Shown: piece by piece, positions 1 to 64,000 of the stretch
Layout of the letters: every line of letters starts with the position of its first letter
How positions within the stretch are numbered: position 1 is the first letter of the stretch
Virus record (IMG/VR): IMGVR_UViG_3300021964_000036
Location: 1 to 64,000 of that record
DNA from: a virus
Length of the DNA: 64,000 nucleotides
Reading direction: 5' to 3' (one strand)
The notes under the pieces: generated by a model
Databases searched by the model: none
The model's input: only the letters and a program-made list of their open reading frames with translations
What the model was told of the DNA's origin: nothing
Position numbers and translations under genes: made by a program

Positions 1-9384: not shown

Positions 9385-10158
9385 ATGCCAAGAAGAAAAC
9401 CGAAACCAGAGAGGGTAGTCGAGGAAAAGATAAAAGAAAGCTTAGATTCTATCTTGCAAGATGAGAATCTTGATTTTGATGCGGTAACAGCTGATGAACT
9501 CCCTAGGCTGAAGACAACAGAACTTATGAACTTTAGTGAGGCTACCCAAACTACGGGTACTGATGCTAAGGGGGTTCTTGATTCTATAGTTAAGTTTTAT
9601 CTCGATGAGAATTTTATTGACCAAACTGATTACATCGAATACAAGAAAAAGATAGATTCGATGAACATTGCATCGATGATGCTTCAACTTAAAACCGCAC
9701 AACATGCGATAACAAAATTACTCGAAGAGATCGATCTTGGAAATGCAAATCCTAGGATGTTTGAAGTTCTTGCACAGTTGCAATCCCAAATTATGCAAAT
9801 GCCTAAAGACTACCAGACTTATGTCCAAAAGATGGAAGACGGTTATAAGGCAATTGCAACCCAAATTGAGGACAAAAGTAATTCTGGATCTTTTCATTTA
9901 GAACCTGGTGAGGATGGAAAAAACGTTTACAATCCGTCTTCTAACGATACCGGTGGAATCAAGGTCAGAGGAACCAAAGGATTAATGGAGGGACTTCGTG
10001 ATATTATTGGTTCTGAGATAGAAGATATTAAGGTTGATGATGTTGATGATAACGCAGTTGTTAACGCTAAGAAAAAAGCAGAAATTGATGCGGGTAGAAA
10101 TATATCAATGGATGAGGAGGATGGAGACCTCGAAATCGAGGATGATTTATTTGACTAA
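9385..10158 (+). CDS. terS: Terminase small subunit (T4 gp16-like)
   Basis: PRMFEVLAQL motif; directly upstream of large terminase. Confidence 0.6.
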   Translation: MPRRKPKPERVVEEKIKESLDSILQDENLDFDAVTADELPRLKTTELMNFSEATQTTGTDAKGVLDSIVKFYLDENFIDQTDYIEYKKKIDSMNIASMMLQLKTAQHAITKLLEEIDLGNANPRMFEVLAQLQSQIMQMPKDYQTYVQKMEDGYKAIATQIEDKSNSGSFHLEPGEDGKNVYNPSSNDTGGIKVRGTKGLMEGLRDIIGSEIEDIKVDDVDDNAVVNAKKKAEIDAGRNISMDEEDGDLEIEDDLFD

Positions 10159-10160
10159 GG

Positions 10161-11957
10161 ATGGCAGGAGAAAAAGAAAAAGACTCTAATTACTGGAGTA
10201 CCAAAAGGATCGAGGAACTTTTATTTAAAGTAGAGGAGGAAGGACTTGACTACAAGTCTGTGGATAATCCATTCCACGACGGTGACCCGGAATTAAAGAT
10301 GTCTAATCTTTTATATGAGTATTCCCAAGATGAGATCCTTGAGATGGAAAGATGTGCAAAAGATGTTGTATATTTTTCTAAGTATTGTAGAGTAATGACC
10401 GATGATGGTTTATTTTATGTAAAATTAAGGGATTACCAAGAATCTGTACTAAGGGAGTACCAGGCTAATAGGTTTAATATATTCTTAGCTCCAAGACAGG
10501 TTGGTAAATCAATTACTTCTGCTATAGTTCTTGTATGGTATTTGTTGTTTAATCATGACAAAAACGCAATGATACTTGCAAACGTTGGCTCTACTGCAGA
10601 GGAGTTAATGGATAAGATCAAAGCAATAGTAAGGGGTCTTCCGTGGTTTCTTAAGCCTGGAATAGTAGTTAATAATGTTATGTCAATGAAGTTTGATAAT
10701 GGATGTAGGGCAATCGCAAAGACTACTACCAAGACTTCAGCAATTGGTTTTACAATTCACTTTCTTTACATGGATGAGTTTGCACACATCCATCCGAACT
10801 TCATAGAGTCATTCTTTAGATCAACTTATCCCACTGTTTCTTCCTCTAAGGTTTCTCGAATTATTATTACATCTACTCCAAATGGGATGAATAAATTCTA
10901 TGAAATTTACAAGGGTGCTGTAGATGGTGAAAACAGTTTCAATCCAGTTCGGGTAGATTGGTGGCAAGTCCCCGGTAGAGATGAGGAGTGGAAGAAGCAA
11001 GAAATTGCTAACCTCGGTTCACAAGAGCTTTTCAATCAAGAATATGGTAACCAATTTCTAAGTTCATCTACGCTCCTATTAGGTTCAAATGAACTTAAAA
11101 AGATAAAGGCAAATGAGGTAGAATATGAATGGAGGGATATTGATGTATTGGAGGATACTGGTTTTTCATATGAAAATTTCAGGTGGCACCCCAAATTCCA
11201 ATTATCGGGCGAATCCCTCTTGAAAAATAGATTTGTTCTTTCCGTTGATCTTGCTGGTGGTGGAAAGGGTGATTTTACAGTGCTAAACGTTTTCAAAGTC
11301 GTACCATTACCTAAGAGGGTAATTGAAAATATGGATGACTACCAGGACGAATCAGACTTTTTTGGACTGTTACAAATAGGGATTTATCGGGACAATGAAA
11401 TAGAGGTTGAGGACTTTAAGAAAATACTTGAGGCTGTGGTTGTTCGGTTGTTTAACCCAGAGAACGTAAGAGTTTTGCTTGAGGTAAATTTCAAAGGGGA
11501 GCTTTTAATTGATAAGCTAACAACTAATGACGATTTCCCACTTGAGACCTTTGTACACACGAAACACACCGAATCCGCTAGAATGAGGAAGCCTGGCATT
11601 AAGTACAACGAGAAGAATAAGATGAAATACTGTGAGATTCTAAGATCTCAAATGAGATTAAACAGGGTTATTATTAATGAATCCTCATGGACAATCCCAG
11701 AGCTTTTCTCTTTTGGTCTTAATAGTAGAGGAACGTATTCAAGTCAGTCTGGTCATGATGATGTTGCCATGACTATTGTTAACCTGTCTGGGATGTTCGA
11801 ATCATCTGATTTTTATGACCTTGTTGGTGAATTATATGACGATCTTGGAGAATCCACTTATAGGGATTTGATTGATTTAAAACTGGAAGAAGGAAATCCC
11901 GATGGTGATGTTACTAAAGAGGGTGGATTCTATGGTTCTTTTAGCCAGTTGCTCTAA
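10161..11957 (+). CDS. terL: Terminase large subunit (T4 gp17-like)
   Basis: LRDYQ, PRQVGKS Walker A, YMDEFAH Walker B, ITSTPNG, nuclease VDLA and HDD. Confidence 0.95.
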   Translation: MAGEKEKDSNYWSTKRIEELLFKVEEEGLDYKSVDNPFHDGDPELKMSNLLYEYSQDEILEMERCAKDVVYFSKYCRVMTDDGLFYVKLRDYQESVLREYQANRFNIFLAPRQVGKSITSAIVLVWYLLFNHDKNAMILANVGSTAEELMDKIKAIVRGLPWFLKPGIVVNNVMSMKFDNGCRAIAKTTTKTSAIGFTIHFLYMDEFAHIHPNFIESFFRSTYPTVSSSKVSRIIITSTPNGMNKFYEIYKGAVDGENSFNPVRVDWWQVPGRDEEWKKQEIANLGSQELFNQEYGNQFLSSSTLLLGSNELKKIKANEVEYEWRDIDVLEDTGFSYENFRWHPKFQLSGESLLKNRFVLSVDLAGGGKGDFTVLNVFKVVPLPKRVIENMDDYQDESDFFGLLQIGIYRDNEIEVEDFKKILEAVVVRLFNPENVRVLLEVNFKGELLIDKLTTNDDFPLETFVHTKHTESARMRKPGIKYNEKNKMKYCEILRSQMRLNRVIINESSWTIPELFSFGLNSRGTYSSQSGHDDVAMTIVNLSGMFESSDFYDLVGELYDDLGESTYRDLIDLKLEEGNPDGDVTKEGGFYGSFSQLL

Positions 11958-12025
11958 ATAATTTACTTTGCCTGATATATACATTTACTAACCTAGTAGC
12001 ATACAAAAATGCTAGTTTTGGTTTA

Positions 12026-12033
12026 GATATATA
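12026..12033 (+). promoter_or_regulatory. Putative late promoter GATATATA (second copy at 11974-11981)
   Basis: Motif upstream of sheath gene. Confidence 0.7.
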
Positions 12034-12060
12034 GTAGGCAAAAATATCTCTTGTACAATA

Positions 12061-15000
12061 ATGGCAAAGAAAATCAAACTGGATTTATCCCAATTTAAAG
12101 CATCAGGAGTCTATACACTTGAGTTTGACGCTTCAGAAAACGTCATCTTAACGTCCCAGACTATAAGATTGGTGGTGGGATTTTCGAATAAAGGACCTTT
12201 TAATGCTCCCGTGTATTTACCAGACGTAACTACAGCGGTAGCAATTTTTGGTGAAATCGATAAGACTTTAGAGGCTAAAGGATCTTACTTTCATAGATCA
12301 ATATTTGCGTGTTTAAACACTGGACCCGTATTTGCTTTGAATCTAATGAACCTCAATAACAATATTGACAGTCCAACTGCGGATGTTGTAAACTATTTTG
12401 GTTATTCAATCGATACTGAGCAATCGAACGGGGTTTTAACCTCTAAATTATACTCTTCTTTCTATAATAAAGAGAGATTCTGGTTTGCTGACACTGATTA
12501 TTTCCTAGCAACACTTTCTGCAGTTGACACGGGAAGACTATTTAACCTAGTTAATCTTGGTAAGGAGTCTATGAGTGTTATTGTTAGGAAGTCGACTGAT
12601 GCTGTACAACCGCTACAAGGTTTTGATGTTTTTGCAATTGATTGGTATGGAGCAGAAAACGTGCCTAGCTTCATGCACCCCTACGATTATATTTCTGACT
12701 ACTTTATTGATGTTATATCGGTATCTGGAGATTGGACTGATTATGAGACATTATCGTTAGATCCTAAATGGAGTTCTTATTTCACTAGGAATGGATTTAT
12801 TAAGAGTCAAATCAATAATTTCCTATCCCAACCAGATGTAAATATAGTTGCTTCGACAACTGGGTGTTTAATCCCAGATTTTGTTGACCTAAATGGTAAC
12901 AACCAATACATCCAAACACTTATTAACAACAATACTCCATCAACTGGATTATTCTGTGCAGTAGATGAGGATGCAATGGATGATATTTGCACTAACCCCT
13001 ATAAAATTGATCTTGTAGGACACCACTTGATTGATGAACTTACAGCAGATAGAGATATTGCTGACGCAAGACTTAATTTCTTAAGTTATGATCAGAATCT
13101 TACTGCTGACTATTTATACACCCAAAAGGTAACAACAATTACTGATGCTGCTACTGGAGCATCTGGAGCTTCTCCAGATTCAATTAACGTTGGTACCTTA
13201 TTTACAGTTGGTGCAACATCAACTTATGGAATAGGTGCTACTGCATTTGATGCTTATGATGCTTCCCTTAAATATGGTGGATTACACTATGTTATAACAA
13301 ACACTGGAGTTACTGGAGCATCTCTAACAACAGCTGAGAAGAACGAACTAGCATCTTTTGCAACTCCTAGCGCTACCTCCTCTCCATTCATTATAGGTAC
13401 TGTTACTGGTCTATCCGGATTAACTGGTTCGGTTATAAACCAATTCTCAGAAAATGATTTGGTAAAATTAAAAATAGCAGGTGTCATACAGACTGGCGGA
13501 GAAGTGCTTCTAACATGGACACACCCACTTGATACTGCATCCTATTCAGCCCAAGGCATATCAGTTACACCTTACAGTAATATGGTTGGTGCTACTTCTG
13601 GTTATGTTTCTGCTGATTACTATCAAATTACTTCTTCAGATTATCTTGACATAACTGAAGTAAATCCAGCAACAGGAGCAACTGCAGGTACACCTAATAA
13701 TGTATTAACTGGGCAGCTTAGCACTGCATTTTACCAAGACCTTTTATATGGAGAATTAGAGGACGGTGACCAGATTTGGTTAAATGATACCGGAAGTTCT
13801 GTAAACTACATTTCATACCAAAGTACAATTGATAGAGACCAATTCGCGGTTTCCTACGCTAGAACGTTTAATAATGTTTCTAGACAAAGCCCAGATCAGC
13901 TTACAGACTACCCTGCTTTTGGTACTGTTTATGCTTCTGACAATATAGGTGCTTCTGTAAGCAGCGATAAGACAGATATTATTTCTTCAGTAGGATCTAT
14001 TAACCAGTTTATCGACGTGATAACACAAATAGATCCAACTAACTTCACTATATCTTCTTCTCCTTCATCGCCAATAGCTGTTGGAGATCTTATAGTATCT
14101 ACGGATCAGGATATTTGTGAAACTGTTGGTAGCAATAGGCAATATAGGTTAACAAGAGTTACTTCAGTTGCTCAAACAACAACGCCAAACGTTGTCCAAG
14201 TAACAACTGCAAGGCCACTTTACTACTATGCTGGAAGCCCAATCCAAGTACAGAAGTTCAAATCAATTCCGCAATTTACTAGGTCTTTTGATTTCACTTA
14301 CTTAAATGGGTTTACCATGAGAGATTCTCACAGACCAAATGGTACTGATGCTAGAGTTTCTGAAATCCTTGATGTTATGTACAATACTAACATCGCAGCA
14401 ACACTTGCTGCTAAGGACGTAATATCATTCAGATACATTGTTGATACGTTTAGCGGACAAATACTTCCGAATTCTAAGTATCAATTAAGTAAGCTTGCGA
14501 TGATGAGACAAAAAGCTTTAGCACTTATCAACGCACCATCAATGGAGCAGTTTAGAGCATCTACAGATCCTAGATTTACTGATGCACCAACTCAGACTAA
14601 CCCATATCCTTCCCTGAAGGCTCAATACATTTCAGAGGGTGGTAATTTATCGCTTAATCCTTCTTATACCTTCAGTTTACCAACTGAAGACCAGGGAGCA
14701 AAATTTGCTGCGTTCTATACTCCTTATCTTACAGTAAGGGAAAACAATAGAAACGTTAATGTACCACCAGCAGCTTATATTTCTAATAACTTTGTAAGAA
14801 AATTTGCAAACGGTGAACCCTACAGTATTATTGCTGGTCAGAAAAGAGGGGTTATCTCGGGACAAAATTTAGTTGGCCTTGAATATGATTTCACTGACGA
14901 AGATAGAGGATGGTTGGAGCCAGTAGGTCTTAATCCGATTATTAAAAGAAGAGGCCTTGGCGTAGTTATCTTTGGTAACCAAACTGCTTATCAAACTGTT

Positions 15001-15348
15001 AACTCAGCATTTAACCTCGTACATGTGAGGGACCTTCTCATTAGTGTTGAGAATGATGTTGAGGAAATCATGGCAAACTATCTCTTTGATTTCAATGAGG
15101 ATTCTATCAGACTTGAAATCAAGACTTTGGTTGATAACTACCTTGATGGTGTAAGAGCTGGTGGCGGTATTTATGCTTACCAGGTTATTATGGATTCTTC
15201 CAACAATCCGCCTTCAATCATCGACCAAAACATTGGAATTATCGACGTTATTATCGAACCTGCTAGAGGTATCCAAAAGTTCATAAACAGAATTACAGTA
15301 ACAAGAACTGGTGGTATCGCTGCTGGAGGATTTATTCAGTTTGCTTAA
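12061..15348 (+). CDS. Tail sheath protein (gp18-like)
   Basis: SGVYTLEFD, VGFSNKGPFN, VPPAAY, AGQKRG, FGNQT, FDFNE. Confidence 0.93.
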   Translation: MAKKIKLDLSQFKASGVYTLEFDASENVILTSQTIRLVVGFSNKGPFNAPVYLPDVTTAVAIFGEIDKTLEAKGSYFHRSIFACLNTGPVFALNLMNLNNNIDSPTADVVNYFGYSIDTEQSNGVLTSKLYSSFYNKERFWFADTDYFLATLSAVDTGRLFNLVNLGKESMSVIVRKSTDAVQPLQGFDVFAIDWYGAENVPSFMHPYDYISDYFIDVISVSGDWTDYETLSLDPKWSSYFTRNGFIKSQINNFLSQPDVNIVASTTGCLIPDFVDLNGNNQYIQTLINNNTPSTGLFCAVDEDAMDDICTNPYKIDLVGHHLIDELTADRDIADARLNFLSYDQNLTADYLYTQKVTTITDAATGASGASPDSINVGTLFTVGATSTYGIGATAFDAYDASLKYGGLHYVITNTGVTGASLTTAEKNELASFATPSATSSPFIIGTVTGLSGLTGSVINQFSENDLVKLKIAGVIQTGGEVLLTWTHPLDTASYSAQGISVTPYSNMVGATSGYVSADYYQITSSDYLDITEVNPATGATAGTPNNVLTGQLSTAFYQDLLYGELEDGDQIWLNDTGSSVNYISYQSTIDRDQFAVSYARTFNNVSRQSPDQLTDYPAFGTVYASDNIGASVSSDKTDIISSVGSINQFIDVITQIDPTNFTISSSPSSPIAVGDLIVSTDQDICETVGSNRQYRLTRVTSVAQTTTPNVVQVTTARPLYYYAGSPIQVQKFKSIPQFTRSFDFTYLNGFTMRDSHRPNGTDARVSEILDVMYNTNIAATLAAKDVISFRYIVDTFSGQILPNSKYQLSKLAMMRQKALALINAPSMEQFRASTDPRFTDAPTQTNPYPSLKAQYISEGGNLSLNPSYTFSLPTEDQGAKFAAFYTPYLTVRENNRNVNVPPAAYISNNFVRKFANGEPYSIIAGQKRGVISGQNLVGLEYDFTDEDRGWLEPVGLNPIIKRRGLGVVIFGNQTAYQTVNSAFNLVHVRDLLISVENDVEEIMANYLFDFNEDSIRLEIKTLVDNYLDGVRAGGGIYAYQVIMDSSNNPPSIIDQNIGIIDVIIEPARGIQKFINRITVTRTGGIAAGGFIQFA

Positions 15349-15369
15349 TTTCTTAAATTAGAAAAATAG

Positions 15370-15377
15370 GATAAATA
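15370..15377 (+). promoter_or_regulatory. Late promoter variant GATAAATA
   Basis: Upstream of tail tube genes. Confidence 0.55.
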
Positions 15378-15396
15378 TAAAAAAAGGAAAAACTAA

Positions 15397-15951
15397 ATGG
15401 CTGGTTTACCACATTACCAAAACTCCATAAACTCGGTTAATAAATTCGAGCCAGTTTATCTCAATCAGTTTGAGGTAAACGTTATACCGCCTGCGGCTGT
15501 AGCTGGAGGTCCGGTTTTGCTTGAACAGGTTGTTTCTGTAAGCGGTTTGGACGTGGATAAAAATCCTAGCTTTGTTTCCCAGAAGTACAAGTTTGCAAAA
15601 AGGAATTATGCTGGAGGTAAGCCAGACACTACTACCCTAGATCTTGGATTGAAGTTCACAGTAAACCTTGATGATGCTAATTCCATGTATGTCTTCAAAA
15701 CAATGAGGCAATGGACGGATTTAATATACAATCCATTAACAGGCGCCCAAGGTATTAAAGCTGATTACACCGGTACGATAGTGGTATCTGTATTTAATAA
15801 AAGCGGTGATGTATTCAGAAGAATTACCCTTAAGGATTGCTTCCCTCTAAAAGCAATTGATCCGATGGAGCTAGAATATGTAAATGGTACTACCCTCTAT
15901 GAAATCAATATGACTTGGGCAGTTGATTATTGGGATGATCTTTTCCTTTAA
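15397..15951 (+). CDS. Tail tube protein 1 (gp19-like)
   Basis: Follows sheath; NQFEV, RNYAG, QWTDLIYNPLTG, WAVDYW. Confidence 0.85.
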   Translation: MAGLPHYQNSINSVNKFEPVYLNQFEVNVIPPAAVAGGPVLLEQVVSVSGLDVDKNPSFVSQKYKFAKRNYAGGKPDTTTLDLGLKFTVNLDDANSMYVFKTMRQWTDLIYNPLTGAQGIKADYTGTIVVSVFNKSGDVFRRITLKDCFPLKAIDPMELEYVNGTTLYEINMTWAVDYWDDLFL

Positions 15952-15967
15952 AATAAAAAAAGCATAA

Positions 15968-16546
15968 ATGGCAGGCTTACCACATTTTAATAACTCTAAG
16001 GCAGCAAGGAATAACTACGAACCGGTTTTCTTAAATCAGTTTGAAGTTTTGATTACCCCACCAAATGGAATAAATCTTGCTAACACCACTTTTAAGGGAG
16101 AAAACATTCTCACTCAGCAAGTGAAGAGTATATCTGCCCTGCAAGTTGATATACAACCGGCAGATGCTGTAACACAGTACTATAAGTTTGCAGAAAGAAG
16201 ATACGCTGGTGGTGAACCTTCAACTTCTGATGTGCAATTTAATATGTCTTTTGAGGTAAACCTGAATGACGATAATTCTATGGTCCTTTATAAGGTTTTA
16301 AGACAGTGGTCTGACCTAATATACAATCCATTAACTGGAGCAATGGGTTTAAAAAGAGATTATGTGGGTTCGATGGTAGTTTCAGTATTCAATAAACAAG
16401 GTGATGTTTTTAGAAGGATTACTCTTAATAATTGTTTTTTAGTAGAACCAATTACACCAATGAACCTTTCTTATGATACTGGTGATGCCCTCTACACGAT
16501 CGACACAACTTGGAAGTCTGATTACTGGAACGATCTATTCCTATAA
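15968..16546 (+). CDS. Tail tube protein 2 (paralogue)
   Basis: Colinear with tube 1 (MAGLPH, QWSDLIYNPLTGA, GDVFRRITL). Confidence 0.85.
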   Translation: MAGLPHFNNSKAARNNYEPVFLNQFEVLITPPNGINLANTTFKGENILTQQVKSISALQVDIQPADAVTQYYKFAERRYAGGEPSTSDVQFNMSFEVNLNDDNSMVLYKVLRQWSDLIYNPLTGAMGLKRDYVGSMVVSVFNKQGDVFRRITLNNCFLVEPITPMNLSYDTGDALYTIDTTWKSDYWNDLFL

Positions 16547-16549
16547 CAG

Positions 16550-16577
16550 GAAACTTAATTCTAATTTTTTTCTATAA
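16550..16577 (+). promoter_or_regulatory. Middle-type promoter GAAAC-N18-TATAA; late variant GGTATATA at 16600
   Basis: Motif match. Confidence 0.55.
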
Positions 16578-16622
16578 TTTGTGGTTTTTATACCCTAGCG
16601 GTATATAAAGAAAAATGCAAGC

Positions 16623-17678
16623 ATGTCAGATAATAACCTTTCGCCTGAGGAGATTTTAAGGGAAAAAGAAATTTCTGGTGGTATTAAATACGACGACCCC
16701 AGTGAATTAGACCTTGATACCGAGCTACAGGAAAATATTTACCCCCAGCAAGAAGTTGTAGAGTCAGAACCTCTTGGAAATGTCCACGAGAAAAGTATGG
16801 AGAGTAAACCTTATGTACAAGATTCTGAAACTAAGCCTTTGGATCTTGGTTGGAAGAATCTACCCATGAATATGCTTCCGTCAAAAGGTCTTTTTTATCC
16901 TGAACCAACTAGAGTAGCAATTAGACCAGCTGAGGTAAGGGAAATTAGACAATTCTCTACTATAGACGAGGATGATATGCTAGATATAGACAATAAGCTT
17001 AATTTCATTCTTGAAACCTGCTGTAGAGTAAAGTTTAGTGAAAGTGGTGGTGTTGTTTCGTATAAAGATCTCAAGCAGGAGGATAGGTTCTTCATTATCA
17101 TGGCAATTAGGGATTTAACCTTTGTAAAGGGCGAAAATAGAATAATTGTAAATCCCGATGGTGGTTGTACAACTAAGGGATGTACTGGAATGGAAGGGAT
17201 AGAGTTAAGAACGGGTGTTTTGAGTAATTACGAGATAGATCAGAACCTTTTGAAGTACTATTCATCAACCGAAAGGACTTTCGCTTTCCCTATAAGGAGA
17301 ATAGGGAAGACAATTAAACTTGCTCCTCCATCAATCGGTGTTACCAAAGCGATAGCCTCTTTTGTTGCTGACTCTGTTGCAAGGGGTGAAGAGGTTGATA
17401 AGAGCTTTATAAAGATAGCCCCATTTTATTTCAATGAATGGAGGGGGTTAGACTATTTTAAAATAAAGGAAGCAATGGTTTCATCCTCCGAAGAATGGAC
17501 TAAGGAAGAGTTTTCTGCTTATTTTGAATTGGCTGAAAGGATTAAGATAGGAACAAACTTAAAGGTAAGAGTAAAATGCGATGCTTGCGGTGATGGGGAG
17601 GTCACCGCCCCAATTTACTTTCCCTCAGGGTTCAGATCTCTTTTCGTTATTTCAAATATCTTTGGAGAATTATTTTGA
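16623..17678 (+). CDS. Baseplate hub / tail assembly protein (gp26-like)
   Basis: LPSKGLFY, DRFFIIMAIR, two Cys pairs (CTTKGC, CDAC); position after tubes. Confidence 0.65.
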   Translation: MSDNNLSPEEILREKEISGGIKYDDPSELDLDTELQENIYPQQEVVESEPLGNVHEKSMESKPYVQDSETKPLDLGWKNLPMNMLPSKGLFYPEPTRVAIRPAEVREIRQFSTIDEDDMLDIDNKLNFILETCCRVKFSESGGVVSYKDLKQEDRFFIIMAIRDLTFVKGENRIIVNPDGGCTTKGCTGMEGIELRTGVLSNYEIDQNLLKYYSSTERTFAFPIRRIGKTIKLAPPSIGVTKAIASFVADSVARGEEVDKSFIKIAPFYFNEWRGLDYFKIKEAMVSSSEEWTKEEFSAYFELAERIKIGTNLKVRVKCDACGDGEVTAPIYFPSGFRSLFVISNIFGELF

Positions 17679-17853
17679 TCTAAAATTCAGACTTTGGAGG
17701 GAGCATTCAATAGACCCAGGCTGGCTAGAGTCTGTCCCATTCTACGAATACCAAATTTGGATCGATAAGCTTAACGATTCGGTAGAGGAGGAAAATAAAA
17801 GGAAGCTTCAAGAGAGTGGCCAAACAGAGGTATTCAGTTTTAGCAAAAAGTGA
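17662..17853 (+). CDS. Small hub assembly protein (gp51-like); start uncertain (TTG 17662 or frameshift)
   Basis: LENYF..F.L...H.....LESVPFYEYQIW..KL...VEEEN resembles the short gene after gp26 in T4-like phages. Confidence 0.55.
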   Translation: MENYFDLKFRLWREHSIDPGWLESVPFYEYQIWIDKLNDSVEEENKRKLQESGQTEVFSFSKK

Positions 17854-17868
17854 TAATCTTTAATATTA

Positions 17869-17876
17869 GATATATA
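17869..17876 (+). promoter_or_regulatory. Putative late promoter GATATATA
   Basis: Motif match. Confidence 0.7.
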
Positions 17877-17899
17877 GTTGGAAAATAACCGACCAGTAA

Positions 17900-19279
17900 A
17901 TGGCAAACGGATCCGACAGATTATTAAAGGAGCTAAGTACACTTTCTTCAAATTTCGATTCACTTTATCAGGAACTTAAAGAGTCCACTAAGGCAAACAT
18001 AGAGTCATCTGAGGGTGTCAAGAATCTAGTAAACGACCTAAAGAAAGGAAATGCCCCAGAAACACAGGACCTAGAAAAGGTGTTCAGAAGCTTTACCGAA
18101 TCTTTTTCTAAAACTATAGCTTCTCAGAACGATAAGCTTATTAGCAATCTAACTGAAAATATTTCAAAGTCTCTTACCGGGTCTGCTTCAGATTTTATTT
18201 CAAAGCTACCTAGCCAAGTTGCTCAGGTGAAAGCGGGTCAACCTATCGATTTTAAAAGCATTTTGGGTAGCGGTACTATAAAAAATGCTTTGTCTGGGGT
18301 AATACCAAAAATACCTGGATTAAAGGACGGGGGTACTATTGAAGGTAATGGAATTGCGGTTGTCGGTGAGGATGGACCAGAGCTTGTTAAACTGGACAAA
18401 GGCAATAAAGTTAGGACCATGGAAGAGCAGATGTTGGATATGATGATTGAGGAGGAGAGGGAAAGGAATATAAAACTTGGTAGAATTGTACAGCAAAACC
18501 CATTGCAATCTGCCTTATCCAAGATCACAACCGATTCTAAGCTAATTAGCGAATTTATAGAATATTCTCAAAAGGATCTTGACAAGAGTGATCAACAAGA
18601 ATTGTTAGCTGATCCGGATTACCTTAAAGACGAATTCGATTATTTTTTAAGTGAAAGAGACCGAGAATATTTTACCCAGGAGGATCTTAAAAAGCTATCT
18701 CCAGATTACAAGCCTCCTAAAACAGAGATTATTAAGGATACTGAAATCCTTAAAACTCCAACCCCAACCCCTGCAGCTCAAGAGGTTATCAATCCTGTAG
18801 AAGCTGAACCTGCTGTCAAGAATGAAGAAGTGAAAGCTAAACCTAAGGTTAATTTCAGTCTTGATAAATTAAAGTCCATAACAGCTTTAGGTAAGGAAAA
18901 ACTCGAAGCTGCAAAGAATGGTACAGGAGTGATTGGACAAGCAGTGAATTCTGTACAGGAATTAAAATCAAAAATGCCAGGTTCCCCTGCAAAGGATGCT
19001 GATACTGATTCAGGACCTGGACAATCAGCCAGTGCTATAGAAAGAATAAAGGAGATAGCGGGTAGCTTGAAAAATAATTCTACTACAACACCAGCACCAG
19101 GGGTTGTTAAAAAATCTGAAGCCTCTACTACCAGTGCAGTTACTCCTTCAACTAGTACGATTACATCTAAGGATGCTCAGGAAATTAAATCCTTGCTTGC
19201 CTCTATTTACCAGGCACTAAGATCCCCTCTCACAGTTGCAAGCGATATCCCATTTAGGCCTTCGGGAAACAACTTCTAA
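17900..19279 (+). CDS. Tape-measure/hub-like tail protein
   Basis: Helical; PGLKDGG...VVGEDGPELV motif common in tape-measure proteins; tail context. Confidence 0.5.
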   Translation: MANGSDRLLKELSTLSSNFDSLYQELKESTKANIESSEGVKNLVNDLKKGNAPETQDLEKVFRSFTESFSKTIASQNDKLISNLTENISKSLTGSASDFISKLPSQVAQVKAGQPIDFKSILGSGTIKNALSGVIPKIPGLKDGGTIEGNGIAVVGEDGPELVKLDKGNKVRTMEEQMLDMMIEEERERNIKLGRIVQQNPLQSALSKITTDSKLISEFIEYSQKDLDKSDQQELLADPDYLKDEFDYFLSERDREYFTQEDLKKLSPDYKPPKTEIIKDTEILKTPTPTPAAQEVINPVEAEPAVKNEEVKAKPKVNFSLDKLKSITALGKEKLEAAKNGTGVIGQAVNSVQELKSKMPGSPAKDADTDSGPGQSASAIERIKEIAGSLKNNSTTTPAPGVVKKSEASTTSAVTPSTSTITSKDAQEIKSLLASIYQALRSPLTVASDIPFRPSGNNF

Positions 19280-19321
19280 CAATTGTTTATAACTTCATTT
19301 TTTCCAAACGGTGGAAAATTG

Positions 19322-19329
19322 TATATTTG
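19322..19329 (+). promoter_or_regulatory. Bacteroidota housekeeping-type -7 element TAnnTTTG (putative early promoter)
   Basis: TATATTTG preceded by a T-tract; equivalent at 33679 and 40772. Confidence 0.6.
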
Positions 19330-19361
19330 TTTCTCAACTACCTTTTAATCCTGAACCGCAA

Positions 19362-19922
19362 ATGGAAGAAACTTATATTGATCCCTCTAATTTTTTTAAT
19401 GACGATAACCTTTCAAGGGGTAATTACTGGATTGCTAGTCCTGCTCTTAATAGGGTATTTTTATCGGAGGATAATTTCAATGAAATAAGCGAAACCTTTT
19501 ATACCCTTAAGGATAGGAAGATGGACAGGGTCTATCTAGAAATGGCAAAGGTGTGGGCAACAAACTCATATTGTGAAAGAATGAAAGTTGGAAGTTTGAT
19601 AGTCAAAGATAAGTCGATAATATCCGACGGCTACAACGGGGCACCAACTGGATTCCCAAACGTGTGTGAAGATGCTTCTCACGTTACGCTGCCTCATGTA
19701 TTACACGCAGAGGCAAATGCTATTACTAAATTGGCTAAGAGTACGCAAAGTTCGGATGGGTCTACACTTTATGTTACCGTCTCTCCATGCTTCGAGTGTT
19801 CTAAACTGATAATCCAAAGTGGAATTAAAAGGTTAGTATTCCAGGAGTTATATAGAAAACTTGAATCGCTCAAATTTTTATTTGACGCTGGAATTGAACT
19901 CATTAGGTTAAATAATAAATAG
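19362..19922 (+). CDS. dCMP deaminase
   Basis: DGYNG, HAEANA, PCFEC; start moved to the ATG downstream of the promoter. Confidence 0.92.
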   Translation: MEETYIDPSNFFNDDNLSRGNYWIASPALNRVFLSEDNFNEISETFYTLKDRKMDRVYLEMAKVWATNSYCERMKVGSLIVKDKSIISDGYNGAPTGFPNVCEDASHVTLPHVLHAEANAITKLAKSTQSSDGSTLYVTVSPCFECSKLIIQSGIKRLVFQELYRKLESLKFLFDAGIELIRLNNK

Positions 19923-19956
19923 GAGGTAAAAGGAAATTACTAGGGGAATCAAAAAA

Positions 19957-20574
19957 ATGGCAAAAGAAAAAAACATACAAATTCTAGCTGAAAGCTTCAT
20001 TCAGACTAGAGGAGAGAGGGAATTCAAGTACCTCTACGAAAGAGTAAAACCAGGGGTATTAAATCATTGTTACGGTATTTTGAAAGACTTTGAGCTAGCG
20101 GAGGATGCTTTCCTTAATGCTATGTCGAAGGTCTGGCAAAAGATAGAACAATATGATAGCGAGAGAGGGAATTTTTCTACGTGGTGTTACAACATTGCTA
20201 GAAATGAATCTCTACTTTTGCTAAAAAGCAGAAAAAGATATATTTCTCAATCTTCTGAAGAGATGGAATACACTTCTGCAAAGGCAGAAGAAAAGAACAG
20301 ATCATATGACATTGAAGACGATCCTCTTTGGGATTTCCTTTCGGGAGGTAGCGATATAGATGATGTATATGAGCAAGTAATAGACGAAATTAAGGAACTT
20401 CCGGATATCTATCGTGATATAATGATCGATCGTGAAATAAATGGTATGAAATACAAAGATATTGCTATTAAATACGATATAAAGAAGAGATCAATTGCTA
20501 CAAGAATTAGAAGAGCTCGTACTAAGATCAGAAAGAAGATGGAGGATGCTATGGGTAAATCTGATTTCAAATAA
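19957..20574 (+). CDS. ECF-type sigma-70 family RNA polymerase sigma factor
   Basis: Region 2 (AEDAF...FSTWCYNIARN) and region 4 (MKYKDIA...IATRIRRAR). Confidence 0.88.
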   Translation: MAKEKNIQILAESFIQTRGEREFKYLYERVKPGVLNHCYGILKDFELAEDAFLNAMSKVWQKIEQYDSERGNFSTWCYNIARNESLLLLKSRKRYISQSSEEMEYTSAKAEEKNRSYDIEDDPLWDFLSGGSDIDDVYEQVIDEIKELPDIYRDIMIDREINGMKYKDIAIKYDIKKRSIATRIRRARTKIRKKMEDAMGKSDFK

Positions 20575-21039
20575 ATGATGGGAAGAATTCTAGCTATTTT
20601 TAGGTTATTAAAAATTCTTAAGGAATTAAGGGTTTATTACCAATACAGGATTTCTGTATATGACGAGAGCATTAATTCCCCCATCTGGACAAGGTTAAGA
20701 CTCAGGAAGGATTGGTTAAGAAGAATTTATACGGTAGTAAACTTACCTCCTGAGGTTACTATGTCACGTGAATTTCCCGTAGATGCTAGACCTGCTTATG
20801 TGTTCGAAGAACTTAAGCCCGTAAACGACTATCTCACTAAACTTAATCTGCAGGAGGTTCTTACCCCAGTTCTTAAACCTATACCAGAGACTAATGGGGA
20901 TTCTTATTTAGTTATCTATTATTTCTTTTTTAGGTACCTTTCATGGATATGGATATTTAGATTTATAACAGAGGTAACACTGGTTACTTTATGTGTGTTG
21001 AACTGGAATGCAATTATAACTTACTTAGGAATTGTTTGA
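20575..21039 (+). CDS. Hypothetical membrane protein
   Basis: C-terminal hydrophobic segments. Confidence 0.65.
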   Translation: MMGRILAIFRLLKILKELRVYYQYRISVYDESINSPIWTRLRLRKDWLRRIYTVVNLPPEVTMSREFPVDARPAYVFEELKPVNDYLTKLNLQEVLTPVLKPIPETNGDSYLVIYYFFFRYLSWIWIFRFITEVTLVTLCVLNWNAIITYLGIV

Positions 21040-21838
21040 TTTAGAAAATACAAGGAAGGATTACCAGAAGAAGCTAGATATTTTCAAAGACTCGAAGTTT
21101 ATTTTCAACGAATCTGCTCACACGTATCATTTCGAGGGTATTAAGTATGATTCTGTAACAACATATCTAAAAAAATTCAAAGTTCCCTTTGATCGTGAAT
21201 ATTGGTCTAATCGTAAAGCTGAAGAAAGGGGAGTAGATGTTTCGGTTATTAAAGCAGAGTGGCAGGGTAAAGCTGATGTTGCTAATGCTCTTGGAACTAA
21301 AGTACATAAGTGGATTGAAGATTATTGGATGGGATTAGATCCTGAAATGCCAGAGGATCCTGAGGTAAGGAGTAGGGTTGAAAAGTTTATATCTCTTAAG
21401 GAAGAAAGATTTGGAGAACTTGTTCCTCTTGAATCTGAGCTTAAAGTATTTTCTAATAAATGGAGGCTTGCAGGAACCGTTGACCAACCTTTCTTAATGT
21501 GGGATAAAAAGGAGAAAAAGCTTTTATTCCTTATTGGTGACTGGAAGACAAATAAGGAATTTAAGGACGATAAACACCCTAAGGGTAGGTTTAAAAAACT
21601 TTTACACCCATTTGCGGATCTTTATGAGAACTCACATAATGAGTATTCGATTCAAATCAGCTTATACAGACTTATTATTGAAGAGGAAACGGGATTAGAG
21701 ACCCATGGTGGTTTTTTATGTCACATTGGTCCCCAGGAAAAACCTAAGTTATATCCCGTTAAGGATTTGAGGGAAAGGTTAAAGGTATATTTACAACATA
21801 ATCGTGAAGATTTTGATGTTTTCAATATCTCTGAATGA
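21032..21838 (+). CDS. PD-(D/E)XK exonuclease
   Basis: SVTT, GTKVH, AGTVD, DWKTN, QISLY. Confidence 0.8.
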   Translation: MFDLENTRKDYQKKLDIFKDSKFIFNESAHTYHFEGIKYDSVTTYLKKFKVPFDREYWSNRKAEERGVDVSVIKAEWQGKADVANALGTKVHKWIEDYWMGLDPEMPEDPEVRSRVEKFISLKEERFGELVPLESELKVFSNKWRLAGTVDQPFLMWDKKEKKLLFLIGDWKTNKEFKDDKHPKGRFKKLLHPFADLYENSHNEYSIQISLYRLIIEEETGLETHGGFLCHIGPQEKPKLYPVKDLRERLKVYLQHNREDFDVFNISE

Positions 21839-21863
21839 AACAATATCGTTTATTAAACTAAAA
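21837..21863 (+). promoter_or_regulatory. Middle-type promoter GAAAC-N17-TAAAA
   Basis: Motif match. Confidence 0.55.
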
Positions 21864-21879
21864 AATAAAAAGCAATCAA

Positions 21880-22395
21880 ATGGCAAACAAAAAGACACAA
21901 GGAAAGATGGTAGAGCTTGATGCAAGTGAACTAGTTGATCCAATCGGAGAAGAAGCTCTTTCTAGACTAAACGAAGGTAGAATTAAGGCAGCAGAGGAAA
22001 ATCTTGAAAATGCAAAGAAAAGGGTTTCTACCAAAGTATATGCAATTCAGTTTGAATCTATGGACCATATTAACAAATTTGTTGATTTCATGGAAAATGA
22101 AGCTTCCTGGAAAGAAAAAGAATCCCTGGGTGTTATAGAAATTTGTAAAGTATTGGATAATCTCAAATCTGATGGAATAAAGAACAATATACTTTACTTA
22201 CAAGCTTTGCCTTTGGAGGCAAGTCACTACTTCATCTCAAAACAAAGTGGTAAAGGATTAAAGGAGGCGAAAGAATTTATTTCTCTCTTAAAGCCTTTTG
22301 AGCAAGGATTAGAATCTGCTAAAGCAGATGCCCAAGAAATCCAGGACCTTGAAAGAGAACTCGCAGCAGCTCAGCAGGGCATTGAAATAGCCTAA
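21880..22395 (+). CDS. Hypothetical protein
   Basis: 171-aa helical ORF. Confidence 0.7.
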   Translation: MANKKTQGKMVELDASELVDPIGEEALSRLNEGRIKAAEENLENAKKRVSTKVYAIQFESMDHINKFVDFMENEASWKEKESLGVIEICKVLDNLKSDGIKNNILYLQALPLEASHYFISKQSGKGLKEAKEFISLLKPFEQGLESAKADAQEIQDLERELAAAQQGIEIA

Positions 22396-22419
22396 AAAGG
22401 CACAAAACCATTCGAAATG

Positions 22420-22451
22420 AATAGGCTCCATTTGTTTGGGGCCTATTTTTT
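22420..22451 (+). terminator. Rho-independent terminator
   Basis: aataggctcca / tggggcctatt stem plus T-tract. Confidence 0.75.
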
Positions 22452-22472
22452 AGTGTATATGGAATAAGGTTA

Positions 22473-22480
22473 GATATATA
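22473..22480 (+). promoter_or_regulatory. Putative late promoter GATATATA
   Basis: Motif match. Confidence 0.7.
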
Positions 22481-22504
22481 GTAAAACTAAAATTGTAAAT
22501 AATC

Positions 22505-22798
22505 ATGGTACAAAAAATTAAAGATAACTTTCAATTCATCGTTTTAGGGTTTTTAGTGATTGTCTTTTTCAGACAATGTGGAGTAAATCGCGATATAGAT
22601 AGAATTGAAAAGGAGCTTAAAGCTTCTAACGCTGAGCTTAACACTAAATTAGATTCAATCAATACACTAACTAAGGCTGAAATTAGGCACGAGATGAATC
22701 AGGTAATGTTCCAATTCCTTATTTATGAAGATGACTTTGATAAGAAAAGGATTTCTCTGTCTGAGATAAAAAACAAATTAGAAGCAAGTGAAGAGTAA
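22505..22798 (+). CDS. Membrane-anchored coiled-coil protein (spanin-like?)
   Basis: N-terminal TM helix ending FFRQCG, then coiled coil. Confidence 0.55.
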   Translation: MVQKIKDNFQFIVLGFLVIVFFRQCGVNRDIDRIEKELKASNAELNTKLDSINTLTKAEIRHEMNQVMFQFLIYEDDFDKKRISLSEIKNKLEASEE

Positions 22799-23582
22799 AT
22801 CAAAACTCGTTAATGGCTTTATCATAACCACCTTCGTTTCTTTGTATTTGATGGTGTCTGTGATATCTACCATTCACGTTATTGACTTTTTTAAACTATC
22901 CAACCCCACGTGGTTGGCAATTTCTTTGGCAATAGCTTTTGAGGTTGGTGCTGCAGCATCTCTTGCCTCTTTAATTGTAATGGAAAAAATGAACAAATCC
23001 CTTGTTTGGTTCCTATTTATTCTGTTGACCGCAATGCAAGCCATGGGGAACACATACTATGCATTCGTTAATCTGGGTGACTATACTTCTTGGTCTGAAT
23101 TATTTGGATTGATAGAGGAGGAAGAGATATTCCAAAAGAGGATACTCTCAATTGTATCTGGTGCTATTCTTCCTATAGTAGCATTAGGGTTTATTAAATC
23201 ACTTGTCGATTATATTAAACCAGATAGCGAGGAAAAACTTCAAAACGAAGATTCTGGTATCGAAATGGAGGATGCTGTAGATCTTGGTGATGATATAAGC
23301 GAGCCTTTAATCTATGATTCCTCTTATGAAATGAGCAACATTCCTGGTGGAAAAATGGAATTAGAAAATAGCTTAAATGAAAACGACGAAATTGTTGAGG
23401 ATTTTTACGGGTCAGAGTCTATTGTTACAGCAGAAACATCAGGATCTGAAAAAAATGAAGAGACCATAAAACCAATTGCAGATAGCAATGTTGAGATAGT
23501 AAATGCAAACGCAAACAAGAGGATTAGACCAAAAGTTGTTGCTATGCCAGAAAATCCTGACATAAACCCCACTAGACTTTAA
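22788..23582 (+). CDS. Multi-pass membrane protein with acidic tail
   Basis: About four hydrophobic helices then D/E-rich region. Confidence 0.7.
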   Translation: MKSKSKLVNGFIITTFVSLYLMVSVISTIHVIDFFKLSNPTWLAISLAIAFEVGAAASLASLIVMEKMNKSLVWFLFILLTAMQAMGNTYYAFVNLGDYTSWSELFGLIEEEEIFQKRILSIVSGAILPIVALGFIKSLVDYIKPDSEEKLQNEDSGIEMEDAVDLGDDISEPLIYDSSYEMSNIPGGKMELENSLNENDEIVEDFYGSESIVTAETSGSEKNEETIKPIADSNVEIVNANANKRIRPKVVAMPENPDINPTRL

Positions 23583-23583
23583 T

Positions 23584-24258
23584 ATGAGCGCAAACATAGG
23601 TGATAACTTGGAGATTTTCGGTGGAGGATCTAGTGTAGGTGGCACAGGATCAGGTACTCCTTTTGGCTATGGCGACAGCAATAGTGCATTGACTACTGGA
23701 CAATCCGGTCCGTTTGACACCAAGTATACCCTAATTGCTAACACCCCTGGTTCTTTGAAGAGGGTAAATCTTACTTTCTCAAATTATAATGATCCACACG
23801 AGGTAAGAATATTCCAAACCTCTATGAATGTTACATATCAAGCAGACATAGAAGAAAAGCTTGACCTTTCCGAATATTTTCACCCACTACAGTCTTTTTC
23901 TGGTTACCAGAAACAAACTTTTGTAATATCACCGGATTCTTCAATTAACCTTGATCCTGGTGATTATGATACCACTTTGGGAGAAGTGAGCTTACTACTT
24001 GCTAGAGCAAGGTATTATGCAGATGCTGAGGAGGATCAAAGGCTTTTATACTGGCATTATAATAGCGGATTAAGATACGTTATGTCAGATGTGATGATGC
24101 TAACCGGACAAGTTAAACCTGATGCTTCTTGGAAAGGATGGCAAACTTTGCCTGATTTAGAAGATCAGGTTGGATATACAGGAGCAGCTACTGGTGGATT
24201 TGTATTTTCAAATCCAACTGAATATCCAGTTAAGCTAACAATATTAACAGCAAGCTAA
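23584..24258 (+). CDS. Hypothetical, probably structural; paralogue of next gene
   Basis: Ends GGFVFSNP...VKLTIL. Confidence 0.65.
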   Translation: MSANIGDNLEIFGGGSSVGGTGSGTPFGYGDSNSALTTGQSGPFDTKYTLIANTPGSLKRVNLTFSNYNDPHEVRIFQTSMNVTYQADIEEKLDLSEYFHPLQSFSGYQKQTFVISPDSSINLDPGDYDTTLGEVSLLLARARYYADAEEDQRLLYWHYNSGLRYVMSDVMMLTGQVKPDASWKGWQTLPDLEDQVGYTGAATGGFVFSNPTEYPVKLTILTAS

Positions 24259-24803
24259 TGGCAACCAGACCTATCATATGTCCTCCACAACCTATAGATG
24301 GATTCCTTTTTAGAAAGGACAAATTCGTGCTTGAGGAAGATTACAACATAACAAATTTCATAGATTTTAGTGATCTCCAGGATGAAGTTATATCATATTC
24401 AAGACTTAGAGTAACACTTAAAAGAAATAAAAGTGTAAAGATAAGCCAAACAGACATAGGTGATGAAAATGGATTCGTCAAATGGATAGCAGTGAAGGTT
24501 AAGTATCCTGCACCAAAAGACCCGGTTCTTTTTGGGTCCCAGACACCAATTATACCTGGTGTTCCAACTCCTACCAATGGAACTCCACAGGTGAAGAAAT
24601 ATATTTATTGGACATATAGGAATAATACCTATAATGTAGGAGAATTAATGATTTTAACCGGTGGAAAGCTAGGTTCCACTGATTCTGAAAAAACTGGATG
24701 GAATCTAAGTGAGGATTTTTTACCTTATGAGGATGGAGGAATCACATTCAGCAACCCACACACCGACATTGACGTAAAGCTTGAAATTATTATAGCGAGA
24801 TAA
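24258..24803 (+). CDS. Hypothetical, probably structural; paralogue of previous gene
   Basis: Ends GGITFSNP...VKLEII. Confidence 0.65.
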   Translation: MATRPIICPPQPIDGFLFRKDKFVLEEDYNITNFIDFSDLQDEVISYSRLRVTLKRNKSVKISQTDIGDENGFVKWIAVKVKYPAPKDPVLFGSQTPIIPGVPTPTNGTPQVKKYIYWTYRNNTYNVGELMILTGGKLGSTDSEKTGWNLSEDFLPYEDGGITFSNPHTDIDVKLEIIIAR

Positions 24804-24865
24804 TTTTTCCAAAAAACCTGGATTGGTTGGAATATATAATGGAAAAGTTTCAATATCGCAGGTGT

Positions 24866-24873
24866 GATATATA
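24866..24873 (+). promoter_or_regulatory. Putative late promoter GATATATA
   Basis: Overlaps the GTG chosen by the ORF track, favouring ATG 24897. Confidence 0.65.
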
Positions 24874-24896
24874 AAAAGCAAAAAAACACAAGTAGA

Positions 24897-27689
24897 ATGG
24901 ACTTACTTAATCAATTAAAAACTCTTAGGGAAACAACCACTAATCCTGAGGTTAAATCGATTTGCGAATCCCACATTAATAAAATACAAAATGGGGAATC
25001 TGTAAATGAATCCGCAATCCTTGAATCTGTTGACCAGGTAGTAAAGGAAAGCGAAGGCGAAACCGCTGCAAACCCTATCGAAATGCTAAGACAGCAAGAA
25101 ATAGAAAGATCTAAATCAGCAGCTCAAAGGCTAATGGAGTCTTGGGGTGGAATTGGATCTAATTCTTCTAGAAATTCAGGATCTTATGTAGATGGTAAGA
25201 AAGAAGATACTGCGGAGGTTACTAATATTTCAGAGAGTCTTAAAGAGGTAGCAGAAAAGGATCCTTCAGCTAAAGCATTCCTCGATTCACAGGCAGTTAA
25301 CAACCTTGGCGTTTATGAGTCTATTCTATCTTTAAAAGGAACAGGTATTTATGAACATCCAAATGTTAAGATACTTTGTGAAAAGTTCACTCACCTTCTA
25401 AAGAATAATAATACCCCTGAATTTTTATTAGCAGAGGCATTTGTCCAAGAACTACAAAACTTCAACTGGGATAACAAAGTAAAAGCTGCTGTAGAAGCAA
25501 TTAAGGAAAATATTGCTTCACTTAGACCTGAAATTGAGGTTTCAAAAGCTTTATATTCTATCGAAAAGAACGCTGGTTCTGATTTTTATTCGCCAGTAAC
25601 AGAATCTCTGAATAAGTGGTTGATATCAGAGAATAAGTCCGTTGCACTTTTGTCCAAAGAGATCTCAAGATGGTCTTTCAACCCAACGGTAAGAAATCTT
25701 GTGAATACGCTTTCTCTAATGGAATCTTCAGAGTCTAAGCTAAGTATTCCTGTAAACAACGGAAATTCTTCGGTGAGGAAAGTTTATTCTCCAGTTCATG
25801 TTGCTGGTGGCAAAACTGTATTTACTATTGGTAACAACGTATTTGAAGGTAACTCTGAGGGAATCAAGAGACTTTCAAATGTTGAATATGCTTCTCTACC
25901 AGAAGAGTTTAGATCTTTGCTAGAGTCATTCTATTCTCCGATGGTTAAGATAAATGAGAGTGGTTTAAGTTTCTATGTTGGAAACAGCAGCTTTAAGATA
26001 GTGGAAGAGTCTGATTCGGTATCAATATATTCTAGGGATAATAAGATTAACTTTAGTGACAAAACTCAGCTGGCTAAGCAGATAGCTCTAGAAATATCTG
26101 GAAGCTTAGGAGTTAACGAATCAAAAGCGGTTTCTGACATAATTAACCTTTATGAAAACTTCTCAAATGTTGTTGAACTTGATTTTGCTAAAAGATTAGA
26201 GTCTAAAGTTTTCGAAGGTGTAGCAGTAAACTTGATTAAATGGAACTCAAACCTTTACCTCAACAGGATCAATGAAGGTATGAATGAGAATTCCTTATTC
26301 CAAGTAAACGGTACACAAGCTACTTCGATGGTTAAGGATCTGATGAAATATGATATTTCTGAAGGACTAACGGAGTTCTTGGATGGAGAGAACAGGATTA
26401 AGTCAATTATGCTTAATGACAGAAAGCAAATTATTGATAACATCGCTATCGTTGAAAACGAGATTAACAAAATCTCACAAGCAATGTCTACAAACCCACT
26501 TTATGAAAATTCTAAAGAAATGGTAAGAGCTAAGCATATGCTTGAGCAAGAACTATCTTCTCTTAGAAAAAAATGGGCAGCAGTTAATGAAGAGATCGAA
26601 AAAATAGAATCTTCTTCTGTTGAGGTAGAAGAGATAAACGAGGATCAGAAATTCAATGTTGGTGATTACGTAAAAGTTAAAGAGTCTGGAAATACTGGAA
26701 AGATTATTTCTATGGATAGCACATCTGGATCTTACACTGTTTTGATGGATAATGGAAGAACCGGTGATTTCAGAATGGATGAGATTGTTGATATTGAAGA
26801 AGCTTTAAAATCTGCTGGTGAAGAAAATCAGGAAGCTGATGAAACCCAGGAAGATGTTAAAGAGAACGAATCACCAATTGAAACTTCTGAGGAAATTCTA
26901 GAGGATACTTTAGAAGAGTCTTCTCATGATATGGCAGTAGCTCCAGAGAACAAAACAGCATCTGAAAAGGATAAAACTCCAGCCGCTACATTAAAAGCAA
27001 ATACCTCTGAGGCACCTTCGTCTAAAGATCAAGACGAAGATGGTAAAAAGGACATTGAAAAGGAAGATCATGCTAATTTGGAAGAAGCACCTGAAGGAAT
27101 TGAGAAAGGGACTGATTATAGTGTCAAGCTTAAAGACTCTTTGGTAGATGAGGTCGGATATAACGTAAACGAAAATACCGAAGAAGTTGAGTCGGCTGAC
27201 AACGAAATGTCTTCAGCACCTGCGGAAGGAAATTCAGAGTTATCTGAAAGAGACGTTGAAAACACAGATCAGCAATTAGCTGAAGCCCCAGGCGGAAGAT
27301 CTCATGCTGATTATGATGTAAAATCTGTTAAAGGTGAAGAGTCAAACCCAGATATGGTAAAAACAGACCCAGATATGGCATCTGCTCCTGGTGACGGTAC
27401 AGATAAAGAATTACACCACGAAATTAGTGGAGAGATGGGATATAACCTTGATGAAGCGGATGACGTGGAAAAAACAGACCAGCAATTAGCAGTTGCTCCT
27501 GGTGGTGAGCACAAAGCAGAATATGATGTTGAAGTAGCTAAGGCAGAAAAAGCAGCAGCTGATATCATGAAAACCAACCAGGAATTAGCAGAAGCACCAG
27601 CAGCTGGCACTGATGCTGAAACAGATGTAGAGGTTAACACAGAAATGGGATATAACCTTGACGAAAGCGAAGAGTCAAAAAAAAACTAA
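24897..27689 (+). CDS. Large acidic head-core/internal protein with SH3/KOW-like segment and AP-containing repeats
   Basis: Many (I/L/V)NE sites, FNVGDYVKVK..GNTGKI, repeats such as QQLAEAPGG and EMGYNLDE. Confidence 0.7.
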   Translation: MDLLNQLKTLRETTTNPEVKSICESHINKIQNGESVNESAILESVDQVVKESEGETAANPIEMLRQQEIERSKSAAQRLMESWGGIGSNSSRNSGSYVDGKKEDTAEVTNISESLKEVAEKDPSAKAFLDSQAVNNLGVYESILSLKGTGIYEHPNVKILCEKFTHLLKNNNTPEFLLAEAFVQELQNFNWDNKVKAAVEAIKENIASLRPEIEVSKALYSIEKNAGSDFYSPVTESLNKWLISENKSVALLSKEISRWSFNPTVRNLVNTLSLMESSESKLSIPVNNGNSSVRKVYSPVHVAGGKTVFTIGNNVFEGNSEGIKRLSNVEYASLPEEFRSLLESFYSPMVKINESGLSFYVGNSSFKIVEESDSVSIYSRDNKINFSDKTQLAKQIALEISGSLGVNESKAVSDIINLYENFSNVVELDFAKRLESKVFEGVAVNLIKWNSNLYLNRINEGMNENSLFQVNGTQATSMVKDLMKYDISEGLTEFLDGENRIKSIMLNDRKQIIDNIAIVENEINKISQAMSTNPLYENSKEMVRAKHMLEQELSSLRKKWAAVNEEIEKIESSSVEVEEINEDQKFNVGDYVKVKESGNTGKIISMDSTSGSYTVLMDNGRTGDFRMDEIVDIEEALKSAGEENQEADETQEDVKENESPIETSEEILEDTLEESSHDMAVAPENKTASEKDKTPAATLKANTSEAPSSKDQDEDGKKDIEKEDHANLEEAPEGIEKGTDYSVKLKDSLVDEVGYNVNENTEEVESADNEMSSAPAEGNSELSERDVENTDQQLAEAPGGRSHADYDVKSVKGEESNPDMVKTDPDMASAPGDGTDKELHHEISGEMGYNLDEADDVEKTDQQLAVAPGGEHKAEYDVEVAKAEKAAADIMKTNQELAEAPAAGTDAETDVEVNTEMGYNLDESEESKKN

Positions 27690-27865
27690 GAAAAATACTT
27701 AGTAAAGTTTGGGCTTTTGCTCCTACTGGAGAGGAACAATCTGAATCACCAGAGCCTTTCGTTGATAATATCAAAGACAAAATGAGCGTCGCCCCAGATG
27801 GAAAAGAACCTACTGGGGACACGCTCATTTCTTCTGAAGATGGGACCGAAGAGGATAAGGTTTAG
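27680..27865 (+). other. Candidate -1 frameshift site (A AAA AAC) and 59-codon extension
   Basis: -1 frame open 27686-27865 and encodes two more AP repeats (WAFAPTG, MSVAPDG). Confidence 0.6.
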
Positions 27866-27868
27866 ACC

Positions 27869-27896
27869 GAAACTAACCTCGAGGTTTAAACTAAAA
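27869..27896 (+). promoter_or_regulatory. Middle-type promoter GAAAC-N18-TAAAA upstream of the late sigma
   Basis: Motif match. Confidence 0.6.
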
Positions 27897-27916
27897 ATAA
27901 TACAAGTGTAAAGGTT

Positions 27917-28276
27917 ATGGCAAAGGCTTACGTAAGAAATAAAGATCTGATGGCTGCAGTATTAGAGTCAAAAGAAAAAGGAGAACTTACTTCAGAGACT
28001 ATAGAGATGTTTGGTCTTATGGTTCAGGGTATATCTAAAAAGATGGCATATAGGGATCCCGAAGACAAAGCTGATTGTATGGCTTTTGCAATGGAGGATC
28101 TTTGCAAATATTGGAATAGATTCAATCCAGAAAAATCAAACAATCCGTTTGCTTACTATACACAAATAGCAAAAAATGGGTTTGCTAAGGGGTGGAAAAA
28201 AATACATCCTCCGAAGGCACCTAAAACAATACCATTTTCATATATCACTGGAGACGACAATACGTATAATGTGTAA
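27917..28276 (+). CDS. Late-transcription sigma factor (T4 gp55-like)
   Basis: YVRNKDL and RFNPEKSNNPFAYYTQI signature. Confidence 0.85.
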   Translation: MAKAYVRNKDLMAAVLESKEKGELTSETIEMFGLMVQGISKKMAYRDPEDKADCMAFAMEDLCKYWNRFNPEKSNNPFAYYTQIAKNGFAKGWKKIHPPKAPKTIPFSYITGDDNTYNV

Positions 28277-28278
28277 GA

Positions 28279-28764
28279 ATGCCAGATATAAAGAAAATAA
28301 AACCCAATGGGGATTATAAATCTGGACTGTATGTACCACAGAACCCAGATAAATATATCGGTGATGTTCACAATATAATATGTAGGTCCTCTTGGGAATT
28401 TAGATTCTGTCGCTATTGTGACAATAACGATCGCATCTTGAAATGGAGCTCAGAGCCAATATCAATTCCTTATTACAACCCTCTTGATAAAAAAGAGCAC
28501 CAGTACCATGTTGATTTTTACATGCAAGTGCTAAAGGACGATGAGCAAACTCAGGATTGGATTATTGAGGTAAAACCAGAAAAGCATTTTAAGAAACCTA
28601 TTCTTGAGGGTAATAGTACTTTAAAGAAGTTAAAGTCTTATAATCACAAGATGCAAATTTGGATTACCAATCAGGCTAAATTCAAAGCAGCTCAGAGGTG
28701 GGCAGATGCTAGGGGCTATAAATTTGGTGTGGTTGATGAGAATTTTTTATTTAAGAGCAAGTGA
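28279..28764 (+). CDS. Head completion nuclease (T4 gp4-like)
   Basis: PQNPDKYIGD, RSSWE, WSSE, YHVDF, IEVKP, NQAKFKAA. Confidence 0.85.
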   Translation: MPDIKKIKPNGDYKSGLYVPQNPDKYIGDVHNIICRSSWEFRFCRYCDNNDRILKWSSEPISIPYYNPLDKKEHQYHVDFYMQVLKDDEQTQDWIIEVKPEKHFKKPILEGNSTLKKLKSYNHKMQIWITNQAKFKAAQRWADARGYKFGVVDENFLFKSK

Positions 28765-29366
28765 AATCCTTTGAAGATCAAATAAAGGATCTAAGGTCCC
28801 AATATTCGTCAATAGCACAACTATCCTCTGAATCCAACACTTACTTCAAAAAAAGGTATGGACCTGGAGGTGAAGGAGGGACTTTGGATTTTAATGGAAA
28901 TTTTATACCTGGTAAGATCTATACTTGTGAATATAAAACAAAAACAAGAATATCCGATAAAACCCCTTTTATAGACAGATCTCCGATATTCATCTTTATG
29001 AAGAAGGAGAGATATAAGGGTTCCGAAATTCTAATATCTGTTGATCTAAATGTTATTCCACCTGATTATAGGGGAAATATTATGTTTAAACTATGGGATC
29101 AGTACTCCTCATTATTTAAAGACAACTCTAAATTACCATACACATCTCAAATACCTATTACTAACATAACAACTTCTTTTAATAGATTACTTGCTGGAAC
29201 TGGGTTTCAAACAGCGTTAACTGGATTCAAAAGGGAATATGCTGATAATATTAAGGTAGTTGACTATAAAGATTGGGTAAGAATTCCATACCTTTCTGAT
29301 TTTATAATAGAGGGTCAATCTACTAACGGGATATATAATGATTATAGATCGAAATTAAATGCTTAA
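28761..29366 (+). CDS. DNA end protector-like protein (T4 gp2-like)
   Basis: PGKIY..EY, PFIDRSP, DLNVIPP..R; adjacent to gp4. Confidence 0.55.
   Translation: MKSFEDQIKDLRSQYSSIAQLSSESNTYFKKRYGPGGEGGTLDFNGNFIPGKIYTCEYKTKTRISDKTPFIDRSPIFIFMKKERYKGSEILISVDLNVIPPDYRGNIMFKLWDQYSSLFKDNSKLPYTSQIPITNITTSFNRLLAGTGFQTALTGFKREYADNIKVVDYKDWVRIPYLSDFIIEGQSTNGIYNDYRSKLNA
29330..29337 (+). promoter_or_regulatory. Putative late promoter GATATATA for portal genes
   Basis: Motif 64 nt upstream of portal 1 start. Confidence 0.55.
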
Positions 29367-29400
29367 CATTTAGTACAAAAACTAGATTACAAAATTGTAA

Positions 29401-31020
29401 ATGGCCGGATTTAACGAAAACCAAGAAGGAAGCCCGATATTCCAAAGAATCAGAGAGTCTGTAAAGTCCCTCAGTAACTTTGGTATGCGTTATGGCGACA
29501 TGGTGATTAAGAATTCCCAGGCAATCGGAACTACGGAGGCTGAATTCATGAAGAGGCAATCTGTCGATGACGAAAGTTTGCTATATTCATTAGGCCGACA
29601 AGATACCACAACAAGGCAGTTTATTGGTTATTACGATAAGGATTATGCAGGTAAGAGGGATTATCTTCGAAAGTTTGCACTTAATCCTGAGATAGAATAC
29701 ATTCTAGATACTGTTTGTGATGAATCTATAACTTTTGACTCCTATAATTTCTTTGCGTATCCAGCTTTCCTGAACCTTACTGATGTTAAAGATAAAGTTA
29801 AGGATAGAATACAAGAGAACTATAAGAAGCTTTACGACATGTTTGGCTTCACTGATGATATTACTGCCTGGCAGTATTTCCGCCAATTGATGGTAGACGG
29901 ATTCTTAGCCTTTGAGATTGTTTATGATGATAAGGGTAAGGGAATAATTGGGTTTAAAGAACTTGATGCTACAACACTAATGCCTTCGGTCGAAAAACAA
30001 CCTGATGGTACTTATTTAAATGTTTGGTATCAATATCCAAAGGACATCAATAAGAGGAGAATGCTTTATGATTCCCAGATTATTTACATATCCTTTGCTA
30101 AAGGTAATACGGTTTCAAGAGTTAGCTACGTTGAGAGACTAATAAGACCTTACAACGTACTAAGAATAATTGAATATACCAGGGTTATTTGGTCTGTAAT
30201 GAATGCTTCATTTAGAATGAAGATGACTGTTCCTATTGGTTCTAGATCTCCCCAAAAATCTATGCAAACCTTGGGCGAGCTTATGAGCATTTATAAGGAG
30301 GACATTAGATTTAATGATGAAAGTGGTGAATTAACAGTAGATGGTAGACCCAAGATACAATTCTATAAGAATTACCTTATGCCTTCTGGTGTCAACGGTA
30401 CACCAACTATAGAGCCCATTAATAATGCTGGTCCTAATTTAAATGATCCGCAGCCGCTTGCTTATTTTTATGATAAACTTGTCCAAGAATCCAAAGTACC
30501 TTTTTCCAGATTCCAAGGTCCTGATGGTGGGTCTATTGGAAACTATTCAAACGGAGCAGAGGGACTTGACAAGGAGGAAATAAGATTTGGTAAGTTCATA
30601 AGTAGACTGAGGTCAATCTTCCAAGATATCCTGGTTAAGCCACTATGGATACAAATGTGTAAGGATTTTCCCGAACTTGAGAAAGATTATCTATTTAAGA
30701 GTCAACTTGGTCTTGAATATGTTTCTGACAATCCTTTCAGAGTCAATCAGGAAATTGAAGCTATGCTTAAGAAAAAGGATCAAATCGATGGAATGTATGG
30801 GTTAATTGACGATTCTGGTGAACCTTTTTTCTCTCTTGCATATCTTATAGAATCTCATTTAGGAATGAATGCTGATGACATTAAAGCTAATAGAGAAGCA
30901 AGAGAAAAAAGGAAAGAGGAGGAAGCTAAGAAAGCGAAAGAAGAAGGTGCTGAGCCGGAAGAAGAAGGTGCTGAGCCGGAAGAAGAGTCTCCAGCAGAAG
31001 AAACACCCCCTCAAGAATAA
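29401..31020 (+). CDS. Portal protein 1 (gp20-like)
   Basis: LRKFALNPEIEYILD, QLMVDG, SYVERLIRPYN.LR, KVPFSRF, EEIRFGKFISRLR. Confidence 0.9.
   Translation: MAGFNENQEGSPIFQRIRESVKSLSNFGMRYGDMVIKNSQAIGTTEAEFMKRQSVDDESLLYSLGRQDTTTRQFIGYYDKDYAGKRDYLRKFALNPEIEYILDTVCDESITFDSYNFFAYPAFLNLTDVKDKVKDRIQENYKKLYDMFGFTDDITAWQYFRQLMVDGFLAFEIVYDDKGKGIIGFKELDATTLMPSVEKQPDGTYLNVWYQYPKDINKRRMLYDSQIIYISFAKGNTVSRVSYVERLIRPYNVLRIIEYTRVIWSVMNASFRMKMTVPIGSRSPQKSMQTLGELMSIYKEDIRFNDESGELTVDGRPKIQFYKNYLMPSGVNGTPTIEPINNAGPNLNDPQPLAYFYDKLVQESKVPFSRFQGPDGGSIGNYSNGAEGLDKEEIRFGKFISRLRSIFQDILVKPLWIQMCKDFPELEKDYLFKSQLGLEYVSDNPFRVNQEIEAMLKKKDQIDGMYGLIDDSGEPFFSLAYLIESHLGMNADDIKANREAREKRKEEEAKKAKEEGAEPEEEGAEPEEESPAEETPPQE
30940..30981 (+). 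repeat. Perfect 21-nt tandem duplication (EEGAEPE x2)
   Basis: gaagaaggtgctgagccggaa twice. Confidence 0.9.
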
Positions 31021-31030
31021 GAAATAGAAG

Positions 31031-32632
31031 ATGGCAGGTTTTTTAGATTACGTACAGGAACGATCCTTTTTAGGCAACCTTTATAAGAATTTGTCTAAGA
31101 TAGGCAGATTTGGGATGGAGTACGAGGATATGGTTATTCGTAACTCTCAAGCTGTTGGTGCTACTGAATCTAATTTTTTTAATGAGCAAGGTACCGGGTT
31201 TACCGAGAATAATGCATTCTATTGGACGCTAGGATATCAGGATACAAAGGTAAGAAAATACATTGCTTACTTTGATAAGGACTATTTAGGAAAAAGAGAC
31301 TTTCTGAGAAAGTTTTCATTAAATGGTGAGATTGATTTTATTCTCGATACACTAACTGATGATGCTATAAACTTTGATGATAAGAACTTTATTGGTTACC
31401 CCTCTCTTGCAAACATAGACATCAAGCCAGAGTTGGTTGATAAGATAGATGATGTTTATCGAAATATTTATATGCTTTTTGGCTTTCAGCAAGGTATAAC
31501 AGCATGGCAGTATTTTAAGCAATTCCTAGTTGATGGCTTCTTAGCCTTTGAGATAGTGTATTCTACTGATGGAAAGAAAATTGTTGGGTTTAAAGAACTT
31601 GATCCCACATCTTTACAACCCGCTACTGAACCACAGCCAAATGGTGAGTTCCAACAAATTTGGATACAATATCCGGAGGACAATAAGATGACTCGAAAAC
31701 TGAAGAGTGAGCAGGTCATTTATATTTCGTATGCAAAGGGAAATACGATTTCTAGAGTAAGCTATGTTGAAAGGTTGATTAGATCCTATAACATTTTAAG
31801 GATCATGGAAAATACCAGGGTTATTTGGAATGTGATGAATGCCTCTTACAGACTTAAGTTTGTTATCCCAGTTGGTTCTCAGTCTCAACAAAAAGCCATG
31901 CAAACTCTCGGGCAGCTAATGTCTGTTTATAAGGAAGAGATGGAAATAAACGATTCATCTGGCGAACTAACTGTAAATGGTAGACCAAAGGTTCAATTCT
32001 ACAAGAATTATCTTTTCCCGGAAAAGGACGGACAATCCCCACAAATAGAGACGTTAGATCCGAATGGCCCTGATTTCAATGTAATGGACAATGTTCTTTA
32101 CTTCTACAATAAATTAAAACAGGATTCCAAAATTCCTTATGCAAGGTTCGCTAATAGAAATGGAACACCTGCTAATTACCAGATAAGCATAGATCAATTA
32201 GAAAGGGATGAAATAAGGTTTGAAAAATTCCTTACCAGACTTAGATCAATTTTCCAAGAGATATTGGTAAAGCCATTGTATATTCAGATGTGTCTTGATC
32301 ACCCGGAGTTAGCTAAGGACAGGAATTTCAAATCCAATCTTGGATTAAGCTACACGAGGGAGAACATGTTTGAAGAATTTATCCAACTTCAGAACTATAC
32401 CAAGAGAGTGCAGTTTATAAACGACCTTGGAGAGATGAAGCAGAAAATAGGGGAAGAGGAAGAATCCTATTTCGACAAAGACTTCTTAATAAAAAGATAC
32501 CTTGGTTTAACCGTGGACGAGTACAAGAAGAACGAAAAATACAAAGAAATCGAATCTAAAATAGCCGAGGAAAAAGCTAAGAGTCAAGAATCTTCAGGTG
32601 GTGACGAAGGTGGTGAGTCATTTACCCTCTAA
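31031..32632 (+). CDS. Portal protein 2 (gp20-like paralogue)
   Basis: Colinear with portal 1; KIPYARF, RDEIRFEKFLTRLR. Confidence 0.9.
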   Translation: MAGFLDYVQERSFLGNLYKNLSKIGRFGMEYEDMVIRNSQAVGATESNFFNEQGTGFTENNAFYWTLGYQDTKVRKYIAYFDKDYLGKRDFLRKFSLNGEIDFILDTLTDDAINFDDKNFIGYPSLANIDIKPELVDKIDDVYRNIYMLFGFQQGITAWQYFKQFLVDGFLAFEIVYSTDGKKIVGFKELDPTSLQPATEPQPNGEFQQIWIQYPEDNKMTRKLKSEQVIYISYAKGNTISRVSYVERLIRSYNILRIMENTRVIWNVMNASYRLKFVIPVGSQSQQKAMQTLGQLMSVYKEEMEINDSSGELTVNGRPKVQFYKNYLFPEKDGQSPQIETLDPNGPDFNVMDNVLYFYNKLKQDSKIPYARFANRNGTPANYQISIDQLERDEIRFEKFLTRLRSIFQEILVKPLYIQMCLDHPELAKDRNFKSNLGLSYTRENMFEEFIQLQNYTKRVQFINDLGEMKQKIGEEEESYFDKDFLIKRYLGLTVDEYKKNEKYKEIESKIAEEKAKSQESSGGDEGGESFTL

Positions 32633-32643
32633 TTATTAGTTAG

Positions 32644-33651
32644 ATGCATCTAAAAGAAAGATTAGCTTCAAAGACCATATTGGTCGTTGGTGATATTATT
32701 CTGGATCACTACATTTATGGTAAAGTTTATAGGGTTTCCCCAGAAGCTCCAGTTCCTGTTGTCCTTAAGGATAAATCTACATATTGTTTAGGAGGATCAG
32801 CTAATGTTGCCCAAAACATAACATCCTTTGGAGCAAAATGTTATTTACTTGGGGTAGTTGGTGAGGATAGTACTGCTATAAAAATTCATAACCTTTTATC
32901 TGAGAAAGAGGTCCTACCAATGCTTGTAAAAGACCCTTCGAGACCAAGTACGGAAAAAACAAGAATTATTGGGAATGGTCATCAGATAGTAAGAATAGAT
33001 TCTGAAGTTGATGTTAATGTCTCTGAAGAAATATCAGATAAGGTATTTGAAATGTTCATGTCTATAGTGGAAGACCTGGATGGTGTAATTATTCAGGATT
33101 ATGGTAAGGGATTGCTCAGTAGATCTTTGGTTAAAAGGATTTTACAAGAGACTAAGGAAAGAAACATACCAACACTTACTGATCCCAAGGATAAAGATTT
33201 TTCTAAATATACAGGATCTGATTGGATTAAGCCAAATTTCTTAGAATTTAAGGATTCCCTTGGCATTCCTTCAAACAGATCTTTGGATTCTTTGGATGTT
33301 ATAAAGTTAATTGACGAACTTAAGCAAAAATTTAACCTAAGCAGTGTACTTTTGACACTCTCTGAAAATGGGATGATTGCAAGGTCTAAGTTTGATTTTG
33401 AATCTATTGATGGTATCCAGATAGAGGTAACTGATGTTTCCGGTGCTGGTGATACGGTAAGTGCTGTTTTTATGCTTCTTTTATCCAGTAATATTTCTCT
33501 TAAGGATTGCTTAAGAATATCCAACCTTTCTGGATCTATCGTTTGTCAAACATCTGGGGCTATTCCGATTGACATTAATACCCTATTCTCTACCTTGCAT
33601 AAATACTCTTGGATTGTGAGTGATAAAACGGGGGAACCAGTTCTCCTATAA
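32644..33651 (+). CDS. rfaE: Heptose-7-phosphate kinase (RfaE/HldE domain I, PfkB family)
   Basis: VVGDIILDHY, RVSPEAPVPV, GGSANVA, QDYGKG, DPK, DVSGAGD. Confidence 0.9.
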   Translation: MHLKERLASKTILVVGDIILDHYIYGKVYRVSPEAPVPVVLKDKSTYCLGGSANVAQNITSFGAKCYLLGVVGEDSTAIKIHNLLSEKEVLPMLVKDPSRPSTEKTRIIGNGHQIVRIDSEVDVNVSEEISDKVFEMFMSIVEDLDGVIIQDYGKGLLSRSLVKRILQETKERNIPTLTDPKDKDFSKYTGSDWIKPNFLEFKDSLGIPSNRSLDSLDVIKLIDELKQKFNLSSVLLTLSENGMIARSKFDFESIDGIQIEVTDVSGAGDTVSAVFMLLLSSNISLKDCLRISNLSGSIVCQTSGAIPIDINTLFSTLHKYSWIVSDKTGEPVLL

Positions 33652-33678
33652 TTATTTTTTTAGTACGTTCCATTTAGT

Positions 33679-33686
33679 TATATTTG
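33679..33686 (+). promoter_or_regulatory. TAnnTTTG host-type promoter
   Basis: TATATTTG upstream of ligase. Confidence 0.6.
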
Positions 33687-33703
33687 TAGTATAATCATAT
33701 AAT

Positions 33704-35050
33704 ATGAAAAAGGAACTCGAGATTTTTATCCAAATAGAGAGCCAATCTGGAAACGGATCTCAAAAGATAAAGCAGGATTTAATATCTGACAATTTGTCGG
33801 AAAAAATGGAATATCTGTTGGATGTTTGTTTTAATCCATTTGTTACTACAAAGCTTCATAAGATTAATCTAATAGAATATACTCCAGGAAGAAAGTATTC
33901 AAAGGATCCTGATGAATTTTGGAATACGTTTAAGGATTTGGTCGAAGAACTTAAGCAAGCACCAGCAGCTAATGATTCTCTTAGACAAAGGGCGGAAGAT
34001 TTGATAGATCATACTTTTTCGCCGGATACTGAGGAGGATATGGGAATTAGAAAGATGCTTATGAAAGTCCTTACAAAAAGGATGAACATTGGTCTTGGAG
34101 CTAAATTAATTAATAAAGCTGTTGGCAGGGAATTGGTCCCAGATCCTTCGTTAATGCTAGCCACTGATAAACAAGAGGAAATTGAAAAGTGGGATAAAAT
34201 TTATTGTGAAGAGAAATATGATGGGGTTCGTGTTATTGCAATGATGAATCCTGACACCTCATTTTCATTTTACACCCGTGCATTCAACGAACTTGACTCA
34301 TCGAAGCTTAGTAACATTTCTAGGGATTTGTCTGCTATTTCAAAGAAAGCTGGCCACAGTTCTATTTTTTACGATGGAGAGCTAACTGACTTAAATAGAA
34401 AGTCTGTCTCTGGAAAAGTGACACAGATTCTTAAAGGCACAGCCCCAGACGATATAGATGCAAACTTCCTTTTTAATGTGTTTGATTTAGAGGATAGCTC
34501 AACACTTGAAAAGGGTAGGGGCTCTGTCCTTTATACGGAGAGAAGGAAGAGATTGGCTGAAACCTTAGATCTTCTCCCACCAGTATCAAACATAAAACTA
34601 GGCCAGATGTGGGAGGTTGGTTCTATGGAGGATACTTTGGTTATCTACAAGGATATTGTTAACCAGGGTGGTGAGGGTGTTATATGTAAGAACGATCATC
34701 TTTATGAGTGTAAAAGAAGCAAAAGTTGGATAAAGCTTAAAGAGGTTAATGATTGCGATCTCGAGGTTGTTGGCTGGTATCCAGGTGAGGGAAAAAGAGA
34801 AGGTTTTATAGGTGGGTTAGTATGTACTGATAAATCTAAAACCCTCAACGTAAAAATTGGTGCTGGATTTACTGACAAGGATCTAGAAATACTAAGTGCA
34901 AACCCAGATGACCTGGTAGGTAAGATTGCAGCTGTACAGTATAACGTAACAATTACTGACAAGTATGAAAATCGAAGTTTATTCCTTCCAAGATTCATAG
35001 AAATAAGGAACGATAAATCTGACCCAGACGACATGTCTAACTTGTTCTAA
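33704..35050 (+). CDS. lig: ATP-dependent DNA ligase
   Basis: EEKYDGVR, YDGEL, VFD, EGVICK, WIKLK, LFLPRF. Confidence 0.95.
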   Translation: MKKELEIFIQIESQSGNGSQKIKQDLISDNLSEKMEYLLDVCFNPFVTTKLHKINLIEYTPGRKYSKDPDEFWNTFKDLVEELKQAPAANDSLRQRAEDLIDHTFSPDTEEDMGIRKMLMKVLTKRMNIGLGAKLINKAVGRELVPDPSLMLATDKQEEIEKWDKIYCEEKYDGVRVIAMMNPDTSFSFYTRAFNELDSSKLSNISRDLSAISKKAGHSSIFYDGELTDLNRKSVSGKVTQILKGTAPDDIDANFLFNVFDLEDSSTLEKGRGSVLYTERRKRLAETLDLLPPVSNIKLGQMWEVGSMEDTLVIYKDIVNQGGEGVICKNDHLYECKRSKSWIKLKEVNDCDLEVVGWYPGEGKREGFIGGLVCTDKSKTLNVKIGAGFTDKDLEILSANPDDLVGKIAAVQYNVTITDKYENRSLFLPRFIEIRNDKSDPDDMSNLF

Positions 35051-35054
35051 ATGG

Positions 35055-35082
35055 GAAACTTAAGGCTCTTTTTTCTGTACAA
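35055..35082 (+). promoter_or_regulatory. Middle-type promoter GAAAC-N18-TACAA
   Basis: Motif match. Confidence 0.55.
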
Positions 35083-35099
35083 GAATAAAGAGCTTTTTT

Positions 35100-36047
35100 A
35101 TGATAGACCAACTCCTTACTGAGAAGTTAAGACCTAAAGAAATCAGGCATATGATCTTACCCGATAGGATCAGGTCTTTGTTTGATAATAAAGGATTAAA
35201 CCACAATGTTTTATTGGCTGGATCCCCAGGGTGTGGTAAGACAACCTTAGCTAAGATTCTTTCTAATGATCTCCCACACATTTTTATCAACGTTTCTGAT
35301 GAGAGTTCAGTAGATACCATCAGGACTAAGATAAATGACTTTTGTTCTACCATGAGCATCATGGATGGTAAGTCTTCTAAAAAAGTCGTTGTCCTTGATG
35401 AGTTCGATGGAGCGTCTGACCAATTCTACAAAGCTCTTCGGGGAACAATTGAAAAGTTTGCTTCCAACACTAGATTCATAGCTACCTGTAACTGGCTTAA
35501 CAAAGTACCAGATGCTATTCAGAGCAGGTTCGAGGTAATTAACTTTGATCCAATAAATCAGTCTGAAGAAGAGAAAATTAGGACAGAGTGGAGATCTCGC
35601 ATCAAGCTTATTCTAGGAAAGCTTTCTATTTCAATAGACGATGCTTCTCTTGATGAGTTTGAGAAGGAGTACTTCCCAGATCTTAGATCCTCCCTTAACC
35701 GGATCCAATCGTGGGTAATTGAAGGAGTTAAAGAGATCGACATTTCGAGGGTTCGTGATTCTGGATGGTCTTATGAGGATCTATACAATATGATATTTAC
35801 TTCTAAAGACCCAATAGGCAACTACCAAGTTATAGTTGGACAATATTCATCTAAAGTTGATGACGTAATGGCAGCGCTTGGTGAAGAGTTTGTCCAGTGG
35901 ATAATGAAGAATAAATCATCCCACGCAAACATCATACCTGCAGTGGTAGTAGAAGTTGCTCATCATCAAGCCCAAAGACAATTGGTAATTGATCCCGTTG
36001 TTAGCTTGCTTTCTTTAATTTTTAAAATACAAAAACTTATAGACTAA
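35100..36047 (+). CDS. Clamp loader AAA+ subunit (gp44/RFC-like)
   Basis: EKLRP, GSPGCGKTT, LDEFD, SRF, FPDLR. Confidence 0.92.
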   Translation: MIDQLLTEKLRPKEIRHMILPDRIRSLFDNKGLNHNVLLAGSPGCGKTTLAKILSNDLPHIFINVSDESSVDTIRTKINDFCSTMSIMDGKSSKKVVVLDEFDGASDQFYKALRGTIEKFASNTRFIATCNWLNKVPDAIQSRFEVINFDPINQSEEEKIRTEWRSRIKLILGKLSISIDDASLDEFEKEYFPDLRSSLNRIQSWVIEGVKEIDISRVRDSGWSYEDLYNMIFTSKDPIGNYQVIVGQYSSKVDDVMAALGEEFVQWIMKNKSSHANIIPAVVVEVAHHQAQRQLVIDPVVSLLSLIFKIQKLID

Positions 36048-36337
36048 TGGACTTATTACCAGAAGAGATTAGAAAAAACACATACCTCTATAAGTTTTAT
36101 AAAAGAGGTGAAAAAGCAATGATGTACGAGCAAATAGAACCTGATACTGGTATCACTGTTGCTTATGAAGTGTTTAAGAGAAAAATAGATAAGCCAAAGG
36201 TCGTTTTTGGAATCGAATTAAACGAGAGAGAAATCTTTCCTGGTAATGAGGATTTTGGAAAATGGGCTTGGGCCATTTCTGACGAGCAGAGAGCATTGAA
36301 AAGGTTTGATGCTATAGAGAATCAAGTTGATGAATAG
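36047..36337 (+). CDS. Hypothetical protein
   Basis: Translationally coupled ORF. Confidence 0.7.
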   Translation: MDLLPEEIRKNTYLYKFYKRGEKAMMYEQIEPDTGITVAYEVFKRKIDKPKVVFGIELNEREIFPGNEDFGKWAWAISDEQRALKRFDAIENQVDE

Positions 36338-36674
36338 ACAAGGATTAATATTTTTTCTGATTATTGCATTAGCACAGTCCGGTGCATGGTTTCAGCAATT
36401 TTCCCAAATAAGATGGGTGTGGTTTAAAAACAACACCTGGTTTAATATTGGTGTTCTAGGAATTCTACTTTCTATCTTATTTGTTTATGGAGCTAAAATA
36501 GGATACACTGCATGGGAAAGTGTGTGGAAGGTTAGATTAATACAATTTTCAATAGGTGCTTTCGTAGTATCTTTTTGGAGCTGGATCATTCTTGGAGAGG
36601 GGGTAAACTTAAAAACTTTTGTCTGCTTGCTTCTTGCATTAATGATTATACTTATTCAGGTTTTTTGGAAGTAA
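36327..36674 (+). CDS. Small 4-TM membrane protein (DMT/SMR-like size)
   Basis: Four hydrophobic helices, ILGE motif. Confidence 0.6.
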   Translation: MMNRQGLIFFLIIALAQSGAWFQQFSQIRWVWFKNNTWFNIGVLGILLSILFVYGAKIGYTAWESVWKVRLIQFSIGAFVVSFWSWIILGEGVNLKTFVCLLLALMIILIQVFWK

Positions 36675-36675
36675 T

Positions 36676-37197
36676 ATGAAAAGGCTTATAATTATAGGAA
36701 AGGGCGGGTCTGGTAAGGATCATCTAAGGAAGATTTTGCAAGATAGGGGTTTTAAATACTGTGTTTCCCACACTACCAGACCACCTAGAGATGGAGAGGT
36801 AAACGGTAAAGATTACCATTTCATTTCTGTTGATGCAGCTAATCACGAGTTTATACGTGCTGGAAATTTTTACGAGTATGTAATTTTTAATGGATGGATT
36901 TATTGTACATCCCTTAAAGAATTTCACTCGAGTAATCTTTTTATTATGACACCTTCCGGTCTTCTTTCTATGAAGCCTGCAGACAGGAAAGAATCTATTG
37001 TGTTATACCTGGATATTGATGAGAGAACAAGAAGATCTAGACTATCCAAAAGAAACGATGCTGATAAACTTGAAAGAAGGTTAGAAGCTGATTATAATGA
37101 TTTCAAGGACTTTAAGGATTACGATTTTAGAATCACAGACCCTTTCTTCAAGGACCTGGGTGAATGGGGAAATTTAAATTTTTATCAAAATGATTAA
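36676..37197 (+). CDS. gmk: Guanylate kinase
   Basis: GKGGSGKD, SHTTRPPRDGEVNGKDYHF. Confidence 0.88.
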   Translation: MKRLIIIGKGGSGKDHLRKILQDRGFKYCVSHTTRPPRDGEVNGKDYHFISVDAANHEFIRAGNFYEYVIFNGWIYCTSLKEFHSSNLFIMTPSGLLSMKPADRKESIVLYLDIDERTRRSRLSKRNDADKLERRLEADYNDFKDFKDYDFRITDPFFKDLGEWGNLNFYQND

Positions 37198-38326
37198 CGT
37201 ACTTATAGACGGAAATTACATATTCCACAAAACATTTGGGGTATTTGGTGGATATGGAAACAAAAATCCAATGGATATTCTTGGTACAGAAAGTGAACAA
37301 TCCATGTTTATCCGTAAAATTTCTACGGACCTTACTTCATCTTTAAGATCTATTCCTACTGGGGGTAGGCTAGTCTTTACAGTAGATAGCAGAAGTTGGA
37401 GGAAGGATGTTGAGATCGAGGGTGGAGGATATAAATCCAATAGAGTTAGGGATGATGAGGTTGATTGGAGCGTATTTTTTAACCTCTTAAATTCTTATGG
37501 CGAACATTTAGAAGACATGGGATTTGTATTTTCTAAGGTCAATGGAGCTGAGGGTGATGACCTTCTTTACTTCTGGGCTGATTATTTAAACACAAAGGGA
37601 GAAAATTGCATTATAATATCTGGTGATAAGGATTTACACCAACTTGCCAGGTGGAATAAAAATAACTGGACAATTGTCTGGAATGCTAATTCGAAAAACA
37701 ATATTCTCTCCGTTCCGCGGGGGTGGGAAGATAAGTGGTTAAATAAATCATCGGAGGCTTCTATTTTTGATATGGGGAGCGTAATGGATCCGGATAAGGA
37801 GAAACTTAAGGAATTCAGTAAGAAGGTAGAAGTCAATGAGATTATCCCTAGGGATTTTGTGTTTATAAAAATGTTGGTTGGTGATAAAGGTGATGCTGTC
37901 CCTGGAATTTGGGAAGTCCAAAGTGGATCAAGGACTCAAAGAATTACACCGAAAAAAGCAGAGTCCGTTTTAGAATCCCTACAAACAACTGAATGGGCAA
38001 CTTTGCCATTTTCGGATTTAATAGAAAATAATGATTTCTTAGAATGGACAGCAGGATATTGCCTAAGATTACTCAAGGACATTGATAATAAGGAAAATAG
38101 GGAAAAGGCTGCTAGTAATTTAAAAAGAAACTATCAGCTAATGTGGCTTGATAAAACAGTAATACCGACAGGAGTAATAGAAGGAACTTTGGAGGAATTA
38201 AAGAGAGGAATATCTCTGCCAAAAAAATCTATAACTCTTGATAGGGTAAAAATTATAGAGGGCACCAGCTGGGTAAGCTCACAAGGTGCTCCTAGTCAAT
38301 TTGACCCATTTAAAGATTTTAACTAA
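37190..38326 (+). CDS. 5'-3' exonuclease / T4 RNase H-like flap nuclease
   Basis: LIDGN, SWRK, YKSNR, EGDD, SGDKD, GDKGD. Confidence 0.88.
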   Translation: MINVLIDGNYIFHKTFGVFGGYGNKNPMDILGTESEQSMFIRKISTDLTSSLRSIPTGGRLVFTVDSRSWRKDVEIEGGGYKSNRVRDDEVDWSVFFNLLNSYGEHLEDMGFVFSKVNGAEGDDLLYFWADYLNTKGENCIIISGDKDLHQLARWNKNNWTIVWNANSKNNILSVPRGWEDKWLNKSSEASIFDMGSVMDPDKEKLKEFSKKVEVNEIIPRDFVFIKMLVGDKGDAVPGIWEVQSGSRTQRITPKKAESVLESLQTTEWATLPFSDLIENNDFLEWTAGYCLRLLKDIDNKENREKAASNLKRNYQLMWLDKTVIPTGVIEGTLEELKRGISLPKKSITLDRVKIIEGTSWVSSQGAPSQFDPFKDFN

Positions 38327-38751
38327 TGGAGCTATTTGACGTAATAAAAACAATATTCAAAAAGGATAAGGATTGGGACAAGGTTTCAAGGAATGATAAG
38401 GTAAGGAACTTTTTCATGATTAATAGAATCATGTCCGTGCAATTTCCAATTCAAGCACAACAATTTAATCACACAAAAGTTTTACCTAGACCTGTTGTAG
38501 ATTGGTGGCATGCTACCCTAAGCAAGCATTACACAAAGATGCCAGGATGGATTTTTACAAAAACTAAAAAATCCAAGAACAATACTGTTTCCACATTAGA
38601 TTATGAAGCAGATCCCCTGGTTGAAAGATTCATACTCAATAGATTTGAAATCTCGAAGAGGGAGCTTTCTGACCTTAAGAAATTTTATCCTGAAAAATAT
38701 AAGGAGTGGGTAGAATCCATTAAGGAGCAAATTGATATGACAAAGAAGTAA
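38326..38751 (+). CDS. Possible clamp loader small subunit (gp62-like)
   Basis: MELFD..., FFMINRIMS; replication context. Confidence 0.5.
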   Translation: MELFDVIKTIFKKDKDWDKVSRNDKVRNFFMINRIMSVQFPIQAQQFNHTKVLPRPVVDWWHATLSKHYTKMPGWIFTKTKKSKNNTVSTLDYEADPLVERFILNRFEISKRELSDLKKFYPEKYKEWVESIKEQIDMTKK

Positions 38752-38790
38752 GCTTGATATATAGCTTATACTTTCCCTAATTGATTTAAT

Positions 38791-39333
38791 ATGAGACAAG
38801 ACTTTAGAAAGCTTATAGACAAGGTACTTCAAAGCTTAGATTGGGATACAATTTACGAAATACACAAAACATTCAAATTCGGTATTGGTGAAGGAAGTGA
38901 GGTAATTCCAGGTTTAAAAAGAAAGATATACAGTGAACAACTCACTAAAAATGACGTCAAGAACGAGCTTAAAGCCCTTTTAAGGTTCGTCATAAACAAT
39001 GACATTTCTAAATTTTCTTACGGGCCTTGGATGCTGCTTTGGTTTAATCAGGACTGGGACATTATTTTTGAGGATCCTGAAATGGATGAGATGACAGAGG
39101 CAGAGATGGACGAATTCAAGGTAGACTCTAAATTGGAGGTTTTATTTGCCCCTCAGAGAATATGTTTAAGTGTTGACGCAAGGCCTGAACAGAAAGGGGA
39201 TGAGCTCTCAAATGAGGAAATGATACTAACCAAGATGCTGAAGAAAGCTTTGAAGTCAGAAAATTACGAGCTTGCTGGTAAAATACAGGAGGTGCTGGAT
39301 TCAAATAATTCTGAGTCCACTACAGATAAATAG
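38791..39333 (+). CDS. Hypothetical protein with C-terminal UvrB/UvrC-like motif
   Basis: LKKALKSENYELAGKIQE; GATATATA at 38756. Confidence 0.65.
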   Translation: MRQDFRKLIDKVLQSLDWDTIYEIHKTFKFGIGEGSEVIPGLKRKIYSEQLTKNDVKNELKALLRFVINNDISKFSYGPWMLLWFNQDWDIIFEDPEMDEMTEAEMDEFKVDSKLEVLFAPQRICLSVDARPEQKGDELSNEEMILTKMLKKALKSENYELAGKIQEVLDSNNSESTTDK

Positions 39334-39351
39334 ATAAAATAAATCCTTCTT

Positions 39352-39834
39352 TTGAGGTATATTAAAACCATAAACGAATTTTTTGATACTGGGGTATTTG
39401 GCGATACCTATGGATATGGTGGTGCTAATGGTATCTTCAAGGTCCAATATAAACCATATAAAGACCTTTCTGTGTCAGTGGGACCAGATCCTAATCAAAA
39501 AAGAACGGTAAGAGGTTCCCAGTTTCAGGTTGGTGATATTGTGATCGGGGTTCCAGTAGATTCAAAGGAAAAGGTAGCAGGAATGATAGTTCGTACTGAA
39601 AGAACCCCCGATAACAAGTCATATAAGTATTTTGCACAAGTGCATTCTAAGGGGAAGGATACTGAGGAAGTTTTAGAGCTAATTCCAGATACCGTGGAAT
39701 TTGCAGATAATGGTGATAAAGGTCATAAGCAAATTATATCTCATTTCAAGCTAGATACTATGCCTTCGGGTGTTTATAATTCACCAACAGTTTATAATAA
39801 TACCAAACTTGGTATAGAAGCAATAGGAAGTTAG
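39352..39834 (+). CDS. Putative head-internal protein
   Basis: Leader RYIKTINEF, SH3-like FQVGDIV; GATAAATA at 39325. Confidence 0.6.
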   Translation: MRYIKTINEFFDTGVFGDTYGYGGANGIFKVQYKPYKDLSVSVGPDPNQKRTVRGSQFQVGDIVIGVPVDSKEKVAGMIVRTERTPDNKSYKYFAQVHSKGKDTEEVLELIPDTVEFADNGDKGHKQIISHFKLDTMPSGVYNSPTVYNNTKLGIEAIGS

Positions 39835-39861
39835 AAACTTTCACCTCTTTGCCTGCTAAAA
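39834..39861 (+). promoter_or_regulatory. Middle-type promoter GAAAC-N18-TAAAA
   Basis: Motif match. Confidence 0.55.
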
Positions 39862-39865
39862 CATA

Positions 39866-40747
39866 TTGATGATACTAGGCAGGAATCTTAATCAAATAGG
39901 ATATGTTAATCGAGAATCCTCTTCAACTGCGGAGGGGACTTTTCTTTTTGCACAGGGTGTACTAGATCTCATGAAGGATAATCATGAAAAGGGAATACCC
40001 GTTACCTGCATTGAAATTCCCCAAAATTTTAATAAATTGGATTTTTCTAGTATCGAGGAGGAAAGTAGGGAATCTGATGTTATTTGGTCAACGTTCCAGT
40101 TTATAAAGTCTAATAGACATAGACTATTTTTCTTTCTCCCTAATTACTTCTTCCTTGGAAGTCAAATTGAGGGGGTGGTAGAAGAAAGTAAATCTGTGAT
40201 TACCGAACTCTCTACTTTTTTAGATCAAATTGGTGTAAAAGAAACTTCTATAATTCTTAGGATAGGTAGCGCATACGGAGCTAGGAAAACTACGATGGAA
40301 AGGTTTTGTAAGGAGGTTAAGTCTCTTGGTGATACTGTTGTAGAGAAGCTTTCTGTTTGCAATGACGAGAAACCAAGTCTTTTCTCGGTGACAGATCTTT
40401 TAAGCGGTGTTTTCTATTCTGCTGGCTTGCCAATAGTTTTCAGATTTCTACCTCACCAGTTTAACAGTGGTGGACTTTCCACAAGGGAAGCTTACTTCTT
40501 GGCTGTGTCTACGTGGGTTAAAGGGAAGGTACCTATCTTTATTCATTCTGAATCACGTGAAGTTGACGAAAATGGGGTTTCCCTCTCGCCGGTACCCTCA
40601 GATACATTGTTACATAGAATACCCACTTTTGGGTTAGAAATAGATGTTATCTTAGATATACCAAGTGGTCTTCAGGGATGCTTAGTTTATCTTGCTAATT
40701 ATATTTCTCTCAGACCAATGGTAATCAATAAAGTTGGCAGAAAATAA
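39866..40747 (+). CDS. UV-damage endonuclease (UvsE/UVDE)-like protein, degenerate active site
   Basis: IGSAYG, NDEKPSLFSV.DL, PIVF, HSES pattern; several His/Glu ligands replaced. Confidence 0.6.
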   Translation: MMILGRNLNQIGYVNRESSSTAEGTFLFAQGVLDLMKDNHEKGIPVTCIEIPQNFNKLDFSSIEEESRESDVIWSTFQFIKSNRHRLFFFLPNYFFLGSQIEGVVEESKSVITELSTFLDQIGVKETSIILRIGSAYGARKTTMERFCKEVKSLGDTVVEKLSVCNDEKPSLFSVTDLLSGVFYSAGLPIVFRFLPHQFNSGGLSTREAYFLAVSTWVKGKVPIFIHSESREVDENGVSLSPVPSDTLLHRIPTFGLEIDVILDIPSGLQGCLVYLANYISLRPMVINKVGRK

Positions 40748-40771
40748 TTTTTATTCAACGGCCTCTTTCCT

Positions 40772-40779
40772 TAGTTTTG
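40772..40779 (+). promoter_or_regulatory. TAnnTTTG host-type promoter
   Basis: TAGTTTTG upstream of glycosylase. Confidence 0.55.
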
Positions 40780-40793
40780 TATAAAATCTAATT

Positions 40794-41588
40794 ATGCCAG
40801 AATTAGCGGAATTAAAGCTTACCTCTGACTATGTAAATGGAATATCGGAGGGAAAGGTATTTACACACATAAGTAAAAACCCAGATCACAAGTGGAAGGA
40901 TGTAGATTTCGGTGGGTGTTTTACAATAAGATCGTTCAGCAGAGGAAAGGAGATAAAATTAGTTCTTTCTAGTACTGAATCAAACAGGTCCGATAATTTG
41001 ATGATGACAATGGGTATGGGTGGTAACTTCCAGTGGGCTTCCAAGGGAGAAAGTATAAAGCACACACACTTATTTTTTCATTGCTTAGATGGTGGTCATT
41101 TAGCTTTTGTAGATATTAGAAGGTTTGGCAAATGGAAATGGGGAGACTGGAATAAGGATAGAGGTCCAGACCCAACAACCGAATACTTTCTATTCTGTAA
41201 TAATATTCTACAGAATCTGCACAAGCGTGCTTTTGATCGTCCCATTTATGAGGTTTTAATGAACCAGCGATATTTTAATGGAATTGGAAATTATCTAAGG
41301 GCTGAGATTTTATTTAGGATACCTGACGAGAATCCTTTTGTTTCTGCACGAGATTACATTGAAAAAAACAAATGGAGGCTTTTTGAACTTTGCAGGAATA
41401 TTCCTATAAAGGTTTATGAAATTGGTGGTGGTACTATAAAGGATTGGAAAAACCCATTTGGGGAAGTATCCTCCGTTTCTGATCTTATGTTGTGTTACGG
41501 AAATCCTTACATGCTAAAGATTGAGGACAGAGGGGGGAGAATGTTCTGGTATGACCCAAAATGGAAAAAAATAGAATATGATAGATAA
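40794..41588 (+). CDS. nei: Fpg/Nei DNA glycosylase, NEIL1-like (no zinc finger)
   Basis: MPE start, RGKE, FVDIRRFG, H2TH NQRYFNGIGNYLRAEIL, zincless-finger DRGGRMFW. Confidence 0.9.
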   Translation: MPELAELKLTSDYVNGISEGKVFTHISKNPDHKWKDVDFGGCFTIRSFSRGKEIKLVLSSTESNRSDNLMMTMGMGGNFQWASKGESIKHTHLFFHCLDGGHLAFVDIRRFGKWKWGDWNKDRGPDPTTEYFLFCNNILQNLHKRAFDRPIYEVLMNQRYFNGIGNYLRAEILFRIPDENPFVSARDYIEKNKWRLFELCRNIPIKVYEIGGGTIKDWKNPFGEVSSVSDLMLCYGNPYMLKIEDRGGRMFWYDPKWKKIEYDR

Positions 41589-42285
41589 AAGAATTTTAGA
41601 GAATTGTCTCTTTTTAGATGTTGAGACTGCAACTGGCTGCCCTGATTTTGAAACCTTGTCCGAGGTGGATCCAAGATTAGCGGAACTTTGGAAAAAGAGG
41701 GCAAAATATTACAGAACTGCATACGAGGATATGAACGGTCTTGCTACTTCTGAAATTTATAAAGAAAAGGCAACCCTGGAGCCGGAATTTTCAAAGGTCG
41801 TTTGTGTGTCCTTTGGTGTTCAGCAGGAGAATGGACAGGTTCGTATGACTTCCTTTTATGGTGAGGACGAGGAAGATATTCTAAATAAGACTGTCAAGGT
41901 CTTTAATAATGCTCTTGTTAAGAACATGAAGCTTGCTGGACATAACATAAAGGGGTTTGATATTCCCTGTCTCGGTAAGAGAATGATTTACAAACTGAGT
42001 TCACCAGTTCTCCCACAAAATCTAGTTATTTGGGACAAAAAGCCATGGGAGATTCCTTATTTGGATACATCGGAGGTTTTCTCATTTGGTAGTTGGTCGC
42101 ATCAAAAGTACCTTTCACTAGATCTTCTTGCTTGCTCTTTAGGAGTTGACTCTCCTAAGGGTGATATGGACGGATCTAAAGTTAGTGAAGCCTATTGGAA
42201 TGATAGGGATTTTGAAAAGATTAAAGAATATTGTGAAAGGGATGTTCAAACTGTAATAGACGTCCTAAACAAAGTAGCAACATAG
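41578..42285 (+). CDS. DnaQ-like 3'-5' exonuclease (PolB-exo-related)
   Basis: FLDVET, GHNIKGFD, YCERD. Confidence 0.85.
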   Translation: MIDKRILENCLFLDVETATGCPDFETLSEVDPRLAELWKKRAKYYRTAYEDMNGLATSEIYKEKATLEPEFSKVVCVSFGVQQENGQVRMTSFYGEDEEDILNKTVKVFNNALVKNMKLAGHNIKGFDIPCLGKRMIYKLSSPVLPQNLVIWDKKPWEIPYLDTSEVFSFGSWSHQKYLSLDLLACSLGVDSPKGDMDGSKVSEAYWNDRDFEKIKEYCERDVQTVIDVLNKVAT

Positions 42286-42350
42286 AATTTCCTTTTTCTA
42301 TTTCCTTCTGGGATTGTTTGGATATATAAAGTCCAAATAATCCCTTTTTT

Positions 42351-43142
42351 GTGGGCGCAGTTTTAGATTTTAGTAGATTTGTTTTAAACGAGGATAAGAT
42401 TGGTTCTTTCTATAACGATGAACTAAATCCAAAGTTCTGGGACAAATACAAAAACAAGAATGGTGAAACCCAATGGGTCTTTGATAGGCTAGTAAGAAAA
42501 AAGTTGCTTAAGATAGCCGAAGACTTTTACGAAAAATATAGCGATCTATTAGGAGATCTTCCGATTGAGGATATACAACTCACTGGATCATTAGCTAATT
42601 TTAACTATACTGATAAGTCGGATCTTGACGTTCATGTGCTCGTTGACTTCAATAAGGTAAAGTCAAAACCAGAAATGGTAAAAGCAGCAGTTGATGGAAT
42701 TAGGTTTGTTTGGAATCTAAGACATGACGTTGTTATCAGAAATCATGATGTTGAGCTTTATCTCCAGAACATACACGAGCCACATACAGCTTCTGGTCTT
42801 TATTCTCTACTTAATGATAAGTGGATAAGAAAACCAAAGTTTGATCCGCCAGAGGTAGACGAACAAGATGTAAGAAAGAAGTTTGATGGATTAGCATCTG
42901 AAATTAACCAAATGGAATCCAAACTTGTTACTTCTTCATCCCTTCCCAAGGATGCAAAGGAGATGTATAAAAGGCTTATTCGGTTAAAAGAAAAGATACA
43001 GAAAATGAGAAAAGACGGACTTTCCAAGGACGGAGAATTCTCGATAGGTAACCTCGCCTTCAAAATGCTGAGAAATGAGGGATATATAAGTAAGCTCATA
43101 GATTTAATTTCAAAAGCTTACGCTAGAATTTACTCGGAGTAA
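42351..43142 (+). CDS. Pol-beta superfamily nucleotidyltransferase
   Basis: LTGSLANFNY...SDLDVHV, third acid in DVELY; GATATATA at 42321. Confidence 0.8.
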   Translation: MGAVLDFSRFVLNEDKIGSFYNDELNPKFWDKYKNKNGETQWVFDRLVRKKLLKIAEDFYEKYSDLLGDLPIEDIQLTGSLANFNYTDKSDLDVHVLVDFNKVKSKPEMVKAAVDGIRFVWNLRHDVVIRNHDVELYLQNIHEPHTASGLYSLLNDKWIRKPKFDPPEVDEQDVRKKFDGLASEINQMESKLVTSSSLPKDAKEMYKRLIRLKEKIQKMRKDGLSKDGEFSIGNLAFKMLRNEGYISKLIDLISKAYARIYSE

Positions 43143-43159
43143 AAACTTTAATTGAAAAT

Positions 43160-45853
43160 ATGTTACTAGTATTTAGAAAAGGACTGGACTATAAAGGAAG
43201 CATGAACGGCCTTCCTGAAAACCAGGACGAGAACATTTTTCCCATAATGTCAATTCCACTTGATTTAGAGGGTGAAGAAACTGATCTTAATGATTTCCAA
43301 TGGTGGGCTTATACTGACAAGTGGAAGAAATGGTTGGATGCAAATCCAAGAGAATGGAAAGCTGAATCCCACGATGTTAGGTTTGATAAAGCTGAGCAAA
43401 TTTTAGAGGCCATAGTAACTTCTAAAAATCCAGTTACTGAATATGTTTCTCATCAAGCTAAATCCTTATGGAACGAGGGTCAAGTTTCTTCGTTTGCGGA
43501 TTATGTAAAAATATTGGAAGCAGAAGATTCTTCTGGGTCAAGAGAAGCAACAAAAAAGTTTATAAAACTAGGATATGCTATCGAAAAGCTTGCAAAAGAA
43601 GGCAAGCTTAAGGACATCTTAAATATGGATGATCTGGAGGAAGGTAAACAATATGCTGTAGTTGTTGACCCGATGACCGAGGAGGGAGATCCAGTTCAAG
43701 AGGCAAGGCAAGCTTTAAGACTAAAGAAAATTAGCGAGTCAACTGGTATCGTTGTAGCTGAGGTTGACTATAGCATTCCGTTAGGCGATGTGGAAGATAC
43801 TAAGGATTTTATGGACAAGGTCGCAGAATTTGCTAAAGATGTAGCAATAGGCGGTGCAAGCCTTGCTGCTCTGTATGGTGTAGCTCAAGTGGCTGGAAGT
43901 CTTTACTTAGGATGGAGACTTTTAAAAGGAGCACGCGGTATTTATAGAAATTTTGGTAGAGCTAGGAGAATCCACGGAGCTATTTCAAGTGTAAGAGGTA
44001 CAGCAGCACCTGCTTGGAACTCTGTCAGACAGTTTGCTACAAGAGCTTTTACTAGGAGAGCAGGGGCACAAGCAGTTGCAAATGCTGCTAGAATTACTTT
44101 GCCTTCTGGTGCATTTGTTGAGGGTGGATTAGCTTATTCTACAAGGGCAACTGGAAATGTATTATTAAAAGGTGCAGCAGCACAATCTACTAAAGCAGCA
44201 GCACAAAGACTAGTAGCTCAAGGTGGGGCAAGAGCGGCAACAGCAGTAGCCGGTAGAGCTGCTACAGCAGCTGGTGCAAGTTCACTCGTTGCTGCTGAAG
44301 CTTCTAATCCGGTTGGTTGGATTATAGCAGCAGCATCTGTAATAGGTTCTGGAATTAATCAACTATGGAATTGGTATAGTGATAAACAAGCACCTAGGTA
44401 CGGTGAAGTTGAGGACTTTGCGTATGGTAGTTTTAATCCTAAAAATATACCGGTTGGAAAATCGATCACTGTTTGTTGGACAAGCGACGGTGGAGGTGGC
44501 GGATGGGGATTCGTTATGGATCTGTTGACTTTTTCTAAGGATGATACTAGGACAACTATGGAATTAGTCAAGCTTGGTGAGTTTAATGATAGATCGGTCT
44601 TTGTGATGCTTCAGGTAAACTCTGAAATGTTTGAAAAGACAATGAAGGATAATGACCTTATACTTCTTTCCTTTGCCAACAACGATTCTTTTGAAAGAGG
44701 AACATTTGATAACGATGATTTGGAATTCCAAACTATTATTATACCAGATGTGTCTGAACTTACAATTGCTACATCATTTGTGGGTTATTCAACATGGGAT
44801 GAAATGAAAGAGGCATATAAAGCAAGTCCAGACAGTCCTATTTACGTACCAAGCGGAGCAAGAAAGGACTACCAATTCCACTACACCGATGCGGACGGAA
44901 ACGACGTAAATGTAACAGGAACACTCGTAAATGAAAATGAAATAAGCGATACAGTCTTACAGGATTTAGTTCCAGGTGCAGCTGGTGCTGTTGATGAATC
45001 TGCTACTTCTGGTCTAGATTACTCACACTTAGTAAACGAAAGTAAGGTCCTATCATTCAAGGACTTCTCAATTAGAACTAATCCTATAATGGAAGAAGAC
45101 GCTGCCAATGCGGAGGATGCTGAAAATACAGAAAATGCAGAGGGTGCTGAATCTGCAGAAGAGAATACTTATGAGGACGATTTACTAACCTCTGTTTCTG
45201 CTGCATCTGCTTTGGAGGCAGAGTACAGTCAAATCCCAGTGTTAGCATATAGGGTTAATACAATAAGTTTTGTTGACCCAACTGTTAATGAGAACGTTGA
45301 TCAATTCAACTACTTTATAATTGGTGAGCAAAGTATGGATCCTAAGATAAATCAGCCAATCTTAGTTGAATCCGCTTCCGAAGCTGGTATTGAAGATCCA
45401 AGATTTGGTTTAAAAACTTATGTCCCACCTGCACCCGAAGAGGATGATAAGGATGAAGAAGCCCCAGAGGTTGAAGACACTGAAGTAATCGACATTGAAG
45501 GGGTGGATGAGCCATCTTCAAAATCTGTACAAACTGCTAGGGGTGATGTCCAGATCAAAAGTAAAACAGGTTCTTTAACAATTAAAGATAGAGATATGGA
45601 AGGTGGCATAAACATCTTTGATGAATTTGCTACAAGTGATCTTAAGAAAGACCTAAACATAGGAGATTGGAAAAACATCACTAGTGTGAGAGTCAGATAC
45701 GATAAAGACGAGGAACCAATTAAGGTAGTGCTTAAAAATAGGTTCGCTAAAGCTGGTGATAAAAGAAGGGTAATCAGAAAAGGAGAGCAAGGATTTGATT
45801 CAGCTCTAAGTTTTGCTGAAACCGTAGAAGGGGGTATATCTTTCTCCGGATAA
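43160..45853 (+). CDS. Large putative virion/ejection protein with hydrophobic Ala/Gly-rich segment
   Basis: GGASLAALYGVAQVAG, SNPVGWIIAAASVIG, VNE sites; GATATATA at 43081. Confidence 0.65.
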   Translation: MLLVFRKGLDYKGSMNGLPENQDENIFPIMSIPLDLEGEETDLNDFQWWAYTDKWKKWLDANPREWKAESHDVRFDKAEQILEAIVTSKNPVTEYVSHQAKSLWNEGQVSSFADYVKILEAEDSSGSREATKKFIKLGYAIEKLAKEGKLKDILNMDDLEEGKQYAVVVDPMTEEGDPVQEARQALRLKKISESTGIVVAEVDYSIPLGDVEDTKDFMDKVAEFAKDVAIGGASLAALYGVAQVAGSLYLGWRLLKGARGIYRNFGRARRIHGAISSVRGTAAPAWNSVRQFATRAFTRRAGAQAVANAARITLPSGAFVEGGLAYSTRATGNVLLKGAAAQSTKAAAQRLVAQGGARAATAVAGRAATAAGASSLVAAEASNPVGWIIAAASVIGSGINQLWNWYSDKQAPRYGEVEDFAYGSFNPKNIPVGKSITVCWTSDGGGGGWGFVMDLLTFSKDDTRTTMELVKLGEFNDRSVFVMLQVNSEMFEKTMKDNDLILLSFANNDSFERGTFDNDDLEFQTIIIPDVSELTIATSFVGYSTWDEMKEAYKASPDSPIYVPSGARKDYQFHYTDADGNDVNVTGTLVNENEISDTVLQDLVPGAAGAVDESATSGLDYSHLVNESKVLSFKDFSIRTNPIMEEDAANAEDAENTENAEGAESAEENTYEDDLLTSVSAASALEAEYSQIPVLAYRVNTISFVDPTVNENVDQFNYFIIGEQSMDPKINQPILVESASEAGIEDPRFGLKTYVPPAPEEDDKDEEAPEVEDTEVIDIEGVDEPSSKSVQTARGDVQIKSKTGSLTIKDRDMEGGINIFDEFATSDLKKDLNIGDWKNITSVRVRYDKDEEPIKVVLKNRFAKAGDKRRVIRKGEQGFDSALSFAETVEGGISFSG

Positions 45854-45884
45854 AAAAACGTCAAATTTTCTGAAAAAGAAAATC

Positions 45885-45892
45885 GATATATA
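45885..45892 (+). promoter_or_regulatory. Putative late promoter GATATATA
   Basis: Upstream of protease-capsid operon. Confidence 0.7.
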
Positions 45893-45918
45893 AAGTTAAA
45901 TAATAGTAAAGTCAAGAA

Positions 45919-47925
45919 ATGAACGAGTCTTTATTGAATGAAAATCTCCTCTTTATCCTTGAAAAGCAAGATAATAGTCTTTCTGTCAACGATAAAAACG
46001 AAGATGGCTATGTACTCAAAGGTATAGCAGCACAATTTGGAAAGGAGAATAATAATAACAGAATCTATGAGGAAGGTGAATACCTACCCCATTTGGAGTA
46101 CCTAAAAGATAAGATAGGTCAGAAAAGATTGGTTGGTGAATTAGACCATCCTGAAAAATTCGATGTTTCTCTTAAGAACATTTCTCACGTTGTTGAAGAC
46201 CTTGTTTATGATAAAGACGGAAGAGTATTAAATATTAAGGTTCGTTTGCTTGACACACCAGCTGGACAAATTGCTAAGAAGCTAGTTGATGCTGGTATCC
46301 CTCTTTCTATTTCATCTAGAGCAGCTGGAAATGTTGGTCCTGATAAGAAGGTCCAAATCAAAAAAATCTTTACATACGATCTAGTAGCAGATCCTGGTTT
46401 TCAGGATGCTCAACTTGAAAGAGTTTACGAGAGTGCTGGTTTTGATGCTTTTGAATTTCAAGAAAGGTCAAAGAAGTCAATCGTAAACAACTTAGAGTGT
46501 GTAAACGAATCGCTAGGTTTAGAAAATGAATCTGGAGTGAAGATATATAAAGTTGAAAATAGCGAAGAATTCGAAAAAATCCTTAATCAAGACAAAAATA
46601 AATCCAACATTATGGAGGCCAACAAAGAATATGTTACTGCTGACGAGCTTAATAAGTATTCTATCTTTTTGAAAAATAAGATGGATGAGCTTGAAACGCA
46701 GATTTCTGAAATGAAACAACAAGAAACTCAAGTTTCTGAAAGTGAAAACGACAGTGTAGACTGTAAAGCGCTCGAGGAAAGGGTTGCTAAATTAGAGAAG
46801 TACTCCGAGTATCTTGCTGAAAATCTAGAAAGCGCTATCAAGTACGGCGAGTATTTGGCAGAAAATCTAGATAGCAGCATTACTTATTCTAAGTATCTTG
46901 CTGAGAATTTAGACAAGACTATCTCTTATTCAAAGTATTTGGCCGAAAATGTTGATAAGGGTATTTCTTATACCGAATATGTAGCTGAGAATGTTGATAA
47001 GTCTATTGATTATTCTAAGTATTTAGCAGAAAAACTAGACGATGGTATTCAATACACAGAATACGTGGCTGAAAATCTTGATAAGAATATAGCTTACTCT
47101 GAGTATCTAGCAGAAAATGTTGATAAGAACATTGCTTATTCTGAGTATTTGGCAGAGAATCTTGATAAGGGTATTTCTTACTCTGAATATCTTGCAGAGA
47201 ACTTGGATAAAGGAATCGCTTATTCTGAGTACATCGCAGAAAAATTAGATCAAGGCATTAATTACACAGAGTATCTTGCTGAAAATCTAAACAAAGGTAT
47301 CGCTTATTCCGATTACCTAGCTGAAAAGCTCAATGGCAATATTGCTAACACTGAAGCTCTTCACGAAAGCGCAAAGACAGAAAAAACTCCAACACTAAAC
47401 GAAAGTGCTAGAGAAAATGCTGAAAGCGCATCTAAAACTGAATTGGTTGAATCAGGATTTGCTGGAGATTATGAAAATCTCGGAAGCAAAATTGATTCTC
47501 TAATTGAATCAGTCAAAACACAAAAGACTGAGGAAAATATAAACGAGGCACAAACGAAAGTTATGCCGACTGCTCAAACACAAAAAGCAGATGAGGCAAT
47601 CAACGAAGCCAAAGAAGAAAAATTGGTAGAGTCATCAGGTCACAAGTTTATTGATGAAATGCCAGAAGATTACGCTCCGTTATGGGAGTCACTAAATGAA
47701 AGCCAAAAGCAATCAGTGATTGCACAATCAGCTTTCTATAACTTAGAGACTACATATCAGATCAAGAATTTCTGGTCAACACGTCAGCTTGGTGCTAAAC
47801 CAGTGGGACTTCAGAAACTTCAAGAGAGCCAAGAAACACCAGAGCCTAAGACGGCTACAGCCCCTCAGGGGTATTCAAATGATTACCTTAATTGGGTCGC
47901 TAAGTCGCTCGAAGGTAAGTTTTAA
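45919..47925 (+). CDS. Prohead protease (gp21-like) fused to scaffold-like repeat region
   Basis: NNRIY, GELDHP, DTPAG, ISSRAAG, TYDLVADPG; coiled-coil C-terminal part. Confidence 0.9.
   Translation: MNESLLNENLLFILEKQDNSLSVNDKNEDGYVLKGIAAQFGKENNNNRIYEEGEYLPHLEYLKDKIGQKRLVGELDHPEKFDVSLKNISHVVEDLVYDKDGRVLNIKVRLLDTPAGQIAKKLVDAGIPLSISSRAAGNVGPDKKVQIKKIFTYDLVADPGFQDAQLERVYESAGFDAFEFQERSKKSIVNNLECVNESLGLENESGVKIYKVENSEEFEKILNQDKNKSNIMEANKEYVTADELNKYSIFLKNKMDELETQISEMKQQETQVSESENDSVDCKALEERVAKLEKYSEYLAENLESAIKYGEYLAENLDSSITYSKYLAENLDKTISYSKYLAENVDKGISYTEYVAENVDKSIDYSKYLAEKLDDGIQYTEYVAENLDKNIAYSEYLAENVDKNIAYSEYLAENLDKGISYSEYLAENLDKGIAYSEYIAEKLDQGINYTEYLAENLNKGIAYSDYLAEKLNGNIANTEALHESAKTEKTPTLNESARENAESASKTELVESGFAGDYENLGSKIDSLIESVKTQKTEENINEAQTKVMPTAQTQKADEAINEAKEEKLVESSGHKFIDEMPEDYAPLWESLNESQKQSVIAQSAFYNLETTYQIKNFWSTRQLGAKPVGLQKLQESQETPEPKTATAPQGYSNDYLNWVAKSLEGKF
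46801..47337 (+). repeat. 13 tandem 42-nt (14-aa) coding repeats, consensus YSEYLAENLDKGI(S/A)
   Basis: Counted from the translation; last copy partial. Confidence 0.92.
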
Positions 47926-47950
47926 AAAACCTAAAAAAAATTAGTAAAAA

Positions 47951-49672
47951 ATGAAACTAATCAACGAAGCAGAAATCTTCGAAACCTGGTCTCCTATCAT
48001 CGAGCAGAAGGCTGGAATTCAAGATGCTGAGAAAAAAGGATGGTTGAGCAAGTACTGCCACTACCATTCATTAAACGAGTCTGCTGGTGCATATCAGTCA
48101 CTAGCAACTGTAAACGGTATGGGTGCCGTAGCTCCACCCGCATACCCAGGTGGGTATAACTCCACTGGTTCTGCAGTAGGTACGCAAGCAAACGCTGCTT
48201 TCTACAACGCTGCTAACCAAGGTTCAGGAGATAAGTTTCCTTCACTTCTTCCTTTGGCAATTCAGGTTGCTGCGAAGACAGTTGGATTCGATATCGTTCC
48301 TGTAATTCCTATGTCAGGTCCTACTGGCGTACTTTCTTACCTAGATTACGTATACTCAGGTGGTAAAATCAGTCCTGCATCTGCTGGCGCATCTGCTGCT
48401 GAAGCCCTTGCAACTGCACCTTCTATGATCAAGGTAGAATTGACAAACGCTGCAGCAGGATATCCTGGTAACTTTGCAGTAGGTACTACTTACTACATCA
48501 CTAACGCTTCTTCAGCTGGTGCTTACATCACAACTGAATTTGTTGGTCTTTCTAGAATCGATGGTTTCCCAATCTTCAGAATCGTTGGATTAACAGCTGG
48601 TGAAACTGTTTCTGCAGTTCTTGATGGCGGTGCTACTAAAATTGGTACTGCAGTAGATGGAAACCAAGCTGGTACTACAACTGCAAGAGCAGAATTGGTT
48701 AAAGCTCTTGAGGATCACATCCAAGGATTCTCTGGTGCTGGTTTTAACAACGACCAAGACTGGCAAGGACCATTCGTAGATGGTACTAAGACTTACAACC
48801 CAATGCTAAGAGGTGTAGGTGAAAGCACTTACTACCAATCAATGGGTCTATCAACGTTCACTAAGTTCGTTGAAGCTGATACTTTCCAAGTAGCTGCTTC
48901 AGTAACTACTGAACAGATCCAAGACCTTAACAAGCAATTCGGTATCGACGTAATTTCTATGATCGAGAACGCATTGGTTAATGAGGTATCTCAAGCTATT
49001 AACAAGCACATCCTATCTAGAGCATTCGCTCTTGGTTGGTCTAACCACGATGAATTCTTGACTACAGAAGGTCAGAACTTGAACCTAAACCTCGTTATCG
49101 GTGGTACTGCTGGTTCATACACTATTCCTTCTTACGTAGGTAAGTCTGACACTGGTATCTCTATCGCTTCTGTTGCAGGTCCTGCTTCAGGTGGATACGA
49201 GAACTTGTCAACTCTACAGAGAAGACTATTCTCTAGAATTCTAGCTGGTGCTAACGTAGTAGCTAACAGAGGAAGAAGAGGTCCTGCTAACTTCATCGTT
49301 ACTAACGCTAACGTTGCAAGTGCATTGCAAGACATCTCTCAGTTCACTTTTGCACCTTTCTCTAACACACTAACTCAAAACAACGGTACACTTTACCCAG
49401 TAGGTTCGCTTGCAGGTATGACTGTTTATGTTGATCAGAACATGAAGTTCGGTGATAACAGAGTATTAGTTGGTAGAAAAGGTGGTGACGACGAACCAGG
49501 ACTTAAGTTCATGCCTTACATGATGGCTGAGTCTATCCAAACAATCTCTGAGGGTACTATGTCACCTAAGATTGCGGTTAAGTCTCGTTACGCTCTAGTA
49601 GAAGCTGGTTTCCACCCAGAAACTATGTACTTCTGTTTCCACGTGAACGTTCCTGCTGGAGGTCTATCCTAA
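47951..49672 (+). CDS. Major capsid protein (gp23-like)
   Basis: VPVIPMSGPTG, EQIQDL, RGRRGPANF, FMPY, SPKIAVKSRY; strong codon bias. Confidence 0.95.
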   Translation: MKLINEAEIFETWSPIIEQKAGIQDAEKKGWLSKYCHYHSLNESAGAYQSLATVNGMGAVAPPAYPGGYNSTGSAVGTQANAAFYNAANQGSGDKFPSLLPLAIQVAAKTVGFDIVPVIPMSGPTGVLSYLDYVYSGGKISPASAGASAAEALATAPSMIKVELTNAAAGYPGNFAVGTTYYITNASSAGAYITTEFVGLSRIDGFPIFRIVGLTAGETVSAVLDGGATKIGTAVDGNQAGTTTARAELVKALEDHIQGFSGAGFNNDQDWQGPFVDGTKTYNPMLRGVGESTYYQSMGLSTFTKFVEADTFQVAASVTTEQIQDLNKQFGIDVISMIENALVNEVSQAINKHILSRAFALGWSNHDEFLTTEGQNLNLNLVIGGTAGSYTIPSYVGKSDTGISIASVAGPASGGYENLSTLQRRLFSRILAGANVVANRGRRGPANFIVTNANVASALQDISQFTFAPFSNTLTQNNGTLYPVGSLAGMTVYVDQNMKFGDNRVLVGRKGGDDEPGLKFMPYMMAESIQTISEGTMSPKIAVKSRYALVEAGFHPETMYFCFHVNVPAGGLS

Positions 49673-49697
49673 TCAGTAGTTAGTACACACTAATATT

Positions 49698-49727
49698 AAA
49701 CCCCAGGTTTTTGCCTGGGGTTTTTTT
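49698..49727 (+). terminator. Rho-independent terminator
   Basis: aaaccccagg / cctggggttt stem plus T-tract. Confidence 0.88.
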
Positions 49728-49767
49728 GTGATCTGTTGATATATAGAATAAATGTGATTACTGTATA

Positions 49768-50868
49768 ATGAGGAAATTGAACTCACATAAGCAATTCCTT
49801 TTGGAAAGGGACCTTTCTATTGAGGTGGATCAGGTAGTATTAACGGAAATGCTCCTTGACTATTATGATATTAATGAAGGAAAGGCTTTGGATACTATTA
49901 AAAATTCTGTCTCTAAGGCTTTATTTGGCCCCTTTTCTAGATTATCAGTAATAGATACCATAAGGAAGGGAAATTTAGACATCCAGAAAGAAATCATCAC
50001 CAAAAGATATGATCTGGAGGATGAGATATTGGATTTAGATGGAAAAATAGAAGACTTAAGAAGAAGTGGTTCTTCAAGAAACGAAATCTCAAGAATACAA
50101 ACACAAATTGATCGTAAAAGGAGAGAATACAAATCTTTTGTTCAAATGAAAAAAGAACAAACGAATAAGGGTATGAAGCTTCTTGAAAAAACCATAGGTA
50201 AAAATCCTAGGAGAAAGGAATATTACGAAGCTGGTTTTTTAGACGATAAGTATGAATTAGCAAAATTTGAATATGAACTTGCGCAAAAGAAATCTGCTGA
50301 TCCTGGGGATGTAAAAGAACTAAAGAAAGATCTTGAGGATGCATCAAAGAAAGCAGAATCTTTCGTTGCCAACATTAAAAGCTCAGCTCAGACCAAAACT
50401 AGAATAAAGGACTCAGAGCTTGAGGATATATCAGCTCTTAGAAAAAAGATAAGTGCAAAGGATACTGGGGTAATTGTTTCTTTAAGGGAGAAATCTAAAG
50501 AACGTGTAAATGAATTAAAATCACAAATGGGGAAGACGCTCCAGAATATGAAATCTTTTATGTCAAAATCCCCATCGTATGATGAAGTAAAATCCTCTGG
50601 CAAAATATCTAATGGCATAAAAGATTTAGAATCAAAAGCCAATGAGGTGGATGCTTTAGAGAATCTTGTTAAAGTATATTCAGATTCGATAGCATCTAAG
50701 GATAAATCTCTTTCCAGCGAATCCGCATTAACCAATCTTTTTAGCAAGATAAATTCAGCTATTGCTGATGGCAATGATGCTGGGTCTGGTATAACTAAAG
50801 ATATTATAGATATGAAATCTGATATTACACTTAAAAAGATCAGTAACCTAATAAAAAAATTAGTCTAA
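49768..50868 (+). CDS. Coiled-coil putative head-internal protein
   Basis: Leader RKLNSHKQFLLE, INE site; GATATATA at 49738. Confidence 0.7.
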   Translation: MRKLNSHKQFLLERDLSIEVDQVVLTEMLLDYYDINEGKALDTIKNSVSKALFGPFSRLSVIDTIRKGNLDIQKEIITKRYDLEDEILDLDGKIEDLRRSGSSRNEISRIQTQIDRKRREYKSFVQMKKEQTNKGMKLLEKTIGKNPRRKEYYEAGFLDDKYELAKFEYELAQKKSADPGDVKELKKDLEDASKKAESFVANIKSSAQTKTRIKDSELEDISALRKKISAKDTGVIVSLREKSKERVNELKSQMGKTLQNMKSFMSKSPSYDEVKSSGKISNGIKDLESKANEVDALENLVKVYSDSIASKDKSLSSESALTNLFSKINSAIADGNDAGSGITKDIIDMKSDITLKKISNLIKKLV

Positions 50869-50869
50869 C

Positions 50870-51763
50870 ATGCTTCTGAAATTTAAAGAGTGGGAATCAC
50901 ACAATATTAATGAAAAAGATGCCAGCATTGATAAGATCATGAACTGGCTAAGTTCCAATTTTGGTGGTACTATATCAAAGATAGATAGTTTGCTCGCAGA
51001 CATTAATTCTATTGAATCACAATATTCAAAAGATTGGAATGATATTCAAACTGACATAGATGCACTGGAAATAAAGAAAGCTCAAACAAAAAGTGATCCT
51101 GCAGAATCTAAAAAGCTAGAAAGGATGATTGATAGAAATCAAAAACTAGTTGTTGCTTTGAATAAAAAGAGAAAAGCTGATATTGATAAGATTGATAATA
51201 AGGTCGAAAAGCTTACTAAGGGTAAGCAAAGACTAGTATCATATTGGAACCTTAAAAAATCTGAATTGGAAGCTGATCTTGCTGAGAAGATGTATAAGAT
51301 GGCAAAAGATTTAACAGATGAATCCATTGCAGACGATCTTTATGACAAATATAAGGAGGCAGCTCTCCAAGCAAAAGCTAAGGATGAGAAATTTAGGGAA
51401 AAGTTTGGTAAACTGGAATTAGCTAAACCGTCTACATTAAAACAAGATGCTGAAACTAAAGCCATATCTGGTTCTAATTTTTCAATGGATCCTATCTTCT
51501 CCATGAATGCTCCACAGTTTACTAAGTTTGTACAAGACCTTGAAAAAAGTCAAGTTAGTGCTTTAATTAAAGCAATGCAGTCTGAAAGGAATGAAAGATA
51601 TGCAACTTTAGATACCGAAAGAGATAGACTAGAGGCGCAAGCAAAAAAGAAAGGCCTTTCTTCGGATAGCGTCAAAAAGGACCTTTCGGACCTCAGAGAA
51701 ACCTTGATGAGGCAGATAAGAGATTTAAGAACTAAAATAACTATTGCTAGAAGGTATGCATAA
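50870..51763 (+). CDS. Coiled-coil putative head-internal protein, distant paralogue of the previous gene
   Basis: Leader LLKFKEW...INE; similar FG..S.ID start. Confidence 0.7.
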   Translation: MLLKFKEWESHNINEKDASIDKIMNWLSSNFGGTISKIDSLLADINSIESQYSKDWNDIQTDIDALEIKKAQTKSDPAESKKLERMIDRNQKLVVALNKKRKADIDKIDNKVEKLTKGKQRLVSYWNLKKSELEADLAEKMYKMAKDLTDESIADDLYDKYKEAALQAKAKDEKFREKFGKLELAKPSTLKQDAETKAISGSNFSMDPIFSMNAPQFTKFVQDLEKSQVSALIKAMQSERNERYATLDTERDRLEAQAKKKGLSSDSVKKDLSDLRETLMRQIRDLRTKITIARRYA

Positions 51764-52025
51764 TCACATCAAGAGCTTAAACGATTTCCCCCTTTTTGAA
51801 GGTGTGAACGAGGACCTTGTAAAAGCAAAGGCTGACGTTAATGCTAAGCAAGCAGAAATTGCTGAAGAGATAGCTAAGCAAAAAGAAACAACTGATCTAA
51901 AGGAAAAAGCGGCAAGCATTAGAAACCAGGCAAGATTAACAGGACAGATGCCAGGTCTATTAAATGCTTTAGCAAACGCTATGGACGCAAAGGCTGATTC
52001 CGGAGATACAACAAATATTTACTAA
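51756..52025 (+). CDS. Small putative head-internal protein
   Basis: Leader HNHIKSLNDF..FEGVNE. Confidence 0.65.
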   Translation: MHNHIKSLNDFPLFEGVNEDLVKAKADVNAKQAEIAEEIAKQKETTDLKEKAASIRNQARLTGQMPGLLNALANAMDAKADSGDTTNIY

Positions 52026-52027
52026 AG

Positions 52028-54421
52028 ATGGCAAATAATTATCTTAAAAGAAACCCAGTAGCAAATCAGATGTCAATTGAGACATTTAGATTGTTCGAAA
52101 ATCAAGATGTTGATAAGGCTTTAGAGATATCTGTAAATACCCTATTAAGTCTATATAAGAAACTTACGTTCGATTTAGCCTCTGATAGGAACAGAACTTT
52201 TGACTCCTTTTCTAAGAAGTTAATAACTGTTAGTGATGCTTCTTCAATTAAGTCATTAGTTGCTAACATTAAGGATGTCTGCGAAGACGTTGATCTTTCT
52301 GATAGTGTTCTTGCACCATTAAAGAAAAGGTATTTAGATTCTATTGATATGGTAGGGGATGCTATTAAGAGAATGATAGAATTAGATCCTTCGTTAGAAG
52401 CAAAGGCTATTGAATATTTTAAGAAGTCGAGTAAGGTCTTAATGGAAACAATTAAAAGGGTAGCAGACCAATACAAAGAGAAACTTAACGAGTCTACTGC
52501 AATTGGTGTACCTGGAAGAATGGAGAGGTTAAAGAGAATCCTTTTAAACCATATTGTTGATTCGAAGGGAAAGGATGCTAAGTCAGGATATGGTAGGGAC
52601 TGGCATCGCTTGTTCTCAACATTAGAGCAGAAGCTTTCTGCAATTAATAGTGATAAGGCAACATTTTCTGATGCTGATAGAAAAAACTTGTCGGAGCTTG
52701 AAAAAAAGACTGATAGTCTTGTACAGGAGTATAATCAATATAAGGTTAGAGCTGTTGAGACAATGATGTCCAAGATATTAAAGGACTCTGATCTGGAAGC
52801 TAAGTTTTCTGATTTTATTGAAATAATGACAAATGCCCTAGATGGAGTTACAAAATCTAACACTGAAGAAGGGTTAATTGAGGTAAAGGTTAGAGAGAAC
52901 CTTGATGACAAAGAAACTAGGATGCAAGATAGAGTATTCCCATTAAAGGCGGGTGATAAAGACAATGATGCTAAGCTAAAGGGGTCGGGGTTAATCCAGG
53001 CTATTCAAAAGTCTCTAATTGATGCATTTGTACCTATCAAAAATCTTTTAGATCCAAGAGGAGGTGCAAACGGAAACTTTGATACCTCCATGGGAGTTGC
53101 TGTCAAATCTATTCAGGCTTCACTGGGTAATAAGGATGTAAGTGGTAAATTAGATAAGCCACTCTTAGATGTTATCCTCAAGTTGGACCAAGTATCGTCT
53201 GAAAACAAGGACTCTATTAAGGAAGCTATTGGAAAACTTAGGGTTTCATATTCTACTCTTAGTGAATCCGGTAATGCGTTAAGTGTTAGCGAGTTTATGA
53301 GATTGATGGAAGCAATGACCTATATTGATCCGAATGAAATTGAGGATAAGATTAAGCTTTATAGTGAAGAAATAACGGAGGATGATGAATCAATGTCACA
53401 GCCGACTACTTCTGATTATTCTATGGCAGAGGCATTAGCAAAACTTCTTAGAACAAAGAACTACAATAAGAATGCAGAAGCAGAAGATTTCCTTAAAGAA
53501 GACGGTACACTAAAAGGATCTTGTCCTCACGATTTTGTTAGTGGTTGGACAAAAGCTATCTCTGGGGATAAGCCAGTTTCGTTCTTCTTTATAGAGGACG
53601 AGGAAGGCGGATCCCTTTACCCAACAAAGAGAATTTCTGGTAATGTAAACAAGCCATGTAACTGGAAAAGATATAAATCCATATCTGGAGACGAAACGGA
53701 AGACATCCACAAGTTTGGAAAGTGGTATACCACATACTGGAAAAACTTTGGTGGCGTTGGCTCCGAAATCAAAGGAAAGGTACTTGATGATGTAATGAAA
53801 TCAAATTGCTCTTTAGCAAAGGAGGAAAAATTGGATGACGTTGTTACAATTTATGAGGAGCTAGAAAATTCTTTTATGCCACATAAGGAAGAAATTTGTC
53901 ATGGCTACCTTAGACCTGAATCAATGAAAGGCATATGCTCCAGCGTAAAAGGAATGATGGGTAATGACGGAATAGATAATTTAAGCCCTAGCGAACTTAG
54001 ATCTCTTTATAACACTGTGGTCGTAACATCCCCTCTTATTACATTTGACAAAGAAAATGACGAATGGGTTCCTGCTTTAAATATGTTATGTAAGAATTTG
54101 AATATATCTGAAGACGAGCTAATTTCTGGCATTAAGAAGAACGGATCCCTAGGGAAATCTGGAAAGATGAGTGCTGAAAAAATTGCTTACCTGGACACAA
54201 GACCTAACCAAGACTCCAACAACAATGAGATTCTAAAGTCTACAATTCTGGGAAGTACAGAGGACCCTGAGAAGGTTGCAAATATGAAGTCTACCTTGGA
54301 TAAGATTAAATCGATAACAAAGAGTCTTTCCAAACACACAAAAAGAATTGGAATCTCCAAAAGCGATGACATAAGTCCGGATGTTTCGGATTCTATGGTT
54401 ATCATTACGATGGAGAGGTAA
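52028..54421 (+). CDS. Large putative virion protein with peptidoglycan-binding-like domain
   Basis: LKAGD...IQAIQKSL...GNFD....AVKSIQ..LG...SGKLD; LNE sites. Confidence 0.6.
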   Translation: MANNYLKRNPVANQMSIETFRLFENQDVDKALEISVNTLLSLYKKLTFDLASDRNRTFDSFSKKLITVSDASSIKSLVANIKDVCEDVDLSDSVLAPLKKRYLDSIDMVGDAIKRMIELDPSLEAKAIEYFKKSSKVLMETIKRVADQYKEKLNESTAIGVPGRMERLKRILLNHIVDSKGKDAKSGYGRDWHRLFSTLEQKLSAINSDKATFSDADRKNLSELEKKTDSLVQEYNQYKVRAVETMMSKILKDSDLEAKFSDFIEIMTNALDGVTKSNTEEGLIEVKVRENLDDKETRMQDRVFPLKAGDKDNDAKLKGSGLIQAIQKSLIDAFVPIKNLLDPRGGANGNFDTSMGVAVKSIQASLGNKDVSGKLDKPLLDVILKLDQVSSENKDSIKEAIGKLRVSYSTLSESGNALSVSEFMRLMEAMTYIDPNEIEDKIKLYSEEITEDDESMSQPTTSDYSMAEALAKLLRTKNYNKNAEAEDFLKEDGTLKGSCPHDFVSGWTKAISGDKPVSFFFIEDEEGGSLYPTKRISGNVNKPCNWKRYKSISGDETEDIHKFGKWYTTYWKNFGGVGSEIKGKVLDDVMKSNCSLAKEEKLDDVVTIYEELENSFMPHKEEICHGYLRPESMKGICSSVKGMMGNDGIDNLSPSELRSLYNTVVVTSPLITFDKENDEWVPALNMLCKNLNISEDELISGIKKNGSLGKSGKMSAEKIAYLDTRPNQDSNNNEILKSTILGSTEDPEKVANMKSTLDKIKSITKSLSKHTKRIGISKSDDISPDVSDSMVIITMER

Positions 54422-54425
54422 ACCA

Positions 54426-54453
54426 GAAACTTATTTCTTATTGCTCCCTATAA
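54426..54453 (+). promoter_or_regulatory. Middle-type promoter GAAAC-N18-TATAA
   Basis: Motif match. Confidence 0.6.
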
Positions 54454-54472
54454 TTCGTGTAAATTAATTTAG

Positions 54473-55405
54473 GTGGGTAGTAGAGGAAAGCTATATTTAT
54501 TGAGTTTTTGTAGTGAGGGACCTCCTGCTGATTCTGGTGAGGATCTTTCCGGTAATGTGAATAATATAAAAACTCTACTAAGCGATTTTTTCGATGATAT
54601 TTTCATTTATAGCCCATCCTCTCTAAAAGAGTGCGACGGTAGCCAAGATTTTTGCAACGTACAGGAGGGGGTATTTCCACTAAATCCTGGAATACACGCT
54701 AATGGATGTGGTGATTTTAAATCATTCCTGATAGATAGGAAGCTTTCCGAGATGGATGAGGGAGATATACTGTTTTATCACGACTGTAATTTTCATAAAT
54801 ATCCACAGTACTGGCAAACTGATTGGGGTAATTTAAGGGATATGGTAGATTTTTTGTTGACAGAAAACAATTCAGATATCTTTATACCCTTTGAGCATGA
54901 TGCATTTGGTGTCAAGCCCCAAGTTAGAATGCACGGAAAAAGGTACACCACAGATATTATTATAAAGGATCCGAAGGAGTCTAAAATCGTATCCCAGTGT
55001 TGGGAAATAGCATCCAGCAGGATGGTTATTAAGAACACTGAATTCTCTAGACACTTTTTTAAGGAATATAAGGAACTTTGCAGAAGGAAGGATCTGCTAA
55101 CAAAATACCCAAATCCAAACCCATATCCGGAATTTACCCACAGTTGTCCAGAGCAGCATGTTTTAAATTGTTTAATTTACAGGTATATTCTCGAAGGTAA
55201 GCTGGATAAGCATTTCCCAAGATATTCCTTTCCTGAAAGAAAACTTATACTCAATAAAAATGTTGAGTATAGGATAAATGAGGAACTATCGAAATATATG
55301 TCAGTCAAAACCATAAAAGAATTTGAAAATACTCATAGGAATGGGAGGAAAGATAAAAATATTCGAAGGGCCAAGAAATTCGGGCAAGACATTTTTGGCA
55401 CGTAA
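54473..55405 (+). CDS. Putative GT-A-like transferase
   Basis: GDILFYHDC and EQHVLN resemble nucleotide-sugar transferases; weak. Confidence 0.45.
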   Translation: MGSRGKLYLLSFCSEGPPADSGEDLSGNVNNIKTLLSDFFDDIFIYSPSSLKECDGSQDFCNVQEGVFPLNPGIHANGCGDFKSFLIDRKLSEMDEGDILFYHDCNFHKYPQYWQTDWGNLRDMVDFLLTENNSDIFIPFEHDAFGVKPQVRMHGKRYTTDIIIKDPKESKIVSQCWEIASSRMVIKNTEFSRHFFKEYKELCRRKDLLTKYPNPNPYPEFTHSCPEQHVLNCLIYRYILEGKLDKHFPRYSFPERKLILNKNVEYRINEELSKYMSVKTIKEFENTHRNGRKDKNIRRAKKFGQDIFGT

Positions 55406-55889
55406 GTATTCTGAAGTGCACAACCTCCCGATTTATAAGTTTGATTTCGTTGGGTGGTTTAATAGGTTCCAATTAGATAATGAATCTCGGGAAACACACT
55501 CATTTGCTCTTGGTAAGGAACTAATGTTGTTGCAACTTTCAAGGGACGGGCTATTGCCAGATTTTATTCTCGACAGAGGAATTATAACGGTTTTATCATG
55601 GGGAATATTGTCTAATAGGATAACTGAAGAATTTGCTCACAATCAACTTAAAATGATTGCTGAGCAGGGGTTGCTTGATAATTGTGAGATCTACTTTGTA
55701 ACCGGCGATAATCCAGACAAGTCACCAAGGAATAAAGATAACTGGGATTTTACAGAGCAAGACAACAAGGAGCTAGAGATAGTTGAAAATCTTATTGGTT
55801 GCATACAGAGTCAACCTTACAATGTTTACGTGCATAGGGTTTTTAACAGCTTCACCAACAAGACAATAAATGATTTAAAGCATATCTAA
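55341..55889 (+). CDS. dNMP/thymidylate kinase-like P-loop protein
   Basis: IFEGPRNSGKT, ILDRG. Confidence 0.7.
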   Translation: MGGKIKIFEGPRNSGKTFLARKYSEVHNLPIYKFDFVGWFNRFQLDNESRETHSFALGKELMLLQLSRDGLLPDFILDRGIITVLSWGILSNRITEEFAHNQLKMIAEQGLLDNCEIYFVTGDNPDKSPRNKDNWDFTEQDNKELEIVENLIGCIQSQPYNVYVHRVFNSFTNKTINDLKHI

Positions 55890-57290
55890 ATGTGTGGAAT
55901 AGTAATAACAAAAAACCTAGAAGAGGAAGTAATTGACTCTATCAAACATAGGGGAATCGAAAAAACCGTTATCTCAAAGAATGGGCTTAATCTATGTCAC
56001 CACAGGCTTCCTATTCAAACTGCCGATGGTGATGATTGGAACCAGCCAATAGAGGTATCAGACGGCATCTATTTGCTGTTTAACGGGGAGATTTTTAACT
56101 ATGATACAGATAGGTTTGGTTCTGATATAGAATATCTAACAAATTTATTTTCTAGGTACCGTGGGGGAAGCTTCGAGATGTTTTGCTCACTTTTTGTGCC
56201 AACCATACAGACTTGGGATGGTTTCTGGGCGATTACTATTTATGATTCTTCAACCAATGAGGTAATTGCTTTTACGGATCCTCTTGGCAGAAAGTGTCTT
56301 TATTATAATTCATTAGGAGATATTGCTTCTGAGATAAAGCCTTTGGTATATGATAATTCTCAGATTGATGAATCTTTTATTAGTACCGTAAGAAAATGGG
56401 GATACAACACTGACGATAGAACTGCTTTTGGCGATGTTAAAAGAATACTTCCAAATAATATCTATTCTTTTAACATGGATTCACCGGAGTTTAAGAACGT
56501 TTATAAGACATATTATAAGGGGTTCGATTACCCCATTCAGGAGCTGGTTGGTAAGGGGTATGAAGAACATATGGAGTGGCTTTGGTCCAAAATGTTTGAA
56601 TCTGTAAGAAATAGACTTGTTTCAAAGGATTATCCAATATCTCTTCTTATTTCTGGTGGTTTGGATTCTTCGATAATTGCATCTATACTTAATGAAATGG
56701 GCGCCGATGTTAGGTGGTTCAGTATTGAAAACGGTGAAAAGGAATTTGTAGATATTCTTGCAAATAAACTCGGTAAATCTGTTTCATTCCTTGATTATTC
56801 TATGGATGAATCGATGAATGAAGAAATTTATAAAAAATGGAACGAGTCTCCTATAGATCTTGGATCTGTTATACCACAATACCATCTTTTTGATGCAGTT
56901 AAGAGATTTGGAGGATATCGAATAGTACTTTCTGGTGATGGTGCTGATGAATTGTTTGGTGGATATAAAAGAATTCATGAATACGATTCACAAAAGTCAG
57001 ATGTTTTTGACGAGCTCTCATATTATCACCTACCTAGATTGGACAAGATGTCGATGGCACACACTCTGGAGTTAAGAAGTCCTTTTTTGAATCTAGATCT
57101 TGTAAGGTTTGCTTTACATCTTCCTTTAGAATGGAGAAAGGATAAGAAAATCCTTAAAGACACATTTGCTCCATTACTTCCTGATGAGATAGTAAATCGT
57201 AAAAAAGCACCGCTCAAGAATCCTAAAATCAAGGAGGATAAAATTGCTTACCGATATAAGGCGGTAGATCTTTTCTTGGGGAATAGATAA
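55890..57290 (+). CDS. asnB: Asparagine synthetase B-like glutamine amidotransferase
   Basis: MCGI, NGEIFNY, SGGLDSS, SGDGADELFGGY, LELRSPFL. Confidence 0.9.
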   Translation: MCGIVITKNLEEEVIDSIKHRGIEKTVISKNGLNLCHHRLPIQTADGDDWNQPIEVSDGIYLLFNGEIFNYDTDRFGSDIEYLTNLFSRYRGGSFEMFCSLFVPTIQTWDGFWAITIYDSSTNEVIAFTDPLGRKCLYYNSLGDIASEIKPLVYDNSQIDESFISTVRKWGYNTDDRTAFGDVKRILPNNIYSFNMDSPEFKNVYKTYYKGFDYPIQELVGKGYEEHMEWLWSKMFESVRNRLVSKDYPISLLISGGLDSSIIASILNEMGADVRWFSIENGEKEFVDILANKLGKSVSFLDYSMDESMNEEIYKKWNESPIDLGSVIPQYHLFDAVKRFGGYRIVLSGDGADELFGGYKRIHEYDSQKSDVFDELSYYHLPRLDKMSMAHTLELRSPFLNLDLVRFALHLPLEWRKDKKILKDTFAPLLPDEIVNRKKAPLKNPKIKEDKIAYRYKAVDLFLGNR

Positions 57291-57330
57291 ATTGTGTTCT
57301 GGAGCGATATATAAAGAAAAACGCTCCATA

Positions 57331-58011
57331 ATGGCTAATAATATTAAATCATTTAGTGATTTTAAATCTGCTAGCGTTTCTGATGTGAACGAGAACTGGG
57401 TTTCTGATCTTTTGGGATACGCTGGTGGAGCATTCAGTGACGTACTTAAAGGAAAAGCTTCTGCTTATCTAATGAGTTTTTTCGGCATTGGTGAACAATC
57501 TATATTTAGTAAGCTTGTACAAAACTTTGTAGAACAAATTCCAATTGCAGATCTTACTAAAATCATATTTGCTGGTAAGGCTAATTCAGCTTATTTAGCT
57601 CCTAAGATGGCAGATGCAACTATAGAATTCCTATCAGAAAAAGGTTTGGATGGTATTGCACAGGATCTTCATATCGACCCTTCAGGTTGGATATACAGGA
57701 CCCTTTCAGAAATCGTAAGCAACCAAGCAAGAAGAGAAAACTTTAGAGAGCAATTGGTCGGATTTTATTTACAAGCATTTAATGGATTTGAAAGCCCAGA
57801 TATGGATGAGTTTAAAAATTCGTTATCCCCAATGGAAACAAGAAGCCTGGAAAAAGGTTTAGAGGATGTTGCTAGAAGGTCTGGAGGAGATATAAACATT
57901 ACACCAAGCGAAGGTGGTGCAGATTTAGTCACTAACTTTTTAAGTGGATTAGTTGGAAATGGACAATCAATGCAATCACTGGGGCTTAGCACTGGGGGAA
58001 CAATTCAATAA
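57331..58011 (+). CDS. Putative head-internal protein
   Basis: Leader NNIKSFSDF...VNE; GATATATA at 57306 favours ATG 57331. Confidence 0.7.
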   Translation: MANNIKSFSDFKSASVSDVNENWVSDLLGYAGGAFSDVLKGKASAYLMSFFGIGEQSIFSKLVQNFVEQIPIADLTKIIFAGKANSAYLAPKMADATIEFLSEKGLDGIAQDLHIDPSGWIYRTLSEIVSNQARRENFREQLVGFYLQAFNGFESPDMDEFKNSLSPMETRSLEKGLEDVARRSGGDINITPSEGGADLVTNFLSGLVGNGQSMQSLGLSTGGTIQ

Positions 58012-58023
58012 AATATTTAGACC

Positions 58024-58392
58024 ATGAATATAAATGACGTATCAAAGAGAGAAGTTTTAGACTTTGATCAGTTTAAAAAGAAGGTTCACGACGAAACCTA
58101 CAAACCATTCTCAGCTGAGAATCAGGAAAGCGGTGAAGGAAAGACCGGATTACATAAGATAAAAAGAGAGCCTGCTTATGATTGGGTTGGCTATGCTGAT
58201 GCAGTATTTAGCCCAGAAAAAGCAGGAATTGAGGTTCCTGGATATAATGCTGATGGCGATAGAGAGTACAATATAGCAAACGCGGGTCCTTCTATTGTAA
58301 ATGCTCCAAATTCAGCACAGACGCTTTCAAGCGCACTTGGGGAATCTGCTGTAAACGAGTCATTCTCTATCAAAAGGTTAGAGGACTTCTAA
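58024..58392 (+). CDS. Small putative head-internal protein
   Basis: VLDFDQF near N-terminus, VNESFSIKRLEDF at C-terminus. Confidence 0.65.
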   Translation: MNINDVSKREVLDFDQFKKKVHDETYKPFSAENQESGEGKTGLHKIKREPAYDWVGYADAVFSPEKAGIEVPGYNADGDREYNIANAGPSIVNAPNSAQTLSSALGESAVNESFSIKRLEDF

Positions 58393-58416
58393 AATTCTAG
58401 CTATTACATTACATTT

Positions 58417-58449
58417 AAAGACAAGTTTCTTTTGAAACTTGTCTTTTTT
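58417..58449 (+). terminator. Rho-independent terminator whose 3' arm contains a middle-promoter GAAAC (58434; TATAA 58456)
   Basis: 13-bp perfect stem aaagacaagtttc / gaaacttgtcttt plus T-tract. Confidence 0.8.
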
Positions 58450-58478
58450 GTTTGCTATAAATCATATAAGCAAATCTG

Positions 58479-59147
58479 ATGAATATAAAATTAGTTCACA
58501 TTTTGACAGAGCCAGATACTAGGAGGGAAGTTTCATCTATAGGGTCTTTGTCTCCTTTGGGAGAATTGGGTTTAGAATACATCCAACAAATAAATCAACG
58601 GTATGTAGGTGATGCCTGGAAATCAACCCCAGCTTTAAGTCAATCACCTGCTACAAACCACGGTCCAGGACATTATGGAGCTTTCCAGTCTTTTAAGAAA
58701 GCAATGCTAGATAATTTTACTGAGGATCTGGATGCTTTGGTTCTTTGTGAATGTGATTGTGTACTAGAATGCTCGCCCGAGGAATTCATGTTTACGCTGA
58801 GAAGGGGCATAGATTTTTGCAAAGATAATGATCTTAAGTACCTATCATTAGGATCTAGGTTTGTAAACGGGGTTTTACAATCCCCAGAGACTGGTTCTGA
58901 TGCTAATTTTCCGGACTTTTATGTTACAAACAAGGTTATTTTAGCACACTGTATTGTGTTACCAGCATCTTCTAGGGACCTTATTCTTGGTGCAATTGAT
59001 AAATTTAGCTGGGATAGCCCAGATATTTGGTTTAATGAAGCACTTTGGAGGTCTGGTGTTAATAGATTTGGTATAGTTAAGGAAAGACTTGCAAGACAAC
59101 ACGAGGGGATATCCCTAATCGATAACGTCTGGAAAGAATCTCAATAA
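58479..59147 (+). CDS. GT25-like glycosyltransferase
   Basis: PGHYGAFQSF, ALVLCECD, AHCIVL, PDIW pattern. Confidence 0.55.
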   Translation: MNIKLVHILTEPDTRREVSSIGSLSPLGELGLEYIQQINQRYVGDAWKSTPALSQSPATNHGPGHYGAFQSFKKAMLDNFTEDLDALVLCECDCVLECSPEEFMFTLRRGIDFCKDNDLKYLSLGSRFVNGVLQSPETGSDANFPDFYVTNKVILAHCIVLPASSRDLILGAIDKFSWDSPDIWFNEALWRSGVNRFGIVKERLARQHEGISLIDNVWKESQ

Positions 59148-59148
59148 T

Positions 59149-59877
59149 TTATTTCCTTTCTCTTTCTTCTTTGCTTATCTCCCTAATAAATAGCTCTTTA
59201 GCTATTTTGAGTGTTACCGATTCTTCATTAAAATCCTCGTAAATTTCCATCACATTTACTGCTGGATCAATTGAATGTTCTAGATTCATTATCTCTATTA
59301 TCTCGTGAACGATGAATTCGTATGACATCGAGAAGTAAGAATTTCTAAGGAAGACTCTTTTCATAAGCGTACCTGCTGATCCCCTTCCCATTTTTCCATT
59401 TTGCCACCAGTATGCGATAATTTGATCGCTTGACATATTTCTAAATATAAGTATGCCTTGATCTTTTTTAAGTGCATCCCCAAATCTTTCGAGACTGAAA
59501 GATTTTATTCTGCTCTCTATATTTTTCCAAAGATCCATACCAAGGTCAGCGTACTTATAGAGTATGTTAAGTGAGTTTTCTATAATTTTCTTAACTTCCT
59601 CCCTCTCAAATTCTTCTAACCTTGAAGTCTCGTAATATTCAACTAGATTTTTTATATGTGTTGGAAGATCTTTTGGTATATCCTTGAATTCCTTTTCAAT
59701 CCAAATTTTCACAGAGCTTAGTTCCTTAATCATGGAGAAAATCTTTTTTATTGGATAATAAATATCCTCCTCCCTAATGTCTTTATTGACAGTTGATAGG
59801 AAATCTAATAAAACGTATTGTTTGTATTCTTGATCGATTGGATGTTCGATGAACCATGTGGGTTGAATGTCTTTCAT
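59149..59877 (-). CDS. Hypothetical protein (only convincing minus-strand gene)
   Basis: 242-aa ORF filling an otherwise empty interval; TWF...IDQEYKQYVLL, ETLK.AK-like end. Confidence 0.8.
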   Translation of the reverse strand: MKDIQPTWFIEHPIDQEYKQYVLLDFLSTVNKDIREEDIYYPIKKIFSMIKELSSVKIWIEKEFKDIPKDLPTHIKNLVEYYETSRLEEFEREEVKKIIENSLNILYKYADLGMDLWKNIESRIKSFSLERFGDALKKDQGILIFRNMSSDQIIAYWWQNGKMGRGSAGTLMKRVFLRNSYFSMSYEFIVHEIIEIMNLEHSIDPAVNVMEIYEDFNEESVTLKIAKELFIREISKEERERK

Positions 59878-59990
59878 GGTGGAAGAATTATGTTTGTTAC
59901 TCTATATATTGTCCCCTGGGTATACTTCTTGACTTTAAAAGAACCTGTTTAGTTGCGTGATATATAATACATAAAAAAAGTGGTCACAGT

Positions 59991-60428
59991 ATGCCAAGGA
60001 TAGACGATTATATTTCATTTAGCTCTAGTAAGAAAAACAACGTTTCTAGCGAGTTTTCTTTCTCCAAAGAATTAGGTATGCTGGATGTCCAAATTGTAAA
60101 CAGACCACCAGAAATTTCAGACGTAGATTCTCTTGAACTTGAAATAGAATACAAGGTTTCAATTGCAAGAAGAAAGGACGGTATACAGGATTTGGATTTT
60201 ATGGTTGAAAGTATGGAACTTGAAATAAAAGTCGATGATTACCCTAACGAGCAAAAGGAATTTGAGTTTGATATTGTTCCTGATGTTAATATTGCAATAC
60301 CTTCTGTTGTGATCCAAAAGGGTTCAAGACTAGTTCCAACAGATCCAACATTTGCAAGAATTGATATGAGAAAATCAATGAACCCAAAAGACTTCAGAAT
60401 ACAAATACTCTTTGGCAGTAATGAATAA
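59991..60428 (+). CDS. Hypothetical protein
   Basis: GATATATA at 59959. Confidence 0.7.
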   Translation: MPRIDDYISFSSSKKNNVSSEFSFSKELGMLDVQIVNRPPEISDVDSLELEIEYKVSIARRKDGIQDLDFMVESMELEIKVDDYPNEQKEFEFDIVPDVNIAIPSVVIQKGSRLVPTDPTFARIDMRKSMNPKDFRIQILFGSNE

Positions 60429-61338
60429 GGCTTTGAACTTTGCCCAGTTTGGTAAAATAAACGAATCACTCTCAATATCAAAAAAAGATGTTGGGTTAAT
60501 TGGTCCCAATATGGATGGGGAAATTAAGCTGAGAATTCCTAATCCTGGCATAACTTTAAAAAGAATAGATGACGGGGAGAATTACGTCTTTGAGATAGGA
60601 GAAAAATCTTGTTCGGTCCCTAAAAAATTCATTTCATTATCAACCCAACCCGGTTATGACATTGTTTCGTTTAATACTAACACTAATTGGTTTAAACAGG
60701 AAAATAATTCGGAAAGAATCTCTGATGTGATTGAAGAATTCCTCACATCTCAGTATAAAAGTCTGTCTAAAAGTAGCGACCCAATTAAGGATGACGTTAA
60801 CATTATTTTGGATGCTTTTGGTATTGAGGATGATGTTACAGCATTCAATTCCAATTCACCATTACAAATGGATGGACAGACACAAAACGGGATGGAGTTT
60901 GAGATAGAGAAAGAAACTTCGGAGGATCTCTTTAAAAAGTTTTTTTTGTATAAGGATATTGACTCAATACATCCCATGATTTCTATTAAGAGGAAGGGAG
61001 CAAGATTCAATTGTATCTATAGAACACCAAAGGGAAACTTTGAATGTAAGCATGATTCTATTGATGAGATGCTAAATAGCCCAACTGATAAGTATCTTAT
61101 GTCAGTTTGCATTGGGAATGAATCGGAGGAAAATCAAAGAAACCTTGTGGATCACTTGATGAGGCTTTTCAAATATCATTCCTGGGATAAAGCAGATTCG
61201 AAAGCGAAAGCAAGCAAAAATGCAGAGGAGAGGAAAGAGATTAAGAAGATAATGAATATTCTCAAAAACACTATCTCCGAGGACCATATTGGGGAGATGT
61301 ACTCTGATGCAAGGTCTAAATTCATGGGTAACAGGTAA
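60421..61338 (+). CDS. Putative head-internal protein
   Basis: Leader NKALNFAQFGKINE. Confidence 0.65.
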   Translation: MNKALNFAQFGKINESLSISKKDVGLIGPNMDGEIKLRIPNPGITLKRIDDGENYVFEIGEKSCSVPKKFISLSTQPGYDIVSFNTNTNWFKQENNSERISDVIEEFLTSQYKSLSKSSDPIKDDVNIILDAFGIEDDVTAFNSNSPLQMDGQTQNGMEFEIEKETSEDLFKKFFLYKDIDSIHPMISIKRKGARFNCIYRTPKGNFECKHDSIDEMLNSPTDKYLMSVCIGNESEENQRNLVDHLMRLFKYHSWDKADSKAKASKNAEERKEIKKIMNILKNTISEDHIGEMYSDARSKFMGNR

Positions 61339-61343
61339 AGCCC

Positions 61344-61371
61344 GGAACACTTTTGCACATTCACCATATAA
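61344..61371 (+). promoter_or_regulatory. Middle-type promoter GGAAC-N18-TATAA
   Basis: Motif variant. Confidence 0.5.
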
Positions 61372-61457
61372 CAATTAAATCCAGCAATGCTGCCCGGTGA
61401 ATTGTTTTTACACAAATATTTTCAAGTTTCGGTTAAACTCCTAACAATTGGAATCAA

Positions 61458-62132
61458 ATGGGATGGCTGAGTCGATTATTTAAGAAAGAAAAGAAGATGG
61501 ATCTTAAAGAAAAAACTTTACCAGAGATTAGGGAAGAATTATCCAAAGTTGACTTCCAATGGATAAAAGGTGATAAAGCAGGAAATGTCGAAAAATTCGA
61601 CGACGTTTTAAGCGATGAATCTACAGGGATGACCTTTGTTAGCTTTAAAGGTGGTGGGAGAATCAATATAGAATTACTTGGTGAATATCTTGATACTTTC
61701 CCCGCTTCAAAGGTTGACTTTAATAGTGTAGCTGTAGATAATCCACCTATTCCTAATGTTTTAAGTGAAGCAACGGGACAAGATAAAAAGTCAGCAGCAC
61801 CTGTCCGCAGAAATACTGTTTCATCCATCGAGCTTGAAGAATCTCCGATATATAAACTATTAAAACAGCAGAAGGAAAATTGGGTAAGCGTGAATATTTC
61901 GCTTAAGCTTAATTTACCTCCTAAAAATCTGTACAATGTTTTAATTACTTCCTTTGATGGGGCAAACGAGGAGATTGTTGATTATGTAACTGAGGGAATT
62001 GACATAGAGGATATAAGAGCTGCTCTGGCAGAATCTATTTTAGCATACTATAATGTAACCCAAAAGTCAACTAGCCAGAGATCAAAGAAGAACATTGAAG
62101 AAAATAAATCCGTTGAGGATGGAGAAGAATAA
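61458..62132 (+). CDS. Hypothetical protein
   Basis: 224-aa ORF; amphipathic start MGWLSRLFKK. Confidence 0.75.
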   Translation: MGWLSRLFKKEKKMDLKEKTLPEIREELSKVDFQWIKGDKAGNVEKFDDVLSDESTGMTFVSFKGGGRINIELLGEYLDTFPASKVDFNSVAVDNPPIPNVLSEATGQDKKSAAPVRRNTVSSIELEESPIYKLLKQQKENWVSVNISLKLNLPPKNLYNVLITSFDGANEEIVDYVTEGIDIEDIRAALAESILAYYNVTQKSTSQRSKKNIEENKSVEDGEE

Positions 62133-62694
62133 AATATTATACGAAACGCCAGGTTTGCATCTTGTAGAAAGGGATGGAAGAATTGGGGTTGTACCCACTT
62201 TTATGAATGTTGTGGTTATGCCTTTTATCTCTGATGAACAGGGTCTTCCTCTAGCAGTTGGAGTACTTAAAGAACCAAACCCTTTTAGGGAGGGTGGAAT
62301 GACTATCTCTTTGATTACTGGAACAAGCGATGACGAGGACCCAGATTTGCTCACAACCGCTAAGAGAGAATTATTAGAGGAAAGCGGATTTCAGGCTGAC
62401 GGAAACGAAAGATGGTACTATTTAGGATCTGTCACTTCATCAAAGTTCGTAGATCACGAACAACCTTGTTTTGCCGTAGATGTTACTGGATTAGAAAGAG
62501 GTGAACCAATTACTGATGGTAGCCCAGAAGAGCAAGAGATGGAATTTAAATTCATTCCTGCTAATGACGTGGTAAAAGCTAAAGATATTTTTATTCCCGG
62601 ACTTTTCCTCAAGCTCTTCAAATATGTTCTTGGCATAGATATACAGGGAACTGGTGAGGAATCTAAAGGCGTGGATTTAAATCTTAAACAATGA
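62119..62694 (+). CDS. NUDIX hydrolase
   Basis: GTSDDED...TAKRELLEESG Nudix box. Confidence 0.85.
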   Translation: MEKNKILYETPGLHLVERDGRIGVVPTFMNVVVMPFISDEQGLPLAVGVLKEPNPFREGGMTISLITGTSDDEDPDLLTTAKRELLEESGFQADGNERWYYLGSVTSSKFVDHEQPCFAVDVTGLERGEPITDGSPEEQEMEFKFIPANDVVKAKDIFIPGLFLKLFKYVLGIDIQGTGEESKGVDLNLKQ

Positions 62695-63032
62695 GTCAAT
62701 CTAGAAGACAAAGAAGACAAATGGCCAAACATTTCGGCTTTTTGGGAAAAAAGGAATCATTTGATGAAATGAGGGAAAGGATAAGAAGATCCCAACAAAT
62801 GGGTAAGCAGATCCACCTCAAGAACATGGAAAACATCAAGAACAATCAAATTGAAACCCAAAAGGAAAGGGATATTGCTTTGCAAGAGGATCTTATAAAG
62901 GAGACCATTTCTGAAAATGGGATTAGTTCCAACGAAAGTATTGAATTAAATACTGGATCTTTCGATTTCTTGAATGATATAAAAGATGGACCTCAGGCTT
63001 CTGGTGAAAAAGAAACCGAAGATAATGCCTAA
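62691..63032 (+). CDS. Hypothetical protein
   Basis: Coupled ORF, basic N-terminus. Confidence 0.7.
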   Translation: MSQSRRQRRQMAKHFGFLGKKESFDEMRERIRRSQQMGKQIHLKNMENIKNNQIETQKERDIALQEDLIKETISENGISSNESIELNTGSFDFLNDIKDGPQASGEKETEDNA

Positions 63033-63360
63033 GGAAATACCAGATACAAGATTCGTTTTAACGTCAAGGTCCCTCAAAGAGGCCAAAAGAAAATACTGCT
63101 CTGATAAAACCTATTACATAGTTGACATAGGTAAAATTATTAGGGAGCTCGGCTATGATACTGATGAGCTTTCGCCAGAGTCAGAGTTTGTAATCAATTA
63201 CGCGGTTCAGAAGAAAATAACACAAGGAATATATAGTACAAGATGTAATGACATCTTGGTAGTGTATAAGAACATCTCTCAGAGATTTGCAGAAAATCTA
63301 CACCATTTTCTCCAGGAAGAAATGGAAGAGGAGTTCGAATTCACTATCGAGGTAGAATGA
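63025..63360 (+). CDS. Hypothetical protein
   Basis: Coupled ORF. Confidence 0.65.
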   Translation: MPKEIPDTRFVLTSRSLKEAKRKYCSDKTYYIVDIGKIIRELGYDTDELSPESEFVINYAVQKKITQGIYSTRCNDILVVYKNISQRFAENLHHFLQEEMEEEFEFTIEVE

Positions 63361-63381
63361 AAAAAAATCTTGGCTATATAA

Positions 63382-64000
63382 ATGGGGAATCCTCAAAATT
63401 CAAGTACTGGATCTAGATCTGCTACCGAAGCTTATTTTAATAGGGCTTCAAAATTTAAATTTGGTAATTCTTCTGGGAGTCCAACTACCGCTGCAAATAG
63501 TGCTATCCATGGATCAAGAGAGGCACAACTTGACAGTGCATCCGCACAAACAACGTCAAGAATGTCCAACTTGGGGTCAGTTAACCCTAACAAAGGACCA
63601 TCACCTAGGACTTTATTTTACAATGGCGGTTTTTATTCATCGGATGATGCAAAGTACGGTCAATTTTTATTTTACTCTTTTGGTAATAATGAAAATACTT
63701 TTATCCAAGAGTATTACAAATCTGAAAATCGGGAATTTAATTCCAGAATTTCCCCCGTTTCGACTATTACCGGAAGTGGTGCAAGCAAAAATCCTTCAGC
63801 TGGACAACTTGTTAGAATAACACAACAACTTAGAAATGAAGCTGATCCTTCCGTCGGAACTGATTCACAGGATTCGGGTGGAAGCTTTGGGACAAGGACA
63901 AATAAATCGCTTATAATTGGTGGTTTATCTGCTCCATATGATTGGAAGGATTTTCTATACTGCAAGTATTATGGAAGTATTCCAAATAACTACATGATTA
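63382..64000 (+). CDS. Large probable structural protein, 5' part (runs off the window)
   Basis: Open from ATG 63382 (MGNPQNSS...) to the end (...WKDFLYCKYYGSIPNNYMI); not in the ORF track. Confidence 0.8.
   Translation, partial: MGNPQNSSTGSRSATEAYFNRASKFKFGNSSGSPTTAANSAIHGSREAQLDSASAQTTSRMSNLGSVNPNKGPSPRTLFYNGGFYSSDDAKYGQFLFYSFGNNENTFIQEYYKSENREFNSRISPVSTITGSGASKNPSAGQLVRITQQLRNEADPSVGTDSQDSGGSFGTRTNKSLIIGGLSAPYDWKDFLYCKYYGSIPNNYMI

Follow-up and report, generated by a model that had tools for sequence, protein, structure and literature searches.

The portal is a molecular machine that is present in single copy and is a hallmark of tailed phages and herpesviruses: it starts capsid assembly, anchors the packaging motor, acts as a gate for the DNA and connects to the tail. 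Its gene, g20, serves as a diversity marker. To our knowledge all solved portals consist of twelve copies of one chain arranged in a ring. The T4 portal protein gp20 (Pfam PF07230; PDB 3JA7, 6UZC, 9MKB, 9LU6/9LU7) is encoded by one gene. Passages of the published structural accounts describe its clip β-sheet and tunnel loops as contacting neighbouring subunits and lining the channel, and its wing periphery and N-whisker as facing the capsid (PMC4493910, PMC7136217); the clip is given there as the docking site for terminase and neck, and packaging is described as requiring both the tunnel loop and the basic residues R338 and K342 (PMC4493910). Among 1,069 phage records matching the first of the two genes described below, 1,067 have a single portal place, while LR756501 and LR756503 show a second matching place but encode one full-length portal each, the second place in LR756501 being a 101-aa fragment. 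Here we describe an uncultured T4-like jumbo phage in which, as in four near-complete relatives, this single-portal-per-genome habit of characterised T4-type portals is broken.

A tandem pair of T4-type portal genes

The window, i.e. the whole stretch of 64,000 nucleotides analysed here from an 82,491-base IMG/VR record, encodes two proteins of the T4 gp20 family in tandem on the plus strand: portal paralog A (positions 29401..31020, 539 aa) and portal paralog B (31031..32632, 533 aa), each with an ATG start. The two are colinear from residue 1 to about 530 in a BLASTP alignment with 268/536 identities (50%), 69% positives and 12 gap positions, and have in common the motifs SYVERLIRPYNVLRI (A) / SYVERLIRSYNILRI (B) and ELTVDGRPKIQFYKNYL (A) / ELTVNGRPKVQFYKNYL (B). 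Both match the Pfam Portal_T4 profile (PF07230) far above its curated cut-off of 22.9 bits and over nearly its entire length, A at profile positions 7-432 of 433 (E 1.8e-58, 198.7 bits) and B at 9-429 (E 1.2e-63, 215.8 bits), and they are the only matches to this profile in the record. PHROG 213 ('portal protein') likewise matches both (E 6.3e-58 for A, 1.1e-60 for B). A preliminary description had proposed two intact, diverged and colinear gp20-like genes at this place, and the open reading frames, BLASTP, Pfam and PHROG all agree with it. It had further held that the pair is neither an assembly duplicate nor a split gene; both of these artefacts are ruled out by the 50% identity, the full length of each copy and the recurrence of the arrangement on 67 other metagenomic contigs.

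The best PDB match for A and B, by sequence as well as by fold, is T4 gp20. In phmmer searches only T4-type portals were matched (E 7e-11 for A, 7e-18 for B), and in Foldseek searches with AlphaFold2 (AF2) models the gp20 chains came out on top (E 5.7e-16 and 4.4e-17, respectively), with TM-scores to gp20 of 0.36-0.55 that come from monomer models of modest quality (pLDDT 60.7 for A, 64.3 for B). In a colinear alignment the wing, stem, clip, tunnel loop and crown are all present in both proteins in the domain order of T4 gp20, from the N-terminal region to the crown, and the predicted secondary-structure elements follow the same order in the two. Each keeps an N-terminal MAGF, which is also common to the single-copy portals of the related lineages L085, L086, L088 and L090, and A additionally carries an acidic repeat tail. 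On the strength of these profile and model comparisons we consider both copies to be complete gp20-type portals. The difference from T4, which has one portal gene, lies in the presence here of two full-length paralogs; in structural alignments the identity of each to gp20 is about 16-21%.

The gene-neighborhood is also T4-like, and the portals sit among head, neck and packaging genes, all those with coordinates given here lying on the plus strand. Upstream are found an 850-aa protein with a gp13/gp14-type neck domain (6818..9370; PHROG 679 'head closure Hc2', E 3.4e-8; Pfam PF11649 at 24.7 bits, slightly below its cut-off of 25), the large terminase (10161..11957; PHROG 5989, E 6e-53), a sheath gene and two tail-tube genes. 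Closer to the pair follow a gp55-like late sigma factor (27917..28276; PHROG 234, E 1.2e-13), a gp4-like head-completion ('head closure') gene (28279..28764; PHROG 218, E 1.4e-45; a TnsA-like nuclease fold in Pfam) and, directly 5' of A, a weak match to the gp2-like DNA end protectors (28761..29366; PHROG 429, E 6.3e-6), which had no Pfam match. Downstream lie a gp21-like prohead protease (45919..47925; PHROG 207, E 1.3e-32) and a gp23-like major capsid protein (47951..49672; PHROG 28442, E 4.1e-80; also PHROG 138 'major head protein'). The large terminase is expected to be the docking partner of the portal clip, and the 850-aa neck-domain protein its partner once packaging ends. An all-against-all comparison within the record detected no paralog of the large terminase or of the major capsid protein.

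Several features of the locus point to transcription of A and B as one unit. Only 10 nucleotides (31021..31030) separate the stop of A from the start of B, and the gap measures 2-23 nt in all 57 of the complete pairs from related loci; a scan of this junction found no terminator-like site and no plus-strand promoter-like site. An 8-nt motif, GATATATA, which had first been found in upstream alignments, occurs at 29330..29337, 71 nt 5' of the start of A and within the 3' end of the preceding gene. The window contains 16 copies of it, all on the plus strand, against 3.6 +/- 2.3 expected (0/100 shuffles reach 16), and 12 of these lie 25-87 nt 5' of an ATG-initiated open reading frame. Across the related loci there are 75 copies on the plus strand and one on the minus strand; the motif was found at most 120 nt upstream of A in 40/41 distinct loci and upstream of B in 0/41, a conservation that could partly be accounted for by its location within coding sequence in most of them. 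We therefore regard GATATATA as a candidate late promoter on the basis of its distribution. The T4 late promoter consensus TATAAATA, which was dropped in its favor, is not enriched (3 matches against 7.6 expected, none of them on the plus strand), and a sigma-70-type promoter scan was uninformative (14 matches against 21.8 in shuffles). Directly 3' of B is a gene for a PfkB-family sugar kinase (32644..33651; Pfam PF00294, E 1.2e-27), which is probably the last gene of the portal transcription unit: a hairpin followed by a T-rich tail (33630..33647) is the only terminator-like site on the plus strand between 27600 and 33800, although the consensus scan behind it is weak evidence, with 2 overlapping matches against 4.0 expected. 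Taken together, A and B are probably co-transcribed.

Origin and retention of the two copies

The preliminary description had asked for the phylogeny and dN/dS of both copies, and the resulting tree places them as sister clades. The A clade and the B clade are each supported at 100/100, and they are joined as sisters at 91/93, a support that falls short of decisive. Outside them lie the single-copy portals of the L076, L085/86 and L088/90 groups and of LR756500, with the root placed on LR756501. The tree comprises 14 A/B pairs spanning the clade (drawn from 35 distinct A and 33 distinct B sequences), the pair of L091 and 7 single-copy portals; L092, which is identical to L091, and L077 were left out. 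The stem branches of the two clades are symmetric (0.52 and 0.56), and the A and B subtrees are largely mirror images. Identity between A and B stays at 47-53% in every lineage in which both copies are complete, which indicates that there is no gene conversion between them, while orthologs within the clade diverge down to about 64% identity. These sequence relationships indicate that the A/B pair is the product of one old duplication. Horizontal transfer of either A or B from another phage is disfavored by the mutual closest relationship of A and B and by the largely mirrored subtrees.

None of the related loci has lost a copy. A followed by B, both in open frames, was found at 67 of 73 related loci; of the other six, 3 are truncated at contig ends and 3 come from a single-copy lineage. 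Sporadic loss of one copy among close relatives, which the preliminary description had named as one observation that would speak against it, was not seen in 67/67 informative contigs, nor in two further loci, L091 and L092, which have both copies, nor in four near-complete genomes (230-319 kb), each with exactly two adjacent full-length portal matches. Furthermore, purifying selection on both A and B is strong (omega about 0.01-0.03), and their rates of evolution are equal. Over bins of rising dS (n = 4, 7, 7 and 25 pairs) the median NG86 dN/dS is 0.019, 0.012, 0.030 and 0.014 for A and 0.034, 0.021, 0.021 and 0.009 for B; the bins are small, most pairs being saturated or identical, and these values refer to core columns (A 1-497, B 1-501), with pairs of dS <=0.05 in both copies dropped and saturated pairs kept outside the bins. 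The dN values of the two copies are tightly correlated (r = 0.99, slope 0.97).

Divergence along the DNA channel and a proposed mixed ring

The positions fixed differently in A and B are concentrated in the stem, clip and tunnel loop and are few in the wing. They occupy 19 of 146 stem, clip and tunnel-loop columns vs 2 of 212 wing columns (Fisher p = 1.7e-6, which overstates the significance because neither columns nor sequences are independent), and the same regional split was seen again in a second count; across the clade the two counts give 25-26 such sites. In these counts the T4 domain limits, as given in part of PMC4493910, were transferred through an alignment of less than 20% identity, which leaves the N-terminal and crown assignments unreliable, and the fixed differences were placed by this alignment and not on a three-dimensional interface, the AF2 monomers having pLDDT <50 in the clip and stem. 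Among 25 fixed differences the ancestral state is found in A at 7 and in B at 7 (and at 3 more weakly), with 8 unresolved. At T4 positions 285, 336 and 356, for instance, A has Met or Leu where B has Phe. Two channel motifs illustrate the pattern. The inner-clip motif P-x-K-D/N-G is present in B and in each of the 4 nearest single-copy lineages and has been lost from A, whose inner clip loop lacks the basic residue; the equivalent basic residues of T4 are R338 and K342 (PMC4493910). The tunnel-loop motif AEG is kept in A (as the ancestral AEGLD) and in 3 of the 4 lineages, and is replaced in B by a derived, more basic loop. The two copies thus keep different ancestral channel motifs and retention is complementary, whereas the single-copy huge-phage relatives have one full-length portal that combines the inner-clip K and the AEG motif in one protein.

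The conservation of two portal genes throughout the clade suggests a DNA-entry ring made of two kinds of subunit. Our best reading, unproven and with about an even chance of being correct, is that A and B are working subunits of a single mixed, i.e. hetero-oligomeric, ring; the equal purifying selection, apparent co-transcription and complementary motif retention would all fit such a ring. The preliminary description had offered such a ring, for example in an alternating 6+6 order, alongside specialised portals for packaging and ejection or for two particle types, and its interpretation is supported in part. Under this proposal A and B would be made together from one late transcript and would co-assemble at the portal vertex of the capsid. 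After an ancient tandem duplication each copy would have given up or altered its own set of ancestral features, both in the DNA channel and in the regions of subunit contact, with A losing the basic inner-clip residue and B rebuilding its tunnel loop in a more basic form. Given such complementary changes neither copy alone would fully replace the ancestral portal, and both would be kept. Co-assembly, a division of labor and any fixed 6+6 order are points that we infer. A complex prediction for A(1-497) with B(1-501), run without controls, counts neither for nor against binding (score 0.02, mark 0.32).

A more specific version of the mixed ring is tentative and rather doubtful. It would have an obligate alternating A6B6 portal of six-fold instead of twelve-fold symmetry, in which B provides basic inner-clip DNA capture and A a tunnel-loop valve, and which arose together with a tail tube of two paralogs. 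The latter are adjoining genes (15397..15951, 184 aa, PHROG 32623 and the tail-tube PHROG 45; 15968..16546, 192 aa) whose products are 55% identical. Beside the portal, the tail tube is thus another ring-forming virion component whose gene is duplicated in this clade, and the relatives with a single-copy portal have one tail tube per genome. We also considered that an alternating ring might hard-wire the 12-to-6 step at the neck. This finds no support in T4, where, in the portions of the recent neck structure reports that bear on it, the gp13 ring is strictly 12-fold on the portal (PMC12929629), the step falls between gp13 and gp14 (PMC12929629, PMC12929587) and the C6 symmetry of PDB 9LU6/9LU7 stems from gp14 and Hfq (PMC12929587). 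The idea is speculation only, and the same accounts of the T4 portal offer no precedent for alternating portal states.

The mixed ring has to be weighed against two separate homo-dodecameric portals with different jobs, one for prohead nucleation and packaging and the other for another particle type, vertex or stage, an explanation that we regard as unlikely. In its favor, every portal domain and the capsid-facing N-terminus are kept in both copies, and their wings differ: the net charge is about -4.1 in A against -0.3 in B, some 4 units apart, and 37/212 wing columns are conserved in one copy only (20 in A but variable in B, 17 the reverse). Such wing differences could equally reflect different surroundings of two separate rings. 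The clip differences could in turn mean different partners, given that the clip of T4 docks terminase and neck in the part of the structural account concerned (PMC4493910), and the duplicated tail tube could be matched to a head-tail joint of a second type. However, genes 2-23 nt apart behind one candidate promoter would be made together and at similar levels, and paralogs with 50% identity and conserved cores that are for the most part common to both would stay apart only if both mixed interfaces were disfavored. Moreover, terminase, major capsid protein and protease were each found only once in the record, a count from 82 kb that are only about 29% complete, and the basic inner-clip residue is missing from A and the ancestral tunnel-loop motif from B, features that every single-copy relative combines in one protein. 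We know of no tailed phage with two portal vertices.

Less probable still is that only one copy is the true portal and that the other is a portal-derived accessory, such as a chaperone or nucleator, a transient plug or a decoy for terminase or neck, rather than a stoichiometric component of the ring. Related huge phages do carry short portal-fragment-like open reading frames (that of LR756501 mentioned above and a weak 106-aa clip-region match in a 482-kb relative), which would suggest that this group has put pieces of portals to other uses. An accessory role would, however, predict asymmetric divergence and the loss of some domains, whereas both copies are full-length in every lineage with the same very low dN/dS and a slope near one, and the stem branches and the polarity of change (7 vs 7) are symmetric. 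Redundant or dosage copies that mix randomly or substitute for each other with no functional difference appear very improbable. A fresh tandem duplicate of a ring subunit does, as a general principle, co-assemble by default right after the duplication, but redundancy normally ends with a copy being lost or the two being homogenised; here there are 0 losses in 67/67 loci, no sign of gene conversion and 25-26 sites fixed differently between the copies clade-wide.

Relationship to known portals and paralogous rings

The nearest single-copy relatives are the portals of LR756500 (462 kb, 44.6% identity) and of the 482-kb IMG/VR lineage (about 52%), followed at greater distance by those of the Lak phages (36%) and of LR756501 and LR756503 (735 kb, 35%). 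The hosts of relatives, together with the absence of a Shine-Dalgarno motif, would hint that this phage may infect Bacteroidota. Neither literature phrase searches, whose reach leaves most subscription journals outside, nor the relevant part of PMC7824862 yielded a description of a phage whose portal is heteromeric or encoded by two paralogs. In a bioRxiv preprint (10.1101/2025.06.28.662109) the corresponding wording concerns 'two portal-associated proteins' only. Should the ring of this phage be mixed, it would be a natural portal of reduced symmetry, and DNA capture, the valve, motor docking and neck docking would become genetically separable functions located on different chains. If the doubtful A6B6 arrangement were true, it would give a virus a heteromeric portal for the first time and, with the paired tube, the path of the DNA from capsid to tube would be lined throughout by structures made of paired subunits. 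Whatever the composition of the ring, two portal paralogs per genome would count as two lineages in g20 surveys.

Within T4 itself the capsid offers a parallel, in that two copies of a structural virion protein arose by duplication and have both been kept. The major capsid protein gp23 and the vertex protein gp24 are paralogous and form separate capsomers, hexamers and pentamers respectively, and so take distinct positions in one particle. We know of no such positional split for a portal, which occupies one vertex. A closer likeness is to the proteolipid ring of the fungal V-ATPase, CCT, the proteasome and MCM2-7, which are hetero-oligomeric rings that arose by duplication of homomeric subunits and whose mixed composition is biochemically proven. 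One duplication of a ring subunit with both copies always retained, the pattern of such paralog rings, is found at this locus as well. The likeness extends to symmetric divergence and complementary loss, with the difference that the mixed ring of the phage is proposed from comparative data; if it exists, it would add a viral example of ring complexity growing through duplication and complementary loss.

Paired portal genes in a T4-like genome

Two intact ORFs lie on the + strand of the window, portal A (29401..31020, 539 aa) and portal B (31031..32632, 533 aa), separated by a spacer of 10 nt and coding for proteins that share 268 of 536 residues (50%) and are colinear from residue 1 to their acidic tails. 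Both cover nearly the entire Pfam model PF07230 (Portal_T4, gp20; E 1.8e-58 for A and 1.2e-63 for B) and match PHROG 213 'portal protein'. These results confirm the preliminary description of two intact, colinear portal ORFs, and the shared motifs quoted there are found in both proteins. T4-type portals were the sole matches of either protein in a PDB sequence search, and fold searches with AF2 models (pLDDT 60.7 for A, 64.3 for B) ranked T4 gp20 chains first (E 5.7e-16 and 4.4e-17, respectively) at modest TM-scores of 0.36-0.55. No recognisable Shine-Dalgarno sequence precedes either start, the leaders being A/T-rich (29367..29400 and 31021..31030); together with relatives infecting Prevotella and Tenacibaculum, this hints at a host from the Bacteroidota.

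The window makes up the opening 64 kb of an 82,491-base IMG/VR record with a CheckV completeness of 29%. Since related contigs reach 230-319 kb at an estimated completeness of 85-100%, it belongs to a jumbo phage. Among deposited genomes the nearest all come from uncultured huge phages, namely LR756500 (462 kb, 44.6% identity), LR756501/LR756503 (735 kb, ~35% identity) and Lak (36% identity). Comparison with the T4 record revealed a T4-like gene order, comprising a protein with a gp13/gp14-type neck domain (6818..9370), the large terminase (10161..11957), the sheath (12061..15348), two tail-tube genes (15397..15951 and 15968..16546), a gp55-like late sigma factor (27917..28276, PHROG 234), a gp4-like head-completion protein (28279..28764) and a weakly matching gp2-like gene (28761..29366), followed by portals A and B. 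A PfkB sugar kinase gene (32644..33651) comes directly after portal B; genes for DNA ligase and clamp loader follow, and the prohead protease (45919..47925) and the major capsid protein (47951..49672) are encoded farther downstream. A second sigma-factor-like gene, of the RpoD type (19957..20574, PHROG 1740), differs from the gp55-like one. A glycosyltransferase-like cluster (1741..6748), including a family-9 heptosyltransferase-like gene (5567..6748), adjoins a 'minor coat protein' gene, and with the PfkB kinase behind portal B it hints that the phage encodes a pathway for sugar (possibly heptose) modification.

Distribution, phylogeny and constraint

When A was compared by tblastn with 50,697 phage records, 1,069 of them matched, at 1,071 places, and no deposited phage in this set had two full-length gp20-type portals. 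A second place was found solely in LR756501 and LR756503, which have the same length and match coordinates, and in LR756501 it is a 101-aa C-terminal fragment rather than another portal. This short ORF (L007, LR756501.1 15166-15351) matches the C-terminal part of the portal profile only (E 1.8e-5), and a 106-aa ORF in G005, a 482-kb single-portal relative (260068-260241), gives a weak match confined to the clip region (E 5.6e-4); both may be portal-fragment mini-genes.

Searching viral contigs with B recovered 73 distinct loci. In 66 of these an A-type ORF has a B-type ORF directly behind it, both as single open frames; the incomplete copies among them (4 of A, 6 of B) lie solely at contig ends. 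One further locus (L041) retains the final 90 residues of A at the contig edge, bringing those with both genes to 67. Three are uninformative, as L010 and L019 start 20-30 nt before B and L079 stops inside A, and three (L076-L078) have a single portal 47-49% identical to A and to B. Two more two-copy loci (L091, L092) came from a second scan, as did further single-copy lineages (L085-L087, one of them the 482-kb genome, and L088-L090). In whole-record searches all four near-complete two-copy genomes had exactly two adjacent full-length portals, and the 482-kb genome, LR756500 and LR756501 had one each. The sporadic loss of one copy contemplated in the preliminary description was thus checked, and neither A nor B proved to be lost or broken in any lineage, all 67 loci keeping both.

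Orthologs are 64% to 95% identical to the window's A and B. Between A and B, identity is 47-53% wherever a lineage has both complete, a constancy that shows no gene conversion. In a quick tree built from the 72 distinct proteins, support was 99 for the A clade, 99 for the B clade and 93 for the two combined. A careful tree with 37 rows, of which 15 were A, 15 were B and 7 were single-copy, took the 735-kb phage as its root. Here the respective values were 100/100, 100/100 and 91/93, with the single-copy portals outside A+B and near-equal stem branches of 0.52 and 0.56, and the main groups within the A subtree reappear within the B subtree. Support for the monophyly of A+B is good but not decisive, and the topology points to a single duplication in tandem, placed at the root of the clade, after which the two copies diverged in parallel.

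Selection was gauged by NG86 dN/dS (own implementation) over the core columns of codon-aligned sequences from the 57 complete pairs. Median values for A and B were 0.019 and 0.034 at dS 0.05-0.3 (4 pairs), 0.012 and 0.021 at dS 0.3-0.8 (7 pairs), 0.030 and 0.021 at dS 0.8-1.5 (7 pairs), and 0.014 and 0.009 at dS 1.5-3, which is near saturation (25 pairs). Across pairs dN of A tracks dN of B with r = 0.99, much of which reflects shared phylogeny, and a slope of 0.97, which shows that neither copy is relaxed. Phylogeny and dN/dS, which the preliminary description had suggested as a check, yield sister clades with low ratios in both.

The tail-tube genes, tandem paralogs of 184 and 192 aa with 55% identity, are the sole paralog pair in the 82-kb record besides the portals. 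Two adjacent tube genes occur in all four near-complete two-portal genomes, and one in each of three complete single-portal genomes; three fragments fall outside this tally, two being matchless and one a two-portal contig ending inside its sole tube match. The two duplications fall in the same region of the tree and so amount to one evolutionary coincidence, not to a statistical association. Both duplicated genes nevertheless form rings of the DNA conduit, which makes the coincidence notable.

Sites of divergence and candidate late transcription

With domain limits transferred by alignment from T4 (PMC4493910, section 6), identity between A and B is 40% in the N-terminal region, 60% in the wing, 67% in the stem, 58% in the clip, 31% in the tunnel loop and 20% in the crown. 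Fixed differences, where A and B differ and each is at least 90% conserved within its copy, number 26 (25 once more sequences were added) and affect 7 of 39 columns in the stem, 8 of 81 in the clip, 4 of 26 in the tunnel loop and 2 of 212 in the wing; the enrichment of the first three over the wing has a Fisher p of 1.7e-6, which is optimistic in treating columns as independent. According to PMC4493910 (sections 6, 8 and 9), the T4 clip has a beta-sheet built from strands of neighbouring subunits and is the docking site for the terminase and later the neck, and the tunnel loops contact neighbours and contribute to setting the 12-mer count. A and B thus appear differentiated mainly at contacts with subunits, DNA and partners. 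Counting against this simple picture, 37 wing columns are conserved in one copy only, and the wing net charge is -4.1 in A and -0.3 in B.

With four single-copy lineages as outgroups, the ancestral state at fixed-difference sites is kept by A at 7 and by B at 7 (plus 3 weakly), 8 being assignable to neither. The inner clip loop reads P-x-K-D/N-G in B and all four outgroups, and PSGVNG in A; alanine replacement of R338 and K342 in the T4 inner clip abolishes packaging, and section 9 of PMC4493910, which reports this, describes these charges as not conserved in other portals. Conversely, the tunnel loop keeps AEG(L)D in A and three of four outgroups and reads IDQLE in B, whose loop is more basic (net charge +2.2, vs 0.1 in A and 0 or -1 in outgroups). 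Three clip sites (T4 positions 285, 336 and 356) have Met/Leu in A vs Phe in B, a pattern that would be consistent with complementary packing, provided that the residues face one another.

The gap from A stop to B start is 2-23 nt in 57/57 complete pairs. In consensus scans around the pair, the junction lacked any + strand promoter-like site, and the first terminator-like site was the one at 33630-33647, in the closing stretch of the kinase gene. The T4 motif TATAAATA is not enriched; GATATATA, in contrast, occurs 16 times in the window, always on the coding strand (e.g. at 6766, 12026, 17869, 29330, 38756, 45885, 49738 and 59959; expected 3.6 +/- 2.3, with 0/100 shuffles reaching 16). For twelve copies an ATG-ORF starts 25-87 nt downstream, and the neck, sheath, protease and portal A genes are among these ORFs. 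It is present at most 120 nt upstream of A in 40 of 41 distinct related loci and upstream of B in none, with 75 copies on the + strand and 1 on the - strand over these loci. In most loci the copy ahead of A falls within the 3' end of the preceding gene, and it is still present in L058 and L060 despite a different upstream context. Its placement suggests that GATATATA is a candidate late-promoter element of the clade in place of T4's TATAAATA, and that A-B(-kinase) would form a single late transcript.

One GATATATA site (46542..46549) lies inside the 668-aa prohead protease gene; by analogy with the internal translation start annotated in gene 21 of T4, a shorter internal product is possible. 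A strongly acidic 941-aa protein (24864..27689) matches no PHROG family and has internal repeats in which LAEAP/APGG...DYDV and EMGYNLDE segments recur; judging from a GATATATA site at 24866, its true start is probably the ATG at 24897.

Possible organization of the portal ring

The gene-level facts on A and B are solid. A single ancient duplication with universal retention, strong and equal constraint with symmetric divergence, and complementary retention of channel features along with putative co-transcription support the view that A and B are two essential, non-interchangeable subunits made together. Simple redundancy fits poorly with universal retention and fixed differences, and we consider it highly improbable. 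That one copy has become a portal-derived accessory protein is similarly at odds with the symmetry of constraint and divergence, and is doubtful. Two separate homo-dodecamers, one of A and one of B, would accommodate the wing differences and the duplicated tail tube; this arrangement is still rather unlikely, as co-expressed paralogs would have to avoid one another and a portal ring would need a second role, for which we know of no precedent in any phage.

The two-portal arrangement is genuine and robustly conserved, a variant form of a core viral machine that is apparently undescribed in print: full-text literature, including a jumbo-phage review and a preprint but few subscription journals, yielded nothing relevant on two-portal or heteromeric-portal phages. 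The simplest and best-supported reading, yet an unproven one to which we give about an even chance, is a mixed ring in which A and B chains complement each other; strict 6+6 alternation, a subset of such rings, is a more tentative proposal. Duplication of a portal gene would then have been followed by divergence of A and B until their chains complemented each other in one mixed ring, much as other rings became heteromeric through subunit duplication.

Follow-up and report, generated by a model that had tools for sequence, protein, structure and literature searches.

The stretch analyzed here (the window, 64,000 nt) belongs to an IMG/VR record of 82,491 bp that is about 29% complete. On its plus strand, at positions 40794 to 41588, lies a single ORF with an ATG start that is predicted to code for a NEIL1-type (zincless-finger) DNA glycosylase/AP lyase of the Fpg/Nei superfamily (264 aa). 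In humans, NEIL1 acts in base-excision repair and has been studied extensively (structures 1TDH, 4NRV, 5ITQ-5ITY, 6LWA-6LWR, and 8FTJ). A HMMER search against PDB chains matched the ORF to 15 distinct human NEIL1 sequences at E values of 1.3e-45 to 1.9e-43, far above the chance level, and several of them align in a single stretch, with residues 1 to 254 of the query against residues 1 to 282 of NEIL1. The next-best chain is a MutM/Fpg (1ee8, E = 1.9e-11), and the E values for the other subfamilies are 0.049 (NEIL3), 0.29 (Escherichia coli endonuclease VIII, Nei), and 0.34 (NEIL2). Most of the named animal NEIL1 proteins are 35 to 40% identical to the phage protein across 96 to 99% of its length. 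The Pfam model Fapy_DNA_glyco recognizes it above the cutoff (E = 1.3e-13), while the NCBIfam models score far under theirs: 73.5 versus 203.3 bits for the fpg model TIGR00577 (E = 1.7e-20), 64 versus 212 bits for the fpg model NF002211, and 29.3 versus 252 bits for the nei model NF007763. The best-scoring models of this collection are fpg equivalogs. As a biochemical type the protein is not new, being a recognizable member of the Fpg/Nei superfamily.

The first-pass annotation had described this protein as NEIL1-type rather than Fpg/Nei from a series of phage strings (RGKEIKLVLS, AFVDIRRFGKW, RAFDRPIYEVLMNQRYFNGIGNYLRAEILFR, LFELCRNIPIKVYEIGGG, and CYGNPYMLKIEDRGGRMFWY) set beside strings of human NEIL1 (RGKELRLILS, CFVDIRRFGRW, KAFDRPICEALLDQRFFNGIGNYLRAEILYR, LLELCHSVP, and CYGMPGMSSLQDRHGRTIWF). 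All of the former are present in the translation of the ORF, and all of the latter appear in the HMMER alignments to the NEIL1 chains. The assignment itself is borne out by the distance between the E values for NEIL1 and MutM, by the NCBIfam scores, and by the phylogeny described below. The lack of a Cys4 finger reported at the same time was found as well, since the last 60 residues hold one cysteine (C234) and no CxxC...CxxC pattern.

The residues on which catalysis and DNA binding depend in NEIL1 can be followed along the alignment, from which the human residue numbers used here were counted. The protein begins with MPE, a proline directly after the initiator methionine followed by a glutamate, and the codons of Pro2 and Glu3 (positions 40797 to 40802, plus strand) align to the N-terminal nucleophile and acid of the human enzyme (P2/E3). 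Lys52, within the RGKE motif (codon at 40947 to 40949, plus strand), corresponds to Lys54 of human NEIL1. Neither E3 nor K52 varies among 111 family members, and conservation of P2 is 90% or more. The void-filling triad M75/R109/F111 aligns to human M81/R118/F120, with each residue invariant or at least 90% conserved in the same set, as are N166 and R249 (at least 90%), which align to human N176 and R277. The core of the H2TH DNA-binding motif (residues 158 to 172, QRYFNGIGNYLRAEI; positions 41265 to 41309, plus strand) is near-identical to that of human NEIL1, and the stretch NGIGNYLRAEIL is the same as the human motif except for the flanking residues. Conservation within the family is 90% or higher at ten positions of this motif (Q158, F161, N162, G163, G165, N166, Y167, L168, R169, and I172), and the Pfam H2TH model matches residues 124 to 176 below its cutoff (E = 1.4e-5; 25.4 versus 34.7 bits). 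The zincless finger, placed by the model and the alignment at residues 235 to 253 (positions 41496 to 41552, plus strand), is a predicted beta-hairpin with strands at 241 to 244 and 250 to 253 that carries Arg249 and lacks the four cysteines; the model Neil1-DNA_bind (PF09292) matches residues 232 to 254, also under its cutoff (E = 0.0018; 18.4 versus 25 bits). The protein ends 11 residues past this finger, so that the disordered C-terminal tail of animal NEIL1, a protein-interaction accessory outside the catalytic core, is absent; the animal proteins listed are 463 to 909 aa long.

The AlphaFold model of the glycosylase is confident (pLDDT, 94.4; pTM, 0.89), with only the last few residues low (about 45). 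When it was searched against the PDB with Foldseek, the matches listed (ranks 1 to 50) were human NEIL1 throughout, with TMq values of 0.76 to 0.87 and identities of 37 to 40%. The phage protein departs from its eukaryotic counterparts at two places within the core. An animal-type insert of 18 to 28 alignment columns is missing after its residue 197, and the loop G211-P221 (GGGTIKDWKNP; positions 41424 to 41456, plus strand), which aligns to the lesion-capping loop of human NEIL1 (residues 240 to 252), is not NEIL1-like but takes the Fpg-like GGxxLKDW form, with G213 aligned to K/R242 and I215 to Y244. These substitutions at the capping positions mean that the substrate range may differ from that of NEIL1. 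The motif GGxxLKD[WFY] was found in 88 of 123 short forms, a lower bound because the strict regular expression skips near variants such as SGGSLHQW in Poribacteria, in 6 of 8 Fpg/Nei outgroups, and in none of 69 rows of the eukaryotic clade; the CxxC...CxxC pattern occurs in 4 of the 8 outgroups versus none of the 123 short forms. The loop sets the short forms of phages and bacteria apart as a subgroup of their own and not as crown NEIL1. The loop character also agrees with a descent of eukaryotic NEIL1 from short forms.

The glycosylase gene is embedded in a conserved module that runs ligase-FEN-UvdE-like-glycosylase-exonuclease. An ATP-dependent DNA ligase (33704 to 35050; PF01068, 1e-16; PF14743, 3e-5) and a 5'-3' exonuclease/FEN resembling T4 RNase H (37190 to 38326; PF02739, 1.7e-10), both syntenic in related phages, are followed by a UvdE-like gene (39866 to 40747; PF03851, 1e-12) directly upstream of the glycosylase, all on the plus strand. 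The UvdE-like protein matches the PDB entry 3tc3 (E = 3e-13) with substitutions at several conserved motif positions of UV damage endonuclease (H->L, H->R, E->C, D->R, and H->P); hence, the module cannot be read as just a collection of canonical repair enzymes. Downstream, the ORF of a 3'-5' exonuclease (PolB-exo-like, RNase H fold; 41578 to 42285, plus strand; PF10108, 1e-13; PF13482, 6.2e-9) has an 11-nt overlap with the glycosylase stop, and cotranscription of the two genes is probable. A terminator-like hairpin with a 14-pair stem and a T-run, recognized by its match to the consensus, lies 3' of the exonuclease gene (42310 to 42344, plus strand) and has the longest stem of the 14 terminator-like sites in the region (7.8 +/- 3.0 expected). 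The same gene order, with orthologues 85% identical, was found in 19 of the 49 related loci examined, and the exonuclease adjoins the glycosylase in 18 of these 19 syntenic loci, the remaining one (L033) stopping within the glycosylase gene. This conservation speaks for selection on the glycosylase. Neither a 3'-phosphatase (PNK3P, PF08645) nor a family-B polymerase (PF00136) was found in the 82-kb record, an absence that is uninformative since the record is about 29% complete.

The record carries a T4-type terminase, a tail sheath, two gp20 portals, a prohead protease, and a gp23-type major capsid protein (47951 to 49672, plus strand; PF07068, 9.6e-41), in keeping with the initial description of the genome as that of a bacteriophage. 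The best tblastn matches of the capsid protein are an uncultured phage of 462 kb (45.9%) and the Prevotella Lak megaphages (about 44%), and by its gene content the genome can be classed as that of a T4-like huge phage with a capsid nearest to the Lak megaphages. Of the 24 sequencing runs listed, 10 contain half or more of the sampled words; 4 of these are possible sources of the record and the other 6 are five estuary metagenomes and one marine metagenome, which gives estuaries and the sea as the habitat of the phage. No RNA run containing the stretch was among those 24, which speaks neither for nor against expression. The host is probably a member of the Bacteroidota, judging from the kinship of the capsid to Lak phages and from two associations with MAG bins, which may reflect misbinning. 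The sequence TAGTTTTG, which we take to resemble the -7 element of Bacteroidota, sits 14 nt upstream of the glycosylase ATG. As a clue to the host, the promoter element TANNTTTG was rejected because it is not enriched in the window (68 occurrences versus 72.6 +/- 8.5 expected), and sigma-70-like sites likewise show no enrichment (32 versus 38.0 +/- 5.4 expected).

Homologues of the phage glycosylase are numerous (1,683 at E <= 1e-5), and 149 clusters at 50% identity match it at E <= 1e-30. They make up dozens of deep lineages of short forms at about 30 to 50% identity to the query, spread over several lineages of large phages and over the chromosomes of Poribacteria and Neomarinimicrobiota, where the gene is found at syntenic positions beside housekeeping genes. 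Only 17 records matched among 50,697 searched GenBank phages, all under 60% identity (24.6 to 28.5%). Some of the relatives are annotated by JGI as "endonuclease VIII-like 1." The phage protein is one member of a large and deeply diverged family of short forms, not a lone orthologue. Among freely accessible papers, searched without their supplements, none was found that deals with enzymes of the NEIL1 type in phages, Poribacteria, or Amoebozoa, and an earlier report may exist.

In the maximum likelihood (ML) tree, a NEIL1-type clade of 102 rows (support 100/99) on a stem of 0.67 substitutions per site stands apart from eight Fpg/Nei outgroups, namely, E. coli MutM and Nei, three phage Fpg proteins, and three bacterial MAG homologues, and the phage protein does not nest within the bacterial MutM and Nei proteins. 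The short-form family and eukaryotic NEIL1 are one clade within Fpg/Nei. This comparison leaves out MvNei1 (the Nei1 of mimivirus), plant and fungal Fpg, NEIL2, NEIL3, and actinobacterial Nei (NEIL2 and NEIL3 were compared by E value only); 10 of 150 representatives shorter than 235 aa were removed before the first tree, and the 110 rows are our own selection from 200. The label "PHAGE" of rows P0167, P0168, P0184, and P0203 and the label "CELL" of P0267 rest on their grouping in the tree alone. The eukaryotes form a single clade (100/97) in which 11 of the 29 rows labeled as eukaryotic are metagenomic proteins without a name, and the named ones include three Amoebozoa, a euglenid, a choanoflagellate, and a ctenophore. 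The "near-orthologue of metazoan NEIL1" of the first-pass annotation is indeed of the NEIL1 type, but it is not singular, being accompanied by 149 clusters, and NEIL1 is not only metazoan.

Within the NEIL1-type clade, the ML tree, whose careful version had a bootstrap that was not fully settled (correlation, 0.948), places the eukaryotes inside the short forms behind three branches (98/81, 80/90, and 83/86). Holding the 73 noneukaryotic rows together cost 18.9 log-likelihood units against the careful tree, and this arrangement was not rejected by the AU test (p-AU, 0.348); the same constraint was 48 units higher in log-likelihood than the quick free tree (p-AU, 0.861). The constrained group was chosen after a tree had been seen, which formally weakens the test. 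The nesting of eukaryotic NEIL1 within phage diversity, recovered also with FastTree and the quick IQ-TREE run, was dropped as a firm claim, given the p-AU of 0.348 for the sister relationship.

Could the protein be an ordinary bacterial-type Fpg (MutM) or Nei taken from the host, with a superficial likeness to NEIL1? E. coli MutM (b3635) and Nei (b0714) share with it the superfamily, the N-terminal PE dyad, the H2TH motif, and the two-domain fold, the GGxxLKD[FWY] loop is common to short forms and MutM, the top NCBIfam models are those of fpg, and cultured phages do carry Fpg proteins (gp292 of Bacillus phage G, that of Bacillus phage SP-10, and mutM of Acinetobacter phage MD-2021a). However, these phage-borne glycosylases of the superfamily are only 24.6 to 26.7% identical to ours and group with E. 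coli MutM in the outgroup, the bacterial enzymes have the Cys4 finger that the phage protein lacks, and the branch of 0.67 separates them. Considering also the fpg and nei scores far under their cutoffs and E values that fall from NEIL1 to MutM and then to Nei, this origin is refuted for the outgroups used, and we give it next to no credence. A capture of true NEIL1 from a eukaryote or a eukaryotic giant virus, recently imported into phages, would account for the 37 to 40% identity to animal NEIL1, and the AU test permits trees with all short forms on one side of a branch, which allows for more than one position of the root. Against this, the diversity of the short forms is too great for a recent event, they are found in several unrelated large-phage contexts as well as at the syntenic chromosomal sites in the two bacterial phyla, and the animal-specific insert is absent. 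The Fpg-like loop, so frequent in short forms and outgroups and not seen in any eukaryotic row, would need to have been reinvented as an ancestral motif if the family were of eukaryotic origin; the motif shared with Fpg argues only against this eukaryote-to-phage direction. As for a giant virus as the source, the Fpg homologues of giant viruses in BFVD are only 15 to 21% identical to the phage protein. The PDB chains 3A42, 3A45, and 3VK7, which we take to be MvNei1, match it at an E of about 1.6e-4 over residues 89 to 177 only, more weakly than bacterial MutM. MvNei1 has been described as a "viral NEIL1 ortholog" (Imamura et al. 2009; Bandaru et al. 2007; both cited in PMC3188539) and is, according to PMC3188539, a virus-encoded Fpg/Nei enzyme with a zincless finger. 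It resembles the phage protein in both of these latter respects, but it stems from a virus of a eukaryote. We regard such a capture as very improbable.

Two further explanations concern what the protein does. It might act not mainly in the repair of phage DNA but on host DNA, on modified bases, or in counterdefense or takeover, e.g., by excising bases from the DNA of the host or of competitors while that of the phage is protected. Huge phages are known for many host manipulation genes, glycosyltransferases that could point to DNA or surface modification are encoded in the window, the UvdE-like neighbor looks noncanonical, and a capping loop unlike that of human NEIL1 leaves the specificity open. 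However, a ligase, a FEN, and an exonuclease share the module with the gene, all of the repair-type catalytic and DNA-binding residues are conserved, and this analysis gave no sign of modified phage DNA. Family members are also chromosomal in free-living bacteria, beside housekeeping genes, which suits a housekeeping repair role. We consider a nonrepair function unlikely. That the protein is a catalytically dead, lesion-binding pseudoenzyme, like its apparently degenerate UvdE-like neighbor with its lost conserved residues, seems extremely improbable, since none of P2, E3, K52, M75, R109, F111, N166, and R249 is missing, each of them shows 90% or higher conservation in the 111 members, and the model is confident up to the last few residues.

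Most likely, the ORF provides a large T4-like phage related to the Lak phages with a minimal but active bifunctional DNA glycosylase/AP lyase of the NEIL1 type, within a short-form family that shares a clade with eukaryotic NEIL1. The chemistry of Fpg, Nei, and NEIL1 is well established and can be applied to the phage enzyme by analogy. After removal of the initiator methionine, the amine of Pro2 would attack C1' of an oxidized base (thymine glycol, 5-hydroxyuracil, hydantoins, and Fapy lesions are candidate substrates), with the assistance of Glu3 and Lys52. Met75, Arg109, and Phe111 would occupy the gap left by the flipped-out base, and the H2TH motif and Arg249 of the zincless finger would grip the phosphate backbone. 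A beta,delta-elimination would then produce a one-nucleotide gap with phosphates at its 3' and 5' ends. The blocked 3' end might be cleared by the overlapping 3'-5' exonuclease, the gap filled by a phage polymerase, and the nick sealed by the nearby ligase, in what would amount to a base-excision repair of oxidative damage belonging to the phage itself.

In PMC3188539, NEIL1 is regarded as a subfamily of metazoans ("MeNeil1") whose viral relative is mimivirus Nei, and a review suggests that H2TH glycosylases reached eukaryotes with mitochondria (PMC8307549). Our results show that, outside the eukaryotes, NEIL1 has its closest kin in a family of minimal enzymes (about 260 aa) that is large, varied, and as yet undescribed, with members in huge phages from the environment and in several marine phyla of bacteria. 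The bearing of the phage gene on an origin of NEIL1 by phage or bacterial transfer, proposed in the first-pass annotation, gains from the ML tree that nests eukaryotes in the short forms, but the transfer is not demonstrated, as the sister relationship was not rejected. We put forward, tentatively and at somewhat less than even chances, that eukaryotic NEIL1 derives from the short forms of phages and bacteria. In this scenario, a zincless glycosylase with the Fpg-like loop, in circulation among large phages and marine bacteria (Poribacteria and Neomarinimicrobiota), would have entered an early eukaryote prior to the split of Amoebozoa, euglenids, choanoflagellates, and animals, and would have gained its NEIL1-specific lesion loop, a helical insert, and its C-terminal tail later. 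With the short-form family at hand, the origin of NEIL1 becomes directly testable by rooted phylogeny and by indel and loop characters. If this scenario is true, the ancestor of an enzyme of human DNA repair would have its living reservoir in huge phages. The family also provides small, tail-less natural NEIL1 cores for comparison in structural and enzymological work, e.g., on what the NEIL1-specific lesion loop adds, and its presence suggests that oxidative damage is mended in large phages by a base-excision repair of their own.

A 264-aa glycosylase of the NEIL1 type is encoded on the + strand at 40794-41588, by an ORF with an ATG start. Every motif quoted for it in the first-pass annotation is present in the translation, and the human NEIL1 strings given there are correct, since all appear in the HMMER alignments to human NEIL1 chains. 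Searched with HMMER against every chain sequence in the PDB, the protein matched human NEIL1 in 15 distinct sequences (E values of 1.3e-45 to 1.9e-43), several of them as one unbroken stretch aligning residues 1-254 of the query with NEIL1 1-282. The next-best match was the MutM chain 1ee8 (1.9e-11), and NEIL3 (0.049), E. coli endonuclease VIII (0.29), and NEIL2 (0.34) were weaker. Pfam matched the Fpg/Nei N-terminal domain (1.3e-13), with the H2TH and Neil1-DNA_bind matches both sub-threshold, and the NCBIfam equivalog models fpg (73.5 versus 203.3 bits) and nei (29.3 versus 252) scored far under their cutoffs. The PHROGs match for the protein of 40794-41585 is the function-unknown family phrog_21295 (E value of 3.7e-16); as this was the only one, current phage annotation would give the protein no name.

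The AlphaFold2 model, built from a 111-sequence alignment, has a mean pLDDT of 94.4 and a pTM of 0.89, and the Foldseek PDB matches listed, ranks 1 to 50, are all human NEIL1 (TMq of 0.76 to 0.87, 37 to 40% identity). Counting human residues off the HMMER alignment, the catalytic pair P2/E3 corresponds to P2/E3 of human NEIL1, K52 to K54, M75 to M81, R109 to R118, F111 to F120, N166 to N176, Y235 to Y263, and R249 to R277. E3, K52, and Y235 are invariant across the 111 members, while P2, M75, R109, F111, N166, and R249 are each at least 90% conserved. The C-terminal hairpin is formed in the model by strands 241-244 and 250-253, and a search of it found no Cys4 pattern, hence a zincless finger. 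The protein differs from human NEIL1 in having no C-terminal tail and from animal NEIL1 in lacking an insert of 18 to 28 alignment columns after residue 197, and the human lesion-capping loop residues K/R242 and Y244 are replaced by G213 and I215 at the aligned positions.

The gene lies in a repair module on the + strand that starts with a ligase (33704-35050) and includes a FEN gene (37190-38326), a UvdE-like gene immediately 5' of the glycosylase (39866-40747; PF03851, 1e-12; PDB 3tc3, 3e-13), and a 3'-5' exonuclease (41578-42285) 3' of it. The glycosylase stop and the exonuclease start share an 11-nt overlap, and a strong terminator-like hairpin (42310-42344, +) lies 3' of the exonuclease. 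Of 49 related loci examined, 19 (L002-L017, L033, L036, and L043) keep the module order; in these the glycosylase is 60 to 94% and the capsid 81 to 97% identical to those of the window. In the syntenic phages the UvdE-like gene is conserved at just 47 to 71% identity, and its product carries H to L, H to R, E to C, D to R, and H to P substitutions relative to 3tc3 at conserved motif positions of UV damage endonucleases, so it may be catalytically inactive. Because all catalytic and DNA-binding residues are conserved, the glycosylase would be expected to act as a bifunctional glycosylase/beta,delta-lyase on oxidized bases of phage DNA; the translationally coupled exonuclease would then clear the 3'-blocked end ahead of gap filling and ligation.

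The window comes from an IMG/VR virus record of 82,491 bp with an estimated completeness of 29%. It codes for a T4-type large terminase, tail sheath, prohead protease, and gp23-type capsid protein, together with two tandem full-length gp20-type portal paralogs (29401-31020 and 31031-32632, both +; PF07230, 1.8e-58 and 1.2e-63); a single portal gene is the norm for tailed phages. Two family 2 glycosyltransferases and a glutamine-dependent asparagine synthase homolog stand among the structural genes (1741-4225 and 55890-57290, +), and a tRNA gene search found none. Among 50,697 GenBank phage records, the capsid has its best matches in an uncultured 462-kb phage (45.9%) and in the Prevotella Lak megaphages (about 44%); a match at the nucleotide level was not found. 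A 70-kb contig in a Saprospirales MAG bin (L043) carries an 84% identical, fully syntenic glycosylase copy, and a contig in a Flavobacteriaceae bin (L044) carries a relative at 50%. L043 and the window represent one phage lineage, sharing the module order and having capsid proteases that are 95% identical; L044 clusters with L020 and L022, two viral loci, and has neighbors that match PHROGs. The two contigs are thus of phage origin although binned with bacteria, which may be a clue to the host or may reflect mis-binning; together with the Lak kinship they suggest a Bacteroidota host. Of the 24 sequencing runs listed, 10 contain half or more of the words sampled from the window. Four of these 10 are possibly the source of the window DNA, and the others are metagenomes, five from estuaries and one marine; among the runs listed, the exact DNA occurs mostly in estuary metagenomes.

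A word-indexed search returned 1,683 homologs (E ≤ 1e-5), the best 120 of which are at least 51% identical, 157 to 290 aa long, and all of metagenomic origin; some of these 120 carry the JGI label "endonuclease VIII-like 1." Searching 1.84 billion cluster representatives exhaustively gave 1,700, 413, and 149 matches with E values of up to 1e-3, 1e-10, and 1e-30, respectively. The gene is present at 35 IMG/VR loci, and at 17 viral loci outside the syntenic group it lies in unrelated neighborhoods; five long records of this kind include four with a gp23-type capsid gene and three with a T4-type terminase. The 17 matching GenBank phage records reach just 24.6 to 28.5% identity, and in BFVD the best viral structures belong to Bacillus phage G gp292 and to Fpg homologs from giant viruses (15 to 21% identity). 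A non-exhaustive scan of prokaryotes (one genome per species, two peptide patterns) found 14 loci, 11 of them within the NEIL1-type clade by FastTree: two phage-like contigs, seven labeled Candidatus Poribacteria, one labeled Neomarinimicrobiota, and one "uncultured bacterium" grouping with Poribacteria. Poribacteria MAG loci L050 (4741-7873) and L052 (4720-7930) have a common RlmL-glycosylase-YkuD (L,D-transpeptidase) neighborhood surrounded by sulfatases and oxidoreductases, and the Neomarinimicrobiota gene (L053) neighbors UbiE, glutaredoxin, an outer membrane beta-barrel, and rhodopsin. Given these surroundings, the copies in both groups are cellular and chromosomal.

Among the longer relatives are named NEIL1 proteins (vertebrates, molluscs, sea urchin, tardigrade, coral, copepod) and proteins of the ctenophore Mnemiopsis, the choanoflagellate Mylnosiga, the euglenid Ploeotia, an MMETSP protist, and three Amoebozoa (Planoprotostelium, Mastigella, and Pyxidicula); NEIL1 thus extends beyond Metazoa. 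In P0356 (838 aa) and P0361 (546 aa), two proteins of metagenomic origin that group with Mastigella and Pyxidicula (100/98 in the careful tree described below), the NEIL1-type domain is fused to a uracil-DNA glycosylase domain (PF03167).

NEIL1-type rows formed one clade in all three trees (FastTree with 200 rows, and a quick and a careful IQ-TREE on the same 110 rows), with 100/99 support and a stem of 0.67 in the careful tree (LG+C20+F+G4 by PMSF, 267 columns, lnL -47112). The outgroups, namely MutM and Nei of E. coli, Fpg from three phages, and homologs from three bacterial MAGs, fall outside it, so the window protein stands apart from the MutM/Nei outgroups used. The nearest outgroup (99/84) consists of L054 and L055. 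These Bacteroidota Fpg/Nei homologs from Flavobacteriales and Cryomorphaceae MAGs (6001-6801 in each) are 29 to 30% identical to the window protein; no CxxC pairs were found in the alignment of L054, which may be another zincless bacterial lineage. The first-pass reading of a phage near-ortholog of metazoan NEIL1 holds as to type and clade, but the protein is one member of a large family of short, tail-less phage and bacterial forms, and NEIL1 is also non-metazoan.

In the careful tree, the window protein falls with its syntenic relatives in a phage clade (100/99), Poribacteria and Neomarinimicrobiota group together (99/99), and all eukaryotic-clade rows form a single clade (100/97); with outgroup rooting the eukaryotes are nested behind three short-form branches (98/81, 80/90, and 83/86). 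However, the outgroups are long-branched, which makes the root unreliable, and an AU test holding the 73 non-eukaryotic rows together did not reject this constraint (lnL 18.9 lower, P = 0.348); against the weaker quick tree it was even favored. The tree thus fits more than one direction of transfer, and the origin of NEIL1 through phages or bacteria raised in the first-pass annotation, whose observation was confirmed, is one possible reading. In the loop before the zincless finger, 88 of the 123 short-form rows have the motif GG-x-x-[LIVMF]-x-[DNSTQHE]-[WFY], as do six of eight outgroups, including E. coli MutM (GGTTLKDF), and none of the 69 eukaryotic-clade rows has it. The short forms thus retain the Fpg-like loop as the ancestral state, and the loop of the eukaryotes is derived, a pattern that argues against phage capture from eukaryotes and is compatible with a sister relationship or with descent of eukaryotic NEIL1 from phage or bacterial forms. 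Given the Fpg-like loop, the substrate range may also differ from that of human NEIL1.

Full-text literature searches turned up no report of NEIL1-type enzymes in phages or bacteria. In published work, "MeNeil1" is a metazoan subfamily, with mimivirus enzymes cited as zincless-finger relatives (PMC3188539), and a mitochondrial route is proposed for H2TH glycosylases (PMC8307549). The window protein adds a phage member to the known NEIL1 type, within a large, undescribed short-form family, and its possible evolutionary meaning is of interest.
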